From: an uncultured Gemmatimonadales bacterium
Lineage (GTDB): Bacteria > Gemmatimonadota > Gemmatimonadetes > Longimicrobiales > RSA9
DNA length: 64,000 bases
Direction of reading: 5' to 3'
Assembly: GCA_963783305.1 (NCBI GenBank)
Contig: CAWAMW010000017.1
Coordinates: forward strand, 479,915-543,914
Shown: one piece after another, positions 1 to 64,000 of the stretch
Position numbering within the stretch: position 1 is the stretch's first letter
Layout of the letters: the number at the start of each line of letters is the position of its first letter
Position numbers and translations under genes: made by a program
The notes under the pieces: model-generated
What the model was told of the DNA's origin: nothing
Seen by the model: the letters and a program-made list of their open reading frames with translations, nothing else
Database searches by the model: none

Positions 1-17
1 CTTCGCCTGCCCATCCC

Positions 18-1127
18 TCATTGCCCCTCCGGCCCCTCGGGTTCCGCGCCAAGATAAGGCCCGTCGCTGCCGCGCGCCCGCCCGGGCGGGTACCGCTCCG
101 CCGCACGCTCCACGCGGCTCAACACCTGCCCGACCGTGATCTCCTCCATCCGTCCCAGTTTGGGGGTGAAATCGGAGGGGTCCGGATCATCCCCCGACTC
201 CGTGTAGGCGTCCACCCACAGGTCCTCGTACTTCTGGTAGGGTCCCACCCGCCACGGGTTGGTGTGCCCGTACAGCCCGATCACCGGGGTATCCAGCGCC
301 CGCGCGATGTGGACGGGACCCGTGTCCGGCGCGATCACCAGATCGCTCCCCTCCAGCCGCCAGAGGAGCGGCCGGATGCCATCGCCCATCGCCACCACCG
401 GCTCCGTCTCCGATGCCGCCAGGATCTCCCGCACGATCCCCCGCTCCCGCTCCGAGGGGCCGCCCACGAGGACGGTGTCGTAGCCGTATTCCCGCTCCAG
501 CGCGTCGATCACCGCGGCCCACCGTTCCGGGAGCCAGTCCTTCTTGACGCTGGCCGAGGCGGGGACGATAGCGGCCACCGGCCGATCGAAGCGCTGAAAG
601 AACTCCGCCTGCTCCGCGCGCTCTTCCCGCGTAGGGATGAGCCGCCACTCCAGAGGTCGCGCCGGCACCTCGAGGTATTCCAGGAACTCGAGGAACATGT
701 CCTGGGTGTGGGCCCGCGGCCGCGGTGGCAGACGCTCGTCCACGAACAGCCAGGTCATGTCCCGACTCCGTTCGCGGTCGAACCCGACCCGGCGGTCGGC
801 GCCCGCGAACAGGGTAGGGAACACGCTCTTGAAGTAGATGTTGAGGTTGAGCACCAGATCGCACCGGCGCTGACCCAGCGACCGCCACAGGTCCAGCACC
901 CCCTTCGCGCCCTGGCTCTTCCGGAACACCACCACGTCGTCCACCGCCGGGTGCCCCTGCACGATCGGCGCGGGCATGGGCTCCACGACCCACGTGATGC
1001 GACGGCTCGGGTCCGCACGCTTCAACGCGTTCACGACCGGCAGCCCGTGGATGACATCACCGAGACCGGTGAGCAGGACCACACACAGGTCGCAAACCCC
1101 CTCCAGCGCCTTCGGCGACCCTCTCAT
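18..1127 (-). CDS. Glycosyltransferase family 9 (ADP-heptose:LPS heptosyltransferase-like)
   Basis: GLGDVIH N-terminal motif and APDTGPVHIARAL GT9 motif; ATG at 1127 overlaps the upstream stop (ATGA). Confidence 0.9.
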   Translation of the reverse strand: MRGSPKALEGVCDLCVVLLTGLGDVIHGLPVVNALKRADPSRRITWVVEPMPAPIVQGHPAVDDVVVFRKSQGAKGVLDLWRSLGQRRCDLVLNLNIYFKSVFPTLFAGADRRVGFDRERSRDMTWLFVDERLPPRPRAHTQDMFLEFLEYLEVPARPLEWRLIPTREERAEQAEFFQRFDRPVAAIVPASASVKKDWLPERWAAVIDALEREYGYDTVLVGGPSERERGIVREILAASETEPVVAMGDGIRPLLWRLEGSDLVIAPDTGPVHIARALDTPVIGLYGHTNPWRVGPYQKYEDLWVDAYTESGDDPDPSDFTPKLGRMEEITVGQVLSRVERAAERYPPGRARGSDGPYLGAEPEGPEGQ

Positions 1128-2284
1128 CGCGCGCGCTCCTCCCCCGCCAGCACCCGCTCCGTGTGCTCCACCGTGCGCTCTGGCGCGAACCAGTGCTCCG
1201 CGCGCCAACGGACTTCACGCCGCAGCCCCGCCGCGGTCGCTCCGGCCCCCGGCCGGAGCGCACCGGCCCCTCCCACGGCCACGGCCCCCGGCGGCACCTC
1301 GTCCCGCCCCAGCGCCGTCAGCGCTTCCCGCAGCCCTACCGCCATGGCTTCAGCGTCGTCGGGCGGGACGATCCAGCCCGCCTCGGGCCGGTCCCCCCGT
1401 CGACCGATCGCTTCCCGCACCCCGCTGATGTCGGTGCCGATGATGAGACACCCGGCCGCCATCGCCTCCAGCATCACGTTCGCCATCCCCTCCCTCCGGC
1501 TCGGGAGCACGAACACATCGGCGTCCACCAGCAGGTCGCCCAGGTTCTCCCGGAACCCCAGCCAGTGCACGCGGTCACTGACGCCGAGCGCCTCGGCCCG
1601 CTCCCGAAGCGCTCCTTCCGCTTCGCCCCGACCGGCGATCGCCAGGCGCGCGTCCGACCCGGCCCTCGCGAACGCATCCAGCAGCAGGTCGAATCCCTTT
1701 CGGGACTCCAGCCGACCGGCTCCCGCAACCAGCGGGACGCTCGACGGCAGATCCAGCTCGCTCCGCACGGTCAGGCCGGACGCCTCCGGAGGGCGCACAC
1801 CGTTCAACACCACGTGCACCTCTTCCGCCGGGAACCCCGGTGCCGAATCGAGCCACCTCTGCCGGATCACTTCGGAATTCACGATCAGCGCGTCGATATA
1901 GTGCTCGAAGGCGTGCCGGTACTTCCACTTCGGCGGAAGGTCGTGCTCGATCCCGAGCCGTTCCACCACGCGCGGGACTCCCGCCCGTCGAGCCCCCCAG
2001 CCGCCCCAGAAGACCCGCTTGAACGCCGAGAGCAGCACTACATCCGGTCGCTCCCGCCGCAGCATCGCGGCAAATACCAGCGCCCGCACGATATCCGCAT
2101 CGCCTCCAGGGCGGGCGTGAGTCAGCCGCAGCCCCGCCGCCCGAGCCCGCTCCGCCACCGGCTTCCCTCGCTTGCACGAGACCAGCACATCATGGCCCCG
2201 CTCCGAAAGACCCTTCGCCACCAGCACCAGCCACTTCTCGTTCCCGCCCCAGATCGAAGCGTCGCTCTGCACCACGACCTTCAT
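1124..2284 (-). CDS. Glycosyltransferase family 4
   Basis: GGNEKW; VLPSRREGMANVMLEAMAAG (EX7E) motif. Confidence 0.9.
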   Translation of the reverse strand: MKVVVQSDASIWGGNEKWLVLVAKGLSERGHDVLVSCKRGKPVAERARAAGLRLTHARPGGDADIVRALVFAAMLRRERPDVVLLSAFKRVFWGGWGARRAGVPRVVERLGIEHDLPPKWKYRHAFEHYIDALIVNSEVIRQRWLDSAPGFPAEEVHVVLNGVRPPEASGLTVRSELDLPSSVPLVAGAGRLESRKGFDLLLDAFARAGSDARLAIAGRGEAEGALRERAEALGVSDRVHWLGFRENLGDLLVDADVFVLPSRREGMANVMLEAMAAGCLIIGTDISGVREAIGRRGDRPEAGWIVPPDDAEAMAVGLREALTALGRDEVPPGAVAVGGAGALRPGAGATAAGLRREVRWRAEHWFAPERTVEHTERVLAGEERAR

Positions 2285-2994
2285 GCGGCGTCGCGGAGGA
2301 TCAGGGCGTGCTCCCGTCCGGATGGAGAGATGTGGAAGATGCCGTAGCCGTGCGCGCGCAGCATGGCGAGCGCATCCTCTGTGGCCGCGATCCCGATCCC
2401 GGGAAACCGGTGATGGAACTCCACCAGCACGACCCGGGGGCGCAGCCCGGCGTCTATCATGTCGCGGATCACTTCGTACTCGACTCCCTCGACGTCCAGC
2501 TTGAGCAGGTGGATGTCATTATGGCCGTGCGCCTCCAGCAGCGTCGGCAGACGACGGACCTCCACTCGATCGCCAGCGCCCTCCTCGTGCTCCCGGACCA
2601 TGCTCTGGGATCCCCAGGGGCTCCTGGACCCGTGGAAGAACGCGCTGCCATCGTAGCCGGCAACGCCCTGGTCCACGTGCCGGAACCGCGCGGGCAGCTC
2701 CTGCCCCCCCAGCCAGGCCACGCTCGAGGGCGTGGGGTCGAAGCCCAGCACGTCCATCTCGAAACGCTCCGCCAGGTGCCGCTCCAGGCGGATGTCGTGG
2801 CCGAGACCGAAGCAGTAGGCGACACCGCCACGGGGCATCAGATCGGGGCAGATCCACCATCCCCCGTGCTCCTCCACACGGCACTCGATCTCCACCCGGC
2901 TCTGCACCTCACTGCCGAGCCACTGCCGTACCCGCCGCTTCGCCCGCAGCACTGAAGGCGCCCGCTCGATCCTCTTCCACCAGTCCGGTCTCAC
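2281..2994 (-). CDS. FkbM-family methyltransferase
   Basis: FGLGHD...GFDPTP, LLKLDVEGVEY, VEFHH; GTG start inferred from GTGA overlap at 2991-2994. Confidence 0.8.
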   Translation of the reverse strand: MRPDWWKRIERAPSVLRAKRRVRQWLGSEVQSRVEIECRVEEHGGWWICPDLMPRGGVAYCFGLGHDIRLERHLAERFEMDVLGFDPTPSSVAWLGGQELPARFRHVDQGVAGYDGSAFFHGSRSPWGSQSMVREHEEGAGDRVEVRRLPTLLEAHGHNDIHLLKLDVEGVEYEVIRDMIDAGLRPRVVLVEFHHRFPGIGIAATEDALAMLRAHGYGIFHISPSGREHALILRDAA

Positions 2995-4178
2995 TCCGCT
3001 CCTTTGGTTGCTTCCGCGTCTCCCGCGGGCGACCCGGCCTCGGCTCGGCTCCCTGCCCGCAGCACCCGTTCCCACTCATCCAGCATCCGCTCGGGGTCGA
3101 ACCGCGCACGGGCGGCCCGGCGCGCCGCCTCCCCCATGGCACGGAGTAGGCCCCGCTCCGGGAGCAGCGCACGCAGCGCCGCTTCCAGATCACCGGGCTC
3201 GAACCCCACCACCACGCCCGGCGCGGTACCCTCGTCCACCGGGGCCAGCGCCTCCCGAGCGCCGCTCACGTCGGTGCTCACTACCGGAACGCCCGCGGCC
3301 AGCGCCTCCAGCATGGCGTTGCTCATCCCCTCCCGGTCCGATGGCAGGACGAACACGTCCATGGCGTCCAGGACAGGGCCCACGTCCTCCTGGTGGCCGG
3401 GAAGATGTAGACGAGCTCCCACGCCCGCGCTCGTGGCCTCCCGCTCCAGCGCGGCGCGCTCAGGACCCTCCCCCACCACAACCGCGTGCGCCTCCGGCAT
3501 CGACCGCAGTACTCCCACCAGCCGGTCGTATCGCTTCTGCGTTGCCAGCCGCCCCACCGACCCCAGCAGCGGCGCGTCCAGCGGGATCCCGGTCATGGCG
3601 CGGAACGAGGCGCCACCGCGCAGCGCGGGCGGGCGCACACCGGTGTGGATGGTGACGGTCTCTCCGGGGAATTCGGGCATGCGCTCCAGGAACCGCTCCC
3701 GCATCCCGTCCGCGTTGAAGACCACCGCGTCGATCCAGTGGCCGAAGACAAAACGGTACTTGGCGTTGCGGGGCATGTCCGTCTCGAGCCCTATGCGCGC
3801 CACGACACGGGGTACGCCCGCAATCCGGGCGGCCAGCGCTCCCAGCCAGAGCTTCCGGAACGTACCGAGGAGGAGCACCTCCGGGCCTCTGCGCCGCAGC
3901 TCCCGGGCAAACCGGAGCGCCTGGTGGATCGCGATGTCGCCCCCCAGATGCTGCCGCCGGGTGAGGATCCCCATGGCGGCCGCCCTCCGCTTCACCTCGG
4001 GGTCACTGCAGTAGAGGCGCACCGCGTGGCCGCGGCCGTCGAGGCCACTCAGGACCCGGGCCAAGGCGATCTCCGCCCCGCCCCATACCGGAGCACCGTT
4101 GTGGGCGGCCACCCGGAGCGGCCGCGCGATCTCGGCCTCCCCCTCCCCTCCTGCGCCCCCCCCGATCGCCCCCGCCAC
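2991..4178 (-). CDS. Glycosyltransferase family 4
   Basis: WGGAE; VLPSDREGMSNAMLEALAAG; start (GTG just after the ABC gene stop) inferred. Confidence 0.85.
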   Translation of the reverse strand: MAGAIGGGAGGEGEAEIARPLRVAAHNGAPVWGGAEIALARVLSGLDGRGHAVRLYCSDPEVKRRAAAMGILTRRQHLGGDIAIHQALRFARELRRRGPEVLLLGTFRKLWLGALAARIAGVPRVVARIGLETDMPRNAKYRFVFGHWIDAVVFNADGMRERFLERMPEFPGETVTIHTGVRPPALRGGASFRAMTGIPLDAPLLGSVGRLATQKRYDRLVGVLRSMPEAHAVVVGEGPERAALEREATSAGVGARLHLPGHQEDVGPVLDAMDVFVLPSDREGMSNAMLEALAAGVPVVSTDVSGAREALAPVDEGTAPGVVVGFEPGDLEAALRALLPERGLLRAMGEAARRAARARFDPERMLDEWERVLRAGSRAEAGSPAGDAEATKGAE

Positions 4179-4179
4179 C

Positions 4180-6024
4180 TCAGCCGACCGCCGGGCCGGC
4201 CGCTTCCATGTCCGCGAACTGGAGCTGGTAGAGCCGTCGATACAGCCCGTCCCGCTCCAGCAGCTCCTCGTGCGTCCCCTGGTCCACCACCGCGCCATCC
4301 TTCATGACCACGATCCTGTCGGCCTTCCGGACCGTGGACAGCCGGTGCGCGATTACCAGCACCGTGCGGTCCTCCATGAGACGCTCGATCGCCTGCTGCA
4401 CCAGAGACTCGCTCTGGGTGTCCAGCGCGCTCGTGGCCTCGTCCAGGATCAGGATGGGCGCATCCCGCAGCAGCGCACGCGCAATGGCGATCCGCTGCCG
4501 CTGACCTCCGCTCAGCCGCGTGCCCCGCTCGCCCAGCACCGTGTCGTAGCCCTCCGGCAGCTGCACGATGAAGTCGTGGGCGTGCGCCGCCCGCGCCGCC
4601 GCCTCCAGCGCCTCCTGCGGCACGTCGCCGGCGCCGTATCCGATGTTGGCACGGACCGTATCGTGGAAGAGGATCGTCTCCTGGGTCACGATCCCCATGA
4701 GCGACCGCAGGTCGCCTGTCCGGAGCTCCCGCAGGTCCGTCCCATCCAGCGTGATCCGCCCCGCGGTCGGCTCATAGAATCGCGGGACCAGGTTGGCGAT
4801 CGTCGTCTTACCCGCCCCGCTCGGCCCCACCAGCGCAACCACATCGCCGCGTCCGATCTCGAGATCGACGCCCCGCAGCACCGGCTCCCCCGGCTCGTAC
4901 TCGAAGCCCACCGACTCCAGCCGGATCGCGTCGTCGAAACCGTCCACCCGGCGGGCGTCCGGTGGATCCGTGATCTCCGGCCGGGCGTCCAGCAGCTCGA
5001 ACGCCCGCTCCGCCGCCGCCAGCCCCGGCTGCACGATGGCCGGGAACTTCCCGAGCCACTTGATCGGCGACAGGATCCGCGCGGCCAGCACCGTGAACGC
5101 GATGAACGCGCCCGGCGCCAGCGTTCCCTCCACCAGCACCTGCCGGCTCCCGAACCAGAGCACCACCAGGAGCGCCGTGGCGATGATCATCTCGTTGGCC
5201 GGTGGGAAGAACTGCCGCCAGCGCTCGTTCCGAACTGTCGCCTTGTACTGCCGCCGCGTGAGCTCCCGGAACCGGGCCTCCTCGTACCGCTCCGACCCCG
5301 TAGCTTTCACCAGCCGCACACCGCCAATCGACTCCTGGATGTGCGACGACACCTCGCCCACCGCGTCCCACACCTTCAGCACCCCCGCCCAGATCCGCTT
5401 CCGGAACCGCTGCCACAGCCCCATCATCACCGGCAGTGCGATGAGCGTCGCCAGCGTCAGCTGCCAGGAGAGGAGCAGCAGCACGACAAGGAACGCCGCG
5501 GCCTGGATCACGTTGCTCAGACCCTGCGCCAGGTTCCGCGTCACCAGCGTGCGGAGCTGGTCCACGTCGTTCGTCACGCGGGAGATGATCTGGCCAGACT
5601 TCGTCCGCTGGAAGAAGCCCAGGTCCATCTCCATCAGGTGCGAATAGATCTCGTCCCGCAGGTCCTTGGTCACCCGCTGTTCGATCACCACGACCACGTA
5701 CAGCTGGATGTACAGCGCGATGTTCTTCAGCAGGAAGATGAGGAACAGGATCACCAGCACGTTCCTGAGTCCCACCATCGGCGCGTCCGGCGGGATCATC
5801 CCCCCCACCACGTCGTTCAGGAAGTCGTACACGCCCCCCTCCCGACCCGCAAAGAGCGATGAGCCCGCCTCCGCTGGATCCCTGAACAGCACCTCCAGGA
5901 ACGGGATCAGCATCGCCATGCTGATCGCGTCCAGCGCGCTGAAGATCGCCATGGCGACGACCGACAGCGCGAAAAGCCCGCGATAGGGCTTCAGGTAGCG
6001 CAGGATTCGGATATAACGACGCAA
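4180..6024 (-). CDS. MsbA-like ABC transporter, fused permease/ATPase (lipid A/LPS flippase-like)
   Basis: N-terminal TM domain, Walker A GPSGAGKT, LSGGQRQR, ILDEATSALD; LPS context. Confidence 0.9.
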   Translation of the reverse strand: MRRYIRILRYLKPYRGLFALSVVAMAIFSALDAISMAMLIPFLEVLFRDPAEAGSSLFAGREGGVYDFLNDVVGGMIPPDAPMVGLRNVLVILFLIFLLKNIALYIQLYVVVVIEQRVTKDLRDEIYSHLMEMDLGFFQRTKSGQIISRVTNDVDQLRTLVTRNLAQGLSNVIQAAAFLVVLLLLSWQLTLATLIALPVMMGLWQRFRKRIWAGVLKVWDAVGEVSSHIQESIGGVRLVKATGSERYEEARFRELTRRQYKATVRNERWRQFFPPANEMIIATALLVVLWFGSRQVLVEGTLAPGAFIAFTVLAARILSPIKWLGKFPAIVQPGLAAAERAFELLDARPEITDPPDARRVDGFDDAIRLESVGFEYEPGEPVLRGVDLEIGRGDVVALVGPSGAGKTTIANLVPRFYEPTAGRITLDGTDLRELRTGDLRSLMGIVTQETILFHDTVRANIGYGAGDVPQEALEAAARAAHAHDFIVQLPEGYDTVLGERGTRLSGGQRQRIAIARALLRDAPILILDEATSALDTQSESLVQQAIERLMEDRTVLVIAHRLSTVRKADRIVVMKDGAVVDQGTHEELLERDGLYRRLYQLQFADMEAAGPAVG

Positions 6025-6169
6025 AACGATTCCTCAGAGAAGTCTCAGCGGCACACCCGGCCCCCGGTCACCGCGCCCGTTGATACCACCTTCTCCCCCC
6101 CAGGGTCCACTCGGCCGAAGGCCGCCCCCGCGAGCGAAGCGAGCCCCCGCGGCCCAACGCCGCCCCCGG

Positions 6170-7726
6170 CTACCGGGGCCGGAGGGTCGCCACCGGAAGC
6201 ACCATCTCCTCGGGAGAGATCCCGCCGTGCAGGAACGAACCCCGGTACCGCGCCTGGTACTCCCGCAGCTTGGTGGGATAGACGAAGAAGTAGTCCTCGA
6301 GGGCGATCAGGTAGTTCGTGGCCATGCGGCCGGGCGGAAACCGGAGCGCGGTCTCGTCATTGACCCCGAACACGGCCCGGGGCTGCTCCGCACGCAGATC
6401 CTGCCCGAACTTGTAGCGCAGGTTGGAGGTCGCGTCGCGGCGGGCGTACACCGTCACGGGCCGCTCGCAGAGGATGGAGCCGTGGTCCGTGGTCATGACC
6501 ACTTCCACGCCCTGCTCGGCGGCCTCCGTGAGGATCCGGAGCGCCGAGGAGCCTTCGAACCACTGCCGGGTCAGCGCCCGCAGACGGGGTACATCCCGCG
6601 CCACCTCCATCAGCAGGCTCGATTCGCTCCGGCCGTGGATGAGCAGGTCCACGAAGTTGAAGACCAGGCTCACGACGCCGGGCTCCTTCATGGCGGTCCG
6701 AACCCGCGCGATGAGGTCGTCCGCCCCATCGTCGCTGAACACCTTCTCGTAGTGCACCGGCACGTCCCGCCCCGTCAGCTCGCGGAGGTGCTGCGAGAAC
6801 AGCTCGTCCTCGAACGCGTTCAGGCTCCCCTCCTCCTGCTCCCACCACTCGGGTCGCCGCTCGGCGATGTCGTCCGGGAAGAGCCCGCTGAAGATGGCGT
6901 TCCGCGAATAGGGCGTAGCCGTCGGGAGGATGCTGGAGTAGAGGTCCTCCTCGATCTCGAAGAGGTCCGTCAGAACCGGCCGGATGACGCGCCACTGGTC
7001 CAGCCGCATGCAGTCGATGACGACGAACAGCACCGGCCGCTCACCCAGGCGCGGGACGAGCCATTGCCGCACCACGTCCGTGCTGAGCGCCGGCCGCGCT
7101 CCCGGCGTCTGGGTGCGCAGCCAGCCCGCATAGCTGTCCCGCACGTGCTCACCGAACTCCCGCCGCAGGTCGTCCAGCAGCGATCGTACGGAGTCCACCA
7201 GGCCGTCCTCGCCCGCCTCCTCCAGTCGCAGCTCCCAGTCGACCAGCTCCGAGTAGATGTCGAAGTAATCCCGCCAACCGCTCGCCCGGTCCTTCTCGGC
7301 GCTCAGCTCGATGAACCGACCGGCGAAGTCCTGCGCGGCCCGCTGCTGCCGCAGCTGCGAGCCCTCCAGCAGCCGGGTCACCACTGAGAGCACCTGCCGC
7401 GGCGAAGCCGGCTTGACCAGGTAGTCATCCACACGGCGGCCGATGGCCTCCTGCATGGTCTGGTCTTCCTCCGATTTGGTCACCATGACCACACGCACAT
7501 GCGGCGCATCCCGACGCAGGTTCCGGAGCACGTCGAGACCGGACCGCCCCGGCATCTGCTCGTCCAGCAGAACCAGGTCGTACGACTCGCGTCCCACCAT
7601 CTCCAGCGCGTCATCGCCGTTCGTGGTGGTGTCCACCTGGTAACCGCGCTGGCGCAGGAAGAGGAGGTGGGGCTCCAGAAGCTCCACCTCGTCATCCACC
7701 CACAGGATCCGACGATCGTTGGCCAT
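6170..7726 (-). CDS. PorX-like response regulator: receiver domain plus PglZ (alkaline-phosphatase superfamily) domain
   Basis: WVDDE...LLDEQMPG...YLVKP receiver; IDCMRLDQW, ILPTATPYSRNAIFSG, FVDLLIHG, TTDHGS, HGGISPEEM PglZ motifs. Confidence 0.85.
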   Translation of the reverse strand: MANDRRILWVDDEVELLEPHLLFLRQRGYQVDTTTNGDDALEMVGRESYDLVLLDEQMPGRSGLDVLRNLRRDAPHVRVVMVTKSEEDQTMQEAIGRRVDDYLVKPASPRQVLSVVTRLLEGSQLRQQRAAQDFAGRFIELSAEKDRASGWRDYFDIYSELVDWELRLEEAGEDGLVDSVRSLLDDLRREFGEHVRDSYAGWLRTQTPGARPALSTDVVRQWLVPRLGERPVLFVVIDCMRLDQWRVIRPVLTDLFEIEEDLYSSILPTATPYSRNAIFSGLFPDDIAERRPEWWEQEEGSLNAFEDELFSQHLRELTGRDVPVHYEKVFSDDGADDLIARVRTAMKEPGVVSLVFNFVDLLIHGRSESSLLMEVARDVPRLRALTRQWFEGSSALRILTEAAEQGVEVVMTTDHGSILCERPVTVYARRDATSNLRYKFGQDLRAEQPRAVFGVNDETALRFPPGRMATNYLIALEDYFFVYPTKLREYQARYRGSFLHGGISPEEMVLPVATLRPR

Positions 7727-7735
7727 TGAGGGAAG

Positions 7736-8812
7736 CTACTCCTCCGTCGGGGACGCCGCGAGGTATCGCTCGTGCGCTCGACGAACTCGCTCCAGCACCG
7801 CTTCCACCGTCACCCGCGACATCCCGTCCGGCCGGTACTCCATGCTCGCCTCGTACTGCTCGCCCTCGTGGCGCGCGTACCCGTCCACCACCAGGTCCTC
7901 GAACGCCCGGTAGGGCCCGTACCGCTTCGGGTTCGTATACCCGTACAGCCCGACCACGGGGGTCCCCAGCGCCCGCGCCAGGTGCAGCGGCCCGGTGTCC
8001 GGGCTGATCACCAGTGGCGCCCCCTCCAGAGTCCAGACCAGACGGCGGAGGTCGTCGCCCAGCGCGTCCACCACCGCCGCGCCGGTCCGCGCCAGGATCG
8101 CATCCGCCATCTCGCGCTCCACGGCCGAGGGGCCGCCCACGATCACCGGCCGCATCCCGAACTCCCTCTCCACCGCATCCATGACCCGGGCGTACCCCTC
8201 CGCCGTCCAGTTCTTCGCCGGCTTGCTCGTCCCCACCACGAACGCGCACGCCGGCCGGCCGAGTGAGTCGAAGAACGCATCGCGGGCAGCCCTGTCCCCA
8301 TCGCTCAGCGGAACACGCCACTCCACCGGCTCCGGGTCGACCCCCAGGTGCTCGAGGAACTCGAAATACTGGTCCTGCACGTGCTGGACGGGGTGGGGCG
8401 CGATCCGCTCGTTGGTCACCAGCCAGTTCAGGTCCCGGGCCCGCCCCCGGTCGAACCCCAGCTTCACGTCCGCACGCGTCAGCGCGGTCAGGAGCCCCGC
8501 CTTCGCGTACACCTGGAGCCCCAGCACCAGATCGAACCGCCGCTCCCGCAGCTCCACCGCCGCGTCCCGGAACGACCGCCACGCCGATAGCCCTCTCCGA
8601 CGACGGAACACCACGAACCGGTCCACCGCCGGATGTCCCCGCACCAGCCGATGCGGCACCGGCTGAATCAGCCACGTGATCCGCGTGTCCGGCCACGCCC
8701 GCTTCAGCGCGTTCACCACCGGCAGCACATGCACCGCGTCGCCCAGCGCGCTGAGCATCACGATGCAGACTTCCGCCGGCGGCTCCTCCCTGAACCTCTC
8801 AACCGCGCTCAT
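7736..8812 (-). CDS. Glycosyltransferase family 9 (heptosyltransferase-like)
   Basis: SALGDAVH, ISPDTGPLHLARAL; paralog of 18-1127; start may be 8830. Confidence 0.9.
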   Translation of the reverse strand: MSAVERFREEPPAEVCIVMLSALGDAVHVLPVVNALKRAWPDTRITWLIQPVPHRLVRGHPAVDRFVVFRRRRGLSAWRSFRDAAVELRERRFDLVLGLQVYAKAGLLTALTRADVKLGFDRGRARDLNWLVTNERIAPHPVQHVQDQYFEFLEHLGVDPEPVEWRVPLSDGDRAARDAFFDSLGRPACAFVVGTSKPAKNWTAEGYARVMDAVEREFGMRPVIVGGPSAVEREMADAILARTGAAVVDALGDDLRRLVWTLEGAPLVISPDTGPLHLARALGTPVVGLYGYTNPKRYGPYRAFEDLVVDGYARHEGEQYEASMEYRPDGMSRVTVEAVLERVRRAHERYLAASPTEE

Positions 8813-8835
8813 ATCCAATGTCGAATGCACAATCC

Positions 8836-8858
8836 GAAATTTGAATTTGAATTTGAAG
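8836..8858. repeat. Short AT-rich tandem repeat (AATTTG)x3
   Basis: gaaatttgaatttgaatttgaag in an intergenic gap of otherwise ~70% GC DNA. Confidence 0.7.
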
Positions 8859-8887
8859 TGGATGCTTCTCTGCTTCCACCCTAGGTG

Positions 8888-9640
8888 TCACCGCTCGATA
8901 CTCGATCCTCCATACCCGTCCCGAAAAGCCTGCACCACCCCATCCGCCAGCCGCCGCCCCGTACTTCGTTCCCACTTCCGCGCCGAGCGCCAGAACCGAT
9001 CCAGCATCCGCCTCCGCGCCCGGTCACCGACCCGGGACCGGATCGACGCCCGGTCCAGATCCAGGATCAACGCGCGCGAATCGCCGGCGGCCCCGGAGTG
9101 CGCGCCGTCGGCGATCAGGATGTTCTTGAGGTTCAGGTCCCGGTGGACGCCGCCCCGCTCGTGCAGCAGCCTCACGACCGAGCCTGCCGCCCGCATGGCC
9201 TGGGCGGGATCGAATGGAGAGGTTTCGAAGAGGACACTCGCCAGGTCACGGGACCCCGCCACGTACTCGGTCACCAGGTCACCCCGGTACCACGGGCCGC
9301 TCCCGTACACGGCTCCGCCCACGTGCCGCGGCGTCGGAACGCCCATTCCCTCCAGCGCCCGTCCCACCCCGAACTCCCGCACCGGTCGCGGAGTGCCCAG
9401 CCGCAGGTAGCGGTCGTCCAGCAGGGACGCGATGGCGCCGCCCCGGTGGTAATGCCGCACCGCCCAGAGCCCAGAGCCCACCAGCGCGGGTACCACGAAG
9501 ACCCGCCCACGGCCTTCCAGCGTGGCTGCTGCCGGGTGCGCCGCCGCCGCATCCGCCAGCGTGCCGGCATCGCGGACCCAGCTTTCCAGCGCCTCGCGCG
9601 CGCCAGGTCGCGCGACGATCTCCGTCGTCCGGTTCAACAC
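8888..9640 (-). CDS. LPS kinase, Kdo kinase (KdkA/InaA/WaaP family)
   Basis: VRHYHRGG, GVHRDLNLKNILI, LILDLD kinase motifs characteristic of KdkA. Confidence 0.85.
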   Translation of the reverse strand: MLNRTTEIVARPGAREALESWVRDAGTLADAAAAHPAAATLEGRGRVFVVPALVGSGLWAVRHYHRGGAIASLLDDRYLRLGTPRPVREFGVGRALEGMGVPTPRHVGGAVYGSGPWYRGDLVTEYVAGSRDLASVLFETSPFDPAQAMRAAGSVVRLLHERGGVHRDLNLKNILIADGAHSGAAGDSRALILDLDRASIRSRVGDRARRRMLDRFWRSARKWERSTGRRLADGVVQAFRDGYGGSSIER

Positions 9641-9811
9641 CTGACCCGCTCATGTCAAAGGGACTCTCGTGCGCGGCTGCGGCGCAGGACGGACCCGTGA
9701 AGGATGACCACCACGCCGGCGGGCGGCAACACCGTTCCGGCCGTCCGGGGGAGCGACCGTGGCGGGTTGACGTGCCGCTACCTCCTGTGGGACGGCGGGT
9801 GTTCCGGCGAC

Positions 9812-11098
9812 TCAGCCTCTGTCCGGTGCGCCAACGGTAGCGCGCGACCGCGAGCTGGTGGGGGGCGTCGCCCCGGTGCGGAGCCCGGGGCGGAGGTGAG
9901 GACTGCGGGAGTGGCCCAGCTCGATAGGCAGCGCCACACGTACCAGGACGGTCAGGGCGAACAGTCCCATCGCCCAGATCCCGGCCGTCACGGCCAGCTC
10001 GTTCCGGGTCGGGAAGTACTCGACGATCTCGCCCAGGGGAGAGGGAATGAAGCCCGGCACCACCAGCCCCATCCCCTTCTCGATCCAGATGGCCACGAAC
10101 AGCACCAGTGCCGCGGGCATGAGCCAGTGGAAATCGCGCCGGAGCGGGTGGATCGTGAGGATGAGCGTCGCCAGTACGTTCAGCACGATGGCCGTCCACA
10201 CCCACGGCACCAGCGCGTTGTGGCCGTCCAGCCCGAAGAACAGATACTGAGCGTTCAGGCTGTGGTGGGTGGGGAAGTAGAACTTATAGAAGAGCTCCGA
10301 GGCCAGCATGATCAGATTGATCTGGGCGGCCACGGTGGTGATCAGCGCGAGCTTGGAGAACGCGCCGTCGGGGATCTCGTAGCGCGTCTCCATCCGGATG
10401 AATCCGAGCAGTAGAAGCATGAACGCTGGCCCCGCCGTGAACGCCGACGCCAGGAAGCGGGGGCCGAGGAGTGCGGAGTTCCAGAACGGCCGGGCGGGGA
10501 GCCCCGAGAGCAGGAACGCCGTCACCATGTGGATGCTCACGGCCCAGAACACGGAGATGTAGATGAAGGGCACGTACGCTTTCGTCAGCGGCGTACGCCC
10601 CCCGTAGTGGGAGTAGAGGATGTAGAAGGGGATGCCCAGGTTCAGCGCCAGGTAGCCGTTCAGCACCACCACGTCCCAGGCCAGAAGCGAGCGCGGGAAG
10701 TTGAGTCGGCCCACGAACGGGAGCAGGTGCCAGGCGGCGAAGGGGTTGCCGAGGTCGACCACCACGAACGCAAGGCACATGAGCAGGGCGGAGACCGCCA
10801 CTCCCTCGGCGATGAGCACGGCGCGGGAGAAGTCCACGTCCTTGAGCACGTAGGCGGGCAGCACCAGCATCATGGCGGCCGCGGCCACGCCCACCAGGAA
10901 AGTGAAGTTCGAAATGTACAGGCCCCAGCTCACATGGTCGGTCATCCCCGTGGTCTGGAGGCCGTCCCGCAGCTGCACGGAATAGGCGGACGCCCCTGCG
11001 ATCATGATCAGCGTCAGCGCGCCCATCCAGACGTGGTAGCGTCTTGGCCCGGATGTGACGGATCGAAGGGCGTCGTAGAAGAAGTCCTTTAGGTACAT
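9812..11098 (-). CDS. NrfD/PsrC/DsrP-family quinol-interacting membrane subunit
   Basis: WGLYISNFTFLVG, VVDLG, about 10 hydrophobic segments, WIEKG...PGFIP. Confidence 0.9.
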   Translation of the reverse strand: MYLKDFFYDALRSVTSGPRRYHVWMGALTLIMIAGASAYSVQLRDGLQTTGMTDHVSWGLYISNFTFLVGVAAAAMMLVLPAYVLKDVDFSRAVLIAEGVAVSALLMCLAFVVVDLGNPFAAWHLLPFVGRLNFPRSLLAWDVVVLNGYLALNLGIPFYILYSHYGGRTPLTKAYVPFIYISVFWAVSIHMVTAFLLSGLPARPFWNSALLGPRFLASAFTAGPAFMLLLLGFIRMETRYEIPDGAFSKLALITTVAAQINLIMLASELFYKFYFPTHHSLNAQYLFFGLDGHNALVPWVWTAIVLNVLATLILTIHPLRRDFHWLMPAALVLFVAIWIEKGMGLVVPGFIPSPLGEIVEYFPTRNELAVTAGIWAMGLFALTVLVRVALPIELGHSRSPHLRPGLRTGATPPTSSRSRATVGAPDRG

Positions 11099-11104
11099 GA
11101 TCTC

Positions 11105-12229
11105 TCAGTCGGTGAAGTACCAGAACCGGGGCTCGGTGTAGAGGTTCTCCTTGAGCCGGAACACGCGCTTGTTCTCCAGGACCCACCGGATCTCCGAGTT
11201 CGGATCGAGAAGGTTGCCAAAGACCCGGGCGCCCGTGGGGCACGCCTCGGCGCACGCCGGCAGCCGCCCCTCCCGCGACCGCTGGATGCAGAACGTGCAC
11301 TTCTCCACCACGCCCTTCTTCCGCATGCGGTTGCCCAGGTAGTGCTGATTCGGATTCAACTCTTCCACCGGGACTTCCGGAGCGCCCCAGTTGAACCGGC
11401 GGGCCCAGTACGGGCAGGCGCCCATGCAGTACCGGCAGCCGATGCACCAGTCGTAGTCGATCACCGTGATCCCGTCCGGCTCCTGCCACGTGGCCTGGAC
11501 CGGGCAGACGGCCACGCACGGCGGGTTCGCACACTGGAAGCACTGCGTCCCCATGTAGAAGTGCCCCTCCGCCGGGACCTCGTGCTGGTACGTCGCATCC
11601 GCGTGGTCGAAATCGATCACGCCATCCTCCATCTCGAAGATCCGGATGAAGTGGCGGTCGGTGCGGCGGTCGAGATTGTTCTCGTTCACGCACGCCTGCA
11701 CGCAGTTCCGGAACCCCTTGCACTTGGAAATGTTGAACGCGTAGCCGAAGACCACGCCGGGCTGGGCCTCGGTGGTGGAGATGTTCACGTCCACGCCGTA
11801 CCGCAGCCTGGCCAGCCGCTCCAGCCGGAGCACGGTCTCCGCCTTTTCTTCCTCCGTCATCAGCGAGAAGTGGCCCTTGAGGTACTCCTCCCACTCCAAC
11901 ACCTTCGCCTCACGCTCCTCCGCGGTGGCTCCACTCAGCGGCGAGCAGGCCGCCGCCACCTGCGACGCGGCCGCTGTGGCGCCCAGCATCATGCGGAGCG
12001 CGCTCCGGCGATCCAGCGTCTTGTCCAGCACCGTGGAGCCACCCGCCTCCGCGTCCCGGCCGCCACCCCCCGGCGCCCGGTCGCTCCGGGTCGGGACCAG
12101 GGTGGGCGGACCGGACTCCGGCGCCGGCGACAGCCCCGCCAGCCCGCTTTCCGCCAGACTCCGCTCCACCTCGCTTCGGCCCGCATAGCGCAGGACGTCC
12201 TCGAACTCCATATCCCGCGTTCCGCTCAT
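11105..12229 (-). CDS. NrfC/DsrO/PsrB-like iron-sulfur electron-transfer subunit
   Basis: CFQCANPPCVAVCP, CIGCRYCMGACP, KCTFC..PACAEACP; first motif CKGFRNCVQAC; ATGA overlap at 12226-12229. Confidence 0.9.
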   Translation of the reverse strand: MSGTRDMEFEDVLRYAGRSEVERSLAESGLAGLSPAPESGPPTLVPTRSDRAPGGGGRDAEAGGSTVLDKTLDRRSALRMMLGATAAASQVAAACSPLSGATAEEREAKVLEWEEYLKGHFSLMTEEEKAETVLRLERLARLRYGVDVNISTTEAQPGVVFGYAFNISKCKGFRNCVQACVNENNLDRRTDRHFIRIFEMEDGVIDFDHADATYQHEVPAEGHFYMGTQCFQCANPPCVAVCPVQATWQEPDGITVIDYDWCIGCRYCMGACPYWARRFNWGAPEVPVEELNPNQHYLGNRMRKKGVVEKCTFCIQRSREGRLPACAEACPTGARVFGNLLDPNSEIRWVLENKRVFRLKENLYTEPRFWYFTD

Positions 12230-12987
12230 GGGGTGTCTCCTCCGCTCGTGGGGAGCCGGGGGCCCGGGTAGGGATTGCGCGAGGCGATCGCCGGCTGATG
12301 CGGATCGTGGCAGTCGGGGCAGCTCATCACCACTCGTCGGCCACGCCAGCCCTCGAGCCGCTTGCCGTGCGTGCCTGCGGCCCAGTCGTCGGCCTGAGCG
12401 TAGTGGCACTGGGCGCAGAGCCGGTACGCGTGCTCGAGACTGATCCGCTCCCCGCTGGCCAGGACCAGGCTCTGCACGTCGTCCGGGGCGTGGCAGGTGC
12501 TGCAGTGGGTGCCGCTCTCCTCCGGGTGCCTGGGCAGCACATACCGATGGGCGTCCTCGATACGCTCGGCCTGGATCACCGGCCGCCCCGGGCGATGACA
12601 CGAGCCACACGCCTCGCCCGTGGACGGCCGGCCGCGGAGCGAGATGCGAAAGCTCTTCATGCCGAACATTCGTTCGTGGCCCGGTCGGTCAGGTGTGTGG
12701 ACCGCCACCTCGAAGGGCTCGCCCCCAGGTCCCAGTCGCCCCACCACGGGCTCCGATCGCACCACCGCGAGGCCGGGTGGAGACGCCTCCGTCCCGTCGT
12801 CCCCCACCCCATCGACCGGGTCCGATACCTGCCCCGGCGCCCGCTCACCGGCCCATTCCGCCGCCACCCCGTCTCCGGCCGCCGCCGTGTCGCAGCCCAC
12901 GCTCGCCACCAGCAGCAGCGGCAGCAGGACCACTGGCGCCACGGCCACTCCCGTCCGTCCCCACCGCCCCACCTCCTTTCTCCTCAT
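12226..12987 (-). CDS. Tetraheme c-type cytochrome (probable lipoprotein)
   Basis: CGSCH, CSTCH, CAQCH, CPDCH; signal peptide ending SVGC; ATGA overlap at 12984-12987. Confidence 0.85.
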   Translation of the reverse strand: MRRKEVGRWGRTGVAVAPVVLLPLLLVASVGCDTAAAGDGVAAEWAGERAPGQVSDPVDGVGDDGTEASPPGLAVVRSEPVVGRLGPGGEPFEVAVHTPDRPGHERMFGMKSFRISLRGRPSTGEACGSCHRPGRPVIQAERIEDAHRYVLPRHPEESGTHCSTCHAPDDVQSLVLASGERISLEHAYRLCAQCHYAQADDWAAGTHGKRLEGWRGRRVVMSCPDCHDPHQPAIASRNPYPGPRLPTSGGDTP

Positions 12988-13811
12988 CGGTCTCCTCCCG
13001 TCGACGCATCCGAATCGATCCCGGCCCGGCTGAACACGGCCGCCCCGTCGCCCACCTCCACGTGGCACCCCCGACAATTGCTGCGCTCCGGGTGGCCGAT
13101 CCGGATCTCCTCCATGACTCCGATGCCGCCGTGGCACGCGAGGCAGTTCTCCCGCATGTGGATCCGGTGGGGGATGGGCGGAGGCGCTCCCGGCAGCGCC
13201 GGCTCGGGTAGATCGGGCCAGGTCGGCTCCGGCCAATCCACCGGTACGTAGACCGGAGCTTTCCGGTCGAGGGTGTGGCACTGGAAGCAGATCTTCTCCC
13301 CCGCCAGCTCGTCCGGGTAGGGCCGGCCCACCAGCGCATCATCGGGGAGGTGACACTGGAGACAGCCCCCGAGGTCCGGGTGCGGATTCACGGGCGCGTA
13401 CGCGTTGAAGCGGGCCACGAAGCCGCCCCGCCGGTGGCACACGTTGCAGCGTCCGCCCCGGTACTCCTCCAGCGTGAGCCCGTGGGGCACCCTGGGCGGA
13501 CCCCCGGGGAACGCGCGCAGCCGCCGGTACATGGCCGCCGTCCGAGGGTGTGCCCCCCGGCGCGGGTCCGCGTCCGGACGGACGGCGAGCTCACCCGGTC
13601 GGAGGGCGAAGACGCCAGCCTCCCCGGCAATGGGCGTGGCCGGCGCCTCGATGGGGGCCACGGCGGCCTCGTCGGAGACTTCGTGGGCCGGGGCCCCGTC
13701 GGGCGCGATCAGTACTGCGGCGGCCACCATGATGGCGGCCGCGGCACCGATGCCCACCATCCGCCGCGGGAGCTCGCCGTCGTCCGGCTCCCACCCGCCG
13801 GAGTCCCTCAC
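12984..13811 (-). CDS. NapB-like multiheme cytochrome c (5 CxxCH)
   Basis: Two PPxxPH...CxxCH...CxxCH NapB-type units plus a central CFQCH; GTGA overlap at 13808-13811. Confidence 0.8.
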   Translation of the reverse strand: MRDSGGWEPDDGELPRRMVGIGAAAAIMVAAAVLIAPDGAPAHEVSDEAAVAPIEAPATPIAGEAGVFALRPGELAVRPDADPRRGAHPRTAAMYRRLRAFPGGPPRVPHGLTLEEYRGGRCNVCHRRGGFVARFNAYAPVNPHPDLGGCLQCHLPDDALVGRPYPDELAGEKICFQCHTLDRKAPVYVPVDWPEPTWPDLPEPALPGAPPPIPHRIHMRENCLACHGGIGVMEEIRIGHPERSNCRGCHVEVGDGAAVFSRAGIDSDASTGGDR

Positions 13812-16141
13812 GACGCGGCTCCGACCCGCTCGACCCGCACCGCGCAGCTGTAGTCCGGCTGCCCGGAGAGGGGGCAGTGGCTGTCGAGAGTCAGGCGGTG
13901 GATCGGGACGCCCTCGTCGAAGTCCGGCACGAACACCTGGCCGCGCGCGGGTTGCGCACGGTGGTCGATCCGGGCCTCCATCACCAGCGCCCCGCGCCGG
14001 CTGGTCAGTCGGATCCGGTCGCCGGTCCGGATTCCCAGCTCCAGCGCGTCGTCGGCGTTCACTTCCGCGTACGCCCGCGGCACGGCCCGATGGAGGTTCG
14101 GCACGCGACGGGTCAGCGTGCCCGTGCCCGTATGCTCCAGAACGGCGCCAGTGGCAAGCCGGAACGGGTAACTGGCGTCCGGCGACTCGGAGGGTGGCTC
14201 CCACGGGCGCAGCCAGACGCGGGCTCGCCCGTCGGGGAGACCGTAGAAGTCCACCGCGCCCCGCGCAGGATCGGTGGCGGGGTCGTGGGCCGTGCTGAAG
14301 CGCCACCCGGTCTCCCGGCCGTCGACATACGGCCACAACGCCCCCGGCCGACTCCGCAGGACCCGCAGCGGCGGCAGCCGGTCGGCCGGGGCGTCGCGGA
14401 AACGCGCGTACTCTTCCCAGATGCCCGCCGCATGGCCCGCCCGATCCCACGGGAACAGCTTTTCGTGGCCCAGACGCCGTGCGACCTCGATGAGCTGCCA
14501 CGCGTCACCCATGGCCTCGCCCGGCGCCTCGAGCATCCGCTCGAAGTGCTGGATCCGCCGCTCCCCGCTGCCGAACAGGCCTTCCTGCTCGACCCATAGC
14601 GCCGACGGAAGCACCACATCGGCCAGGTCCGTGGTGGCCGTGGGATAGGCATCCGAGACGACGACGAACCGGTCCTCCCGGGCCAGCGCGCTTCGCTGTC
14701 GGTCCAGGTTCGGCAGGTCCACCATGGGATTGGCCCCCTGGATCCAGAGGAACCGGATATCCCCGTCGTCCAACGCCCTGAACATCGACAGGGCATGGTG
14801 CCCCGGCCGCGCCTGGATGTTGGAGACGGGCACGCCCCAGATCCCCGCCGCCCGCTCGCGGTCCTCCCGGCGCACGACGGTGCCCCGGGGCAGGCCGTGC
14901 GCCGACCCGCCGGCCTCGCGCCCGCTTCCGCACCCGCTCGCCTGCGCCGCGAGCGAGAGTGGGCTGTTGCCCGGCGTCCCCACTTTTCCAACCAGCAGGT
15001 GGATGTTGTAGAGCAGGGTGTTCATCCAGGTCCCGCGGGCGTGCCGGTTCACGCTCGCGCCCCAGGCGGTGGTAACGCGCAGCGCCGGGTCGGCGTAGAC
15101 CGACGCCAGCCATCGGATGTCGGCCGCCGGCAGTCCCGACATCCGGGCCGCCCGCTCCGGCGTGTAGTCCGCCAGGAATCGGACCAGGTCGTCGTAGCCC
15201 ACCTCGGCCCCGGCGTCGGGTGTGAGATCCCGATCGGACCGGCCATAGCCGATCCCCGTCTTCCCCTTCCGGAAGCTCAGGTGCCGCTCCACGAAGTCAC
15301 GGTTCACGTGGCCTCGCGCGACGATCTCGTGGCAGATGGCGTTGGCCACGGCCAATCCGCCGTCGGGGGCGAAGAGGAGACCGCGGTCCGCCGCGTAGCT
15401 GGTGCGGGTGGTCCGGGTGCCCACGTCCACAATGCGGCTGCGGGGCTCCTTGTGCCGGTGCTCCAGCACCCGGGAGAACAGCACCGGGTATTCCTCGGCC
15501 ATGTTCGTGTCCCAGAGAACGATCACGTCGGCCTGGTCCAGGTCGTCGTAGCAGCCGATGGGCGCGTCGAGGCCGAAGCTCGCGGTCAGCCCGGCAGCCG
15601 CGCTCCCCGAGGACAGTCGAGCACTCGTATCTACGTTGTTCGTTCCCAGGACGCCCTTGAACAGTTTCGTGGCCACGTACGCCGCGGGAATCGTCCACTG
15701 GCCCGAGCCATAGATGGCCACGCTGTCCTTGCCGTGCCGCGACACCGTCTCGCGCAGTGTCTGCGCAACCAGGTCCAGCGCTTCCCCCATGGGAACCTCC
15801 ACCAGCTTGCCGCCGCGCCGGACCCGGGCGGTGCGCAGGCGGTCCCGGGCGTACAACGCCTGCACGGAGTGGTACCCCTTCGCGCACGCCAGGCCACGGC
15901 TCGCCCGGGACGCGGGATCCCCCCGCACCGCCGCGGCCCGGCCGGCGTCGATCCCCAGGATGAGACCGCAGCCCACGCCGCAGAGGGCGCACGGCGCCTT
16001 CTCCCAGTTCAGGCCCAGTACCCCCAGCGAACGGCCGAGCCCGGCCCCCACCGCCGTCCCCGGCACGAGCGAGGCGGCCGCCATCCCCGCTGATGCCGAG
16101 GCCACCTGCTTCACGAAGGTCCTGCGGTCCGGTCCGCTCAT
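13808..16141 (-). CDS. NapA-like molybdopterin oxidoreductase family subunit, divergent active site
   Basis: Tat signal RRTFVK; KAPCALCGVGC...CAKG 4Fe-4S motif; GSGQWT, GCYDD, NMAE, WVEQEG..ERR colinear with NapA; ARLSSGSA where NapA has ARHCMASA. Confidence 0.85.
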   Translation of the reverse strand: MSGPDRRTFVKQVASASAGMAAASLVPGTAVGAGLGRSLGVLGLNWEKAPCALCGVGCGLILGIDAGRAAAVRGDPASRASRGLACAKGYHSVQALYARDRLRTARVRRGGKLVEVPMGEALDLVAQTLRETVSRHGKDSVAIYGSGQWTIPAAYVATKLFKGVLGTNNVDTSARLSSGSAAAGLTASFGLDAPIGCYDDLDQADVIVLWDTNMAEEYPVLFSRVLEHRHKEPRSRIVDVGTRTTRTSYAADRGLLFAPDGGLAVANAICHEIVARGHVNRDFVERHLSFRKGKTGIGYGRSDRDLTPDAGAEVGYDDLVRFLADYTPERAARMSGLPAADIRWLASVYADPALRVTTAWGASVNRHARGTWMNTLLYNIHLLVGKVGTPGNSPLSLAAQASGCGSGREAGGSAHGLPRGTVVRREDRERAAGIWGVPVSNIQARPGHHALSMFRALDDGDIRFLWIQGANPMVDLPNLDRQRSALAREDRFVVVSDAYPTATTDLADVVLPSALWVEQEGLFGSGERRIQHFERMLEAPGEAMGDAWQLIEVARRLGHEKLFPWDRAGHAAGIWEEYARFRDAPADRLPPLRVLRSRPGALWPYVDGRETGWRFSTAHDPATDPARGAVDFYGLPDGRARVWLRPWEPPSESPDASYPFRLATGAVLEHTGTGTLTRRVPNLHRAVPRAYAEVNADDALELGIRTGDRIRLTSRRGALVMEARIDHRAQPARGQVFVPDFDEGVPIHRLTLDSHCPLSGQPDYSCAVRVERVGAAS

Positions 16142-16845
16142 GACGTCTCCCTACCGCTGGTCCGGGGCAGGACGTGACAGGCCGCACAGGGGCGACCCGG
16201 CTTGTGCTCCCTCTTCTCCTGGTGGCAGAGAAGGCACGCAGGGCGCGCCCGCTCGATACCGACGGTCGTGGCCGCGTCGTGGCAGCCGCCGCCCGCGCAC
16301 GATTCGTGGACCGCCAGCCCGTGGGGTGCGGGGTCCGGGGTGGGGTGGCACCCCGCGCAGTCGGCGTCCGCCCTGTGGTGGTTGACGTGGCACTCGGCGC
16401 AGGACCGCGGGGGCCGGCTCATCCCACCCCCATGACAGTCGAGGCAGGCCACTCCCTGGTGGCGGCCATGCTCGAACGACAGCTCCCGCTCCCGAACACC
16501 ATCCCAGACGGAGAGGGCGAGCGGGACAGCGCGCGTGCGCGGCGCCGTCAGGTCTGCCGGATCGTGGCAGGCAAGGCACCCTGCCGGGGGCTCGTTCCGA
16601 TGGTGGCACGCAGCGCAGTCCGCCGCGGTCCAGCTCATCCGCGACCGGTGCCGCTCGTCCCGGCTGTGGCAGATCTCGCAGTCGACCCGCCGGTGACGCG
16701 CGTGCTCAAACGCGCGCCGCCCCTCGACGGCGCTGACCCCACCCCCCGGGACCGGGCCCTGGGCGCGCAGCGGTGCGGGAACAGGCAGGGCCACCACCAC
16801 GCACAGCGCCAGGACCACCCTCGCGATCCACCCGGAGCGCGCCAT
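16138..16845 (-). CDS. Periplasmic multiheme cytochrome c (8 CxxCH + 1 CX4CH), cytochrome c3/c7-like
   Basis: Signal peptide; FEHxxH repeats; heme motifs counted in the translation; start could be GTG 16881. Confidence 0.85.
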   Translation of the reverse strand: MARSGWIARVVLALCVVVALPVPAPLRAQGPVPGGGVSAVEGRRAFEHARHRRVDCEICHSRDERHRSRMSWTAADCAACHHRNEPPAGCLACHDPADLTAPRTRAVPLALSVWDGVRERELSFEHGRHQGVACLDCHGGGMSRPPRSCAECHVNHHRADADCAGCHPTPDPAPHGLAVHESCAGGGCHDAATTVGIERARPACLLCHQEKREHKPGRPCAACHVLPRTSGRETS

Positions 16846-16917
16846 GGCTACCGCCCCGACTCCCCGACGCCGCCGGGGCACCCAGACTCGCGCCCGAAGG
16901 TCATGCGACGCAGCCGG

Positions 16918-17658
16918 TCACGACCGCCCATGGGTGGCCTTCGGACGAACCTCCGTCGACGGATGACGCCGGTGCCACGCCCGAAGCGTCAGGAGCCCGA
17001 GCACCCCGACGGGCCCTGCAATCCAGACGGTCGCCCCCAGCGCCATGGCCGCCGCCGCCGTGGCGGTGGGCCGGACGCTCGTCCCCCAGATCTCCGGACG
17101 AGTAAACAGGAACGCCGGGGTAAGGACCAGGAGCGCCAGACCCAGCACGAGACCCAGGGCGCGGGCGTCGGGCCAGCGCCGGAACAGGTTGCGAGCGGCC
17201 TCCACGGTCTCCTCGATCGCCCACCACAGGATGAGGGCGGCGGCCAACCAGCCCACCACCGTGACCGCCACCGCCGCCACCCGGCCGCTCATGGCCGAAA
17301 CCGCCGACAGGGTGATCATCATCGCCACGATCCACCCCACCACTACCGCAGGGATGTCGTAGAGTAGCGACAGCGCCAGCCGCCGGAGCGCCCGCTGACG
17401 GGACACGTCGGGGGGACGCCCCAGGTAGGCCAGCAGGGACCCGTGCACGAATCCCACGAGCGAACCGGCGATGAAGAAGACAGAGGTCGTGATGAAACTC
17501 ACACTGGAGCTGAGGCTGCCGGCCGCCACGTGCGCCGTCACCACCAGCGACGCCACCAGGCCGCCGGCGACGCCCCAGGACGTCGCCACCTGCCCCACCA
17601 GCCCCAGCTGTCGAGTAAGGAATCCTGATCCGGTCGGTCCGTCAGCACTGAAGGCCAT
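16918..17658 (-). CDS. Uncharacterised multi-pass membrane protein, first gene of the redox operon
   Basis: About 6 hydrophobic segments; GGAGG RBS upstream; similar to 36041-36538. Confidence 0.75.
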   Translation of the reverse strand: MAFSADGPTGSGFLTRQLGLVGQVATSWGVAGGLVASLVVTAHVAAGSLSSSVSFITTSVFFIAGSLVGFVHGSLLAYLGRPPDVSRQRALRRLALSLLYDIPAVVVGWIVAMMITLSAVSAMSGRVAAVAVTVVGWLAAALILWWAIEETVEAARNLFRRWPDARALGLVLGLALLVLTPAFLFTRPEIWGTSVRPTATAAAAMALGATVWIAGPVGVLGLLTLRAWHRRHPSTEVRPKATHGRS

Positions 17659-17932
17659 GGACCACCTCCCGATCCTCGGGAGCGCCTGCCCCGATCCGTT
17701 TCCGGACGGGGCGCTTCATCTATCGATCAGGTCGAACGTGAAGAGGATGGGGTCGGATGGGCCGGCGACGGGTTCATCGTGCGGGGGGGACCGCGCCAAC
17801 CTGTATGAAAGATGGGGGACCCGCTGGCGGCCCCTCAATCGGGAAAACCGTTGAAATCCCGGTAGGGAGGCGGCCGATACACCTGTAGGGAAAACTCCCT
17901 CACCGATTCAGGGGGAGCGGCGGAAAATCTCC

Positions 17933-19219
17933 CTACACGCCCAGGGGGACCGTGAGGATGAAGCGACTGCCTGAGGCCCCCTCGCTCTCCACCGTAACAT
18001 CGCCACCCAGCTGCTGCGCCATGCGCCGCGCAATGCTGAGACCGAGACCCGTGCCCCCGGCCTGCCGGGTCGATGACTGATCGACCTGCCAGAAGGCATC
18101 AAAGACCCGCTCGTGATGCTCCGGCGCGATTCCGGGGCCGGTGTCCTCGACGGCGATGCGCAGCCGGTCCTCCCGCACTCGCGCGGTCAGCACGACCCGG
18201 CCCTCCGCGGTGAACTTCACGGCGTTCGCTACGAGGTTCGAGACGATGCGAAGCAGTCGCTCGCGGTCGCTCGAGATCTCGACATCGTCCACCTCCACCT
18301 CCAGGCGGATCTCCTTCGCCTGCACCGAGGGCCGCAGCATCCCCGTGATCTCGTCGATGAGCGCCGGGAGGTGGATCCTCTCCGCCTGCAGCTCCAGCGG
18401 CCGGGTGTCACTCCGTGCGAAGACGAGGATATCATCGATTATGCGGAGCAGGTGGTCGGCGCTCTGCTTGATGCGGTCGATGTGCGAGCGCTGTCGCTCC
18501 GTCAGCTCCTGCTCCACGCCCATTTCCAGCAGACCGGCGTAGCCGATGACCGCGTTCAACGGCGTCCGCAGCTCATGGGACATCACGGCGAGGAAGTCGG
18601 TCTTCGCCTGGCTGGCGGCGCTGGCCGCGTCGCGCGCCTCCCGTGCCTCCCGAAGTGCGACCTCCATCGCCCGCTGCCGCTGGGCAACCTCCCCGGCCAG
18701 GCCGCGGATGTCGCCGCTCGCGCTCTCCAACTCCCGCTGCAGGCTGTCGCGCACGTCCCGAAGCTCGGCGTTCGCCTCTTCCAGCTGGACCCGACGGACC
18801 TCCGACTCCCGCGCACTTCGCACGAGCCGCAGCGCACGCGGGATCAACGGTGGGAGAGCAATGGCGGTCGCCACCGAAGCCAACGCAGTCACCGCCTTCA
18901 CACCGCCGGCCGCCCAGTAGTCGGGATTCCAGACGGTCCAGACGGCCAGGAAGTGCGTAGTTCCGCACGCCACGATGAAAAGGCCGAACGCCAGGAACAT
19001 CCATTCGAGCGGCAGCCCTCGGACCGCGTACTCCGCCCCCTCGGGGACCTCTCTTCGCGCGCGGACCACGAGCACGAGGAGGGCGACCGCTATGCCGTAA
19101 TACGCCATGCCCGTCAGAGAATCGGAGAGCACGTGGAGCCAGAGCAGATCAGGCTCCCACAGATAGCACATGCCATGCGGCATGAACGAATCCATCGACG
19201 TCGTCTGGATCGCAAACAT
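17933..19219 (-). CDS. Sensor histidine kinase with an ethylene-receptor-type 3-TM input domain
   Basis: PHGMCYLW, SD..AY, FIVACGTTH; H-box MSHELRTPL, N-box NAVKFT, DTGPGI, GTGLGL. Confidence 0.88.
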   Translation of the reverse strand: MFAIQTTSMDSFMPHGMCYLWEPDLLWLHVLSDSLTGMAYYGIAVALLVLVVRARREVPEGAEYAVRGLPLEWMFLAFGLFIVACGTTHFLAVWTVWNPDYWAAGGVKAVTALASVATAIALPPLIPRALRLVRSARESEVRRVQLEEANAELRDVRDSLQRELESASGDIRGLAGEVAQRQRAMEVALREAREARDAASAASQAKTDFLAVMSHELRTPLNAVIGYAGLLEMGVEQELTERQRSHIDRIKQSADHLLRIIDDILVFARSDTRPLELQAERIHLPALIDEITGMLRPSVQAKEIRLEVEVDDVEISSDRERLLRIVSNLVANAVKFTAEGRVVLTARVREDRLRIAVEDTGPGIAPEHHERVFDAFWQVDQSSTRQAGGTGLGLSIARRMAQQLGGDVTVESEGASGSRFILTVPLGV

Positions 19220-19416
19220 GGACGGTCCTCGGGTATGGGGCAGCGGGAATTATAGGGGATCCTCACCGGCAACGGCACTGCCGCCGTGCCCGGCCCGGCA
19301 CACCAACGGAGGGGGCTGGCGCCCTCGAGCGATCCCGTTCCCATAGCGCGTCAGGCTGGATCGCCCTGACTCGTGCGGATATAGTTCGGCATGACCCGCG
19401 ACACGGAGGCCAGGCC

Positions 19417-20229
19417 ATAGAAGACGAACACTCGCACGTTCCGGCGTCACCGCAGGCGCGCCGCCTTTCCGCGCTGGAGGTCGAGGCGGTGATCCGTCGC
19501 GCCGTGGAGCTCCAGGTCCACGAGGGCGAGGATGCCACGAGCGCGCAGGAAGGGATGCCGGAGGGCGAGCTGACGCGGATCGGCCGGGAGATCGGGCTGT
19601 CGCCTCGCCATATCCAGCAGGCTCTGGCCGAGACGTCGCCCGGACCCGCGCCGACGCCCGGTCTGGTAGACCGGAGCTTCGGCCCCCCGGACGTCGCGTC
19701 ATCCCGCCTCCTCGGCATTCCGGCGAACCGGGCGCGGGACGAGCTGGACGGGTTCGCCCGTACCCAGGAATTGATGGTGGTCCGACGGCGGTTCAGTGAT
19801 CGGACCGTCTACACTCGAGCGGCCGGCTTCGCTGCCGAGCTCCAGCGCGGCCTGTCCGGGCTCAGTCAGAAGCACCCGCGCCTCGACGCCCGCGAGCTCG
19901 AGATCGGCGTCCGCGAGGCCAACGAGGACTCGTGCTACGTGGCGCTCCGCGGCAACTTCCGCGGCCTCCGGGCGGGGTGGCTGGGCGGCGCGGCCGCCGG
20001 GGCGAGCGGGGGCGTCGTGCTGGCGACTGTCTTCGGGATCGCCATCGCCCCGCCCGCCGCCCTCGTCGGCGCCCCCGTCCTCGCAGCCGCGGCCTGGGGC
20101 TCCCGAGCCGGCTACCGCGGGGTCATCGCCAGGAAGCGGGAGCTCATGGAGAGCATTCTGGACCGTCTGGAGCACGGCGAGCTGGCCGCCCCGGAGCGGC
20201 CCGGACTACGGGAGCGACTCGGACTCTGA
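19417..20229 (+). CDS. Hypothetical membrane-associated protein
   Basis: ORF from GTG 19489 extends in frame to an ATA at 19417 preceded by GGAGG; C-terminal hydrophobic hairpin. Confidence 0.65.
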   Translation: MEDEHSHVPASPQARRLSALEVEAVIRRAVELQVHEGEDATSAQEGMPEGELTRIGREIGLSPRHIQQALAETSPGPAPTPGLVDRSFGPPDVASSRLLGIPANRARDELDGFARTQELMVVRRRFSDRTVYTRAAGFAAELQRGLSGLSQKHPRLDARELEIGVREANEDSCYVALRGNFRGLRAGWLGGAAAGASGGVVLATVFGIAIAPPAALVGAPVLAAAAWGSRAGYRGVIARKRELMESILDRLEHGELAAPERPGLRERLGL

Positions 20230-20280
20230 GAGCCACCTCCGCAGGTTCGTGCGCCGAGTGACGGCGACGCTGGGCACTGC

Positions 20281-20979
20281 TTACATGATGATGGTGTAGC
20301 GGAACCACTCCGCCACCGGCGAGCCATCCCGCCGGGCCGCCTCGAACACCCAGCCGGCAGCGTGCTCCCGCAGGCGACGGTCGAAACCACGGTCGCCCGT
20401 CGGCGGATCGAGTCGCGTGGAATCGGCGATCACCCGGCCCACGGAGCTCACGAAAACCCACACGTCCACCTCCCTCCCGCGGACCCGGTCGGGGGGGTCG
20501 CGTGGCGGCAGGATCATCCCGCGGGGGCGCGGGGGCACGACGCGGAACAGGCCCTCCGCCTCCGTCCCGCCATCCCCCTGCCCGGTGCCGTCCGCCAGGC
20601 CCGGCCCCTCCTCGGCGCCTGGCAGCCCCGGGAGCATGGCCACATCCGACAGCTCCGGCGCCACGATCCCTACCTCGAGCACCTCCGGCTCGGGCTCCGG
20701 CTCCACCTCCAGCACGTCTTCCGTGGGCTGCGGGATGGGCTCCGGCGGGCTCTCGACCTCCGGCGGTGGTGATCTCAGATCCACGGCCTGCATCCCGCCT
20801 CCCAGCGCCGCCCGGGCGTCGCCCCGACGCTCGCCGGCGGCGGAGAACGGCGACGGCGGGATCGGGCGGTCGTTGAAATAGAGGAAGAGCGCGGCGTGAC
20901 CGAGCAGCGACAGCACCAGCCCCCACCGCAGGGCGCGGCGATATCGCTCGTCGAGGCTGAGAGTTCGTGTGTCGGACAT
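20281..20979 (-). CDS. TonB-like energy transducer protein
   Basis: N-terminal TM with SLLGH, EPEPEP/Pro-rich linker, C-terminal domain ending WVFEAARRDGSPV. Confidence 0.7.
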   Translation of the reverse strand: MSDTRTLSLDERYRRALRWGLVLSLLGHAALFLYFNDRPIPPSPFSAAGERRGDARAALGGGMQAVDLRSPPPEVESPPEPIPQPTEDVLEVEPEPEPEVLEVGIVAPELSDVAMLPGLPGAEEGPGLADGTGQGDGGTEAEGLFRVVPPRPRGMILPPRDPPDRVRGREVDVWVFVSSVGRVIADSTRLDPPTGDRGFDRRLREHAAGWVFEAARRDGSPVAEWFRYTIIM

Positions 20980-21128
20980 GTCCCGTGCTGGAAAGGTGGC
21001 CCATCGTGGTACGCCGCCGCGCCGCCACCGTTCCGCGGCCCGGCAGGATATCGCGCCCGGCCCTACTACGAGAGCGCACCCCCCGGCGGATTCACCCACC
21101 ACGCGGGCCGACGCCGTCCAGAACGGCC

Positions 21129-21346
21129 TGACATGAAGGGCTCGAACGGCTCGAAGGACTCGAATACGACCGGGGAATCGGCGGGCCCACCGGAGAATGT
21201 CAGCCGCCCGGCGAGATCAAAGCTCCTGATGCTGGCTGCCCCCGGTAGCTCCAGTTCCGCCGCGAGCCCCCCCACCGGCTTCGCGCCCTTCGTCACTTCG
21301 AGCCCTTCGTGTCAAAGCTTTTTGCTGTTGCTGTTGCTGTTCCTGT
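21129..21346. repeat. Intergenic element: 18-bp imperfect inverted repeat plus (GCTGTT)n tail
   Basis: TGACATGAAGGGCTCGAA (21129-21146) vs TTCGAGCCCTTCGTGTCA (21297-21314), 17/18 complementary; GCTGTT x3 from 21324. Confidence 0.6.
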
Positions 21347-21386
21347 GAACTGGAATCCGTGCTCAGTGAACGGCGGCGCGGCCGCC

Positions 21387-22391
21387 CTACCCGTAACGTT
21401 CCAGGAACCGCATGAGCGCCGCCTCTTCGGGATAGTACTGGACGGGCTCCTCCGTCCTCACCTCCCGGGGCTCCTTCCGCATGAGCGGCTCAATGGTCCG
21501 CCCCTCCGCCTCGTACTGCTCGAACACCGCCGGGTGGATATACGCGCTCCGGGCGATCGCCGGCGTGTTCCCCAGCTCGCTCGCCACGAGCCGCGCGGTC
21601 ATGACCGTGTTCTTGTGCGCCTCCCGCTCCCCCGAGGCAGGGCCCAGGTCCGACAGGATCGTTGCCGCCCGCACCGTGCCCCCGAACGTCCGCAGGTCCT
21701 TCGACGTGTAGCGCTCGTGCAAAATCTCCTTGATGTACCGGTTGACCGCCCGGGCCGTCACGTTTTCCACCCGTCCGTCCTCGCACCGGTACCGGAACAG
21801 CCGCGGGCCCGGCAGCTCCATCAGATCCCTGATGATCTCCACCAGCGGCGTGTCCGCAACCACCCGGCGATGGTCCTTGCGACGCTTCCCCACATACGTG
21901 AACACGAGGTCATGGTCGCGGATCTCCAGGTGGTTCTTCTTCAGCGTGGCGATCCCGAACGTCTTGTTCTGCTCCGCGTACCGCTCGCTCCCGATCCGGA
22001 AAAAGGCCCGACTGATCAGCCGGACCACCGTCGCCAGCACCTTGCGACGGTCCAGCTCCGTCCGCTTCAGGTCGACATTCGTCGCCGCCCGAAGCTCCGG
22101 CAGCGCCCGCGCGTACATCAGCGCCCGGTCCCACTTGCGACGGTTCCGCTCCGCCACCGCCTCTTCACTGTAGATGTACTGCTTTCGGCCCGCCGCGTCC
22201 CGACCCCACGCCTGCAGCTTCCGCTTCGATGACGGGGCGATGTGTACGTCCGTCCAGCCCGGTGGGATGGCGAGCCGGTCAATGCGATCCAGCCCGGCCT
22301 CCCACACCAGCTCTCCGCCGCTCACTGTCTCATAGGTGAACCCGGAGTCCTTGTCGCCGCCGCGAAACCACCAGCTCTGCTCATCGGTCAT
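21387..22391 (-). CDS. DNA topoisomerase IB (bacterial/poxvirus type)
   Basis: GRDAAGRKQYIY, FRIGSERY, KDLRTFGGT, LGNTPAIARSAYIHP with catalytic Tyr. Confidence 0.92.
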   Translation of the reverse strand: MTDEQSWWFRGGDKDSGFTYETVSGGELVWEAGLDRIDRLAIPPGWTDVHIAPSSKRKLQAWGRDAAGRKQYIYSEEAVAERNRRKWDRALMYARALPELRAATNVDLKRTELDRRKVLATVVRLISRAFFRIGSERYAEQNKTFGIATLKKNHLEIRDHDLVFTYVGKRRKDHRRVVADTPLVEIIRDLMELPGPRLFRYRCEDGRVENVTARAVNRYIKEILHERYTSKDLRTFGGTVRAATILSDLGPASGEREAHKNTVMTARLVASELGNTPAIARSAYIHPAVFEQYEAEGRTIEPLMRKEPREVRTEEPVQYYPEEAALMRFLERYG

Positions 22392-22439
22392 GGGGGCGGA
22401 CCGCCATTCACGAGACGTGCCACGACCGGATTCCGCCGA

Positions 22440-23249
22440 TCAGACCGCCGCCGATGCCTGCGTCGCCGCCACGGGGTCCCGGAGGAATCCCAGCGAGAGC
22501 CGGTTGAAGTGGTCCGGGCGGTCGATGTTGCAGACGTGGCCCGCCCTCTCGATCGCCCAGCACACCGCCCGCCCCTGACGCTCCGCCAGCCGCCGCGCCG
22601 CCGACAGGAACATGTGATCCTCTTCCCCCATCAGGTACAGCGTCGGAATGCCCACGTCCCGTTCCTCGAACAGGCGCAGGATCGGCTTCAGCTCCATCGT
22701 CAGACGGAACCACCGCAGAAACTCCTTCCGCGCCAGCTTCTGCGCCTCCCGGACGAACAGGTTCCGACTCTCCCGGTGCCCCGCCCGCGGCATGATGATC
22801 CACGCCAGCAGGCGGTACAGCCACATGAACGGAACCACCCGCTTCAGCAGGTTGCCCAGCGCCACCAGCACCGTCGATCGCACGTTCAGACGCACTACCG
22901 CTCCACCCAGCACCATCGACTGCACCCGCTCCGGCGCCACCTCCGCGATCGTTCGGATGATCAGCGACCCCAGCGAGATCCCCACGAAATGCGCCCGCTC
23001 GATTCCCAGGTGGTCCAGCACCTCCACCACCTCCCGACTCACCGCCTCGAACGTGTACGGCTTGTGCTCCCTCCCATCCGGGATCGCCGCCGAACCTCCG
23101 TGGCCGCGCAGATCCACCAGCACCAGGTTGTGCACCTCCCGGTACGCACGCAGCTGCCGGAACCACACCGACGAGCTCCCGCCCGCGCCGTGCACGAAGA
23201 CCACCCACTCCCGGCCTTCTCCCGATTCGTACACCTTGTGATGCAGCAT
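22440..23249 (-). CDS. Alpha/beta hydrolase
   Basis: FVHGAGGS, DLRGHG, GISLG nucleophile elbow, C-terminal GH. Confidence 0.85.
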   Translation of the reverse strand: MLHHKVYESGEGREWVVFVHGAGGSSSVWFRQLRAYREVHNLVLVDLRGHGGSAAIPDGREHKPYTFEAVSREVVEVLDHLGIERAHFVGISLGSLIIRTIAEVAPERVQSMVLGGAVVRLNVRSTVLVALGNLLKRVVPFMWLYRLLAWIIMPRAGHRESRNLFVREAQKLARKEFLRWFRLTMELKPILRLFEERDVGIPTLYLMGEEDHMFLSAARRLAERQGRAVCWAIERAGHVCNIDRPDHFNRLSLGFLRDPVAATQASAAV

Positions 23250-23328
23250 CTCACGCTCCAACCTCGCCACCCCGTTTCCATCACGCCCGCCCAACATACC
23301 GCACACTCCGCCGCCGCGGGAGCCGCTC

Positions 23329-23369
23329 TTGACCTCAACTTCATTTTTGGATAGGGTAGGGGGGTATCC
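23329..23369 (+). promoter_or_regulatory. Sigma70-type promoter overlapped by a CsoR-type operator
   Basis: TTGACC-17 nt-TAGGGT; GGATA-(G-rich 11 nt)-TATCC inverted repeat at 23349-23369. Confidence 0.7.
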
Positions 23370-23382
23370 TACAAGGAGCGAC

Positions 23383-23694
23383 ATGCATACCGAGCACAGA
23401 CACGGGGCACTCCACGATGAGCCCGAGACCCGCGAGAACGTGACCGCCCGTCTCAAGCGCATCGAGGGTCAGGTGCGAGGGATCCAGAAGATGGTGGACG
23501 AGGGACGCTACTGCCCGGATGTGCTGACGCAGATCGCGTCGGTGCACGCGGCGCTGCGAGGAGTGGGCAAGGTGCTGATGCGCAGCCATCTCCAGCACTG
23601 TGTCACGGACGCGTTGCGGAGTGGCGATCCGGTGGAGGCGGAGCGGACGTACGAAGAGGTGATGGATCTCATGTACCGGCACGTGCGGGAGTAG
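23383..23694 (+). CDS. csoR: CsoR copper-sensing repressor
   Basis: [24 protein letters not shown] (C-H-C ligand set); directly upstream of copA. Confidence 0.9.
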
Positions 23695-23699
23695 GCGAG

Positions 23700-26288
23700 A
23701 TGACAGAAGAGGGCACAGCCGTGGAGACGCGGCCTGAGGAGGGGGCGAAGCAGGGGTTCGCCCGTCTGGAGATCCCGGTGACCGGGATGACGTGTGCGGC
23801 GTGCGCGTCGCGAATCCAGAAGGGACTGACGAAAGCCGAGGGCGTGCGGGACGCGGGGGTGAACTTTGCCACGGAGCGCGCCACGGTGGAGTACGACCCG
23901 GCCACGGCCACGGCCGCGTCGCTGGTGGAGGCGGTGCGGTCGAGCGGGTACGGCGCGCGTCTGGAGGAGACGGAGCTGCAGGTCTCGGGGCTGGAGATGG
24001 CGGCGACCGGCGAGGGAGTGGAGCGCGAGCTGAAGGCGCTGTCGGGGGTGCTGAACGCCGAGGTGAACATCGCCACGGGCAGCGCTCGCGTCGTCTTCAT
24101 CCCGGAGGTGGTGACGGCCGACGACTTCGAGAGGGCGGTGAAATCCGCCGGGTACGAGCTCGCGGCACCCATCGACGTGGCGGACCCCGCCGAGCGGGAG
24201 CGGATCGCGCGGGAGCGGGAGTACGGCACACTGCGGCGGAAGTTCTGGTTCTCGGCGGTGGTGAGCGCCATTGCCATGGTGGTCTCCATGCCGCTGATGA
24301 TGCGGAACTCGAGCGCCATGGGGCAGGACCTCTTCCACCGTCTCATGATGCCGGTGAACGAAGTCCTTTCGGGCGTGGCCCCATGGCTCTACACGGTTGA
24401 TCGGGCGATCCTGACGTGGCTGCTCCTGGTGCTCACCATACCGGTGGTGTTCTGGGCCGGGCGCCAGTTCTACAAGGGCGCCTGGAGCGGGCTGCTGCAC
24501 GGCAGCTCGGACATGAACACGCTGATCGCCGTCGGTACCGGAGCGGCCTTCACGTACAGCGTGGTGGCCACCGTGGCCCCCGGGATCTTCACGCGCGCGG
24601 GGCTCCCCGCGGACGTGTACTACGAGGCGGTGGTCATGATCATCGCGCTGATCCTCCTGGGGAAGATGCTGGAGGCCCGGGCGAAGGGGCGGACGAGCGA
24701 GGCGATCCGGAAGCTGGCGGGTCTCCAGCCGCGGACCGCGCGGGTGGTGCGTGACGGCGGTCCGGCGGACGTGGACATCGACGAGGTCCGTGTGGGCGAC
24801 ATCGTGGTGGTTCGCCCGGGCGAGCGGATCCCCGTGGACGGCCGCGTGGTGGAGGGCCGAAGCGCCGTGGACGAATCGCTCCTCACGGGCGAGCCGCTTC
24901 CGGTGGAGAAGGGTGAGGGTGCCGAAGTGGTGGGCGGGACCATCAACGGCCAGGGCGGGTTCCGGTTCGAGGTCACCCGCGTCGGCCGGGACACGGCCCT
25001 CGCCCAGATCGTGAAGCTGGTCCGGGACGCGCAGGGATCGAAGGCGCCCATCCAGCGGCTGGCGGACGTCATCGCGGGGATCTTCGTGCCCATCGTCATC
25101 GGCATCGCAGCCCTGGCCGCTGCCGTGTGGTGGATCGTGGGTCCGGACCCGGGGTTCGTGTTCGCCCTGGTCACCTTCGTCACCGTCCTGATCATCGCCT
25201 GCCCGTGCGCACTCGGCCTGGCCACCCCTACGGCGGTGATGGCGGGGACGGGCGCTGGAGCGGAGCACGGGGTGCTCTTCAAGGGCGGCGCCGCTCTGGA
25301 GACGGCGCACAAGCTGGACACGATCGTGCTGGACAAGACCGGGACCATCACGGAGGGGAAGCCGACCGTGGTGGAGATCGTCGTCGCCGGTGACGACAGC
25401 GAGAGCCCGTTGGAGGAGGACGCGCTGCTCCAGCTGGTCGCCTCCCTGGAGACCGCATCGGAGCACCCGCTGGCCGGCGCCATCGTGGCCGCCGCGCGGG
25501 AGCGCGGTCTGGAGCTCACCGAGCCGCAGGACTTCTTCGCCACCGGCGGCCGGGGCGCCGAGGCGGTCGTGGACGGACGGCTGCTGTTCGTCGGCAACGG
25601 CGCGTTCATGGCGGAGCAGGCGATGGACACCGCGGGTCTGGCCAACGCGGCCGATCGGATGGCGGCCGAAGCGCAGACTCCGGTGTTCGTGGGCAGCGAA
25701 GGGACCGTGCTCGGCGTGATCGGGATCGCGGACCCCGTGAAGCCGTCGAGCCGGGCGGCGATCCGGACCCTCGAATCGCTCGGCCTGGAGGTGGTCATGC
25801 TCACCGGCGACCATCGCGCCACGGCGGAGGCCATCGCGCGGCAGGTCGGGGTCGATCGCGTGGTGGCCGAGGTGCTGCCGAAGGGGAAGGTGGAGGAGAT
25901 CCAGCGGCTCCAGGGCGAGGGTCGCAAGGTCGGGATGGTGGGCGACGGCCTCAATGACGCCCCCGCCCTCGCCGCCGCGGACATCGGCATCGCCATCGGG
26001 ACGGGAACGGACGTTGCCCTGGAGGCTTCGGACGTCACACTGATGCGCGGGGATCTGAGCGGTGTGCCCGACGCCATACGCTTGTCCCGGCGCACCATGC
26101 GGGTCATCCGACAGAACCTGTTCTGGGCGTTCGTCTACAACATCATCGGGATCCCCATCGCGGCCGGCGTGCTGTACCCGGTCTGGGGGATCCTGCTGAG
26201 CCCGGTGATCGCGAGCGCCGCCATGGCGTTCAGCTCGGTCAGCGTCGTCACGAACTCGCTGCGACTGCGGCGGTTCCCGGCGGCATGA
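23700..26288 (+). CDS. copA: Cu(I)-translocating P1B-type ATPase
   Basis: [29 protein letters not shown] and MAFSS motifs. Confidence 0.95.
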
Positions 26289-26352
26289 CCGGAACCGCAC
26301 CAGGGTGTATGTTTCACACGGAAACCAAACTCGGTACAAGGGGAGAAAATCA

Positions 26353-26568
26353 ATGGCCAGGACGAAGCTGAACGTCTCCGGAATGACCTGTAACCACTGC
26401 GTCAACACGGTCCAGAACGCGCTCCAGAATGTGCAGGGGGTTCGCTCCGCCAGGGTGGACCTCGACAGCGGAACGGCCATCGTGGACTACGACGACGCCC
26501 ACGCCGACCCCCGGGAGATGGCCGCCGCCGTGGCGGACGCCGGCTACCAGGCGAACGAGACCGACTGA
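26353..26568 (+). CDS. copZ: Copper chaperone (HMA domain)
   Basis: GMTCNHC motif, 71 aa. Confidence 0.88.
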   Translation: MARTKLNVSGMTCNHCVNTVQNALQNVQGVRSARVDLDSGTAIVDYDDAHADPREMAAAVADAGYQANETD

Positions 26569-26571
26569 CGC

Positions 26572-27978
26572 GTGGCATCGCCCACGCCCGAACGGCGGAA
26601 GGGTGAACGCCGAGGGGTGACGCTCAGGAGCCGGCTGCTCACGCTGCTCGCGCTCCTGGGCTTCACCATCCTGGTACGCCAGCTCCTGGAGGCGATCCCG
26701 GGCGGTGGCCTCACGCCCATCGTGACTGTCAGCCTGGGGTTCCTCCTCCTCGCGGCCTTCCTCGGCGGCCGCATCTCCGCCGACCTCGGCGTCCCCCGCA
26801 TCACCGGGTACATCCTGCTGGGCCTGCTCGTGGGCCCCGGCGTCCTGAACCTGGTGACGGAGGAGGCGATCGAGGGACTCAAGCTCATCGACGACATCGC
26901 CATCAGCCTCATCGCCCTCTCGGCCGGCGGCGAGCTCCGCATCAGCGAGCTGCGGGAGCGGGCGGGCTCCATGGCCGCCATCATGCTGGCCGAGATGACG
27001 CTGGTCTTCATGGTGGTCGCCGGCGGGGTGGTCGTGGCCGCGGACCTTCTGCCCATTACGGCCGGGATGCCCACCGGCGCCGTCCTGGTCATCGCCGTGG
27101 TCTTCGGGAGCATCGCCATCGCCAACTCGCCGTCGGTGGCCATCGCGGTGATCAACGACACCCGCTCACGCGGCCCCGTGGCGTCCACCATTCTGGGTGT
27201 CACCGTACTCAAGGACGTCGCCGTCATCCTCCTCTTCGCCATCGCGCTGGCCGTGGCCCGGACCGCGCTCACGCCGGGTGAGGGCTTCGAGGCGGAGTTC
27301 TTCCTGGGGCTGGCCGCGGAGATCGGCGGATCCATTCTCGCCGGCGCACTGAGCGGCGCGGTGATCGCGGCGCTCCTGCCCAGCGTACGGAGGCACGCGG
27401 TCCTCTTCGCCCTCGCCATCGCGTTCCTGAACGCCTACGTGGCCGAGCTCCTCCACCTCGAGGTGCTCCTCATGTCGCTCGTCGCCGGCTTCTTCCTCGA
27501 GAACCTGAGCCGCGTCCACGGAGGTCCATTCGTCGAGGGGCTGGAGAAGAATGCGCTCCCCGTCTACGCCATCTTCTTCGCGCTGGCCGGCGCGTCGATT
27601 CACCTCGCCGATCTGGCCGCCCTGTGGCCCTTCGTCGCCGGGTTCGTCCTGCTCCGCGCCGCCGCGATCTTCGGCGGGACATGGATCGGCGCACGGGTCA
27701 GCGGCGCCGAGCCGGAAGTGCGTCGCTACGCCTGGCTCGGCTTCATCTCCCAGGCCGGCGTGACACTCGGAATGGTCGTGATCGCGGCCCGATCGTTCCC
27801 GGAGTGGGGCGCCGAGCTCCAGACGCTCTTCGTCGCCATGGTCGCCGTGCACGAGCTGACGGGTCCGATCCTGCTCCAGTGGGGACTCAAGAAGGCCGGA
27901 GAGGTGGGCGCCCGCGACAGGGTCGCGCCCGTGGCCGTAGAGACCGGGACGGCGGCGGGCTCCAGCGCCCGCCCCTGA
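26572..27978 (+). CDS. Cation:proton antiporter (CPA family)
   Basis: About 12 TM; PRITGYILLG.LVGP, NSPSV, VLKDV, SQAGV. Confidence 0.85.
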   Translation: MASPTPERRKGERRGVTLRSRLLTLLALLGFTILVRQLLEAIPGGGLTPIVTVSLGFLLLAAFLGGRISADLGVPRITGYILLGLLVGPGVLNLVTEEAIEGLKLIDDIAISLIALSAGGELRISELRERAGSMAAIMLAEMTLVFMVVAGGVVVAADLLPITAGMPTGAVLVIAVVFGSIAIANSPSVAIAVINDTRSRGPVASTILGVTVLKDVAVILLFAIALAVARTALTPGEGFEAEFFLGLAAEIGGSILAGALSGAVIAALLPSVRRHAVLFALAIAFLNAYVAELLHLEVLLMSLVAGFFLENLSRVHGGPFVEGLEKNALPVYAIFFALAGASIHLADLAALWPFVAGFVLLRAAAIFGGTWIGARVSGAEPEVRRYAWLGFISQAGVTLGMVVIAARSFPEWGAELQTLFVAMVAVHELTGPILLQWGLKKAGEVGARDRVAPVAVETGTAAGSSARP

Positions 27979-28026
27979 CCGGTCGGCCCCAGCGGCCGCC
28001 CCGGGCACCGACGGGCGCAGCGCGGG

Positions 28027-28245
28027 CTAGCCCGACAGCCTGGCGCTGAAGCCCGCCTCCTTCACCCGCTCGAGGATCCGGGTGTAGTCTACCTCGTCGT
28101 CCTCGAAATCGACCTCGGCACAGCCCTCGCCGGGGCTGACCACGACCCCGAACACGCCTGGCATGTCGCGCAGCGCAGCCTCCAGACGGCCCTCATCCCC
28201 GGGTCGGAGTCCTTCCACCTTCAGCAGCATGGTGGCCATGGTCAC
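28027..28245 (-). CDS. HMA-fold small protein lacking CxxC
   Basis: LKVEGL....GRLEAAL..PGV..V.V.....A.V.F.......I...V..AGF HMA pattern; GTGA overlap with the upstream gene. Confidence 0.65.
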   Translation of the reverse strand: MTMATMLLKVEGLRPGDEGRLEAALRDMPGVFGVVVSPGEGCAEVDFEDDEVDYTRILERVKEAGFSARLSG

Positions 28246-29267
28246 CTGCCTCCGGGGAGGAATACATATCCCTGTGCCACCTCGTCGAAGCGGTACCCCA
28301 CCGGCAGAATCTCCAGGCTCATGCCGGGCGTGGACAGCTCCTCCACCGCGTCCTGCACGTCCGCGATCTCCCCGCGGATCCGGGTACCGCCCGGCTCCTT
28401 CAGCGCTCTACGGAGCGGCCGGTGGAGCCGCGTGCCCCGGTATGTCGGCAGCTGCTGCATGCCGTCCGCGGACGAGCCCATGTCGGGCAGGATCGTCCGG
28501 GTCCGGCTCCCGGACCGCCGCCGCAGGAGCTCGCCGAGCCACTCCACGCGCACCGGGTCACCGCCGCCGGAGCGGATCTCGCCGTACGTGCCCTGCAGCG
28601 CCTGGTAGCCGTCTACGAACGCGAGCACGCGGGCATCCGGCATGATGGAGAACAGCTCGCGGTCCAGCCGGTCCAGCATCTGCGGGGCGCGCCGAGCGAA
28701 GATCTCGCCAATGTCGCGGGGCGCCACCCCCTCCGGCGGCGGCCAGTCCTCGACGCCGGCCGCGATGATCCGGATCCGCTGCGACGCGTTCAGCCCCTGG
28801 TTGGCCTCCCGCACCGCCTGATAGATGCGGAGATACTCCCGGGCCTGCCCTTGCTGCTCCTGCACCGCGGCCGGCCTCGACAGCAGCATGGAAGCGTCAT
28901 CCTTGGTGGCCCCCAGGTACGCGTCAATGTAGCGCTGCTCCGATGCCGGCACCTCCAGCAGGACGGCGTCCAGACGCTGCTCCCGCGACAGACGCTCGAT
29001 CGCCTGCGCCGCCATTCGCTTCGGGGCGGCCTTCCCCGCCACATCTCCCAGGATCACGATCTGCGCGCCCCGGGCCACCTGCTCTACGAGTAACCCCGGC
29101 TCGACCGCCTGCTCCTGCAGCCGTTCGATGACCGGGGTGAACTCGCTCGCGGCACCCGAGTCCAGTACGAGCGCCGCCCCCGCCACGACGATGAGTACGA
29201 CCAGCGCCACCGCGCCGCCGCGGCGCCACGACAGCGGCTGAAGCATCCATCGGTTTCGTGGAGACAT
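28242..29267 (-). CDS. Membrane-anchored/exported hypothetical protein (possibly ChaN/EreA-like fold)
   Basis: N-terminal TM; IVILGD and VLLE segments reminiscent of ChaN/EreA; fold assignment weak. Confidence 0.6.
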   Translation of the reverse strand: MSPRNRWMLQPLSWRRGGAVALVVLIVVAGAALVLDSGAASEFTPVIERLQEQAVEPGLLVEQVARGAQIVILGDVAGKAAPKRMAAQAIERLSREQRLDAVLLEVPASEQRYIDAYLGATKDDASMLLSRPAAVQEQQGQAREYLRIYQAVREANQGLNASQRIRIIAAGVEDWPPPEGVAPRDIGEIFARRAPQMLDRLDRELFSIMPDARVLAFVDGYQALQGTYGEIRSGGGDPVRVEWLGELLRRRSGSRTRTILPDMGSSADGMQQLPTYRGTRLHRPLRRALKEPGGTRIRGEIADVQDAVEELSTPGMSLEILPVGYRFDEVAQGYVFLPGGR

Positions 29268-29382
29268 TGTGCTCAGCAGTCCAGGTTTTGAGTGTCAGGT
29301 GAGCGGGGGGTCACCCCGCAGTCGAAGCGCAGGTGCCCGGCTCCATCGCGACCGCATCCGCAACACCGATACCCGCCCGCGC

Positions 29383-31389
29383 TCACCGGCGCCACACATC
29401 GTTTCTCGAGTCGACGTCCGGGAAGTACCCGGCCGGGTCGATCTCCACCCGCTCCACCGCCGCGCCCTCCGGCAGTGTGATCGAAACCCGATCCGCACCT
29501 TCCAGCCACCGTTCCACGGGGATCCTGCGCTCCAGGACCTCCCCGTCCTCACGCGTGATCCGAAGGAGGACTGGCATGGGGATCCAGCCGCGATCCGCGA
29601 TGGTCACCCGGGTCTCGCCGGACGGCAGGCGCTCCACCGCCTCCACCGCCTGGTCCAGGTACCAGTCGCCTTCCTCGGAGCTCTCGTAGTACCAGGACTG
29701 CCAGAACCAACCCAGATCTTCGCCGGTGATGTCCTCGAAGGTGTTGAACAGGTCCCACGGGTACGGGTGTTTGAATGCCCACCGATCGTAGAACGCCCGC
29801 AGGGCGCGATCGAACTCCGCCTCGCCCAGCACGCCGCGGAGCGCGTGCAGCACCGAAGAGGGCTTCGAGTACGAGGCCACCCCATACGCGGAGCCCGGAC
29901 GATGGAAGTCCGACCAGCGCATGATCGGCCCCTCCTGCCCGCTCCGGACTGCCGCCACGTACCCGCTCTGCTCCCCCGGCCAGGGATCGTCGCGGCCCTC
30001 GAAGAACTCAACGCGCGCGTTGCTCTCGTTGAACGACGTCGTCCCCTCGTCGAGCCACGCGTAGCGCCGCTCGTTCGTGCTGAGCATCATGGGAATCCAC
30101 ATGTGCGCGAGCTCGTGCGCGATCACGTTGTACAGCGCGTCGGCTCCCGCTCGATTGTAGTTCCCGATGAGCGTCATCATGGGGAACTCCATCCCCCCCC
30201 CGATGATCCCACCCCCCTCCACCACGCTCATGTGCGGCCACGCGTAGGGAAGGCCGGTATAGCGGGAGAGGAAGTCGATGGAGTGCTGGGCGTAGCGCCA
30301 GGCCTGATCGTAGTTGCGCGCGTGCTCGCGCCAGAAGGCGTCCACACGCGTATAGTCGGTCTCGCCGTCCCCATCGCGGTCGCCCACCGGAGTGCGCGCC
30401 GCGTCCCACGCGTGGTTCTTCATCACGGCGAACGCCACGTCCCTCACGCTGTCCGCGGCGAAGGTCCACCGGAGCCGACCGTCTTCCGCCCGCCGCGTCG
30501 CGGACCTCGCGCCGGCGTGCGAGACCACATGGACCACATCGTCGCTCGACTCGGCTGCACGCAGTCGTTCCACCACATCCGGCGCCAGCACCTCAGCCGG
30601 GTTCTCCAACTCCCCCGTGCTCATCACCAGCCACCCTTCCGGCGCGTCGACCGTGACACGGTAGCTGCCGAAGTCCGAATAGAACTCGGCGTTGCCGCGG
30701 AACGGCTCGGCGTGCCACCCGATGACATCGTCGAACGTGGCGATCTGAGGATACCAGTAGCCGAGGTAGAGAAGCTCATCCCCGCTGTACCCCATCCTCC
30801 CGCTCATGCCCTCCCGGGGCAGCCGGAACGACCAGTCGAAGGCGAGGTCGAGAGAGCTGTTCGGCTCCAGCGGCTCGGGGAGCACGATGAACATGAGCGT
30901 CCCCTCCACCGCCCATCCGGGCGTGCTCTGGTCCGTTGCCCTGTTCAGCGCACGGCCACCGACCGCCACCCGGTCCATGGTCATTCCACCCGTCACCTCC
31001 GCCGGACGGACCCGCTCGACCCCCTCCGCGTGGTAGTTCTGCAGCAGATTCACCACGAGCACCGGAAGGCGGTCCGGGGAGTTGTTGCGGTAGCGGATCG
31101 TTTCCGACCCCGACAACGTCTTCGACTCCACGTCCACCCGTGCGCTGATCCGATAGTCCGCCCACTGCTGCCAGTAGTCGCGGCCCGGCACTCCCTCCCG
31201 GCTCCGGGTGTCCGCCCCGATCGCCACCCGGAACTCCGGTGGGGCAACGACCGGCTGCGGCAGCGGACGCTCCGGCCTCGCTGAAGCCACGGCCTCGGAA
31301 GGACTGGGCGCGGCCGGCGGCGCGGCCACGGACCCGCACCCCCCCAGGGTCGCTGCCATCAAGACGACCAGCACACGACGCATCGACAT
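29383..31389 (-). CDS. M1-family zinc aminopeptidase, lipoprotein
   Basis: GGMEFP, HELAHMW...WLDEG; lipobox LGGC. Confidence 0.92.
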   Translation of the reverse strand: MSMRRVLVVLMAATLGGCGSVAAPPAAPSPSEAVASARPERPLPQPVVAPPEFRVAIGADTRSREGVPGRDYWQQWADYRISARVDVESKTLSGSETIRYRNNSPDRLPVLVVNLLQNYHAEGVERVRPAEVTGGMTMDRVAVGGRALNRATDQSTPGWAVEGTLMFIVLPEPLEPNSSLDLAFDWSFRLPREGMSGRMGYSGDELLYLGYWYPQIATFDDVIGWHAEPFRGNAEFYSDFGSYRVTVDAPEGWLVMSTGELENPAEVLAPDVVERLRAAESSDDVVHVVSHAGARSATRRAEDGRLRWTFAADSVRDVAFAVMKNHAWDAARTPVGDRDGDGETDYTRVDAFWREHARNYDQAWRYAQHSIDFLSRYTGLPYAWPHMSVVEGGGIIGGGMEFPMMTLIGNYNRAGADALYNVIAHELAHMWIPMMLSTNERRYAWLDEGTTSFNESNARVEFFEGRDDPWPGEQSGYVAAVRSGQEGPIMRWSDFHRPGSAYGVASYSKPSSVLHALRGVLGEAEFDRALRAFYDRWAFKHPYPWDLFNTFEDITGEDLGWFWQSWYYESSEEGDWYLDQAVEAVERLPSGETRVTIADRGWIPMPVLLRITREDGEVLERRIPVERWLEGADRVSITLPEGAAVERVEIDPAGYFPDVDSRNDVWRR

Positions 31390-31504
31390 CGGCTCGCTCC
31401 TTTTCTGTTCCCGACCTCTCGAACAGGAAACCTCTCCGCCGGCTCGCCACCCCGCAACTGTCACACCGCACCCGCCCGCACGCCGACCCCGGCCGCCCCC
31501 ACAG

Positions 31505-31533
31505 TTGAATCGCCCCTTCGGATGCGCTATTAT
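31505..31533 (+). promoter_or_regulatory. Sigma70-type promoter
   Basis: TTGAAT-17 nt-TATTAT upstream of the small ORF at 31573. Confidence 0.55.
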
Positions 31534-31572
31534 TCCATGTTACTTTCCGATCTGCAATTCTCAGGGGGACGA

Positions 31573-31761
31573 ATGGACGAAGTGGCCAAGGACGCCAAGA
31601 GGCTGCTCCTGCGGTACGGCGCGCCGATCTCGGTCGTGGAGCGCCTTCCGGAGGGGGATCGGATCAGCTATGCCCGCTCCGTGGTGAAGACCACGCTGAG
31701 CGAGCGCGGGAAGAAAGTGAAGCAGCTTCTGGCTGATGGCGGCTGGATGGACAAGAAGTAG
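31573..31761 (+). CDS. Small hypothetical protein (62 aa)
   Basis: GGGGGA RBS, high-GC3 codons, flanked by a promoter and a terminator. Confidence 0.7.
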   Translation: MDEVAKDAKRLLLRYGAPISVVERLPEGDRISYARSVVKTTLSERGKKVKQLLADGGWMDKK

Positions 31762-31777
31762 GCCTCACCGCTTGACG

Positions 31778-31819
31778 AAAAACGAGAGACCGCCCGGCGT
31801 CGCTGGGCGGTCTCTTTTT
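31778..31819. terminator. Intrinsic terminator, probably bidirectional
   Basis: AGAGACCGCCCGGC/GCTGGGCGGTCTCT hairpin with an A-tract before and a T-tract after, between convergent genes. Confidence 0.8.
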
Positions 31820-31859
31820 GCATGGACCGCGCTCTCCTGCCGGGAATCGCCGGCTGGTC

Positions 31860-32516
31860 CTAGCGCCCCAGCGGCACCGCCACCCCTCCCGACAGGGCGA
31901 AGCCCGTGTGCCGCGCGTCCAGCGACGGGTCACCCGACTGAATGGAGCGCAGCCCCAGGGTGTAGCGCGCATCAATGTAGAAGGTGCTCGCCCCCATGAG
32001 CAGGTCCAGCGCCGCGCCGATCACCATCCCGTAATCGGTGCTCCGCGCATTGAACCCCTGCTCCGCGGAGTCGTCGCAGGCGCGGGCGTCGCCACCCGCC
32101 GGCTCGATCTGACAATCCAGCAGGAACCCCGCGTAAGGACCGGCGAACACGCTGGGCAGGAGCCGGTCGCCCGGGAACCCTGCCCGCAGAAGCACCGGCA
32201 CTTCTATGTAGCTCATCTCCACCTTCGCCGGATCGGCCGCCGGGTCCAGCTCTGATGCGCCCACCCGCAGAGCCCCCGCTCCGCGCGTGCCGTAGACGAC
32301 CTCCAGCTGCAGGGCCAGCCGATCGGAGAGGCCGAACCCGTAATAGCCGCCGACCACGAGCCCGCTGATGGAGCCGGCTCCCTGATTGCTGTCGAGCTCC
32401 GACCAACGCACCCCCGCACGCACGCCCACCGCCGATTGCGCGGAGGCCATGGCCGGCGCCATCAGGACGGCGCTCACCACGAACCCCATGAGCCACTTCT
32501 GCATCAGTTCCCTCAT
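31860..32516 (-). CDS. Outer-membrane beta-barrel protein (porin/PorT-like)
   Basis: Signal peptide; YIEVPVLLR, FAGPY.GFLL, DARYTLGL alternating strands. Confidence 0.8.
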   Translation of the reverse strand: MRELMQKWLMGFVVSAVLMAPAMASAQSAVGVRAGVRWSELDSNQGAGSISGLVVGGYYGFGLSDRLALQLEVVYGTRGAGALRVGASELDPAADPAKVEMSYIEVPVLLRAGFPGDRLLPSVFAGPYAGFLLDCQIEPAGGDARACDDSAEQGFNARSTDYGMVIGAALDLLMGASTFYIDARYTLGLRSIQSGDPSLDARHTGFALSGGVAVPLGR

Positions 32517-32543
32517 GTCGTCAGATTGGAAGGCTGCGGGAAA

Positions 32544-34205
32544 CTAATGGCCGGCACCGCCAATCTCCAACTCCAGCCGCCGCTCGTGGTCCAGCACCAG
32601 CTGCACCGGCACCCGCAGGCGCCCGTCCACGAGCGCCGCATCCAGCTCCGCCGCCTGCCCGTCCACCCACGACCTCTCCAGTCGAGCGCCCCCGAGCTCC
32701 GGCTCGAAGATGACGCGGATGGGCGCGACCCCGCCTACCTGCCGCAGCACGAACCGATGGATCGAACCATCCCGCCGGTACTCCATCTCCACCACCGCCG
32801 CACCCACCCGCAGGTTCCTCAACCTGAAATCGGCCCAGGAGGACGCAAGCCGCGGCCGCAGCGTGAGACGTCCCCGCGGTGCATCCGGCTCCACCCCCAG
32901 AATGCCCAGGAGCAGCGCCTCCACCAGCGCCGCCGACCGCAGGGCCTCGTCCCGCTCTGCGACCGCACCCGCACTCGCGTCCGGCTGGGCGGGGGCTTCC
33001 TCCAGCCGGGGGCGGCTCGCGGCCGCCGGTCCCGACGACCCGGACGCCGCGGATTCGATCCGCGCCGCGAGCTCCTCGTCCCCCACCTCCTCCGCCGCCA
33101 CCCGCAGCTCCGCCAGCCCGCGCGAGCAGTGCGCCCGCGACCATGACTCCAGCGTCGTGACGCTGGTGACGATGCCCCCCACGTGCTCCAGACACCGCTC
33201 CGCGCTCTCCCTCACACCGGGCCAGTCCGCCCGCAGCCCCGCGATATCCCCCGTCCACGCCAGGTACCGGGATGCCAGAACGAGCCGCAGGCCGTCCCCA
33301 CCAGGGCCCTCTGCCGGGGCATCCGGAACGGCCAACAGCCGGCGCGCCGGACCCGTTTCTCCCACCGCGAGTCCGGCCAGCGCGATCCGCAGTCCGCGCT
33401 CGCTTGCAGCCGCACCCATTCCGGGTGCAGCCGCTGCCATGGCCAGCCCCACCTTCGCCCACTCCAGAGCCTCTCCCAGCCCTGCTTCGGGGGCATCCAG
33501 CGACAGCCCCGTCTCCATTCTCCTCACCGACTCCGCCCGTCTCGCCGGCACTACGACCTGGGGCCGACCCATCACCCTCAGCAGCCGCCCCTCGTCGGCG
33601 CCCGGGGCCACTCCCCCCAGCGCCAGTCGCACGGCGTGGCCCGCCCCCAGATCGAGCCGCGCCAGCACGCGCGGACCGGCGAGAGGGGAACGCGTGTCGT
33701 CGGAGTCGGAAACAGATAGCTCCAGCGGGGATGTCGAGAGCGCGTACAGTCCGCGTCCCCCCTCACCCTCCACCACCAGGCCACGCTTCAGTAAGGTCCA
33801 GCGATACCCGGGGCTCGGGAGCGACCATGTCAGCGTCAGCACCAGGTCGCCGGCCGCCACCCACTCCAGGAAGCACACGGAATCAGCGGACGAAACCACC
33901 ATTCGCTCGATCACCGTCCCGCCCGGGAGGCGCAGCGTGCGCTCGAGGCCGATGGGCGTCAGCGTCGCTGAGACGGGGGTGGCGCCCTCGGCGCGAAGGC
34001 CCTGCACCAGCGGAATCCCGCCGGCGAGCAACCGGTCCACACCGCGCCGGAACCCGCCGTGGATGGACGCGTCGCCACCGACGACCGTGAAGGGGGGGTC
34101 GTCGTCGAGAGGAGGGGTACGGGCGAGATCGAACCCGGGGCTGCCCACCGCGCGGGCGAGGGCGGGCAACTCCGGCTTCAAGAAGGGTCGCGCCGGCCCG
34201 CTCAC
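32544..34205 (-). CDS. Glycogen-debranching/glycoside-hydrolase-like protein (degenerate)
   Basis: [24 protein letters not shown]...LRPRL...W..NLRVG typical of amylo-alpha-1,6-glucosidase-like proteins. Confidence 0.55.
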
Positions 34206-34609
34206 GACTCCGGCTCGAACTCCAGCGAAGCCGAGTTGATGCAGTACCGCAGACCCGTGGGCTCAGGACCGTCGGGGAACACATGACCGAGGTGGGACTC
34301 GCACCGGGCACAGAGCGCCTCCGTCCGCCGCATCCCCAGGCTCCGATCTTCCCGCGCCGCCACCGCGGCCTCACGGGCAGGCCGGTAGAAGCTCGGCCAG
34401 CCGCTCCCCGACTCGTACTTCGACTCCGAGCTGAACAATACCTCCCCGCACGCGCCGCACCGATACGTGCCCGGCTCCTTGTTGTCCCACAACGCCCCCG
34501 TGAACGGCCGCTCCGTGCCCTGCTCCCGCAGCACCCGGTACTGCTCCGGCGTCAGCTCCGCGCGCCACTCCGCGTCCGTCTTCTCGACCTTCCGATCTTC
34601 TTCCGACAT
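34202..34609 (-). CDS. msrB: Peptide-methionine (R)-S-oxide reductase
   Basis: GTERPF, CGAC, SGWPSF, CARC..HLGHVF, RYCINS. Confidence 0.96.
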
Positions 34610-34662
34610 GGCATGCTCTCCTTTTCCTGGGCACTCCTTCTACCACCGCAGATCCGGCGGGT

Positions 34663-35184
34663 TCACGGCGTCGCGGGCACCTCGCCCGGTGCGGGAGCCA
34701 CCCGGTCCCCGATCTCCACACCGCGTCGGGCGAAGAACCCCTGCGCTACCTCCAGAGCTCCGCGGTACGGCATTCCAGGACTGTAGCGGCGGCACAGCTC
34801 CGGGTTCGGGCTCGTGCACGGGTCCATCGCCATGATCGACACGATCCGCCCCTCCGCGTCGAGAAACGCGATATCCAGCGGGATCCGCGTGCGGTACATC
34901 CAGAACGCACCCGTTGGCTCCAGCGTCTCCGGGTACACGAACAGCATGCCGTGTTCCTCCGGCAAAGTGGGCCGCTCCATCAAGCCGTACGAGCGCCGGT
35001 CGCCGTCGTTCGCCAGCTCGGCCGTAATCCGCACGGTGTCTACGGCCGTGAAGATCGCCACCCCCGTCGTGTCGAACGTCACCAGCGGATCGTACGCGTC
35101 ATCCGGCCCCGCATCATCCCCCGCTCCGCCGCACGCCAGCGCCCCCACCAACAGCAGCGGCAGCCACCACGTCCTCCCCCTCAT
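34663..35184 (-). CDS. DUF192-family lipoprotein
   Basis: GLMER, GMLFVY, FWMYRT.IPLDIAF, ALEV; lipobox LAC. Confidence 0.85.
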   Translation of the reverse strand: MRGRTWWLPLLLVGALACGGAGDDAGPDDAYDPLVTFDTTGVAIFTAVDTVRITAELANDGDRRSYGLMERPTLPEEHGMLFVYPETLEPTGAFWMYRTRIPLDIAFLDAEGRIVSIMAMDPCTSPNPELCRRYSPGMPYRGALEVAQGFFARRGVEIGDRVAPAPGEVPATP

Positions 35185-35214
35185 CTTTCGCATACCCCCT
35201 GCCCCGACCACACC

Positions 35215-35715
35215 CTACGGCTCGACCGTTCGGTCCACCACGTCCAGCAGCTCCACGTCGAACACCAGCGTCGAGTTGGCCGGGATCGGACCCATCCCCC
35301 GTTCGCCGTACCCCATCACCGGCGGAATCACCAGACGACGCCGACCGCCCACCCGCATCCCCACGATCCCCTGGTCCCACCCGTCGATCACACGCCCATA
35401 CCCGAGCGCCACTTCGAACGCCTTGCCCCCGTCCCGACTGCTGTCGAACTTCTTCCCCTGAGGCAGCCAGCCCGTGTAGTGCACCGTCACGATATCCCCC
35501 GAGTCTGCCCTCGCACCCTCACCCGTCACCACATCCTGCACGTACAGGCCCGTCGGGCGGCGCTCCATCTCCGCCAGCTCCACGTCCAGCGCGCTCGCGT
35601 ACCGCTCCGCCACCCGCCGCTCCGCCGGCAGCCGCGACTGATCCGGGCCCGACTCGGCGCAGCCCCCCACAACCGCTCCCGCCACCACCATGGCGGCCCC
35701 TACCCATGTCCTCAT
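35215..35715 (-). CDS. FKBP-type peptidyl-prolyl isomerase (lipoprotein)
   Basis: VHYTGWL, FDSS, VIDGWDQG, IPP..GYG, IPANSTLVFDVEL. Confidence 0.93.
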   Translation of the reverse strand: MRTWVGAAMVVAGAVVGGCAESGPDQSRLPAERRVAERYASALDVELAEMERRPTGLYVQDVVTGEGARADSGDIVTVHYTGWLPQGKKFDSSRDGGKAFEVALGYGRVIDGWDQGIVGMRVGGRRRLVIPPVMGYGERGMGPIPANSTLVFDVELLDVVDRTVEP

Positions 35716-36040
35716 GTTGCCCGCTCCTCGCCTCTCGGTTCCCCGTCCAGGGGCCACGCCAGCCCCGCTCCCGTCCCCAAACATACGCGCCGGACGTCGC
35801 CACAACGAGTATGGCGGGCCGGCGCCCTACGAGCGCGCGAAATCGCTCACTAAAAGCGCGCGATACCGCGCGGTTATGCCCTCGTGCGCCCCGTGACTTC
35901 CACCCGGATATAGCTGTAAATGCTTGTCATAAAACTATTTAGGCCACTGCATGCGGTTGTGGTCCCGTCCGTGCCCTATAACAGGGCGAAGGCGGTCGGG
36001 TTGGCCGCCGGACCCGAAAAGAAACAGGAAGAGGAAGACC

Positions 36041-36538
36041 ATGACCGCATACACCGAAAGCACCCGGAACACCATGACCCGCGAGCTGGGGACCACAGGC
36101 AAGCTGATCGTCGGGGGCACCGTCAGCACGGGGCTGCTGCTCGGAGGGTTCGCGGTCGCGGCGATGACGCTGCTGGGTCGCATGAACGGTGGCGCGCTTC
36201 TGCCGACGAGCATCGGGCTCTTCCTGGTGGGCGCCCTGGCCGGACTGGCGCTCAGCCTCGCCATGGGGATGATCGGACGGGCGGACGGGATGGGCTGGAA
36301 GGACGCGGGCTACGACGCCGCGAAGGGCGTCCTCTACGCGATCCCGACCTGCCTCGTGGGCGCGGTTCTGGCCGGGTGGATGGGGATGGTGGTGATCGGG
36401 CTCTACCTGGGGAACGTGCTCCCGATCGCGGGGAGCGCCATGGCCGCTCTGATCGCCGCCGGGATCATGGCTGCGACATTCAAGGTGACGTGTGAAGCGG
36501 GGAGCAACGCGCTCCGGCGGGTCCGGCAGGTGATCTGA
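36041..36538 (+). CDS. Uncharacterised 4-TM membrane protein
   Basis: Purine-rich RBS; four hydrophobic segments; similar to 16918-17658. Confidence 0.75.
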   Translation: MTAYTESTRNTMTRELGTTGKLIVGGTVSTGLLLGGFAVAAMTLLGRMNGGALLPTSIGLFLVGALAGLALSLAMGMIGRADGMGWKDAGYDAAKGVLYAIPTCLVGAVLAGWMGMVVIGLYLGNVLPIAGSAMAALIAAGIMAATFKVTCEAGSNALRRVRQVI

Positions 36539-36569
36539 AAGTAGCACGCAGCACGCGACCGGAGCGCGT

Positions 36570-36602
36570 GAGCCCCGCCGGACCTCGAGTCCGGCGGGGC
36601 TC
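36570..36602. terminator. Hairpin between convergent genes (probable terminator)
   Basis: GAGCCCCGCCGGAC/GTCCGGCGGGGCTC 14-bp perfect stem; no clear U-tract. Confidence 0.6.
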
Positions 36603-36607
36603 TGACA

Positions 36608-37795
36608 TCATGGAGGGCTCGAGTCCCGGAGCTCGAGGAGGGTGCGAGCGGCGGCCGCCCCCGGATTGGTCGCCCCGTTGTTGTAGTTGCGCAGCAGCAC
36701 CACCCCCGTGCGCAGGCGGAGGTCCACCAGCAGGTAGGCGGCGTAGCCGGGGGTGGTGCCGCTATGCCCGGCGAGCTGTGCGCCGCCCACGTCCATTAGC
36801 TGGACCCCCAGTCCGTACCTGGCGTGCCCGGATCGGCCGGGGTCCGTCAGCATGACCACCCGGAGCGAATCGGGGAGCAGGGGCAGCGCTCCCGTAAGCG
36901 CCATTCCGAGGCGTGCCAGGTCGCCCGCGGTGGTGTACAGGCCGCCGCTGGGCACGCGGTACCCGCGGCCGCGGTGCTCCACCCGCGGAACGCGGGGATC
37001 GGCGGTGTCGCCCGGGAGGTTGACGTACCCGGCGGCAAGCCGCCGCCGATGCCCCGGCGGAACCACGAAGAAGGTGCTGCGCATGCCCAGCGGCTCGAGC
37101 ACCAGGGAGTCGGCCAGCACTTCGAAGGGCCGCCCCGCCGCCCGCTCGAGCGCGAACCCGAGCAACGCATAGCCGATGTTCGAGTACCGGTACTCCGAGC
37201 CAGGTCGCGACCGAAGTCCGGTGCTCGAGATCGCCCCCACGGTCTTCCTCTTCCATTGCGCGAACGGCCCCCGACCCCACCTGCGGAGGCGCGGCTCGCG
37301 ATCGAGTCCGGATCGGTGTGCCGCCAGGTCGCGGAACGTGATCGCTCCCGCACCTGTTCCACCGACGCCGCCGCCGGCCGCCCCGGCGAGTTCCGTGAGC
37401 TCCGGCAGGTACCTGGCCACGCGCCCGTCCAGCGACACCACCCCCTCCGCCACCAGGCGGAGCAGCACCAGCGCCGTCACGGTCTTCGTAACGGAGCCCG
37501 CCCGGTACAGAGTCTCCGTTCCCGCGAGCGCGCGCGCGTCCCGGTCGCGCCACCCGAATGCGCCGCGCCAGATCACTTCGTCGCCCACGAACACCGCCGC
37601 GGCCATCGACCCGACGGAGTCGCGGACCACGTCGGCGGCCAGCTCGAGCTCGAGCGCCCGTATGGCACCGGCGTACGAGGCCGCGACCACGGCGGGCTCG
37701 CCGCCCCGCTGCGCCCGGGCCGGTCCCGCAGCCCGGGCGAAACAGGCCGGGAGCACCATCAGCAGCCAGAGGACTCGTCTGGTGGGAGAGGTCAT
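36608..37795 (-). CDS. Serine hydrolase (beta-lactamase/AmpC-like family)
   Basis: SVTK, YSN, HSG motifs; signal peptide. Confidence 0.88.
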   Translation of the reverse strand: MTSPTRRVLWLLMVLPACFARAAGPARAQRGGEPAVVAASYAGAIRALELELAADVVRDSVGSMAAAVFVGDEVIWRGAFGWRDRDARALAGTETLYRAGSVTKTVTALVLLRLVAEGVVSLDGRVARYLPELTELAGAAGGGVGGTGAGAITFRDLAAHRSGLDREPRLRRWGRGPFAQWKRKTVGAISSTGLRSRPGSEYRYSNIGYALLGFALERAAGRPFEVLADSLVLEPLGMRSTFFVVPPGHRRRLAAGYVNLPGDTADPRVPRVEHRGRGYRVPSGGLYTTAGDLARLGMALTGALPLLPDSLRVVMLTDPGRSGHARYGLGVQLMDVGGAQLAGHSGTTPGYAAYLLVDLRLRTGVVLLRNYNNGATNPGAAAARTLLELRDSSPP

Positions 37796-37941
37796 GGCGG
37801 CTCCGGCCCGCACGGCCCGGGCCAGAGGCCCATCCTTCGGGGTATGCCCAGCCAGCGCGCCGCGCCGTCCAGCACACCGTGGGCAAACCGACCGTCGAGA
37901 TGCTACACTACGGTCTTCCCAACGCCCAACCGGAGAGAACC

Positions 37942-40059
37942 ATGCGCCATGCAGCGTCCGCCGTTCGGTCCGCGGCCCTGATCACCGCGGCGTTCGTCGC
38001 TCCTTCGCTTCTCGACGCCCAGGTCGGAACACCCGTCACCACCGGGTTCACGGTGGACCACGCCATCGACATGAAGAACGTCGGCAGCGTTGCGCTGAGC
38101 CCCGACGGCCGGCAGCTCCTCTACACCGTCTCCGACCTCGACTGGGATGACAACGAGCGCGACAGCCACCTCTGGATCGCGAACTTCGATGGCTCCGATG
38201 CCCGCCCCTTCACCGCCGAGGAGGGCGACGGGTCGCCCCGCTGGTCCCCGGACGGCCGCTGGGTCGCGTTCACCCGAGACGCCGATGAGGATGCCGACGA
38301 TGACGCTGCAAAGGGTCGCCAGATCTGGCTGATCCGGACCGACGGAGGGGAGGCGCGTCAGCTGACCACGCACCCCAGCGGCGTTCGGGAATACGACTGG
38401 ACCCCCGATTCCCGGCGGCTCGTGTTCGTCGCCGCCGACACGCTGTCCAAGAAGGAGGAGGACGCGCGGGAAGCCGGCGCGGATGCGGTCTTCGTCAACG
38501 AGGGTTCGAACGGCCAGGAGCGGGGCAGCTACTCCAACCTGTGGTGGGCGCCCGCGGACTTCGACGACCACGAGGCACGCCCCATCACCCGCGGCGACCG
38601 CCTCATCGGCGACTTCGCCATCCACCCGTCCGGCGACCGCGTGGCGTTCACCTTCCGAACGGAGAACCACCGCAACGACGGCCATCGCTCCGAGATCGCC
38701 GTTGTCGAGCTGACCGGCGGAGAGCCCCGCGTTCTCACCCATAACCAGGCGCCCGAGGGCTCGCTCCTCTGGCACCCGGACGGACGGCTCCTCTTCAACG
38801 CCCCCGACCTCGAGACCTGGGAGCTCGACCAGGGCAACCTCTACCTCATGGACACCGCCAGCGGCGCCAGCCAGCAGCTCATGCCGGAAGCCACCCTCGA
38901 AGTCCGCGACGGCCGCTTCACCCCCGACGGCCGGTACTTCGATTTCATCGCTCTCGACCGCACCATCACGAACTTCTACCGCCTGGACCTGCGCAACGGC
39001 CGGGTCCGGGCCATGAGCGACGGGTCCGGCGGGATCCGGGGCGCAAGCTGGTCCCGTGGACACGACCGGGTCGCCTTCGTCGCGGATGCCCCCGCTTCCC
39101 CCGCCGAAGTGTACACCGCACTCTACGGCCCCGGGATGGCCCGCACCGCCATCACCGACGTCAACGCCGATATCCGCGCTCTCGACCTCGCCGAGCCCCA
39201 GGTCGTTACCTGGACCAGCGCCGACGGCCTCGACATCGAGGGGCTACTCTGGCTGCCGCACGGCGGCCGCGCGCGACCCGGCGCCTTCGTCCTCGAGATC
39301 CACGGTGGACCCGCCGGCGTCTTCTCCCAGGGATTCGACAGCGACGCACAGATCCTCACCGCCCACGGATACGCCGTACTCCAGCCCAACGTCCGCGGCT
39401 CCACCGGCTATGGCGACGCCCTGCTCCGCGGCAACATGAACGACATCGGCGGCGGAGACTTCCAGGACCTCATGGCCGGCGTCGACGCCATGATCGAACG
39501 GGGCGTCGCCCACCCGGACTCCATGGCCGTAAAGGGCTGGAGCTACGGCGGGATCCTCGGCGGATGGACCATCACCCGCACCGATCGGTTCAGGGCGGCC
39601 TCCCTCGGCGCCATGGTCAGCGACTGGCAAAGCGAGTTCGGCGTGGGCTTCAACTTCGACGTCAGCCGCTGGTACCTCGGTGGCGACCCCTGGGCCAACG
39701 CCGAGTACTGGGTCGAACGCAGCGCCTACACCCACGCCGACCGCGTCTCCACACCCACCATCCTCTTCCACGGAGAGAACGACACCGTCGACACCCCCGG
39801 CCAGTCCATGAACTTCCACGTCGCGCTCCGCCACTTCGACGTGCCCACACGCCTCATCCTGTTCCCCCGCGAGGGCCACGGCATCAGCGAGCCGCGCCAC
39901 CATCGCACCCGCCTCGTCGAGGAGCTCCGATGGTTCGAGACCCACGTCCGCGGGAACGACGACTGGCAGGCGCCGGATCGCCCCGCCGCCGATCGCCCTG
40001 ACGACGCCGAGGATGCCGAAGACACCGGCACCCCCGCCGGGCCCGTCGGCAACGGCTGA
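37942..40059 (+). CDS. S9 prolyl-oligopeptidase family peptidase
   Basis: Signal peptide, SPDG/PD40-like propeller repeats, IHGGP, GWSYGG, HGEND, EGHG. Confidence 0.93.
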   Translation: MRHAASAVRSAALITAAFVAPSLLDAQVGTPVTTGFTVDHAIDMKNVGSVALSPDGRQLLYTVSDLDWDDNERDSHLWIANFDGSDARPFTAEEGDGSPRWSPDGRWVAFTRDADEDADDDAAKGRQIWLIRTDGGEARQLTTHPSGVREYDWTPDSRRLVFVAADTLSKKEEDAREAGADAVFVNEGSNGQERGSYSNLWWAPADFDDHEARPITRGDRLIGDFAIHPSGDRVAFTFRTENHRNDGHRSEIAVVELTGGEPRVLTHNQAPEGSLLWHPDGRLLFNAPDLETWELDQGNLYLMDTASGASQQLMPEATLEVRDGRFTPDGRYFDFIALDRTITNFYRLDLRNGRVRAMSDGSGGIRGASWSRGHDRVAFVADAPASPAEVYTALYGPGMARTAITDVNADIRALDLAEPQVVTWTSADGLDIEGLLWLPHGGRARPGAFVLEIHGGPAGVFSQGFDSDAQILTAHGYAVLQPNVRGSTGYGDALLRGNMNDIGGGDFQDLMAGVDAMIERGVAHPDSMAVKGWSYGGILGGWTITRTDRFRAASLGAMVSDWQSEFGVGFNFDVSRWYLGGDPWANAEYWVERSAYTHADRVSTPTILFHGENDTVDTPGQSMNFHVALRHFDVPTRLILFPREGHGISEPRHHRTRLVEELRWFETHVRGNDDWQAPDRPAADRPDDAEDAEDTGTPAGPVGNG

Positions 40060-40111
40060 CGAACCCGGCCGGGCCCTCTCCACCCCCTGACCAGCGTCCC
40101 ATCGGCTCTCC

Positions 40112-40159
40112 ACTTTGTTGGGCAAAGTACTTGACAGGAACGGCGGGCTCCGACATCCT
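40112..40159 (+). promoter_or_regulatory. Palindromic operator plus sigma70 promoter
   Basis: ACTTTG-N5-CAAAGT (40112-40128) immediately before TTGACA-17 nt-CATCCT. Confidence 0.7.
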
Positions 40160-40166
40160 TGCTCCC

Positions 40167-40781
40167 ATGCAACCAGAGCCCGTCCGTCACAGCCGCCCGC
40201 ACCAGCCACCGCTCGCCCTCCACGAGAGAGCGGCGGACAACCTCGCCTACATTCGCGAGACCATGGAGCGCGCCACGTCCTTCACGGCCGTGTCGGGCCA
40301 GGGCTATGTGGTCATGGGACTGACCGCCACCGCGGCCGCCTGGCTGGCCTCCCGCCAGGCCACGCCCGCGGCGTGGATGGCCGTGTGGCTGGTGGAACTG
40401 CTCCTGGCCGGTGTGGTGGCGGTGGGATGGACCGTCCGGAAGGCGCGGGCCGAGGGCGTCGCGGTGCGATCGCACGCCGGGCGGAAGCTCGTACTGGCAT
40501 TCACCCCCCCGATGCTCGTGGGGGGGCTGCTGACGGTGGCGGCGTTCACGATCGGCGACTACGGCCTGATTCCCGGGATCTGGCTCGGCCTTTACGGCGC
40601 CGGCGTGATCACGGCGGGTGCGTTCAGCGTCCGCATCATCCCGCTCATGGGGGCAGCGCTCATCGCGCTGTCTGCGATCGCGCTGCTGACGCCCATTTCC
40701 GGCGACCTGCTCCTGGCCGTTGGGCTCGGGGCGCTGCACATCCTCTTCGGACTCGTGGTCTGGAGGCGTTACGGTGGCTGA
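40167..40781 (+). CDS. Membrane protein co-transcribed with the HTH regulator
   Basis: NLAYIRETMERA N-terminus, about 6 TM, GALHILFG C-terminus. Confidence 0.8.
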   Translation: MQPEPVRHSRPHQPPLALHERAADNLAYIRETMERATSFTAVSGQGYVVMGLTATAAAWLASRQATPAAWMAVWLVELLLAGVVAVGWTVRKARAEGVAVRSHAGRKLVLAFTPPMLVGGLLTVAAFTIGDYGLIPGIWLGLYGAGVITAGAFSVRIIPLMGAALIALSAIALLTPISGDLLLAVGLGALHILFGLVVWRRYGG

Positions 40782-41142
40782 GGCGCACGCACGCGACGAG
40801 CGCCCGCAGCGGGCGCATGAGGAAGCCATGGCCGAGATCTCCGGACTGCGGGACTCGGAGCTCAACCGCATCATCCACGAGCGCGTCCGGCTCGGCATCA
40901 TCTCCGCTTTGGCGGTGAACGAGGCGGTGTCGTTCAATGACCTCAAGGGTCTGCTCAATCTGACCGACGGCAACCTGAGCGCCCACGCCCGCAAGCTCGA
41001 GGATGCGGGCTACCTCGAGTGCATCAAGGGATACGAGGGACGCGTGCCCCGCACGGAGTACCGCATCACCTCAGAGGGTCGAAACGCCCTCGAGTCCTAC
41101 CTCGAGCACATGGAAGCGCTGATCCGCGCGGTCCGGGAGTAG
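40774..41142 (+). CDS. Winged-helix transcriptional regulator (HTH_34/MarR-like)
   Basis: IIHERVRLGI, SFNDLK..L.LTDGNLSAHARKLE.AGY, PRTEY. Confidence 0.88.
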   Translation: MAEAHARDERPQRAHEEAMAEISGLRDSELNRIIHERVRLGIISALAVNEAVSFNDLKGLLNLTDGNLSAHARKLEDAGYLECIKGYEGRVPRTEYRITSEGRNALESYLEHMEALIRAVRE

Positions 41143-41182
41143 GACCCTTCGCTCCATGGTACAAACCCACCTGACCCCCAAT

Positions 41183-41199
41183 GCTTTGCGATACAAAGA
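41183..41199. promoter_or_regulatory. Second copy of the operator palindrome
   Basis: GCTTTG-N5-CAAAGA, 3 nt before the uppS ATG. Confidence 0.6.
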
Positions 41200-41202
41200 G
41201 CT

Positions 41203-41940
41203 ATGAGAAACAACGACCTCCACGTCGGAATCATTATGGACGGAAACGGTCGGTGGGCGCGCCGCAGGGGAATGCCCCGCACCGCCGGCCACCGCGAAGG
41301 ATCCCGAGCCGTCGACCTGATCGTTCAGGCGGCCACGGCCCCTCGCAGCGGGATCGGCGGTCTGACGCTGTATGCGTTCTCTTCCGACAACTGGACCCGA
41401 CCGCCGCGGGAGGTTCGAGGTCTGATGCGGCTCTTCGGTGAATACCTGCGCCGTGAGACCCCCCGCTGCGTGGAGAATGGAGTGCGCCTCGAGGTGATTG
41501 GTCGCCGTGATCGGCTGGGGGCCGCACTGGTGCGGCGCGTGGAGGAGGCGGAGCGGGCCACGGCCGGCGGCGAGGCCCTCACGTTGCGGCTGGCAATCGA
41601 CTATTCGGCGCGGGATGTGGTGGTGCGCGCCGCGGAGCTGGCGGCGCGGCGGGGGCTCGACGGAGCGGAAGGGACGGACCGCGAGTGGTTCCGGGGACTG
41701 CTCTCCGAGGCGGAGGGCTCGCGGCCGGGCACCCACGGCGTTCCGGACGTGGACCTCCTGATCCGGACAGGGGGGGAGCAGCGGCTGAGCGACTTCATGC
41801 TCTGGGAGTGCGCGTACGCCGAGCTGGTGTTCACGCCCATTCTGTGGCCGGACTTTGGCGAGTCGGACCTCGCGGAGGCGCTCGCCGAGTATCGGCGGCG
41901 CGATCGCCGGTTTGGTGGCGTCATGGAGGAGGCGGTGTGA
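41203..41940 (+). CDS. uppS: cis-prenyltransferase (undecaprenyl diphosphate synthase family)
   Basis: [45 protein letters not shown]. Confidence 0.9.
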
Positions 41941-42051
41941 AGCCGGCAGGACCCTCCGAGCCCCCTTCCGAACGACGAGAAAAGAGGCGCACCGACCGGT
42001 CCTTCCGGCCGGTGTGCCTCTTCCGCTCGGCGTGCCGGCGGCCGGTGGCCG

Positions 42052-42543
42052 CTACTCCATCGCGTCCCGATTGACACCGCTCTCAGCGAGCTTCGTGAGC
42101 TTCTTGTCCGTCTCACCCTCCTCGTCGAGCGTCTGCTGCAGCAGCTCCGCGGCGCGGTCGTTTCCGAGCATACGGGCATAGGTGCGCGCGGAGCCATAGC
42201 CGGCGATCTCATAATGCTCCACCCGCTGCGCGGCGGAGATCATGGCGGCATCCCTCACGTCGTCCTCCTCCGCGTCCTCCATGGCATCCTTGCCCTCTTC
42301 CAGCAGCCCCTCCATTCCCTTGCACTTCTGGCCGCCCGGCTCGAACTCCAGGTCGTCGAAGATCCGCTCCAGCCGTTTCACCTGCTCCTGCGTCTGCCGG
42401 TGATGCTCCTCGAACGCGCTCTTCAGATCCGGATGGCTCGCCCTTTTCGCCATCTTCGGCAGCGCCTCCAGGATCTGGTTCTCCGCACTGTAGAGGTCCT
42501 TCAGCTCGTGGACGAAGAGCTTCTTCATGCTGTCGATATCCAT
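42052..42543 (-). CDS. Ferritin-like DUF892 (YciE/YciF family) protein
   Basis: ELKDLYSAENQ, CKGMEGL..EG, AQRVEHYEIAGYG, EEGETD..LT. Confidence 0.9.
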   Translation of the reverse strand: MDIDSMKKLFVHELKDLYSAENQILEALPKMAKRASHPDLKSAFEEHHRQTQEQVKRLERIFDDLEFEPGGQKCKGMEGLLEEGKDAMEDAEEDDVRDAAMISAAQRVEHYEIAGYGSARTYARMLGNDRAAELLQQTLDEEGETDKKLTKLAESGVNRDAME

Positions 42544-42609
42544 GGTTCCTCCGGTTGGATGAGACACAAAAAGCCGCGGAGCGGTCCCCGCGGCGGCACG
42601 GCAGGAGAG

Positions 42610-42625
42610 TGCAAGGGACGTTCCC
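42610..42625 (-). promoter_or_regulatory. Candidate sigma54 (-24/-12) promoter for the DUF892 gene
   Basis: Minus strand GGGAACGTCCCTTGCA = GG-N10-GC with TTGCA. Confidence 0.45.
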
Positions 42626-42736
42626 GCCGAGCCACCTCTCCGCGCGCCTCGCGGAATGATGCGTGCGGCCCCATAGATGACGGATACGACAGCCGCAACA
42701 CGTCCACACTCGATCCTCGCGCACGCCAAGCCACAC

Positions 42737-44287
42737 ATGCCGCTGCACCAACTCCTGCGTTCGCTTCCAGGCACCATCACGCTGGCGCTCCTGCTTCCCA
42801 TGGCCGCCCTCGTCAGCTGCGACGCCATCGGCGAAAATGAGCCGGGCGCACCCATCGAGCGCGACCTGTCCGATCTCCAGGCCGGCGACACCCTCACGGC
42901 TCTGGTCACCTTCAACTCCACCGGGTACTTCATCTACCGCGGGGAGACGATGGGATTCGAATACCGGCTCCTCCAGGAGTTCGCCGATGCGCACGACCTG
43001 GTCCTGAAGGCGCAGGTGGTGCGGGATCGTTCCCGCCTCTTCCACATGTTGAACGAGGGGGAGGGCGATGTGGTCGCGGCACGGGTGGTCCCGGCGCCCA
43101 GCGATTCGCCGCACGTGGCATATACCAACGCGCTGTACACCACCCGTCCCACCACCGTGCAGCGCACCGGCCCGGCGGACAGCACGGCGATTCCGTCCCG
43201 TCTGGACACGGTTCTCGTGGCCCGGGACAGCGTGGTCGCCCCGACCGAGCCCGTGGAGATCCGGGCGCGGCTGATCCAGCGACCGGCGGGGCTGGCCGGT
43301 CGGGACGTCACCGTACCGGAAGCCACGTTCTACGAGGACCGGCTTGTGGAGCTGTCGGACAGCCTGGGGGAGGACATCCATGTGGTGGAGGTGGACGCCA
43401 GCCACGAGGCACTTCTCCGGCGTCTTGCCCGCGGCTCGATCCGGCTCACGGTCTCGCCCGAGAACCTGGCCAGGCTCAAGGGAAGCTATTACACGAACCT
43501 GGAAGTTCGGCCCGTGATCGGGGCCGAACACGACGTGGTCTGGGCGGTGCGCCGCAACTCCCCCGAGCTGCTCCACGCGCTCAACGAATGGATCGGGACG
43601 GAGCAGACACTGATCCAGCAGGCGTACCAGCGGTATTTCGTGGATCGTCAGGGTCTCCAGGAGCGGGAGGAGAGCAAGTACCTCACTTCGGAAACCGGCC
43701 GTCTGAGCGAGTACGACGGGGTCCTGAAGGCGGCCGCGCCTCGGATCGGCTGGGACTGGCGGCTCCTGGCCTCCCAGGCGTTCCAGGAATCGAAGTTCGA
43801 CCCCCGGGCCCGCTCATGGGCGGGCGCCATGGGCCTGCTCCAGCTGATGCCGGCCACCGCCCGGGAGGTGGACGTAAACGACCCATACGACCCGGAGGAG
43901 AACGTTGCGGGCGCCGTCCGCTATCTGGAGTGGTTGACCGATCAGTGGGACGAGGACATTCCCGACCCGGACCAGCGGCTCCGGTTCGTCCTCGCCAGCT
44001 ACAATGCCGGCGCCGGCCATGTCGGGGACGCGCGTCGCCTGGCCGAAAAAAACGGGGACGACCCCAATGTCTGGGAGGACGTCGCCTTCTGGCTGCTCCA
44101 GAAGTCGAAGAAAAGCGTGTACAACGACCCCGTCGTCAAATATGGCTACGCCCGGGGCATGGAGCCCGTCCTTTACGTGAGTCGGATCCTCGATCGCTTC
44201 GAGCACTACCGGGAGTTCGTCACCGATAACGGCCAGAATGCCACTGTTCCCGCGCCTGCGGAACCGGCGGACGACTCCTCGGGATAG
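42737..44287 (+). CDS. MltF-like lytic transglycosylase (SBP_bac_3 plus SLT domain), lipoprotein
   Basis: YFIYRGETMGFEY, QESKFDP, AMGLLQLMP, ASYNAG; lipobox LVSC; start could be 42677. Confidence 0.88.
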   Translation: MPLHQLLRSLPGTITLALLLPMAALVSCDAIGENEPGAPIERDLSDLQAGDTLTALVTFNSTGYFIYRGETMGFEYRLLQEFADAHDLVLKAQVVRDRSRLFHMLNEGEGDVVAARVVPAPSDSPHVAYTNALYTTRPTTVQRTGPADSTAIPSRLDTVLVARDSVVAPTEPVEIRARLIQRPAGLAGRDVTVPEATFYEDRLVELSDSLGEDIHVVEVDASHEALLRRLARGSIRLTVSPENLARLKGSYYTNLEVRPVIGAEHDVVWAVRRNSPELLHALNEWIGTEQTLIQQAYQRYFVDRQGLQEREESKYLTSETGRLSEYDGVLKAAAPRIGWDWRLLASQAFQESKFDPRARSWAGAMGLLQLMPATAREVDVNDPYDPEENVAGAVRYLEWLTDQWDEDIPDPDQRLRFVLASYNAGAGHVGDARRLAEKNGDDPNVWEDVAFWLLQKSKKSVYNDPVVKYGYARGMEPVLYVSRILDRFEHYREFVTDNGQNATVPAPAEPADDSSG

Positions 44288-44405
44288 CGGTCCGTTCCTT
44301 CACGGACGGACGGTTCGCGGGCCGCGCATTTGCGCGGGAGCGCCTCCCGCAGCACCTTCCGCGCTCGAGCGGCCTTCCAGGCCGCCGGGCTCCGGAAGCG
44401 ATTCG

Positions 44406-45137
44406 ATGATCCATTACCGCACTGTCATCTTTGACTGCGATTCCACCCTCTCGGCCCTTGAAGGCATCGAGGAACTGGCGGCCGGCCATCGTCGGGAGGT
44501 GGAGACCCTGACCGACGCCGCCATGCGCGGCGAGGTCCCCCTCGAAGAGGTCTACGGTCGGCGACTCGACCTGATCCGCCCGTCGCGCCGAGCCGTGGAC
44601 GGCCTGGTCGACCAGTATATCGGAGCGCTCGTGGAGGATGCGGCCGAGACCGTCGCTGCGCTCCAGGCCGCCGGCGTGGCCGTCCGCATCATCTCCGGCG
44701 GCCTCGCTCCCGCCGTCCTCGGCCTCGCCAGGCACCTGGGCTTGAGCGATGACCACGTCGCCGCTGTGCCGCTCCGGTTCTCCGACGACGGCGCCTACGC
44801 GGGATTCGATGAGTCCGCGCCCAGCGCCCGTGCCGGCGGCAAGGCCGAGATCATCAAGGGCTGGGCTGAGAACGGGCTGGACGGCCCCGTGATGTTCGTG
44901 GGGGATGGCGCCACCGATCTCGAGGCACGCGACGTCGTGGACCTGTTCGTGGCCTACGCCGGCGTGCTCGCTCGCCCCGCCGTGATCGCCGCCGCTCCCG
45001 TGGTCGTGCATTCACGCTCCCTCGCGCCCGTACTCCCCCTCGCGCTCGGCGACGCCCGGCCGACGGAACCCGACGCTGCCGCGCTCTACGACCGCGGGAA
45101 GACTCTCATTGATGAGGGAAAGGTGCAGTGGCGATGA
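44406..45137 (+). CDS. serB: HAD-IB phosphoserine phosphatase-like protein
   Basis: FDCDSTL, AMRG, ISGG, VGDGATD; operon with serA. Confidence 0.78.
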   Translation: MIHYRTVIFDCDSTLSALEGIEELAAGHRREVETLTDAAMRGEVPLEEVYGRRLDLIRPSRRAVDGLVDQYIGALVEDAAETVAALQAAGVAVRIISGGLAPAVLGLARHLGLSDDHVAAVPLRFSDDGAYAGFDESAPSARAGGKAEIIKGWAENGLDGPVMFVGDGATDLEARDVVDLFVAYAGVLARPAVIAAAPVVVHSRSLAPVLPLALGDARPTEPDAAALYDRGKTLIDEGKVQWR

Positions 45138-46252
45138 CGCTCGATCTCGGCCCGACCTTCGGCCGTTTCTTCCTTCCCGGCCCCACGGAGGTCCGCCGCG
45201 AGGTGCTGGAAGCGATGCTGGCCCCGATGACCGGCCACCGAACGCCCGAGATGGAAGAGCTCATGGAGCGGATCCAGCCCGGACTCCAGCAGGCGTTCGG
45301 CACCCGGCGCCCGGTGTACATCGCCCCGTCCTCGGGCACCGGCATGATGGAGATGGCCATTCGCAACGTGGCCAGCCGAAGGGTGCTCAGCCTCGTGAAC
45401 GGCGCGTTCAGCGAGCGCTTCGCAAAGATCGCCGAGCAGTGTGGGGTTCCTGTCGACCGCCTCGCCGTGGAATGGGGTGAAAACCACACGCCCATGCTCC
45501 TCGCCGCCGCTTTGGAGGGTGGCGACTACGACACCGTGACCGTTTGCCACTCCGAGACTTCCACCGGTGTCCTCAACCCGGTGGCGGAGCTCGCCGAGAT
45601 CACCCGGGCCCACGATATCATGCTGTGCGTCGACACCGTCAGCTCCATGGCGGGTGCGCCCTTCCACACCGATGACTGGGGCGTGGATTTCGTCGTGACG
45701 GGCTCGCAGAAGGCGTTCGCGCTCCCGCCGGGCCTCGGCTTCGCCGTTGCCAGCGAGCGGGCGCTGGAGCGGGCGCGGTCCAACCCCACCCGCGGCTACT
45801 ACTTCGATGCGCTCGCGTACGAGAAGAACCTCGAGAAGAGCCAGACTCCCAACACCCCCGCCATCTCGCTGCTCTACGCCGCCGCGGTCCAGATGGAGGC
45901 CATCGCTGAGGAGGGGATCGACGCCCGCTGGGCGCGCCACCGCGCCATGGCCGAGCGGACCTACGCCTGGGTCGATGAGCGACGGCAGGAAGGTCTGGAA
46001 CTCGGAGTGCTGGCCCCCACCGGCCATCGCTCGCCCACCGTTACCTGCGTGACCCTTCCTCCTGGGATTCGCGGCTCTGCCGTCTGCGCCGCGATGCGGG
46101 CGCAGGGCTTCGTGATCGCATCGGGCTATGGGCGGATGAAAGATGACATGATTCGGATCGGCCACATGGGGGACCACACGGTCGACGAGCTCGAGGTCCT
46201 GCTGGATACGCTCCAGGGCGTGCTCCGCGAGGTGAGCGTCGCCCATGGCTGA
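45134..46252 (+). CDS. Class V PLP aminotransferase (alanine-glyoxylate/serine-pyruvate type)
   Basis: PGPT, HSETSTG, DTVSS, GSQKA..PPG, RIGHMG. Confidence 0.88.
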   Translation: MTLDLGPTFGRFFLPGPTEVRREVLEAMLAPMTGHRTPEMEELMERIQPGLQQAFGTRRPVYIAPSSGTGMMEMAIRNVASRRVLSLVNGAFSERFAKIAEQCGVPVDRLAVEWGENHTPMLLAAALEGGDYDTVTVCHSETSTGVLNPVAELAEITRAHDIMLCVDTVSSMAGAPFHTDDWGVDFVVTGSQKAFALPPGLGFAVASERALERARSNPTRGYYFDALAYEKNLEKSQTPNTPAISLLYAAAVQMEAIAEEGIDARWARHRAMAERTYAWVDERRQEGLELGVLAPTGHRSPTVTCVTLPPGIRGSAVCAAMRAQGFVIASGYGRMKDDMIRIGHMGDHTVDELEVLLDTLQGVLREVSVAHG

Positions 46253-47837
46253 CCGCATACGCGTGCTGCTCGCCGACCGGATCCCCGCCAGCGGGCTCGC
46301 GCCTCTGGAGGATGACCGCTTCGAGCTGATCGAGTCCACCGGCCTGTCGGGTGAGTCGCTGGCCTTGGCGCTCTCCGATGTGGAGGGCGTGATCATCCGG
46401 TCCTCCACGACCCTCGACGCCGCGGCGCTCGCCAACGCCGATCGCCTCCGGGTCATCGGCCGGGCCGGCGTCGGCGTAGACAACATCGATGTGTCCGCGG
46501 CGACCGCCCGCGGCATTGCCATCTTCAACGCGCCCTCGGGCAACACAACGTCGGCCGCCGAGCTCACCATGGCGCTCGTGTTGAGTGTCATGCGGAAAGT
46601 CCCGGCCGCCGATCGCTCCATGCGGGCCGGCGAGTGGGACCGCAAGCCGTTCCGCGGATTCGAGCTGTTCGGCAAGACGCTGGGGCTGGTGGGCGCGGGG
46701 CGGATCGGCGGAGAGGTCGCTCGGCGGGCGCGTGCCTTCGGCATGAAAGTCATGGCGTACGACCCGTACCTGCAGCCGGAGCGGGCACGCCAGCTCGACA
46801 TCACGTCGGCGTCGCTCCGCGATGTCATGCGGCAGGCGGACGTCATTTCACTCCACGTGCCCCTCACGGACGCCACCGCCAATCTCCTGGGTGCGGATGA
46901 GCTGTCCCTGATGAAGCCTACCGCCATCATCGTCAATGCGGCCCGGGGCGGCGTGCTCGACGAAATGGCGCTGGTCGAGGTGCTCAGGGACGGCCGGATC
47001 GCCGGCGCCGCCCTCGACGTGTTCTCCACCGAGCCGCTGGCGGCCGACCATCCACTGCGGACCCTCGACAACGTGCTGCTGACGCCCCATATCGGCGCCG
47101 CCACAGTGGAGGCCCAGCACAATGTCGCCTACGAGGTCGCCGAGTCGGTCCGCGATGCGCTGCTCCGATCCGAGTTCTCCGGCGCCATCAACGCGCCGGC
47201 TGTCGGCAGCGACATGATCCGGCAGCTCCAGCCGCTCATGACGCTGGCCACCCGCCTCGGTCAGCTGGGCCGCGCCCTCGCCTCCACCGTAGAGGGCGTG
47301 GAGATACGCTACGCCGGCGACTTCGCCGAGGAGGCGCTTCGCCCGCTCGCCGCCGCGGCCATGGTGGGGATCCTCGAGGATGTGGTGGGCCGCGGGGGCG
47401 TGAACCTGGTGAGCTCGCTCCACCTGGCCGAGTCCCGCGGCATCAACATCCGCCGCGTCCTCCTCGAGCCAGAGGCCGATTACGCCGAGCACCTCGAGCT
47501 GCGCATCGCCGGTGGTGGCCGCGAGACCCGGGTCGCTGGCGCCCTGAGGGGCGATCACCCGCGCATCGTGCGGGTCGACGCGTTCCCGGTGGACGTGCGG
47601 CCGGAGGGCATCCTCGTGCTCCTGAGGAACCGGGATGTCCCGGGGGTGATCGGGCGAGTGGGGATGTTGCTGGGAGAGGCGGGTGTGAACATCGCCGAGT
47701 ACCACCAGGGCCGGCTGGAAGCTGGCGGAGAGGCCATGGCCGCAATCGCGGTGGACGAGAAGCTGACCCCGGACCTCGTGCGGCAGCTCGACGAGCTCCC
47801 GGATGTCGTCAGTGTCCGGCAGGTGCGGCTCGGCTGA
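46245..47837 (+). CDS. serA: D-3-phosphoglycerate dehydrogenase (long form with ASB and ACT domains)
   Basis: GRAGVGVDNID, GAGRIG, NAARG, TPHIGA, RDVPGVIG. Confidence 0.94.
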   Translation: MADRIRVLLADRIPASGLAPLEDDRFELIESTGLSGESLALALSDVEGVIIRSSTTLDAAALANADRLRVIGRAGVGVDNIDVSAATARGIAIFNAPSGNTTSAAELTMALVLSVMRKVPAADRSMRAGEWDRKPFRGFELFGKTLGLVGAGRIGGEVARRARAFGMKVMAYDPYLQPERARQLDITSASLRDVMRQADVISLHVPLTDATANLLGADELSLMKPTAIIVNAARGGVLDEMALVEVLRDGRIAGAALDVFSTEPLAADHPLRTLDNVLLTPHIGAATVEAQHNVAYEVAESVRDALLRSEFSGAINAPAVGSDMIRQLQPLMTLATRLGQLGRALASTVEGVEIRYAGDFAEEALRPLAAAAMVGILEDVVGRGGVNLVSSLHLAESRGINIRRVLLEPEADYAEHLELRIAGGGRETRVAGALRGDHPRIVRVDAFPVDVRPEGILVLLRNRDVPGVIGRVGMLLGEAGVNIAEYHQGRLEAGGEAMAAIAVDEKLTPDLVRQLDELPDVVSVRQVRLG

Positions 47838-47855
47838 CCGGACCCGCATAGCGCC

Positions 47856-47964
47856 GTGCCACCGAACAACAGGGTCACCCCCACTGGCACCGCCTCCCCA
47901 GGAACATCGGAGGGAGAATCGGGTTTCATCGGCAAGCCGAAGGATGGAAGCGATACGCCTCTGG
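47856..47964 (+). ncRNA. Candidate structured cis-regulatory leader upstream of nadC-nadA
   Basis: Two adjacent stem-loops with GAACAAC/GAACATC 5' unpaired segments; see findings. Confidence 0.3.
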
Positions 47965-47975
47965 CCGGACCACCC

Positions 47976-48854
47976 ATGCAGACGATCACTGCCGCACCGG
48001 GAATCCCGGATCCGGTACTGAGACGATACGCCCTCGCGGCGCTCGAAGAGGACCTCGGGTCCGGTGATGTCACCACCGACCTGCTCGTCCCCGCGGGCAC
48101 CCAGGTGCACGCCACGCTCGTCGCGCGCGCCGAGGGGGTCGCCTGCGGGATGACCCTGGCGCGGACCATCTTCCTCGCTATCGATCCCGCGCTGGACGTG
48201 CGGGTCCACGCGGCCGACGGCCAGCAGGTCACACCCGGCACCACTCTCCTCGAGGTGAGCGGACTCGCCCGACCGATCCTTTCGGCGGAGCGCGTTGCCC
48301 TCAACTTCGTGGGCCGCCTGAGCGGCATAGCGTCGCTCACACGGCGGTACGTCGAAGCCGTAGAGGGCACGGGCGCACGAATCCTCGACACCCGCAAGAC
48401 TACACCGGGTCTCCGAGCACTGGAGAAGTACGCGGTGCGCTGCGGCGGCGGGCACAACCACCGGTTCGGCCTCTCCGACGGCTTCATGCTGAAGGACAAC
48501 CATCGGTCCGCGCTGGAGCGGTCGGGCACCAGTCTGCCGGCGGCGGTGAGGGAGGCTCGATCTCACCTCGGTCATGGGGTCGTGGTGACCGTCGAGGTGG
48601 ACACGATCGACCAGATCTCCGAGGCGCTGGAGGCCGGCGCGGACTCGATCCTGCTGGATAACATGACTCCGGAACAGCTCGCTCTGGCCGTGCGCCAGAT
48701 CGATGGCGCCTCGTTGACGGAGGCGTCGGGCGGGATCACACTGGAATCCGTGCGCGCCGCGGCGGAGAGCGGGGTCGACCTGATCTCCGTGGGCGCGCTG
48801 ACCCACTCGGCGCCCGCGCTGGACGTGGCGCTCGATTTCGACTGGACGGACTGA
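47976..48854 (+). CDS. nadC: Quinolinate phosphoribosyltransferase
   Basis: EDLGSGDVTT, DTRKTTPG, NHRFGLSD..MLKDNH, LLDNM, EASGGI, SVGALTHSA. Confidence 0.95.
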   Translation: MQTITAAPGIPDPVLRRYALAALEEDLGSGDVTTDLLVPAGTQVHATLVARAEGVACGMTLARTIFLAIDPALDVRVHAADGQQVTPGTTLLEVSGLARPILSAERVALNFVGRLSGIASLTRRYVEAVEGTGARILDTRKTTPGLRALEKYAVRCGGGHNHRFGLSDGFMLKDNHRSALERSGTSLPAAVREARSHLGHGVVVTVEVDTIDQISEALEAGADSILLDNMTPEQLALAVRQIDGASLTEASGGITLESVRAAAESGVDLISVGALTHSAPALDVALDFDWTD

Positions 48855-48863
48855 GAGAGTCGC

Positions 48864-49979
48864 ATGAACCGCATCGACACAGCCAGGACCACGTCACCCG
48901 AGCAGATGTACGCCGCTCTCAGTGAGCGGCTGCGCGACGTCCTGCCGGACTTCGAGATCCGGCAGAAGGCGGAGATCGCCGCCGAGATCAACCGGCTGAA
49001 GCAGGAGCGCGGGGCCGTCATCCTCGGCCACAACTACATGGAGGCCGCTCTCTTCCACAGCGTCTGCGATTTCAAGGGCGACTCCCTCGAGCTGAGCCGC
49101 CTCGCCGCCGAGGCGCCCGGTGACCCCATCGTCTTCTGCGGCGTCCGATTCATGGCCGAGACCGCAAAGATCCTGAGCCCGGAGAAGAAGGTGCTCCTCC
49201 CCACCGCCAAGGGAGGCTGCTCCCTCGCCGAGTCCATCCGGGGCGAGGACGTGCGCCGGCTCAAGAAGAAGTACCCGGGCGTGCCCGTCGTCACGTACGT
49301 GAACACCTACGCCGATGTGAAGGCCGAGACCGACGTCTGCTGTACTTCCAGCAACGCCGTGAAGATCGTCGAGAGCCTCGACAGCGATCAGGTCATCTTC
49401 CTCCCGGACGAGTTCCTGGCGAAGAACGTGGCGCGAGAGACCGGAAAGACCATCATTTTCCCCACCACCGATGGGTCGAAGGCCGGAGGTCTGTCCGGGA
49501 ACGGGAAGGACGCGGGTGACTCCGGAGGACTCCAGTACGACATGATCGGCTGGCGCGGCCGCTGCGAGGTCCACGAGCAGTTCACGACCGAAGACATCGC
49601 GAACGTCCGGCGACAATTTCCGGACGTCATGGTTCTGGCCCACCCCGAGTGCAGCCCGGAGGTGGTGGAGGCCAGCGACTACAGCGGGAGCACGAGCGCG
49701 CTCATCAAAGCCGTCCAGAACGCCGACGCGGAGCGCTATCTTCTCCTCACCGAGTGTAGCATGGCCGATAACATCGTGGCCGAGAACCCCGAGAAGGAGA
49801 TGGTGCGACTCTGCAGCGTCCGCTGCCCTCACATGAACGAGATCACCCTGGGCAACGTCCGCGACGCCCTCATCCACGATCGCTATGAGGTAGACGTCCC
49901 CGAGCCCACCCGCTCCAGGGCGCGCAAGTCCATCGAGCGCATGCTGGAGATCTCCTACGGGTCCACGCCGAGCGGCTGA
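48864..49979 (+). CDS. nadA: Quinolinate synthase
   Basis: LGHNY, FCGVRFMAE, GCSLA, YVNT, CEVH, AHPEC, CPHM. Confidence 0.95.
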   Translation: MNRIDTARTTSPEQMYAALSERLRDVLPDFEIRQKAEIAAEINRLKQERGAVILGHNYMEAALFHSVCDFKGDSLELSRLAAEAPGDPIVFCGVRFMAETAKILSPEKKVLLPTAKGGCSLAESIRGEDVRRLKKKYPGVPVVTYVNTYADVKAETDVCCTSSNAVKIVESLDSDQVIFLPDEFLAKNVARETGKTIIFPTTDGSKAGGLSGNGKDAGDSGGLQYDMIGWRGRCEVHEQFTTEDIANVRRQFPDVMVLAHPECSPEVVEASDYSGSTSALIKAVQNADAERYLLLTECSMADNIVAENPEKEMVRLCSVRCPHMNEITLGNVRDALIHDRYEVDVPEPTRSRARKSIERMLEISYGSTPSG

Positions 49980-50075
49980 CGGTCCCGTGCCGCAACGCGG
50001 CACCCTCCACCGAGGCCGCAGGCCGAGGTCCCCCGCGCCGACGCAGTCGGCGCCCCCGCGGCCGCAGGCCGCCCC

Positions 50076-50618
50076 CTACTTCCTGCGCTTCTGCAGAAGC
50101 CAGCCGCGGTGGATGGACCGCGGCTCCTCCACAGTCACGAACGAGTCCGGCGCCCAGTGGTCCACCAGTCGCAGGATTCGCTTCGTATCGCTGCGCCGGG
50201 CAACGGTGTACACCACCTCCACGGTGCCATGACGGCCCTGACCGGAGAACTCGGTCACGCCGAAGCCAGCCTCGCGCAACGCGTCCGCCGCTTCCACACC
50301 GCCGTGCTCCGAGATGATCCGGATCGTCGCGAGCCCGAGCGCCAGCTTCTCCTCCACCCAGAGCCCCACAACGTTCCCCGCGGCAAACCCGCCCGCGTAC
50401 CCGATGACGTGCAGCGGACTGTCCAGATACTGGATCGCGCTCCCGGCCGCGAAGAGCCAGATCATCACCTCGAAGAACCCGATGATGGGCACCAGCACTC
50501 TCTGACCGCGCACGGCCAGCAGCATGCGAGTGGTGGCCAGCGACACATCGATGATCCGGAGACCGAATATGACAAGCGGGCCCCAGGGGCCCGAAAAAAC
50601 CGCTTCAAGCATTATCAT
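50076..50618 (-). CDS. UPF0316/DUF2179-family membrane protein
   Basis: RIIDVSL.T.R, GFFEV.IW, YAGGFAAG..VG, GFGVT. Confidence 0.82.
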   Translation of the reverse strand: MIMLEAVFSGPWGPLVIFGLRIIDVSLATTRMLLAVRGQRVLVPIIGFFEVMIWLFAAGSAIQYLDSPLHVIGYAGGFAAGNVVGLWVEEKLALGLATIRIISEHGGVEAADALREAGFGVTEFSGQGRHGTVEVVYTVARRSDTKRILRLVDHWAPDSFVTVEEPRSIHRGWLLQKRRK

Positions 50619-50880
50619 CCACGGTGTCTAACGCCCGTGGCGCGCCGATGCAACCCGGGCGCGCGCGCGGGCGTGGATTTCGCAGTCTCGTTTCTCCCGG
50701 TACTTTCCCCGCGCACCCCGGCGCGGCCGTCGCATGAACGCGGCCGCCGACGAGCTGGAGCACGAGATGGATGACATTGGCAGAAGGCAGCGCCCGCGTG
50801 GGCACCGCCAGGACGGACGACGGACGGGATCTCTGCTCCGCGCCGTCGTGCCGCCCCGACCATCACGACAGCGGGAGCCC

Positions 50881-52113
50881 ATGGCCCGGTTCCGATTTCC
50901 GCGGTTCACACGGAAGGACCTCGAGCGACTCGGTCCGCTCGACACATCGCCCTCCTCGACGAATGAGCTGGCGCTCGTACTCACCGGGGGCGGGGCGCGC
51001 GGGGCGTACCAGGTGGGCATGGTGCGCTGTCTCGCGCGCTACTTCCCGGAGCTGAGCTTCCCCATCATCACGGGGGTGTCGGCGGGAGCGGTGAACGCGG
51101 TGCACCTGGCCTCTCACCATGGCACCTTCCAGCAGGCGGCCGAAGAGCTGACAGCCCTCTGGAGTGAGTTGACCACCGAGCGAGTCTTCCGCACCGACTG
51201 GGGCCACCTCGCCTGGGGTGTCGGCCGGTGGATCGCGCGACTCATCACGGGCGGTCTCCTGCCCGCGCCAGAGGTCGAGGGGCTCCTCGACACGAGCCCT
51301 CTCCAGCAGTACCTGACCGAGGCCATGGCGGCCATCGAGGGGGAGATCACGGGGATCGACTACAACCTCCATCGCGGCACGCTCAAGGCCGTGGCGGTAA
51401 GCACCACCAGCTACACCACCGGACAGAACGTGGTGTTCGTTCAGGGTCGCGACATCGAGACCTGGGAGCGCCCCTACCGCCGGAGCGTCCAGACGCGTCT
51501 GCGCGTGGAGCACGTCATGGCATCGTCCGCCCTGCCGGGCTTCTTCCCCGCCATCCGTATCGGCGACCACTGGTACGGCGATGGCGGGATCCGCCTGACC
51601 GCGCCCCTCTCACCGGCCCTCCACCTCGGAGCCAAGCGGATCCTGGCCGTGTCGACCCGCTTCGAGGGCTCCCAGGCCGAGGGCGACGAGCCCGAGATCT
51701 CCGGCTACCCGCCCCCCGCGCAGATCCTCGGCGTGCTCATGCAGTCGGTGTTCCTGGATACGCTCGACCAGGACGCGCGGCGCCTCGAGCGCCTGAACGA
51801 GGTCATCGCCAGGCTCTCGGAGGAGGACCAGTCAATGCTGCGGCCGGTGGAGATGGTGGTGCTCCGCCCATCCCAGGACCTGAGCAGGCTGGCGGGCGAG
51901 TTCGAGGCGCGGCTGCCCAAGGGCTTCCGCTTTCTCATCAGGGGACTGGGCACGTCGCGGACGGGCAGCCCGGCGATCCTGGCCATGATGATGTTCCAGC
52001 CGGACTATATCCGGCGGCTCATCGAGCTGGGCGAAGCGGACACCGAGGAGCGCATCGACGAGATCGCCGCGCTCCTCGGTGTCGAAGCCCCCACGCAGAC
52101 CGCCTCGGCTTAG
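50881..52113 (+). CDS. Patatin-like phospholipase
   Basis: GGGARGAYQ, GVSAG, DGG. Confidence 0.9.
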   Translation: MARFRFPRFTRKDLERLGPLDTSPSSTNELALVLTGGGARGAYQVGMVRCLARYFPELSFPIITGVSAGAVNAVHLASHHGTFQQAAEELTALWSELTTERVFRTDWGHLAWGVGRWIARLITGGLLPAPEVEGLLDTSPLQQYLTEAMAAIEGEITGIDYNLHRGTLKAVAVSTTSYTTGQNVVFVQGRDIETWERPYRRSVQTRLRVEHVMASSALPGFFPAIRIGDHWYGDGGIRLTAPLSPALHLGAKRILAVSTRFEGSQAEGDEPEISGYPPPAQILGVLMQSVFLDTLDQDARRLERLNEVIARLSEEDQSMLRPVEMVVLRPSQDLSRLAGEFEARLPKGFRFLIRGLGTSRTGSPAILAMMMFQPDYIRRLIELGEADTEERIDEIAALLGVEAPTQTASA

Positions 52114-53849
52114 AACCGACGGCCGAGCCGTACGAAGAATCGCGGCTCCTGCTCTACGTCGCCGCTCAGCGGCAGCGCCGCATAGATCCCCAGGTCGCCC
52201 AGCAGGAACCCGAGCCCCGCATCCGTGAGCGTGCCGGTGTTCCGCTCGCCCCCCAGCAGGTCGCTGTCGTAGCCCCAGCCGCGGCCGGCATCGAAGAACA
52301 CCACCCAGGTGGGGCTCATGTCGATGTCCACTACACCCCACCATTCATCGTCGTCGTAGTCCGGATCGCCGAACCCAAAATCGAGCGACAGCTCTCCGCG
52401 GTATTCCACCTGCGCCAGGGCGAATCGGTCGCAACCATAGGTCGGGTAGAATGACTCCTCTTCCACCCGCCCCATGAAGCGCCGTGCGCCACAGTCGCCG
52501 AAGAAGGCAGGGAACCCCGGCAGCGTGCCGATCCCCCCCAGCGTGTGCTGGTACTGGGGCGGGAGCGCCTCGCCCTCCATGCTCCCGCCGCCCACGACCC
52601 GCACGTTCAGCTGGGACTGATAGCCCACACGCGTGTAGCGGCGCAGGTCGAGGAACGCGCTCGTGAAGTCGGAATCCATCTCCGCGCTCGGCAGGGTCTC
52701 GGGCGCGGGGTCGTCGATCGGCGTATTCAGCGTCAGAGCCGGTCGCGCGAGAGCGCCACCCACCGGCCGCTCCAGAGCGACGCGGCCGTACCAGCCCTCG
52801 CTCGGATCGTCGCGGTCAGCGCGCAGGTCGAGCTCCACCGAGCCGGCCAGCAGCTGGAGGTCGCCCTCCCCCACCAGCGGCTGGACGCGCCAGTCGTCGC
52901 CGCCGTGAAAGAGCGACCACGGGTCACCGGCGGCACGAGAGTCGTACTCCTCATCCCGGTACTCCACGCGCGCCTCCAGACCCCGTACCGGCTCCGCACG
53001 CACGAACACGCTCCACCCGGTGCGATCGTAATAGTCCCGGTAGTCCTCGTGGAAGACCGCGGCCGCCAGTGACGCCTCGAGGTCCCGGATCCGCCACGGA
53101 TCGAGCGGATCGATCGCAGAGAACGCGGAGCCCCCGACGCTGAACCGACGGTCGCCGCCCAGGTACTGCTGCGCCTCGACCTGGTAGCCCATCCGGTCCG
53201 TATCCAGAGACGCGCCGGACTCCGTACGCCAGATCGCCAGCGCCTCCAGCCGGAGCGGATTGCGCCCTGCCGTCTGAATCACCGGCCCGAACATCACCGG
53301 CAGACCTTCCACCCGGTTGTAGCTGCTGCCCGCCCTCACCGCCAGACGCGAGAATCCGCGGTCCCAGTCATCCCGCCGGCGATCGCGCCGCCGGTCGTGG
53401 TCCTCGTCGTCCCAGTCCCAGTCCCAATCCCAGCCCCCGCGATCCTCGCGGTCATGCTCCCACGCCCGGTCCCGGCGGGACGCGGCGTAGGTGGTGACGG
53501 TGCCCCCCACGGACGCTTCGCCCTCCAGCCGGACCGCGCCTCCGATGACGGTGATGTCCCCCGTGACGGAGCCGCCCGGCTCCAGGATGACGTCCCCGTT
53601 GACCATGGCCACGTCACCCCTGACCTGTCCCGCCACCCGCAGCGGACCGCCGATCGCGGCGATCCCGCCTTCCACCACGCGCGTGCGGTCGATGGTCATG
53701 GGGCCGTCGTACCGCTCGGCGCCCCCCTCATACATGCGAAGAAGCTCCCATTCCAGATCGGATGGGAGGTTCGCGCCCCGGATCTCCTGCTCCTGCGCCG
53801 CGACCGGCATGGCCAGCAGCAGGAGAAGGAAGCTGCTCGGCAGTCTCAT
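52110..53849 (-). CDS. Outer-membrane protein, Omp85/TamA-like barrel with an N-terminal bactofilin-like beta-helix
   Basis: Signal peptide; G.V.GDV....GD repeats; YNRVEG; VFFDAG; C-terminal Phe (FVRLGRRF). Confidence 0.65.
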   Translation of the reverse strand: MRLPSSFLLLLLAMPVAAQEQEIRGANLPSDLEWELLRMYEGGAERYDGPMTIDRTRVVEGGIAAIGGPLRVAGQVRGDVAMVNGDVILEPGGSVTGDITVIGGAVRLEGEASVGGTVTTYAASRRDRAWEHDREDRGGWDWDWDWDDEDHDRRRDRRRDDWDRGFSRLAVRAGSSYNRVEGLPVMFGPVIQTAGRNPLRLEALAIWRTESGASLDTDRMGYQVEAQQYLGGDRRFSVGGSAFSAIDPLDPWRIRDLEASLAAAVFHEDYRDYYDRTGWSVFVRAEPVRGLEARVEYRDEEYDSRAAGDPWSLFHGGDDWRVQPLVGEGDLQLLAGSVELDLRADRDDPSEGWYGRVALERPVGGALARPALTLNTPIDDPAPETLPSAEMDSDFTSAFLDLRRYTRVGYQSQLNVRVVGGGSMEGEALPPQYQHTLGGIGTLPGFPAFFGDCGARRFMGRVEEESFYPTYGCDRFALAQVEYRGELSLDFGFGDPDYDDDEWWGVVDIDMSPTWVVFFDAGRGWGYDSDLLGGERNTGTLTDAGLGFLLGDLGIYAALPLSGDVEQEPRFFVRLGRRF

Positions 53850-53929
53850 GGTCTCCGTCCTCGGCTCGATCGAACTCTTGGACCTCGATCTTTCTACGTC
53901 GGACGCCGCGCCGGGGTTTCAGCCGACGG

Positions 53930-55144
53930 TCAGTCCGGTGCGTGCAGCAGGCCGTGGCCCTCCAGGATCGAGAGGACCGCGTCCAGCGGCAGCGCGTCGA
54001 CGGTCCCACGGTGCCCGCGCGTGGTGACCGCGCGGAAGAGCGAGTTGTAGATGGCCTCCTCCGTGGCCTCGGCCACCGCCTGGAAGAGTGGAGACATGCG
54101 GTCGTTGGGAAGATCGACGGTCGCGCGCGGGCCGTCTGCGGATCGCCGCCGTACCGACTCCGCGGTGGAGAACGCGATGACGTAGTCCCCGGACCCGTTG
54201 CTCATGCTGGCGCCCGTTCGGGCGAGGCCGGCGAGCGCCCGGTGCGCCAGCCGCTCGAGGTTGCGCGCGCTCAGCGGCGCATCCGTCGCCACCACGATCA
54301 TGATGCTGCCGTCCCCGGCGTCCCCTCCGCCCACCCCCTCCTCCAGCGCTTCACGGAAGGAGTACTGCCCCAGCTCGATCCCCACGGGGGCACCGCCCAC
54401 GCTCAGGACACCGCCGAAGTTCGACTGCACCAGCACGCCCACGGTCCACCCGTCCAGCGATTCGGGGAGGAGACGCGACGAGGTCCCGATCCCCCCCTTC
54501 CAGCCAAACGCCACCGTCCCCATGCCCGCTCCTACCGCCCCTTCCGCCACGGGGCCGCCCCGCGCTCCCTCCAGCGCCTCCACCACGTGCTCCGGCCGGA
54601 TCGGACGGGCCGCAATGTCGTTCAGATAGCCATCGTTCGTCTCGCCCACCACCGGGTTGATCGATCGCACGTCCTCCATTCCCGGCCCCGCCAGGAGCCA
54701 CTCGACCATGGCATCCGCCGCCTTCCAGACGCAGAGCGTGCACGTCAGCAGAATCGGTGTCTCCAGCTCCCCGAGCTCCCGCACCTGAGTCACCCCCACC
54801 AGCTTCCCGAAGCCGTTCCCCACCACCATGGCGGCAGGCACTTTCTCACGGAAGATGTTGCCCGGGTGTGGCACCACCGCCGTCACCCCCGTCCGGACCG
54901 AGTCGCCCTCCACCACCGTCCGCTGACCCACCCGGACGCCCGCAACATCCGTTATGGCATTGAGCGGCCCCGGCGGCAGGATCCCCACCACCACCCCGGC
55001 CTCACGGGCGCGCGGTCGATCCCCCGCGGCATCGCCTTCCGTTCCGACCTGCCCGGCCGTCACGGCCGGCACGGAGAGGAGGAAGAGAAGGGAGAGGAGG
55101 AGCGGGCGCGGCCGCAACCGGCGTGCTCGGCGGGACAGTTTCAT
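53930..55144 (-). CDS. P1-family peptidase (DmpA-like aminopeptidase)
   Basis: NAITDVAGV.VG, NGFGK, ETNDG.LND, KGGIGTSSR, DG/SI cleavage site, NGSGD. Confidence 0.9.
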   Translation of the reverse strand: MKLSRRARRLRPRPLLLSLLFLLSVPAVTAGQVGTEGDAAGDRPRAREAGVVVGILPPGPLNAITDVAGVRVGQRTVVEGDSVRTGVTAVVPHPGNIFREKVPAAMVVGNGFGKLVGVTQVRELGELETPILLTCTLCVWKAADAMVEWLLAGPGMEDVRSINPVVGETNDGYLNDIAARPIRPEHVVEALEGARGGPVAEGAVGAGMGTVAFGWKGGIGTSSRLLPESLDGWTVGVLVQSNFGGVLSVGGAPVGIELGQYSFREALEEGVGGGDAGDGSIMIVVATDAPLSARNLERLAHRALAGLARTGASMSNGSGDYVIAFSTAESVRRRSADGPRATVDLPNDRMSPLFQAVAEATEEAIYNSLFRAVTTRGHRGTVDALPLDAVLSILEGHGLLHAPD

Positions 55145-55388
55145 GATGATCAGACTCCTGGCGGCACGGCCGCACTTGGTGGGAGGAGCGAACTCGCTCA
55201 GGATAGAGTAGCTCGACGAGTGACGTCAACGGTGGACGGCCCTCGAAACATTCCCCATATTCCGCGGTGCCGCCCGACTTTGCGCGGGGTGGCATTGAAG
55301 TTGACGAGGCCCGAGGCAGCCGCTAACCTTTCGGGCTCCGGAGCCGTGACTCCGGTGACCTCCGATCCGTGACGAACCCGGACTCTCA

Positions 55389-56591
55389 ATGCAAGACGGC
55401 ATTATAAGACTCGCGCGCCGGGTCGTACCCGGCGCGTTCCTGTTGCTTGCGGGCTGTGCAGACCACCCGCAGACGATGATCGAGCCGGTCACCGAATTCG
55501 GCCGGATCCAGATCGCGCTCTGGGCCACCGTCACCTGGTGGTCGGTCGGGATCATGGTGGTCGTGTTCGGCGCTCTGGCGTTCATCCTGGTACGGTACCG
55601 GGAGCGGCCGGACGGGACGCGGCCGAAACCGATCTACGGCAGCACCATGCTCGAGATCTTATGGACCGTGATTCCGGCGCTGATCATCCTCGTCATCGCG
55701 ATTCCCACGATCCGGGCGATCTTCGAGACGCAGGCCGACCCGCCGGAGGACGCGCTCGTCGTGCAGGCCATCGGTCACCAGTGGTGGTGGGAGTTCCGCT
55801 ACCCCGAGCTCGACCTGGTCACCGCCAATGAGTTCTATGTGCCCGTGGGTCGCCCGTTGGCCCTCGAGCTCCGCTCCGCGGATGTCATCCACAGCTTCTG
55901 GATCCCGCGTCTCGGCGGAAAGAAGGACGTAAACCCCGTCCCCCGGACGCCGGAAGGTGTGGAACCGCTCCACCAGAACGTGATCTCGCTGGAGGTCGAC
56001 TCCACGGGCGAGTACATGGGGCAGTGCGCCGAGTTCTGCGGCACGTCTCACGCGATCATGCGGATGATGGCCATAGCGGTGGAGCCGGAGGTGTTCGACG
56101 GATGGGTCCGCGACATGAAGAGCGCGGTGGAGCCGTCGGGCGAGTCAGCGGCGCGGGGCAGGGAGATCTTCCTGCGGAGCACATGTATCGCCTGCCACAC
56201 GATCGAGGGCACGCCGGCCCAGGGTAAGCTCGGGCCGAACCTGACCATGTTCGGCGAGCGCTGGAGCATAGCCGCCGGTCTCATGGACAACACGGAGGAG
56301 AACCTCACGGAGTGGATCCTCCACGCTCCCGAGCTCAAGCATGGGGTAATCATGCCTGGCGCGAACGTCGGAGCCGGCGGGATGGCGCCGACGGGATTGA
56401 GCCGCGCCGACGCGGAGGCGGTCGCCGCATACCTGGTCGATCTCCGGCGCCCCATGGCGGGGCGGCGCATCGATCTGCTGACCGACGTCGGCGCCCCCAC
56501 CGGCGCCGCCGACACGGCCGACGACATGCTCGTCGCGCCCGCGGAGCCGCTACCCCAGATCACTGACACGACCGCGGGCCAGCCGCGCTAA
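55389..56591 (+). CDS. coxB: Cytochrome c oxidase subunit II with fused cytochrome c (caa3 type)
   Basis: Lipobox LAGC, HQWWW, DVIHSFW, CAEFCGTSHAIM (CuA), CIACH. Confidence 0.93.
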   Translation: MQDGIIRLARRVVPGAFLLLAGCADHPQTMIEPVTEFGRIQIALWATVTWWSVGIMVVVFGALAFILVRYRERPDGTRPKPIYGSTMLEILWTVIPALIILVIAIPTIRAIFETQADPPEDALVVQAIGHQWWWEFRYPELDLVTANEFYVPVGRPLALELRSADVIHSFWIPRLGGKKDVNPVPRTPEGVEPLHQNVISLEVDSTGEYMGQCAEFCGTSHAIMRMMAIAVEPEVFDGWVRDMKSAVEPSGESAARGREIFLRSTCIACHTIEGTPAQGKLGPNLTMFGERWSIAAGLMDNTEENLTEWILHAPELKHGVIMPGANVGAGGMAPTGLSRADAEAVAAYLVDLRRPMAGRRIDLLTDVGAPTGAADTADDMLVAPAEPLPQITDTTAGQPR

Positions 56592-56619
56592 TCCACAGCT
56601 CTCGGACTCGATAGGCACG

Positions 56620-58011
56620 ATGGCAACAGCCGAAGCACACACACCGGTAGGAACGCCGCAGAAGCGAAGCGGTCTCTGGGACTGGTTGACGACGATCGAC
56701 CACAAGAAGATCGGGATCCTCTACGCCAGTACGGCCCTGGTCTTCTTCGTTCTGGGCGGCCTGGAGGCGCTGCTGATCCGATGGCAGCTGGCGAGGCCCG
56801 AAGCCGCCATCATCGATCCGGACCTCTACAACCAGTTGTTCACGATGCACGGCCTCACCATGGTCTTCCTGGTGGGCATGCCGATCGCCGTCGCGTTCTT
56901 CAACTACGTCGTACCCCTCCAGATCGGGGCCCGCAATGTGGCCTTCCCGCGGCTGAACGCGTTCTCGTACTGGATTTTCCTCTTCGGAGGACTCTTCATG
57001 TACTCCAGCTGGTTCATCGGGGCGGCGCCCGACGGCGGCTGGTTCGGCTATGCCAACCTGAGCAGCCGGCAGTTCTCGCCAGGGCCGAACATGGATTTCT
57101 ACGCCCTCGGTCTCCAGATCCTGGGTATCGGGTCCATCGCCGGTGGTGTCAATTTCATCACGACGATCGTGAACCTGCGCGCGCCCGGCATGAAGCTCAT
57201 GCGGATGCCGCTGTTCACCTGGATGGCGTTGGTCACCAGTTTCATCATCGTGACGGCGCTCCCCGTTCTGGCAGTCGCGCTCTTCATGCTGACGTTCGAC
57301 CGCTTCTGGGACACGAACTTCTTCAACGTCGCGGCGGGCGGCGATCCGATCCTCTGGCAGCACCTGTTCTGGCTGTTCGGCCACCCCGAGGTCTACATCC
57401 TGATCCTGCCGGCGTTCGGGATCGCCAGCGACGTGATCCCCACGTTCAGCCAGAAGCCGCTGTTCGGCTATGCGATCATGGTCTTCAGCGGTGCGCTCAT
57501 CGGGTTCATCAGCTGGGGCGTGTGGAGCCACCACATGTTCACCACCGGGCTCGGCCCCATTGCCGACTCGTTCTTTACCATTTCGACCATGATCATCGCC
57601 ATTCCCACAGGCGTTAAGATCTTCAACTGGCTGGCCACGATGTGGGGTGGGGCCATCAAGTTCACCACGTCCATGATGTTCGCCATCGCCATGGTGGCGC
57701 TGTTCACCATTGGCGGGATCAGCGGGATCATGCACTCGGCCTCCCCCGCCGACCTCCAGCAGCACGACACCTACTTCGTGGTGGCCCACTTCCACTACGT
57801 CCTGATCGGTGGACTGATCATGGGCGTGTTCAGCGGCTTCTACTACTGGTACCCCAAGGTCACCGGTCGACTCCTCAGCGAGACGCTGGGCAAGTGGCAC
57901 TTCTGGCTCTTCGTGATCGGCTTCAACGCCGTGTTCATGCCCATGCACTGGGTGGGGCTGCTCGGCATGCCCCGGCGCGTGTACACCTACGCCGAGGAGC
58001 TGGGGGTCGGT
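56620..58011 (+). CDS. coxA: Cytochrome c oxidase subunit I (A1 type), truncated at the 3' end by a junction
   Basis: DHKKIG, TMHG, GHPEVY, WSHH, HFHY, GMPRRVYTY; homology stops there, before the last TM helix. Confidence 0.9.
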
Positions 58012-58012
58012 C

Positions 58013-58226
58013 GCGTGGATGGCCGACGCGGCCTACTCTGCACGCAGGCCGACGCGAGAGGTTCCCCGAGAAGGGTGGCACGCCAAACCCCGCAAAGCGC
58101 ATCTGCGCCAAGTGCGCCGTCCGCCACACCTGCCTCCAGTACGCCTTCGCCCGCCCCGAGCTCGACGGCGTGTGGGGCGGCACCACGTACAAGCAACGCC
58201 AGCAGTTGCGCAGGAGGTCCGCCTGA
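58013..58226 (+). pseudogene. whiB: WhiB-family transcription factor, 5'-truncated and frameshifted
   Basis: AWMADA..LCTQAD / FPEKG...AKRICAKCAVR..CLQYA...GVWGG across frames. Confidence 0.85.
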
Positions 58227-59086
58227 TGACCGTCACACTTGGCCCCCCGTTCTCCTACTACGGCGGGAAAACGACGATGGCCGCCGGAATCGCCTCCCTC
58301 CTCCCCGCTCACACTCACTACGTGGAGCCGTTCGCCGGATCCCTCGCAGTGCTGTTGGCGAAACCTCCGTCGGCTTTCGAGACGATCAATGACCTCGACA
58401 ACAACATCGTCACGTTTTGGCGAGTCCTCCGCGACCACCCGACACTCATGCGCGTCTGCGCACAGACCCCCCACTCCCGCGCCGAATACCTCGCCTGTCA
58501 ACGAGACTTTGACGCCCCCAGCATCACCGACGTCGAACAAGCCCGCCGCGTCTGGACCAACCTGACCCAAGGCCGCGCCGGCACCCTCACCGGCACCGGA
58601 TGGCGACACATCCAAAACCCCGAAGCCCACCGTTTCTCCATGCACGGCTACCTCGATGCCTACGTGGACCGGATGAGGAGCGCCGCCGGCCGCCTCGCCA
58701 ACGTCTCCCTCGAGGCGCGCGACGCCCTCGACGTCATCCGCGACTACGGCAAGCACCCCACCATCTGCATCTACGCCGACCCGCCCTACCTCGGCGCCAC
58801 CCGCAGCTCGCGCCAGTACCTCCACGAGCTCGACGGCGTCGAGGACCGCGAGCGGCTCGCCGAGGCACTCCACGACTGTCAAGCATCAGTGGTCTTGTCC
58901 GGCTATCACTCTGACCTCTACGCCTCCCTCTACGCCGACTGGCACCACACCGAGGTCGCCGCCTTCACCGGGCAATCCAACGCCAACGGCCGCCGCACCG
59001 AGGTCCTGTGGTCCAACCGCCCCCTCGCCCACGCCGATACCCTCGACTTCACCGACGACGACAAGGAAGGGATCACCGCCTCGTGA
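58226..59086 (+). CDS. Phage DNA adenine methyltransferase (Dam/D12 class)
   Basis: YYGGK, YVEPFAGS, NDLD, YADPPY, EVLWSN; TGATG coupling at both ends. Confidence 0.9.
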   Translation: MTVTLGPPFSYYGGKTTMAAGIASLLPAHTHYVEPFAGSLAVLLAKPPSAFETINDLDNNIVTFWRVLRDHPTLMRVCAQTPHSRAEYLACQRDFDAPSITDVEQARRVWTNLTQGRAGTLTGTGWRHIQNPEAHRFSMHGYLDAYVDRMRSAAGRLANVSLEARDALDVIRDYGKHPTICIYADPPYLGATRSSRQYLHELDGVEDRERLAEALHDCQASVVLSGYHSDLYASLYADWHHTEVAAFTGQSNANGRRTEVLWSNRPLAHADTLDFTDDDKEGITAS

Positions 59087-61629
59087 TGAGCGACCACGAC
59101 ACCCAGCCCACCCCCGGGCCCTACGCCACCGCCGCCCCCACCTACTGGCAGGCCGGCTGGCGCGGGGTGCTGCCACTGCCCGCCGGGGCGAAAACCCCCG
59201 TCCCCCGCGGGTGGACCGGCGCCCACGGCGGGTGGCCCTCCTACGCCGACGTGCACGCCTGGACCGAGGAGCAGCCCGGCGGGAACATCGCCCTCCGCCT
59301 GCCCCCCGACGTCCTCGGCGTCGACGTCGACTCCTACGGCGACAAGCCCGGCGGCCTCGTCCTCGCCTCCCTCGAGGAGCGCCTCGGGGCGCTGCCCGCG
59401 ACGTGGCGCACCACCAGCCGCGACGACGGAACCTCCGGCATCCGCCTCTACCGCATCCCCCCCGGCCTGCGCTGGCCCGGCGTCCTCGGCCCCGGCATCG
59501 AAACCATCCGCTTCGAGCACCGCTACGCCCTCGCGTGGCCCTCAGTCCACCCCACCGGCGGCACCTACCGGTGGATCACCCCCGACGGCGCCACCGCCCT
59601 CGGCGTCGTCCCCACCCCCGAAGACCTCCCCACGCTCCCCAAGCGTGGGTCGACCACTTCACCGGCGGGCAGACCGCCACCGACCAGCCCCACGCCGACC
59701 TCACCGACACCGCCGCCGCCGACTGGGTCGCCACCCGGCGCCGGCGCGCCCTGCCGCCACGTGGACAGCGCCCTCACCGCCGGCCTGAACGGCCTCACCG
59801 CCGCCACCTCCCGCCACGACGCCACCCTGCAACTGACCAACCGGCTCGTCTGGCTCGCGGGCGAGGGCCACACCGGCGCCGCGGCCGCGCTCACCCAGAC
59901 CCGGCAGGCGTTCACCACCGTCGTCGCCCCGACCGCGGCGAACGGGAGGCCGCCGCCGAGTGGGACCGTATGGTCGCCGGCGCCGTCCGCATCGCCGCCG
60001 CCGCCCACCCCAACCCCGCCACGATCGACCCCTGCAACGACCCGTTCCACGGACTCATCCCACGAAAGGACCAGCCATGCCCGAGCACGCCTGCGCCCCC
60101 ACGAGCACCCCAGCGAGCGCCCCAGCGACTTCGGACCTCCCTGGCCCGACGGTCACGACCCCGACTCCAACAAGTGCCCCGACGACGAGCACCGCCTCAA
60201 CACCTGCGCATGGTGCGTTGGAAGCGGAGTCGTGGACGACTTCGACGGCGAACAGCCCTGTGCCAGATGCGACGGGCGAGGCCACCTCCACAACTGACGG
60301 AGAGCCGGAGCGCACCACCTGGTGGCCGCGCGACCTCGAACCCACCCTCGCCGGCGAGGAAGACGACGAGCCCGGACCGGCTTTCCTGCTCCGCGACGAC
60401 GGGCAGGCCCTGTTCTACCCCGGCCGCGTCAACGGACTCCTCGCGCCGTCCGAGTCCGGCAAAACATGGCTCGCGCTCCTCGCCGTCGCACAGGCCGCCC
60501 GGGCTGGCGCCCGCGTCACCATCGTCGACTTCGAGGACACCCACAAGGGCGTCATCGGCCGCCTCTTGCTCCTCGGGCTCACCCCCGAGGAGATCCGCAC
60601 CCACATCGCCTACATCGGCCCCGACGAGCCCTACCACCCGTTCCTGTCGGACACCGGGCGCGACCTGACCGAGCACCTCGACACCTGGCAGCCCAAGCTC
60701 GTCGTCCTCGACGGCGTCAACGCCGCCATGACCCTTCAAGGCCTCGACCTGGTCAGCAACAAGGACGCCACCACGTTCGCCCAGCAGATCCTCAAGCCGC
60801 TGACGAAGAACGGTGCCGCCGTGGTCTACGTCGACCACACCCCGAAGTCAAAGGACAACGAGACCGCGGGCGGAATCGGCGCCCAGGCGAAACGCGCCAT
60901 GACCACCGGGTGCGCCATTCGCGTCGAGGTCAGGAAAGCATTCGGGAAAGGCCAGGACGGCACATTCACGCTGCGCGTGGACAAGGACCGCCAGGGCGAC
61001 GTCCGCGGCGCCTCCCTGCCCTCGCAGAACGGTCACTGGGCCGGCACTGCCCACCTGACGAGCAACGCCGACGGGACCGTCGAGATCGTCATCGAGTCGC
61101 CGCAGCACCGCACCGAGCACGTCAAAGACGAAACCTTCCGCCCGACACAGCTCATGCAGCGCGTCAGCGACTTCCTCGCAAGCACCCCCGACGGCTCCTC
61201 GCAGCGGGCGATCACCGACGGCGTGCGCGGCAAGGAGTCCTACATCAGGGACGCCCTCGCGGTCCTCGTCGACGAGGGTCACGTCGAGCGCCGGGAAGTC
61301 TCCGGCAGAGGCGGGACGCGCCTCGTGCACGTCCTCGTGAAGGCTTACGACCAGGCCGCCGACGGCGCCTCCTGCGACCCATTCGGAAGTGCCTCCCGAA
61401 GTGCCTCCCAGTGCATCCCGGGAGGCGGTTCGAGTGCCTCCCCTCGAAGTGCCTCCCCGTCTCCCCCCCCTACGGGGAGACGGAGGCACTTCGGGAGGAC
61501 ACGGGGGACCAGGCCGCACCCCCCGAAACGCGAAGTGACTCCCAGTCGCCCGGGCCGCACATCGGCAACCGCGTGATCGCCGGACAGAACCGCCGCGTGA
61601 ACCTCGACACCGGAGAGGTCCTCGACTGA
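59086..61629 (+). CDS. Bifunctional primase/polymerase fused to (or followed by) an AAA/RepA-type helicase; broken by several single-base indels
   Basis: VLPL..K.P, GNIALR, GVDVD, PSVHP.G..Y.W Prim-Pol motifs; APSESGKT, VDFED, VLDG, VDHTPK, DKDRQG helicase motifs; frames switch near 59640, 59745, 59930, 60100, ~61500. Confidence 0.75.
60077..60297 (+). CDS. Putative nested small zinc-finger protein (CxxCxGxG x2), needs one extra C at 60096-60100
   Basis: AAAGGA RBS plus ATG 60077; CAWCVGSG...CARCDGRG; high-GC3 codon usage in this frame. Confidence 0.5.
61388..61493. repeat. Iteron-like AGTGCCTCCC repeats with a long inverted repeat (putative phage origin)
   Basis: Direct copies at 61388, 61400, 61410 (1 mismatch), 61433, 61448; inverted copy at 61482-61493. 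Confidence 0.7.
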
Positions 61630-61976
61630 TGGCCGGCATGGACCAGCGCGTCCGAGCCCACCTCATCGGCGAAGGGCGACATCACCGAGCAAGGCCTGAC
61701 CCGCACCCCCAAGCACCGACGCTGCCCCACCTGCCGCGAGATCGTCTACGGCGCGATCGACGACCTCGGCCTCGACGCCCTGGCCTCCGCGTGGCCCGTC
61801 ACCGTCGCCGCCGAGCTCGCCGCCCACATGGCGGCCGGCGCACCTGGTCCCACGTCGCCGGCCAGCTCGTCGCCCGCTACTGGGACCGCATCGAGTCAAG
61901 AGCGCTGACGACGAGCCCGTCCACGTCGCCCACGCCTGCGGAATCCCACCCCCGGAAACGAATACCCTTTGGATGA
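61629..61976 (+). pseudogene. Frameshifted small phage hypothetical protein
   Basis: TGATG coupling at 61629; CPTC...AAELAAHMAGR read across frames; end uncertain. Confidence 0.45.
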
Positions 61977-62033
61977 AAGCACCGCCCCCCGAATACACCA
62001 ACCCACCATTCTGAGAAGAAAAAGGAGCAGGAA

Positions 62034-62336
62034 ATGGCAGAGCAGGTCCCCATGATTCCCTCACCGCTCAGCGAGGCCGAGCTCATCGAGTTCCTCGAGG
62101 CCATGCGCCAGGCGAACGCCCTCCTCGGGCAGCAGCGCGACAAGGCCCGCGAGCGGTGCGACGAGCTCGACGAGACCCGGTGCCCTCGAGGCCGCGCTCG
62201 GCGAGGCGCGTGCCGAGCGGGACGCCGTCGTCGCCCAGCTCGACACCACCTGCGCCCGCCGGGTCTCCACCACCCCGCCGAAGGCCGGCGGCTGCGACCT
62301 CGCCGAACCGCGGTTCTCGGGCAGCAGCCGTGTTGA
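62034..62336 (+). CDS. Phage hypothetical coiled-coil protein (frameshifted 3' half)
   Basis: AAGGAG RBS; helical N-terminus; frame breaks near 62180. Confidence 0.45.
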   Translation: MAEQVPMIPSPLSEAELIEFLEAMRQANALLGQQRDKARERCDELDETRCPRGRARRGACRAGRRRRPARHHLRPPGLHHPAEGRRLRPRRTAVLGQQPC

Positions 62337-62982
62337 CCCCGAAAACGTCGCGGGGAGGCACCTGTGAGCGCCGAACAGGCACAGGCGGCACACCGGGACG
62401 TCCGGGACGCCACGGGGCCTCACACGGCCACACAGAGCGTGGACGCCATCATCACCGCCCGACGGGCGGCCGTAGCCCGCGACCGCGTCGTCGTCGAACG
62501 CGTCGCCCGCGAACTGTGGGACCAGGACAACCTCTACGCCTCCTGGCCGCTCGCCCACCCCAGCGAGCGGCGCGCCCACCGGGAACGGGCGATCCTGCTC
62601 GTCAACGCCGCCTACCGCGTCCTCGGCCTCGACCCGGCCCGGCGCACCTTCGCGACGAGCCCCTGCACCCGGTGCCCGGCCAGCCCGGCCCGGTCACCGC
62701 CGACAACGACCCCGAGCTCGCCCGGCTGCGGGCCGAGAGCGACCGGTTGCCCGGTCGCCGCCGAACGGCGGTGGGCCCGCCTGACCGTCGTCGCCGCCGT
62801 CTGGGACCGCCACGTCCCCCGCACCGCCCACGGAGGCCGCGCCGCTGTGCGACTACCACCGCGCCGTCTACGTCCAACTGACCCGCAACCGCACCCATGC
62901 CCGAAGCGCAGCGGAGGGAAGTCCGCGCCAGCCTCGCCGCGTCCTGCTGCGACCACCCCCGCACGAACCGGAGATAACCCAC

Positions 62983-63162
62983 ATGAGCCTGGACCGCCGC
63001 TGCCCCACCTGCCGCAGCCACCTCGCCAAAGCCGGGAGCGTCCCACACTGCGACGGCCCGGTGTGCCCGTGGGTGCGCTGCGCCACCTGCAGCGCCGTCA
63101 TCGACCTGCGCTCCAAATCCCACATCCCCCCACGCCCCACGAACCCGAAGGACCCCGCGTGA
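62983..63162 (+). CDS. Small Cys-rich phage protein (59 aa, below the ORF-track cutoff)
   Basis: GGAG RBS; MSLDRRCPTC...HCDGPVC...CATC...; stop overlaps the next GTG. Confidence 0.6.
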   Translation: MSLDRRCPTCRSHLAKAGSVPHCDGPVCPWVRCATCSAVIDLRSKSHIPPRPTNPKDPA

Positions 63163-63999
63163 CCAAGCCCCCCGAGTACATCCCCGAGCCGATCACCGAA
63201 GCCGAGACGATCGAGCAGCGCCTGACCGAGGCATGCGCCACGATCACCGCCCACTGGGACCAGATGCTGCCCACCGGGCCAACCGGGTCCGTGGGCGCCG
63301 GCGCCGCCGTCTCACGCACCTCCACCGGGCGCGACGAGGACAACGGCGACCACAACCGCGACGTGGGCGCCGTGGACGTCGTCGTCTCGCTGCGCCACGA
63401 CGTCGTGGTGACCCTCAACAGCTGGTGCCAGGTCGTCATCGAAGCCTTCGACGTGACCACAGTCGTCCCGGACGGCCTCGACGCCAAGGCGATGGCGGCC
63501 TTCCTCGCCCGCTGGGCGCGCCACCTCTCCGGCCACGACGCCGGCCGAGACTGCGCCGACGAGGTCCACGCCGCCGCCCGGCGGTACGCGGCGTGGCCGT
63601 CCCCCACCGCCGGGACTGGGTCGGCCTCGGCGAGTGCCCCATCGAAGGCGACGACGGCCAGGTCTGCGGCGGACAAGTGCGGGCCTACCCCGAGCACCTC
63701 GACGAGGACGGCGACGCCTGGGCCTCCTGCCGGTCCTGCGGGACCAGGGCAGTCGCCTCGTGGTGGGAAACGCAAATGTTCCCCGACGGGACCAGCCGGC
63801 TCGTCACCGCCGACGGCGTCGTCACCCTGCTGCACCGCACCTACGGCCGGGTCGTCACCCCGTCGGCGGTGCGCAAGTGGGTGCAGCGTGGGCTGCTCGA
63901 GCGCTCCGGCACCGACACCGGGGCCGAGCGCTGTACTCCCCCGAAGCCGTCGTCTGGGCAATGGAGCGGCAGCGCCGGCGCGACACGCTGAGCGCCTGA
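63159..63999 (+). pseudogene. Phage Zn-ribbon plus C-terminal HTH regulator, frameshifted
   Basis: GTG 63159; LGECP...CGG...CRSCG...W; TPSAVRKWVQRG...GRALY; frame changes near 63590 and 63925. Confidence 0.6.
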
Positions 64000-64000
64000 A

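Follow-up and report, generated by a model that had tools for sequence, protein, structure and literature searches.

In alternative complex III (ACIII) and in Qrc, the cofactor-less subunits ActB and QrcB, respectively, have a structural role. A survey of the DMSO-reductase superfamily, in which sequences were screened for the expected ligand, listed three proteins in which the Mo/W cofactor was lost independently (FhcB, Nqo3, and ActB) and placed ActB near ArrAB (PMC10100899). A further loss derived from NapA, if true, would provide a direct before-and-after pair for the origin of the Mo-less ACIII and Qrc subunits. In the window, the whole 64,000-nucleotide stretch of DNA analyzed here, we found five genes which, judged by sequence, on balance probably encode a membrane-bound quinol:cytochrome c oxidoreductase with a NapA devoid of its Mo ligand as the predicted cofactor-free Fe-S scaffold. 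Since the Mo-binding Cys, cofactor residues, and the chaperone gene are lost and the subunit is intact and conserved, electron transfer from quinol to multiheme cytochromes is likely, not nitrate reduction.

The first-pass annotation of this region had described seven co-oriented genes, the middle five coupled by ATGA/GTGA overlaps, with 18 heme-binding motifs in total. All seven ORFs indeed lie on the minus strand, spanning 9812..17658, and four junctions overlap (9-heme gene/napA ATGA, napA/napB-like gene GTGA, napB-like/tetraheme gene ATGA, tetraheme/Fe-S gene ATGA). A gap of 6 nt separates the Fe-S gene from nrfD, and the membrane protein gene stands 36 nt before the 9-heme gene if the latter starts at its GTG, or 72 nt if at its ATG. 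The three cytochromes contain 8 CxxCH plus one CX4CH, five, and four motifs, which confirms the count of 18, 17 of them canonical. Pfam and NCBIfam profiles detected no napC, napGH, napD, or Moco genes among the seven, again as annotated. No sigma-70 promoter was found in the region, its two terminator-like sites are at chance level, and FNR-like boxes are at chance level in the region and absent upstream.

The order of the last five genes (napA-like, NapB-family cytochrome, tetraheme lipoprotein, DsrO-like Fe-S subunit, and DsrP/NrfD anchor) was found in other genomes, where the state of the catalytic Cys was recorded for each locus. The seven-gene set was rejected as the conserved unit; loci of relatives keep the five-gene core. 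The annotation had regarded all seven products as one complex, and this did not hold, as the membrane and 9-heme genes occur without the core in congeners.

The anchor (9812..11098, minus strand, as are all genes below) is a DsrP-type member of the NrfD family, scoring 395 bits against NF045798 DsrP (cut-off 350). It is 46% identical to the DsrP encoded elsewhere in the same genome and 24% identical to the genome's own ActC-like protein. Its likely quinol site comprises Tyr61, Asp115, Ser137, and Asp142, with Lys341 mid-membrane. Their spacing agrees with that of Tyr52/Asp106/Ser124/Asp129/Lys329 in DsrP1 (PMC8076601), and 103-105 of some 105 matches retain them. The DsrO/NrfC-like Fe-S subunit (11105..12229) has a twin-Arg signal and Cys95, is likely a Tat lipoprotein, and scores 183.5 bits against the DsrO HMM (cut-off 200). 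It retains 15 of 16 cluster Cys, the second Cys of the first motif being Phe/Tyr; position 173 is Tyr or Phe in 104/104 aligned matches.

The tetraheme cytochrome c (12226..12987; 4 CxxCH) is likely a lipoprotein. Its N-terminus has a hydrophobic signal ending in Gly-Cys with an imperfect lipobox, and a Cys occupies this place in the 14 homologue N-termini examined. The next protein (12984..13811; 5 CxxCH) is a membrane-anchored NapB-family cytochrome in whose alignment two NapB-like dihaem repeats are seen, with a fifth, central motif inserted. Its earlier label "NapB-like" stands through the orthologues, five of six tested being above the Pfam NapB cut-off, but not through the window protein itself, for which no Pfam NapB match was found. 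A PDB sequence search with this protein did not find NapB either. With its model, Foldseek gave NapB 3ML1_B as the sole match, at E 9.9, and a wide fold search gave matches to the N-terminal helix only (Z ≤3.2). The NapB-family protein has five hemes in 17/17 Cys-less loci and in 0/48 Cys-intact loci outside Gemmatimonadota.

The periplasmic 9-heme cytochrome (16138..16881, with a possible ATG start at 16845; 8 CxxCH and one CX4CH), a likely acceptor or shuttle, has cytochrome c3 Pfam matches. It is 40% identical to the 8-heme member of a 9-heme/8-heme/barrel/16-heme cluster in a relative's genome, and the other three cluster genes have homologues on contig C2 of the window's own genome. It is homologous to the small cytochrome in a porin-cytochrome gene set; the name porin for the barrel of this set comes from a single weak Pfam match, to a homologue (E 1.7e-4, below cut-off). 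The accessory membrane protein (16918..17658; 246 aa, six hydrophobic segments by hydropathy) lies outside the conserved core and has no Pfam or NCBIfam match. Its family is multi-copy and travels with multiheme cytochrome genes. Of the order's 301 genomes, 54 carry it, among them all six congeners without a detected napA-like gene, and in congeners the membrane gene stands directly before a 9-heme gene. On these resemblances both upstream genes belong to the porin-cytochrome set. The link from the window to the C2 genes is drawn from homology and from the neighbourhoods of relatives, not from the window.

In the proposed scheme menaquinol would be oxidized at the DsrP-like subunit, and the Fe-S subunit would relay the electrons to two cytochromes, the tetraheme lipoprotein and the NapB-like protein with its five hemes. 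Multiheme carriers in the periplasm, for instance the 9-heme cytochrome encoded next door, would then take them up and probably hand them on to the porin-cytochrome set on contig C2. The pseudo-NapA would stabilize and cap the NapB-like hemes, by analogy with ActB and QrcB. We infer this direction, from quinol to cytochrome, which the sequence does not fix. The complex could instead be Mo-free and run in the manner of Qrc, with periplasmic or extracellular donors reducing menaquinone through the multihemes, for example in support of sulfite reduction encoded elsewhere in the genome. Quinone reductases (QrcD) and quinol oxidases (ActC) are both found in the 10-helix NrfD group (PMC6303296), and on contig C16 of the same genome a DsrA-like ORF lies next to DsrP/DsrO homologues. 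However, the Qrc HMM scores are far under their cut-offs, and a nitrate reductase as the end point of the ancestral operon implies that quinol was oxidized; we therefore consider the Qrc-like direction unlikely.

The NapA-derived subunit (13808..16141, 777 aa) scores 712 and 703 bits against NapA HMMs with cut-offs of 904 and 931. Its best PDB matches, both by sequence and by model, are NapA, and the AlphaFold model superimposes on 3ML1_A with a TM of 0.91. It keeps the Tat signal, the four [4Fe-4S] Cys, the bridging Lys88, and Tyr90. In the alignment with 3ML1 and 2NYA, however, the Mo-ligand Cys177 is Ser (ARLSSGS vs ARHCMAS). This replacement, a key fact, was missing from the first-pass annotation. 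Further changes are N173S, M178S, G211D, H218Y, D262G, M362A, Q366R, R666A, W671T, H672G, F740D, and N748H; beyond the Mo ligand, the losses affect 12 columns of the cofactor/substrate motifs that are invariant in Cys-intact relatives. Against this, Lys88, Gln148, Arg175, Asp192, Trp210, Asn213, Glu216, Arg408, and His670 are kept. In total, the window protein changes 13 of 31 invariant motif columns, which we take to be those marked in the annotation of E. coli NapA, but only 29 of the 253 invariant columns outside the motifs (Fisher p 8e-5). In 40/40 Cys-less proteins, motif columns are changed more than others.

These 40 proteins belong to a family set of 203. Their ligand position holds many different residues (Y16, S8, G5, E4, R2, H2, and others), so no substitute Mo ligand is conserved. 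Three of the [4Fe-4S] Cys are present in 40/40 and the fourth in 39/40, the exception being one truncated sequence. Of 288 invariant columns, 192 are kept in at least 90% of the Cys-less proteins, whose lengths are 729-799 aa and which are down to 53% identical. Among 120 Cys-less pairs, the 14 with the least divergence gave dN/dS ratios of 0.11-0.45; pairs with the window protein gave 0.27, 0.29, and 0.35. By these sequence measures the Cys-less proteins are full length and under purifying selection. The subunit is predicted to be a pseudoenzyme free of Mo/W-bisPGD, whose absence is deduced from the residue loss.

Ser ligates Mo in DMSO reductase, and the same residue at the ligand position in the window raises the question of whether the cofactor is still bound, through Ser or with no protein ligand, and serves a different substrate. 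NapA with an engineered Cys-to-Asp or Cys-to-Ser change keeps slow activity, so the loss of Cys alone is no proof of inactivity; of the channel residues named in that work, the window protein lacks the counterparts of Glu and His but keeps those of two Arg and of the Asp (PMC12769810). The genome also has Moco genes (moaC, moeA, and a mobA-like gene), and several cofactor contacts are kept, as listed above. However, the ligand position and other contacts vary freely in the clade with no new conserved active-site set, the 13 motif columns are lost, and napD is gone, which makes a retained cofactor quite unlikely. The annotation had suggested looking for napA and napD elsewhere in the genome (96% complete); we found no second NapA, no NarG, and no napD, the latter either by Pfam NapD or by a profile from relatives.

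We consider it very unlikely that napA is a slowly decaying relic and that the cytochrome-Fe-S-anchor module alone matters. The dN of napA relative to nrfD has a median ratio of 2.0 in Cys-less vs 0.98 in Cys-intact pairs, loss has occurred more than once, the gene was not found in 6/6 congeners, and at one locus, L075, the module stands together with barrel and multiheme genes but no napA precedes it. That genome carries a Cys-intact napD-napA elsewhere, so the module of L075 could borrow its NapA. The protein set was filtered for near-full-length matches, so broken copies of napA would be hidden. Against decay stand dN/dS values well under 1, the retained Fe-S ligands, and the column conservation and narrow length range given above.

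A search of relatives' contigs with an alignment listed the best 79 loci of 481 relatives. In trees made with FastTree and a quick IQ-TREE LG+G4 run, methods prone to joining long branches, the window protein nests inside the Cys-intact NapA family, in a Gemmatimonadota-centred clade that lost the Cys, other cofactor/substrate residues, and usually napD. Close Cys-intact relatives are at about 60-68% identity. The trees indicate that the Cys loss arose at least two times. One origin for all Cys-less proteins was rejected (AU p 1.7e-6); without protein P0071 a single Cys-less clade was not (AU p 0.12). Loss of the Moco pathway was also rejected as the cause, moaC being present in 34 of 38 genomes, including 8 of 9 Cys-less ones.

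The gene napD lies beside napA in 1/15 Cys-less loci, vs 20/21 Cys-intact loci of Gemmatimonadota and 47/48 others. A gene with at least eight hemes is nearby in 13/14, 8/19, and 0/43, the cytochrome-cluster barrel gene in 10/17, 5/25, and 0/48, and an SPFH (stomatin-type) gene adjoins 14/15, 1/19, and 0/45, respectively; most Cys-less loci are in one clade, so these associations are not independent. A main role as a scaffolded redox sensor or as an organizer of the membrane, tied to the SPFH protein as this frequent neighbourhood might suggest, is extremely unlikely for the complex, since the window lacks an SPFH gene, its genome has only a distant paralogue (150 bits vs about 580-650), and every redox-chain motif is kept.

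Among the loci listed, a napD-first, Cys-intact version of the five-gene operon was seen in several phyla besides Bacteroidota and Gemmatimonadota. It has the look of a nitrate reductase that receives its electrons from a quinol module of DsrOP type, not from NapC or NapGH. The ancestor of the window's operon would have been such a napD-napA(Cys) operon, its module likely feeding nitrate reduction. The annotation had proposed an ACIII/Qrc-like complex independently assembled from a NapAB-derived scaffold and an NrfCD/DsrOP-type quinol module. That combination is supported by its conservation across genomes, and the likeness by a Mo-fold subunit likely without its cofactor. Fresh assembly on a Mo-less scaffold is not, as in many phyla the module was already in the service of a NapA with its Cys intact and napD alongside, and the pseudoenzyme arose from a subsequent loss inside that operon family.

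Somewhat speculatively, we may be seeing one more origin, recent and repeated, of an ACIII/Qrc-type respiratory complex in mid-transition. Here, Mo catalysis and NapD would have been lost at least twice in a DsrOP-fed nitrate-reductase operon, a fifth heme and an SPFH partner gained, and, in Gemmatimonadota, the whole connected to a porin-cytochrome conduit that serves extracellular electron transfer. In the literature searched, which left most subscription papers outside, we found no published Cys-less NapA and no description of the five-gene operon in either form. This bears on nitrogen-cycle surveys, as many top homologues carry the database label nitrate reductase and the Mo ligand is absent in 26 of the 121 closest proteins. 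The Cys-intact form, present in cultured marine Flavobacteriaceae such as Zobellia or Maribacter, points to a third route of feeding NapA.

In the best reading, where we infer function, assembly, and direction alike, the complex would work like ACIII and Qrc and belong to neither. It resembles the DsrJOP half of DsrMKJOP in its anchor, above the DsrP cut-off, and its DsrO-like Fe-S subunit, but DsrM, DsrK, and DsrJ are absent from the seven genes, and the genome's dsr-linked DsrP/DsrO pair is elsewhere, on contig C16. With Qrc (QrcABCD) it shares a multiheme, a Mo-fold subunit (here predicted to be cofactor-less), an Fe-S subunit, and a 10-helix NrfD-type anchor. However, there is no orthology (QrcB 66 bits, cut-off 440; QrcC 146, cut-off 400; QrcD 43, cut-off 570), and the core has two cytochromes where Qrc has one. 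ACIII (ActABCDEF), of whose type the genome carries separate operons, likewise combines an NrfD-family anchor, an Fe-S subunit, multihemes, and a cofactor-less Mo-bisPGD-fold domain. There, ActB fuses the Mo-less and Fe-S domains, whereas in the window these are separate genes with two cytochrome genes between them, and the Mo-fold subunit, which derives from NapA and is not fused, has retained [4Fe-4S] ligands of its own. ActD, ActE, and ActF are lacking from the operon, and the anchor is of DsrP type, not ActC type.

NapAB with NapD (PDB 3ML1, 2NYA, 1OGY, 2NAP) shares with the window the NapA fold, Tat signal, [4Fe-4S] ligands, bridging Lys, and a NapB-family partner gene directly downstream of the napA-like gene. 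In contrast to it, the window's operon has lost the Mo-ligand Cys, many cofactor/substrate residues, and napD, its NapB is a doubled form to which a fifth heme and a membrane anchor have been added, and its electrons would come through a DsrOP-type module instead of NapC or NapGH. The Cys-intact operon (napD-napA-napB-tetraheme-FeS-DsrP) keeps the Cys and napD and likely reduces nitrate, but it has the identical five genes in the identical order.

The operon (9812-17658, minus strand) comprises seven ORFs, encoding in order a membrane protein of 246 aa, a cytochrome with eight CxxCH and one CX4CH motifs, a NapA-like protein of 777 aa, a 5-heme protein, a 4-heme protein, an Fe-S protein of 374 aa and an NrfD-family anchor of 428 aa. 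Reading of the ORFs and junctions bore out the first-pass annotation, which had seven co-oriented genes with the middle five coupled by ATGA/GTGA overlaps. The anchor exceeds the DsrP cut-off (395 vs 350 bits), and the Fe-S protein is DsrO-like (183.5 bits, cut-off 200). The NapA-like protein scored 712 and 703 bits with two NapA models, under both cut-offs, and its named homologues come from Gemmatimonadota. Orthologues of the 5-heme protein, five of the six tested passing the Pfam NapB cut-off, align as two NapB-like repeats with the fifth heme as an insertion. Just upstream on the same strand (17933-19219) lies a histidine kinase gene with an ethylene-receptor-like N-terminal domain (PF25487), with nothing seen that ties it to regulation of the operon.

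Within the order, 38 of 301 genomes have a match to the NapA-like protein, which was not found in the six congeners. The five core genes, napA-like to anchor, stand in order in 24 of the 40 regions fetched; most of the rest reach a contig edge or carry a more distant NapA type, while L045 and L060 have enough room yet lack part of the core. Synteny of the NapA-like, NapB-like, Fe-S and anchor genes, which the first-pass annotation had left to a wider neighbourhood search, is conserved: a scan with the anchor alignment found the five genes in order at 72 of the best 79 loci of 481 relatives. At least 43 loci belong to Bacteroidota, every one of those listed having napD and the Mo-ligand Cys (Cys+); among the matches listed, Acidobacteriota, Rokubacteria, Chloroflexota, Fibrobacterota and Zixibacteria have single loci. 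Because Cys+ loci with napD recur in Bacteroidota and other phyla, the ancestral unit, as judged from these comparisons, is napD-napA-napB*-tetraheme-FeS-DsrP, where napB* is the NapB-family cytochrome gene. The proposed NapAB-type scaffold thus stands, but not its independent assembly into a new complex, since the ancestral Cys+ unit already had the Fe-S/DsrP module.

The seven-gene unit held for its core five; the two upstream genes occur apart from the napA-like gene. The membrane protein is one of an unnamed family, with 59 matches, that occurs in 54 of the 301 genomes and frequently as multiple copies; in four relatives without a napA-like gene its gene immediately precedes a 9-heme gene. 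In two of the four, genomes G138 and G006, this pair lies about 3.5 kb from a cluster of 16-heme, barrel and multiheme-lipoprotein genes. Several Cys-less relatives have this cluster, with the small cytochrome inside, directly upstream of napA; in the window's genome the cluster's other three genes are on contig C2, where a 9-heme lipoprotein, a putative outer-membrane barrel and 16-heme and 6-heme genes (434695-444243) likely form a porin-cytochrome conduit common to many relatives, the porin match being weak and on a homologue only. Locus L075 has the module, an SPFH gene and the cytochrome cluster with no napA upstream; its genome carries a Cys+ napD-napA at another place.

Gene order, the lost and retained motifs, selection and neighbourhood are observed; on top of these we propose a path for electrons. 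Quinol would be oxidised at the DsrP-like anchor, whose nearly invariant Tyr61, Asp115, Ser137, Asp142 and Lys341 are spaced like the DsrP1 residues listed in PMC8076601. The next step would be the Fe-S subunit, which is one Cys short in its first cluster motif in 104 of 104 matches, and from there electrons would reach the tetraheme, the pentaheme and periplasmic multihemes. The NapA-like subunit, a predicted pseudo-NapA, would be a structural Fe-S cap, on analogy with the cofactor-less QrcB and ActB (PMC6303296). Electrons could also flow in reverse through the same, predicted Mo-free complex, which we consider unlikely.

In alignment to solved NapA the window protein has Ser177 at the Mo-ligand Cys position, and its AlphaFold model retains the NapA fold (pLDDT 88.7; TM 0.91 to 3ML1_A). 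Of 121 proteins, the query plus its 120 best homologues, 95 keep the Cys and 26 lack it; 210 distinct near-full-length proteins include 40 Cys-less ones. We compared these 40 with 162 Cys+ proteins, omitting seven outgroup NapAs and P0112, a Cys-bearing protein nested inside the Cys-less clade. The Cys+ proteins share 288 invariant columns; the Cys-less ones have mostly lost 41 of these and mostly kept 192, and they retain the [4Fe-4S] Cys throughout. The window protein has changed 13 of 31 invariant cofactor/substrate-motif columns vs 29 of 253 other invariant columns (p 8e-5, indicative only, as some motifs had been inspected before the test; the motif list follows E. coli NapA annotation). 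The NapA-like subunit might alternatively be a changed Mo enzyme: Lys88, Gln148, Arg175, Asp192, Arg408 and His670 remain, and slow activity persists in engineered Cys-to-Asp or Cys-to-Ser NapA (PMC12769810), both counting against a fully dead site. Residues at the ligand position, however, range over Tyr, Ser, Gly, Glu, Arg, His and several more, which leaves no conserved substitute ligand, and we give this reading a small chance. Judged by sequence, the window protein is a NapA by descent that has lost catalytic hallmarks of the family.

Slow decay of the napA-like gene seems slightly less probable still. Among 120 Cys-less pairs, the 14 least diverged gave Nei-Gojobori dN/dS values for napA of 0.11-0.45, the three of them that include the window gene lying at 0.27-0.35; dS comes close to saturation in such GC-rich sequence, which limits these values. 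Relative to nrfD, the dN of napA had a median ratio of 2.0 for Cys-less pairs and 0.98 for Cys+ ones; constraint on Cys-less napA is relaxed, yet clearly present, in a protein set whose full-length filter hides any broken copies.

Neighbour genes were counted at loci with sufficient flanking DNA, for Cys-less, Cys+ Gemmatimonadota and other Cys+ loci respectively: napD 1/15, 20/21 and 47/48; SPFH gene 14/15, 1/19 and 0/45; gene with at least eight hemes 13/14, 8/19 and 0/43; five-heme NapB-like protein 17/17, 12/25 and 0/48. These counts are not independent because most Cys-less loci form one clade. NapD has a proofreading role in the Tat export of NapA that carries its cofactor, and the loss of napD is consistent with that role. 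The SPFH/Band 7 gene is highly conserved and lies 3' of the anchor gene (e.g. L051:11993-13099, L054:3649-4680); an SPFH-linked scaffold role of the complex would suit its frequency but is very improbable, the window being the one locus of the 15 Cys-less ones counted that is without this gene.

On trees made without the motif columns the Cys state needs 4-5 changes. Cys loss has, by these phylogenies, at least two origins, because the AU test rejects a single Cys-less clade (p 1.7e-6) but not once P0071 is removed (p 0.12). P0071 is the Cys-less nearest relative of the protein of L079, a locus with Cys-intact napA, an SPFH gene and a 16-heme neighbour, and with napD not found in locus or genome; L079 is a possible intermediate state. 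The opposite intermediate is L031 (genome G120), with napD directly upstream of a Cys-less napA. In L086 the Fe-S/anchor pair is tandemly duplicated with the SPFH gene between the copies.

Molybdopterin-family matches in the host genome (96% complete) are the window gene, an FdhF-type gene with Cys, an ActB-like gene and NuoG; the check for canonical napA/napD elsewhere gave no second NapA and no napD, and NarG, NosZ or a convincing NrfA was not found either. Genes moaC and moeA are present, as is a mobA-like gene under cut-off. The genome also carries two ACIII-type operons (C2:704506-712190, C7:370343-378101), many multiheme genes and dsr genes: a DsrA-like ORF right after DsrP- and DsrO-like genes (C16:82615-85960), with further dsr-type ORFs near. 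This Gemmatimonadota genome may encode dissimilatory sulfite reduction. Contig C15 (153363-163978) has 17-heme, monoheme and 11-heme genes, a second copy of the membrane-protein family, a two-component system and a cytochrome b-like membrane gene together in a single cluster, and window ORFs at 55389-59086 resemble, by reading, cytochrome c oxidase subunits II and I.

The observation is real, and we found no account of the operon in the literature searched, subscription literature being largely outside that scope. The available parts of PMC11896075, PMC10732223 and PMC6264515 do not describe it, those of the NrfD surveys PMC8076601 and PMC6303296 lack a Nap-linked module, and that of PMC10100899 gives three cofactor losses, none from NapA. 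A cluster resembling ACIII is noted downstream of nap genes in PMC10732223; it includes actD and hence differs from the window operon. Of the ACIII/Qrc-like label first given to the complex, membership in either does not hold, while a likeness to both in how the complex works is predicted.

Follow-up and report, generated by a model that had tools for sequence, protein, structure and literature searches.

The NapA-derived protein encoded in the window (the whole stretch of DNA that was analysed, 64,000 nucleotides) carries serine in place of the molybdenum-ligating cysteine of periplasmic nitrate reductase. It belongs to a recurrent, phylum-wide conversion of NapA in Gemmatimonadota which is linked to the loss of napD and to a beta-barrel/multihaem cluster. 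We consider it rather probable that this protein (P0001) is a molybdenum-free scaffold that keeps a NapB-like cytochrome in place within a wire from quinol to cytochrome. The gene and its neighbours are as follows.

9812..11098, minus strand: DsrP/NrfD-family membrane protein of 428 aa with about 9 hydrophobic segments; scores 395 bits with the DsrP model (cut-off 350)
11105..12229, minus strand: DsrO/NrfC-like Fe-S protein of 374 aa; scores 183 bits with the DsrO model (cut-off 200)
12226..12987, minus strand: tetrahaem cytochrome c, 253 aa, 4 CxxCH, by sequence reading a likely lipoprotein
12984..13811, minus strand: pentahaem cytochrome c of 275 aa, membrane-anchored and weakly similar to NapB
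13808..16141, minus strand: NapA-derived protein P0001, 777 aa, with Tat signal, [4Fe-4S] Cys51/54/58/86, Lys88, Tyr90 and Ser177
15611..15613, minus strand: TCC codon of Ser177, aligned with Cys179 of E. coli NapA
16138..16845, minus strand: octahaem cytochrome c of 235 aa with 8 CxxCH motifs and a hydrophobic signal at the N-terminus
16918..17658, minus strand: membrane protein of about 6 hydrophobic segments that matches no Pfam family; membership of the operon uncertain

The reading frame of P0001 (16141-13808) is free of internal stops, and the colinearity with NapA, proposed in the original prediction, was confirmed by profile and PDB matches (3ML1, E 3e-188; 2NYA, E 1e-183). NapA was the top family in the profile search with 712.5 bits for NF010055 and 703.1 bits for TIGR01706; both scores are under the model cut-offs of 904 and 930.55, of which intact relatives possibly fall short too. 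With E. coli NapA, 309 of the 767 aligned residues are identical. The twin-arginine signal (RR at residues 6-7), the four [4Fe-4S] cysteines and the following lysine are retained in the alignments, as had been claimed. The DmsA-type model scored 116 bits versus 712 for NapA and the QrcB model 66 bits (cut-off 440), and the Pfam domains of P0001 include no fused ferredoxin domain, a trait of ActB. The AlphaFold model (pLDDT 56.8, ligand loop below 50) was too poor for the pocket.

At positions 177-178 P0001 has Ser-Ser, where NapA has the ligand cysteine followed by methionine. The codon is TCC and not TGA, which rules out selenocysteine; the TGA flags in other napA matches fall outside the ligand site, which reads Cys-Met there. 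Nor was TGC, named at the outset as the reading that would overturn the prediction, found at 15611-15613: the public contig over 14983-15875 has the same codon letters with no alternative, although it possibly derives from the source sample and is then not independent. Sequencing error was ruled out by this contig together with a database protein 88% identical to P0001 (P0002), which likewise has Ser-Ser and shares most of the changes, and by the motif changes themselves, many of which require several base substitutions each. All the motif changes quoted originally were reproduced by alignment with NapA. One of them, Arg to Gly, is real and yet not diagnostic, position 416 being Arg in 41, Ala in 34 and Lys in 23 of the 121 top homologues.

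Altogether 13 of 27 otherwise invariant cofactor-site residues are altered in P0001. In the pterin-binding patches of NapA, 212-219 and 718-729 (PMC13223375), Gly213Asp, Met219Glu, Arg720Ala, Trp725Thr and His726Gly were detected, and Trp212, Asn215, Glu218, Thr718 and His724 are retained. Cofactor-site residues retained in P0001 include Lys88, Gln148, Trp210, Asn213, Glu216, Gln400, Arg408, Asn471, Ser496, Asp497, Asp546 and His670. The missing Cys-Met pair and the cofactor-site losses support the earlier advice against annotation as a nitrate reductase, and judging from these residues P0001 probably reduces nitrate no longer.

The Cys-Met pair was missing in 70 of 210 dereplicated NapA homologues. 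The ligand site of these 70 is occupied by Tyr (44), Ser (8), Gly (5), His (5), Ala (2), Glu (2) and Arg, Phe, Asp or Cys (1 each). Since this residue is variable, Ser ligation is not a family trait; on the other hand, Tyr in 44 homologues indicates a constraint on the site within lineages. The loss was concentrated on cofactor and substrate-funnel residues. For comparison, 312 sites constant across 134 Cys-Met homologues were divided into 27 of the cofactor site and 285 others, and mean retention in the Cys-less homologues was 56% and 87%, respectively (p 3e-6, overstated as related sequences are non-independent). Beyond the review PMC13223375, the site set includes positions of UniProt-style features, which we presume to contact the cofactor and whose residue identities were verified by alignment. 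When the set was restricted to the 17 positions that this review names or that were mapped from it, retention was 52% versus 86%. All four [4Fe-4S] cysteines and Tyr90 are retained in 70/70 Cys-less homologues, the twin-Arg signal in 68/70 and Lys88 in 64/70. The C. necator equivalent of Tyr90, Tyr58, lies on the proposed electron path from NapB to NapA (PMC13223375).

A single origin of Cys-less NapA was rejected by the trees, which force at least 4 independent losses of the cysteine. Met372 and His726 (E. coli numbers) are altered in 9/9 lineage groups and Asn175 in 8/9. In the youngest losses only 4 or 5 of the 27 sites are altered, the identical ones each time, and this could reflect remodelling instead of decay. 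The Cys-less genes are under purifying selection, with a median dN/dS of 0.16 (range 0.11-0.32, 16 pairs). The dN/dS of napA in the Cys-less type is about 2-fold that of intact napA, and the pentahaem and tetrahaem partners barely shift. The Cys-less proteins are about 67% identical to each other, and intact and disarmed versions share 60-80%. P0001 is no isolated case. In a sample of 401 genomes, even across Gemmatimonadota, a napA-like gene was found in 43, of which 22 were Cys-less. A dead paralogue beside an active copy was not found: no second NapA was found in the Cys-less genomes of the sample (two candidates scored per genome), the source genome of P0001 (G000) has one NapA-like gene, and NarG was not detected above cut-off in 5 genomes.

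The gene napD adjoins 1 of 72 Cys-less loci versus 98 of 109 Cys-Met loci. The Pfam NapD model matched none of the 22 Cys-less whole genomes, and neither this model nor a custom profile matched in G000 (96% complete). In the available part of PMC4159696, Nap activity in E. coli requires NapD, which is also tied to insertion of the molybdenum cofactor. The absence of napD is no proof of molybdenum loss, because it is also absent in 11 of the 109 Cys-Met loci and in nine genomes whose napA operon is of another type that retains the cysteine. Lost cofactor synthesis was ruled out as a cause, as G000 carries moaA and moeA (found also in four relatives) and encodes a Cys-retaining formate dehydrogenase; MobA-like family matches exist and are non-specific. 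The residue losses and the napD loss together suggest that P0001 is likely without a molybdenum cofactor.

The original prediction had asked whether homologues share the serine and the operon. The serine is mostly not shared, while the pentahaem, tetrahaem and DsrOP-like genes downstream of Cys-less napA are retained, often beside the beta-barrel/multihaem cluster. The octahaem gene occupies the napD slot of intact operons, its stop overlapping the napA start, and its product shares 44% identity with the octahaem encoded in the 9-haem/8-haem/barrel/16-haem cluster of a relative. The family profile of the pentahaem matched NapB (3ML1_B and 1OGY_B, E about 5e-4); both the query pentahaem and 47/50 pentahaems outside Cys-Met loci retain an N-terminal arm motif like that of NapB. 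Homologues of 16918..17658 lie near the operon in the loci of three relatives (L218, L221, L222). A promoter/terminator scan gave no signal exceeding shuffled sequences. Many further multihaem genes were observed in G000, and its ActB operon is separate, elsewhere in the genome; the profile alignment of G000 ActB/NuoG to NapA was weak, below use for pocket-residue comparison.

The predicted outer-membrane beta-barrel is encoded between multihaem cytochromes, the arrangement of a porin-cytochrome system, in a cluster outside the window. Its model (pLDDT 82.8, about 22 strands) matched outer-membrane barrels including MtrB (6R2Q_B) with Foldseek, and its sequence had no Pfam or PDB match. By hand tally, a barrel homologue was found in 22/22 Cys-less genomes and in 141/358 genomes without a napA-like match; it is also present in 9/10 genomes with the intact operon. 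The barrel therefore neither marks nor requires the dead subunit, and it is more than 4-fold commoner than the operon. Within the flank it was detected at 16/23 Cys-less loci, 6/17 intact Gemmatimonadota loci and 1/35 other intact loci. In L219, L220, L222 and L223 the 9-haem, 8-haem, barrel, 16-haem and napA genes are transcribed in one direction. In G000 the barrel lies on another contig (C2), away from the operon.

According to the explanation we favour, P0001 would be exported by the Tat pathway, stabilised by its [4Fe-4S] cluster and act as a scaffold for the NapB-like pentahaem cytochrome. The DsrP-like subunit would oxidise quinol, the DsrO-like Fe-S protein would relay the electrons to the tetrahaem and pentahaem cytochromes, and they would exit via the octahaem cytochrome to the beta-barrel/multihaem cluster and not to nitrate. 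The retention of the operon after the loss of catalysis implies a second electron outlet for the tetrahaem-DsrOP-like module. Of the two options offered originally, a molybdenum-free derivative is the better, but the relay through NapA itself is doubtful, because a [4Fe-4S] cluster without molybdenum is a dead end; a scaffold role is thus more likely. A precedent is the homologous N7 cluster of molybdenum-free NuoG, structural only in the accessible text of PMC5123574.

More tentatively, Gemmatimonadota may at least 4 times have turned a nitrate reductase complex into a quinol:cytochrome electron-export complex. The site would die in a fixed order, with Cys179, Met372, His726 and Asn175 first and the nucleotide contacts, napD and funnel later, and the empty NapA would hold a double-NapB wire feeding an undescribed 22-strand porin-cytochrome conduit. 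If true, the birth of an ActB-like subunit has been caught midway, and a widespread extracellular electron transfer route has been overlooked in a major soil and sediment phylum.

It appears unlikely that Mo/W-bis-PGD is still bound without a protein ligand and that the remodelled funnel admits a new substrate. Ligand-free members are known, arsenite oxidase AioA and iodate reductase IdrA (in the available part of PMC10100899), active NapA types without detected napD exist, the pocket of P0001 is partly intact in a genome that makes the cofactor, and separate lineages begin with alterations at the same first-shell positions, the others being retained. In addition, Cys-to-Asp or Ser variants of C. 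jejuni NapA retained reduced activity in the accessible portion of PMC12769810, which counts against the molybdenum-free reading. However, the replacements differ between and within lineages and no common new motif emerges; Arg720, His726 and Asp264 are retained in only 10%, 4% and 19% of the Cys-less homologues and Gly213 is Asp in 54/70; the funnel segment at query residues about 406-446 is apparently incomplete in several members; and dN/dS is raised in napA only. A Ser-ligated enzyme that resembles DMSO/TMAO reductases but acts on a different substrate, the other option of the original prediction, is very improbable. Although Ser177 aligns with Ser205 of DmsA and Ser191 of TorA and is found in each of the five proteins of the group to which the query belongs, it is confined to 8/70 Cys-less homologues, the sisters P0020 and P0055 differ at this site (Ala and Ser, respectively), and Cys to Ser is a single base change. 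Moreover, Gly213, Asp264 and the C-terminal His/Arg patch are present in DmsA/TorA, lost in P0001 and variable among the Ser-bearing relatives.

Full-length frames, the fully retained Fe-S cysteines and the nearly universal twin-Arg signal at about 67% mutual identity, dN/dS of 0.11-0.32 in 16/16 pairs and intact start-stop overlaps between the operon genes largely refute a decaying, at present roleless nitrate reductase gene on its way to loss. The doubled dN/dS, an apparent frameshift in the assembly of the Cys-less locus L236 and the lack of a match in 6 same-genus genomes (72-95% complete) agree with such decay, which we regard as highly improbable. A molybdenum-free P0001 could instead serve another periplasmic partner or a redox buffer unlinked to the barrel conduit, with the [4Fe-4S] cluster as a sink or branch point. 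The invariant Tyr90, the frequent Lys88, the abundance of other multihaem genes in G000, the remote barrel cluster of this genome and the commonness of the barrel are in line with this idea; the barrel in all Cys-less genomes and adjacent in 16/23 loci, the co-directional clusters and the homology of the two octahaems are not, and we find it improbable.

Compared with NapA of C. necator (3ML1), E. coli (2NYA) and R. sphaeroides (1OGY), P0001 is colinear, with the Tat signal, [4Fe-4S] cluster, equivalents of Lys83 and Tyr58 and a NapB-like partner downstream. Unlike these, it has no molybdenum-ligand cysteine or napD, its operon is without NapC and NapGH, its score is under the NapA cut-offs, and it is altered at Asn175, Met180, Gly213, Asp264, Met372, Gln376, Arg720, Trp725, His726, Phe794, Asn802 and Lys819. 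The gene order downstream of napA is identical to that of the napD-napA-pentahaem-tetrahaem-DsrOP-like operon found in Gemmatimonadota, Desulfobacterota and other groups. Intact operons of this kind retain Cys-Met and in almost all cases napD, whereas the query locus has preserved napA in a disarmed form. In cable bacteria, the DsrOhPh-tetrahaem locus has no napA as described in the available text of PMC13047784; the literature on these bacteria assigns no function to the tetrahaem-DsrOP-like module. Database names for the Cys-less proteins are nitrate reductase, and surveys count Gemmatimonadota napAB as nitrate reduction (accessible parts of PMC11316326 and PMC10581226). No description of Cys-less NapA was found in the literature searched, mostly open-access main texts without supplements.

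As in MtrCAB conduits, a predicted outer-membrane beta-barrel gene is flanked by multihaem cytochrome genes; unlike MtrCAB, the barrel is modelled with about 22 strands, has no Pfam or PDB sequence match and is not adjacent to the operon in G000. QrcB is presumably also a molybdenum-free member of the MopB superfamily. ActB, NuoG/Nqo3 and FhcB, molybdenum-free members of the MopB/DMSO reductase superfamily (available part of PMC10100899), are similar to P0001 as redox-complex subunits in which the fold was kept and the cofactor lost, the latter probably also in P0001; ActB likewise works with an NrfD-type subunit and multihaem cytochromes. These subunits are ancient, strongly diverged and on other branches, whereas Cys-less NapA is 60-69% identical to intact NapA, with a repeated, staged loss, and the steps from enzyme to scaffold are therefore directly testable.

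The NapA-like gene of the window forms an intact reading frame with a coding-type GC pattern by codon position (0.72/0.54/0.89), and periplasmic nitrate reductases were the top matches of its 777-aa product. As the original prediction held, the Mo-ligand site is occupied by Ser (residue 177, codon TCC at 15613-15611) versus Cys179 in E. coli NapA; an 88%-identical protein has the same Ser. Every motif change quoted earlier was also seen against the PDB and E. coli sequences, but the one at position 416 is uninformative because intact homologues differ there. The gene belongs to a six-gene minus-strand run with overlapping stop and start codons at four of the five junctions, and no napD, napC or napGH was found in this operon.

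16845-16138, minus: octahaem cytochrome, gene 1 of the run, directly before napA
16141-13808, minus: NapA-like gene, intact 777-aa reading frame
13811-12984, minus: membrane-anchored pentahaem cytochrome
12987-12226, minus: tetrahaem cytochrome
12229-11105, minus: DsrO-like Fe-S protein
11098-9812, minus: DsrP/NrfD membrane protein, last gene of the run

The gene at 17933-19219 (minus), some 1 kb upstream of the operon, encodes a sensor histidine kinase whose N-terminal domain resembles that of ethylene receptors (PF25487); no full-length homologue of it was seen in related loci. A PorX-type response regulator with a PglZ domain (NF052313, above the cut-off) is encoded at 6170-7726 (minus) with lipopolysaccharide genes around it (2991-9640), and a bacterial DNA topoisomerase IB at 21387-22391 (minus). 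The DsrO/DsrP module is repeated in some loci (L236, L246).

The Cys-Met pair of the ligand site was absent in 27 among the query and its 120 best database homologues. It was also missing in 78 of 196 fetched loci with a match over the site, nearly all from Gemmatimonadota where a taxon was given, which is no frequency because the search patterns were derived from sequences lacking the pair (Cys-less; those keeping it are termed intact). Dereplication at 90% left 134 close and 6 distant Cys-Met proteins and 70 Cys-less proteins, the latter with Tyr (44), Ser (8), Gly (5), His (5), Ala (2), Glu (2) and Arg, Phe, Asp or Cys (1 each) at the ligand site. In an unbiased sample of 401 genomes spread evenly over the phylum, a napA-like match (E 1e-120 or better) was detected in 43. 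Their motifs (hand tally) place 22 of them among the Cys-less; of the 21 with an intact NapA, 10 share the operon type of the Cys-less, 9 have the gene in an octahaem-napA-tetrahaem operon and 2 carry another NapA. No second NapA was found in the Cys-less genomes, two candidates being scored per genome. The octahaem cytochrome, Cys-retaining napA and tetrahaem genes constitute a second napA operon type of the phylum (L238-L242, L009, L207-L209). Two Tyr-type Cys-less operons, L058 and L065, carry the record titles Acidimicrobiaceae and Zixiibacteriota.

The E. coli binding-site numbers used here, which we take to be cofactor contacts, carry the expected residue at each position in the E. coli protein. 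Together with the patches named in the review PMC13223375 they formed the cofactor-site list, on which stand 27 of the 312 positions invariant in 95% or more of the 134 intact homologues. The mean retention in Cys-less proteins was 56% at these 27 sites versus 87% at the 285 others (52% versus 86% with the 17 positions from the review alone), and retention fell below half at 10/27 versus 27/285 sites, many of the latter 27 belonging to the ligand loop or the funnel segment 396-410. The window's protein is altered at 13 of the 27 cofactor sites and 34 of the 285 others. The four Fe-S cysteines and Tyr90 were retained in 70/70 Cys-less proteins, Lys88 in 64/70 and the twin-Arg signal in 68/70. 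The funnel segment is short or gapped in four distant members (genomes G028, G161, G189, G257). Loci whose Cys-less NapA is shorter or gapped in this substrate-funnel stretch (roughly 406-446 in the query) include:

L233:6348-8558: Cys-less NapA with shorter or gapped funnel segment
L234:3845-6082: the same
L235:7829-10021: the same
L219:8062-10368: the same

The loss was recurrent. With the active-site columns left out of all trees, FastTree (210 rows) needed 4 changes, each one forced by branches with good support, and IQ-TREE (39 hand-picked rows) needed 7, of which 4 were forced. A single origin appeared in 0/200 bootstrap trees of the latter, whose bootstrap had not settled. A constraint uniting 10 Cys-less rows to the exclusion of 12 intact ones was rejected with p-AU 2.5e-7, a rejection that may lean largely on L112, sister of an intact protein. 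The position of the query's Ser group was unstable: in the 39-row tree it shared a supported group with intact proteins, and in the constrained-test tree it stood beside the Tyr group (support 86). Met372 and His726 were changed in 9/9 and Asn175 in 8/9 of the lineage groups, which we defined from the trees with the Cys-Met pair as the only trait and some of which may have a common origin; in the two most recent losses no more than 4 and 5 of the 27 cofactor sites are altered. The sister pair L227 (genome G098) and L112, one with Cys-Met and the other having lost Cys, Asn175, Met372 and His726, is well suited for an order-of-loss test.

The Cys-less operon genes are under maintenance, and the relaxation is specific to napA. 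By the Nei-Gojobori method over non-overlapping close pairs, the median napA dN/dS was 0.16 in 16 Cys-less pairs (0.11-0.32) versus 0.079 in 31 intact pairs, where two intact pairs repeat genomes, the intact set also draws on other phyla and many pairs have a dS close to saturation. Gene by gene, with an outlier and a pair of the second operon type left out of the intact set, the Cys-less and intact values were 0.153 versus 0.076 for napA, 0.172 versus 0.147 for the pentahaem and 0.139 versus 0.125 for the tetrahaem; Cys-less pairs were too few for DsrO/DsrP. None of the query's DNA relatives is close; the nearest gives dN 0.24 and dS 0.85.

Intact napA is preceded by a small gene that was identified as NapD (PF03927, E 4e-11 to 2e-5, five tested). 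According to PMC4159696, Nap activity in E. coli requires NapD, which is linked to cofactor insertion. A custom profile from 74 such genes, applied to non-dereplicated loci that extend 450 bases or more upstream (15 dropped), matched 98/109 intact loci, a partly circular count, versus 1/72 Cys-less loci. By Pfam, NapD occurred in 11/401 whole genomes, including 7/10 with the intact operon and 0/22 Cys-less. The absence should not be over-read, because no napD was detected, at the locus or by Pfam, in the nine genomes with the Cys-retaining octahaem-napA-tetrahaem operon either, and G098 has none beside its intact site. In the window's genome, G000, cofactor synthesis persists beside a Cys-retaining formate dehydrogenase and a separate alternative complex III; NarG was not found above the cut-off.

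Among loci extending 5 kb or more upstream (23 Cys-less, 17 intact Gemmatimonadota, 35 other intact), cytochromes with at least seven haem motifs were present in 21/23, 10/17 and 2/35, and a 490-aa protein without a Pfam match in 16/23, 6/17 and 1/35, respectively. The AlphaFold model of its G000 copy (pLDDT 82.8), a barrel with about 22 strands, matched outer-membrane porins, ushers and MtrB, and the Atlas pointed the same way; the family had no Pfam or PDB sequence match. In G000 the barrel gene and its multihaem neighbours are located as follows:

G000:C2:439608-444318 (L228:11609-16100), minus: 9-haem cytochrome, predicted 22-strand outer-membrane barrel, 16-haem cytochrome

In L219, L220, L222 and L223 a single strand carries the 9-haem, 8-haem, barrel, 16-haem, Cys-less napA, pentahaem and tetrahaem genes and onward, and the window's octahaem before napA is 44% identical to that of the barrel cluster. 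The barrel was present in 22/22 Cys-less, 18/21 intact-NapA and 141/358 genomes without a napA-like match (hand tally; 181/401 overall); therefore, the link arose before catalysis was lost, and the conduit is independent of the operon. The barrel and multihaem genes may form an undescribed porin-cytochrome conduit in their own right. Another multihaem cluster (G000:C15:153363-164047, L229) comprises 17-haem, 11-haem, cytochrome b and 12-haem genes; with them lie a sigma-54 two-component pair and a gene whose product is paralogous to the membrane protein at 16918-17658 of the window. In 14/23 Cys-less versus 3/17 intact Gemmatimonadota loci the operon is followed or flanked by an SPFH/band-7 gene; the window's operon has none next to it. 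Examples are:

L056:16243-17184: SPFH/band-7 gene
L037:8718-9692: SPFH/band-7 gene
L132:16245-17135: SPFH/band-7 gene

In the mechanism proposed, an ancestral complex of a DsrOP-like quinol module and cytochromes would have had two outlets, nitrate reduction and the barrel/multihaem cluster, the direction of electron flow and the final acceptor being presumed; the nitrate outlet would then have been lost and the NapA body retained. A structural role of this body is the likeliest, since an Fe-S cluster without Mo is a dead end. NapB wraps around NapA, and a NapB-like arm motif was kept in 47/50 pentahaems outside Cys-Met loci; the pentahaem would probably interact with the NapA body. Tight NapA-NapB heterodimers are described in PMC13223375, and in Mo-free NuoG the N7 cluster, homologous to that of NapA, is structural only according to PMC5123574. 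A profile of 68 pentahaems matched NapB weakly (E about 5e-4).

The main rival to a scaffold is a Mo enzyme without a protein ligand, with which the fixed order of the early losses and the retention of some cofactor-site residues agree; its case is weaker for the advanced members, the window's protein included, where Mo is probably absent. The Ser-ligated enzyme of the original prediction is unlikely, Ser occurring in only 8/70 Cys-less homologues.

No account of Cys-less NapA was found in the literature searched, the parts of PMC12769810 and PMC9386147 consulted not describing one, and the part of PMC10100899 on Mo-free MopB scaffolds does not mention Gemmatimonadota. Cys-less NapA is real, recurrent and apparently undescribed. 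The window's downstream module is similar to the DsrOhPh-tetrahaem locus, whose function is unknown according to PMC13047784. The window's protein stands outside NapA by the defining ligand and the pterin patches and is no member of DmsA/TorA, ActB or QrcB; its mode of action is most likely that of the Mo-free MopB scaffolds which PMC10100899 lists.
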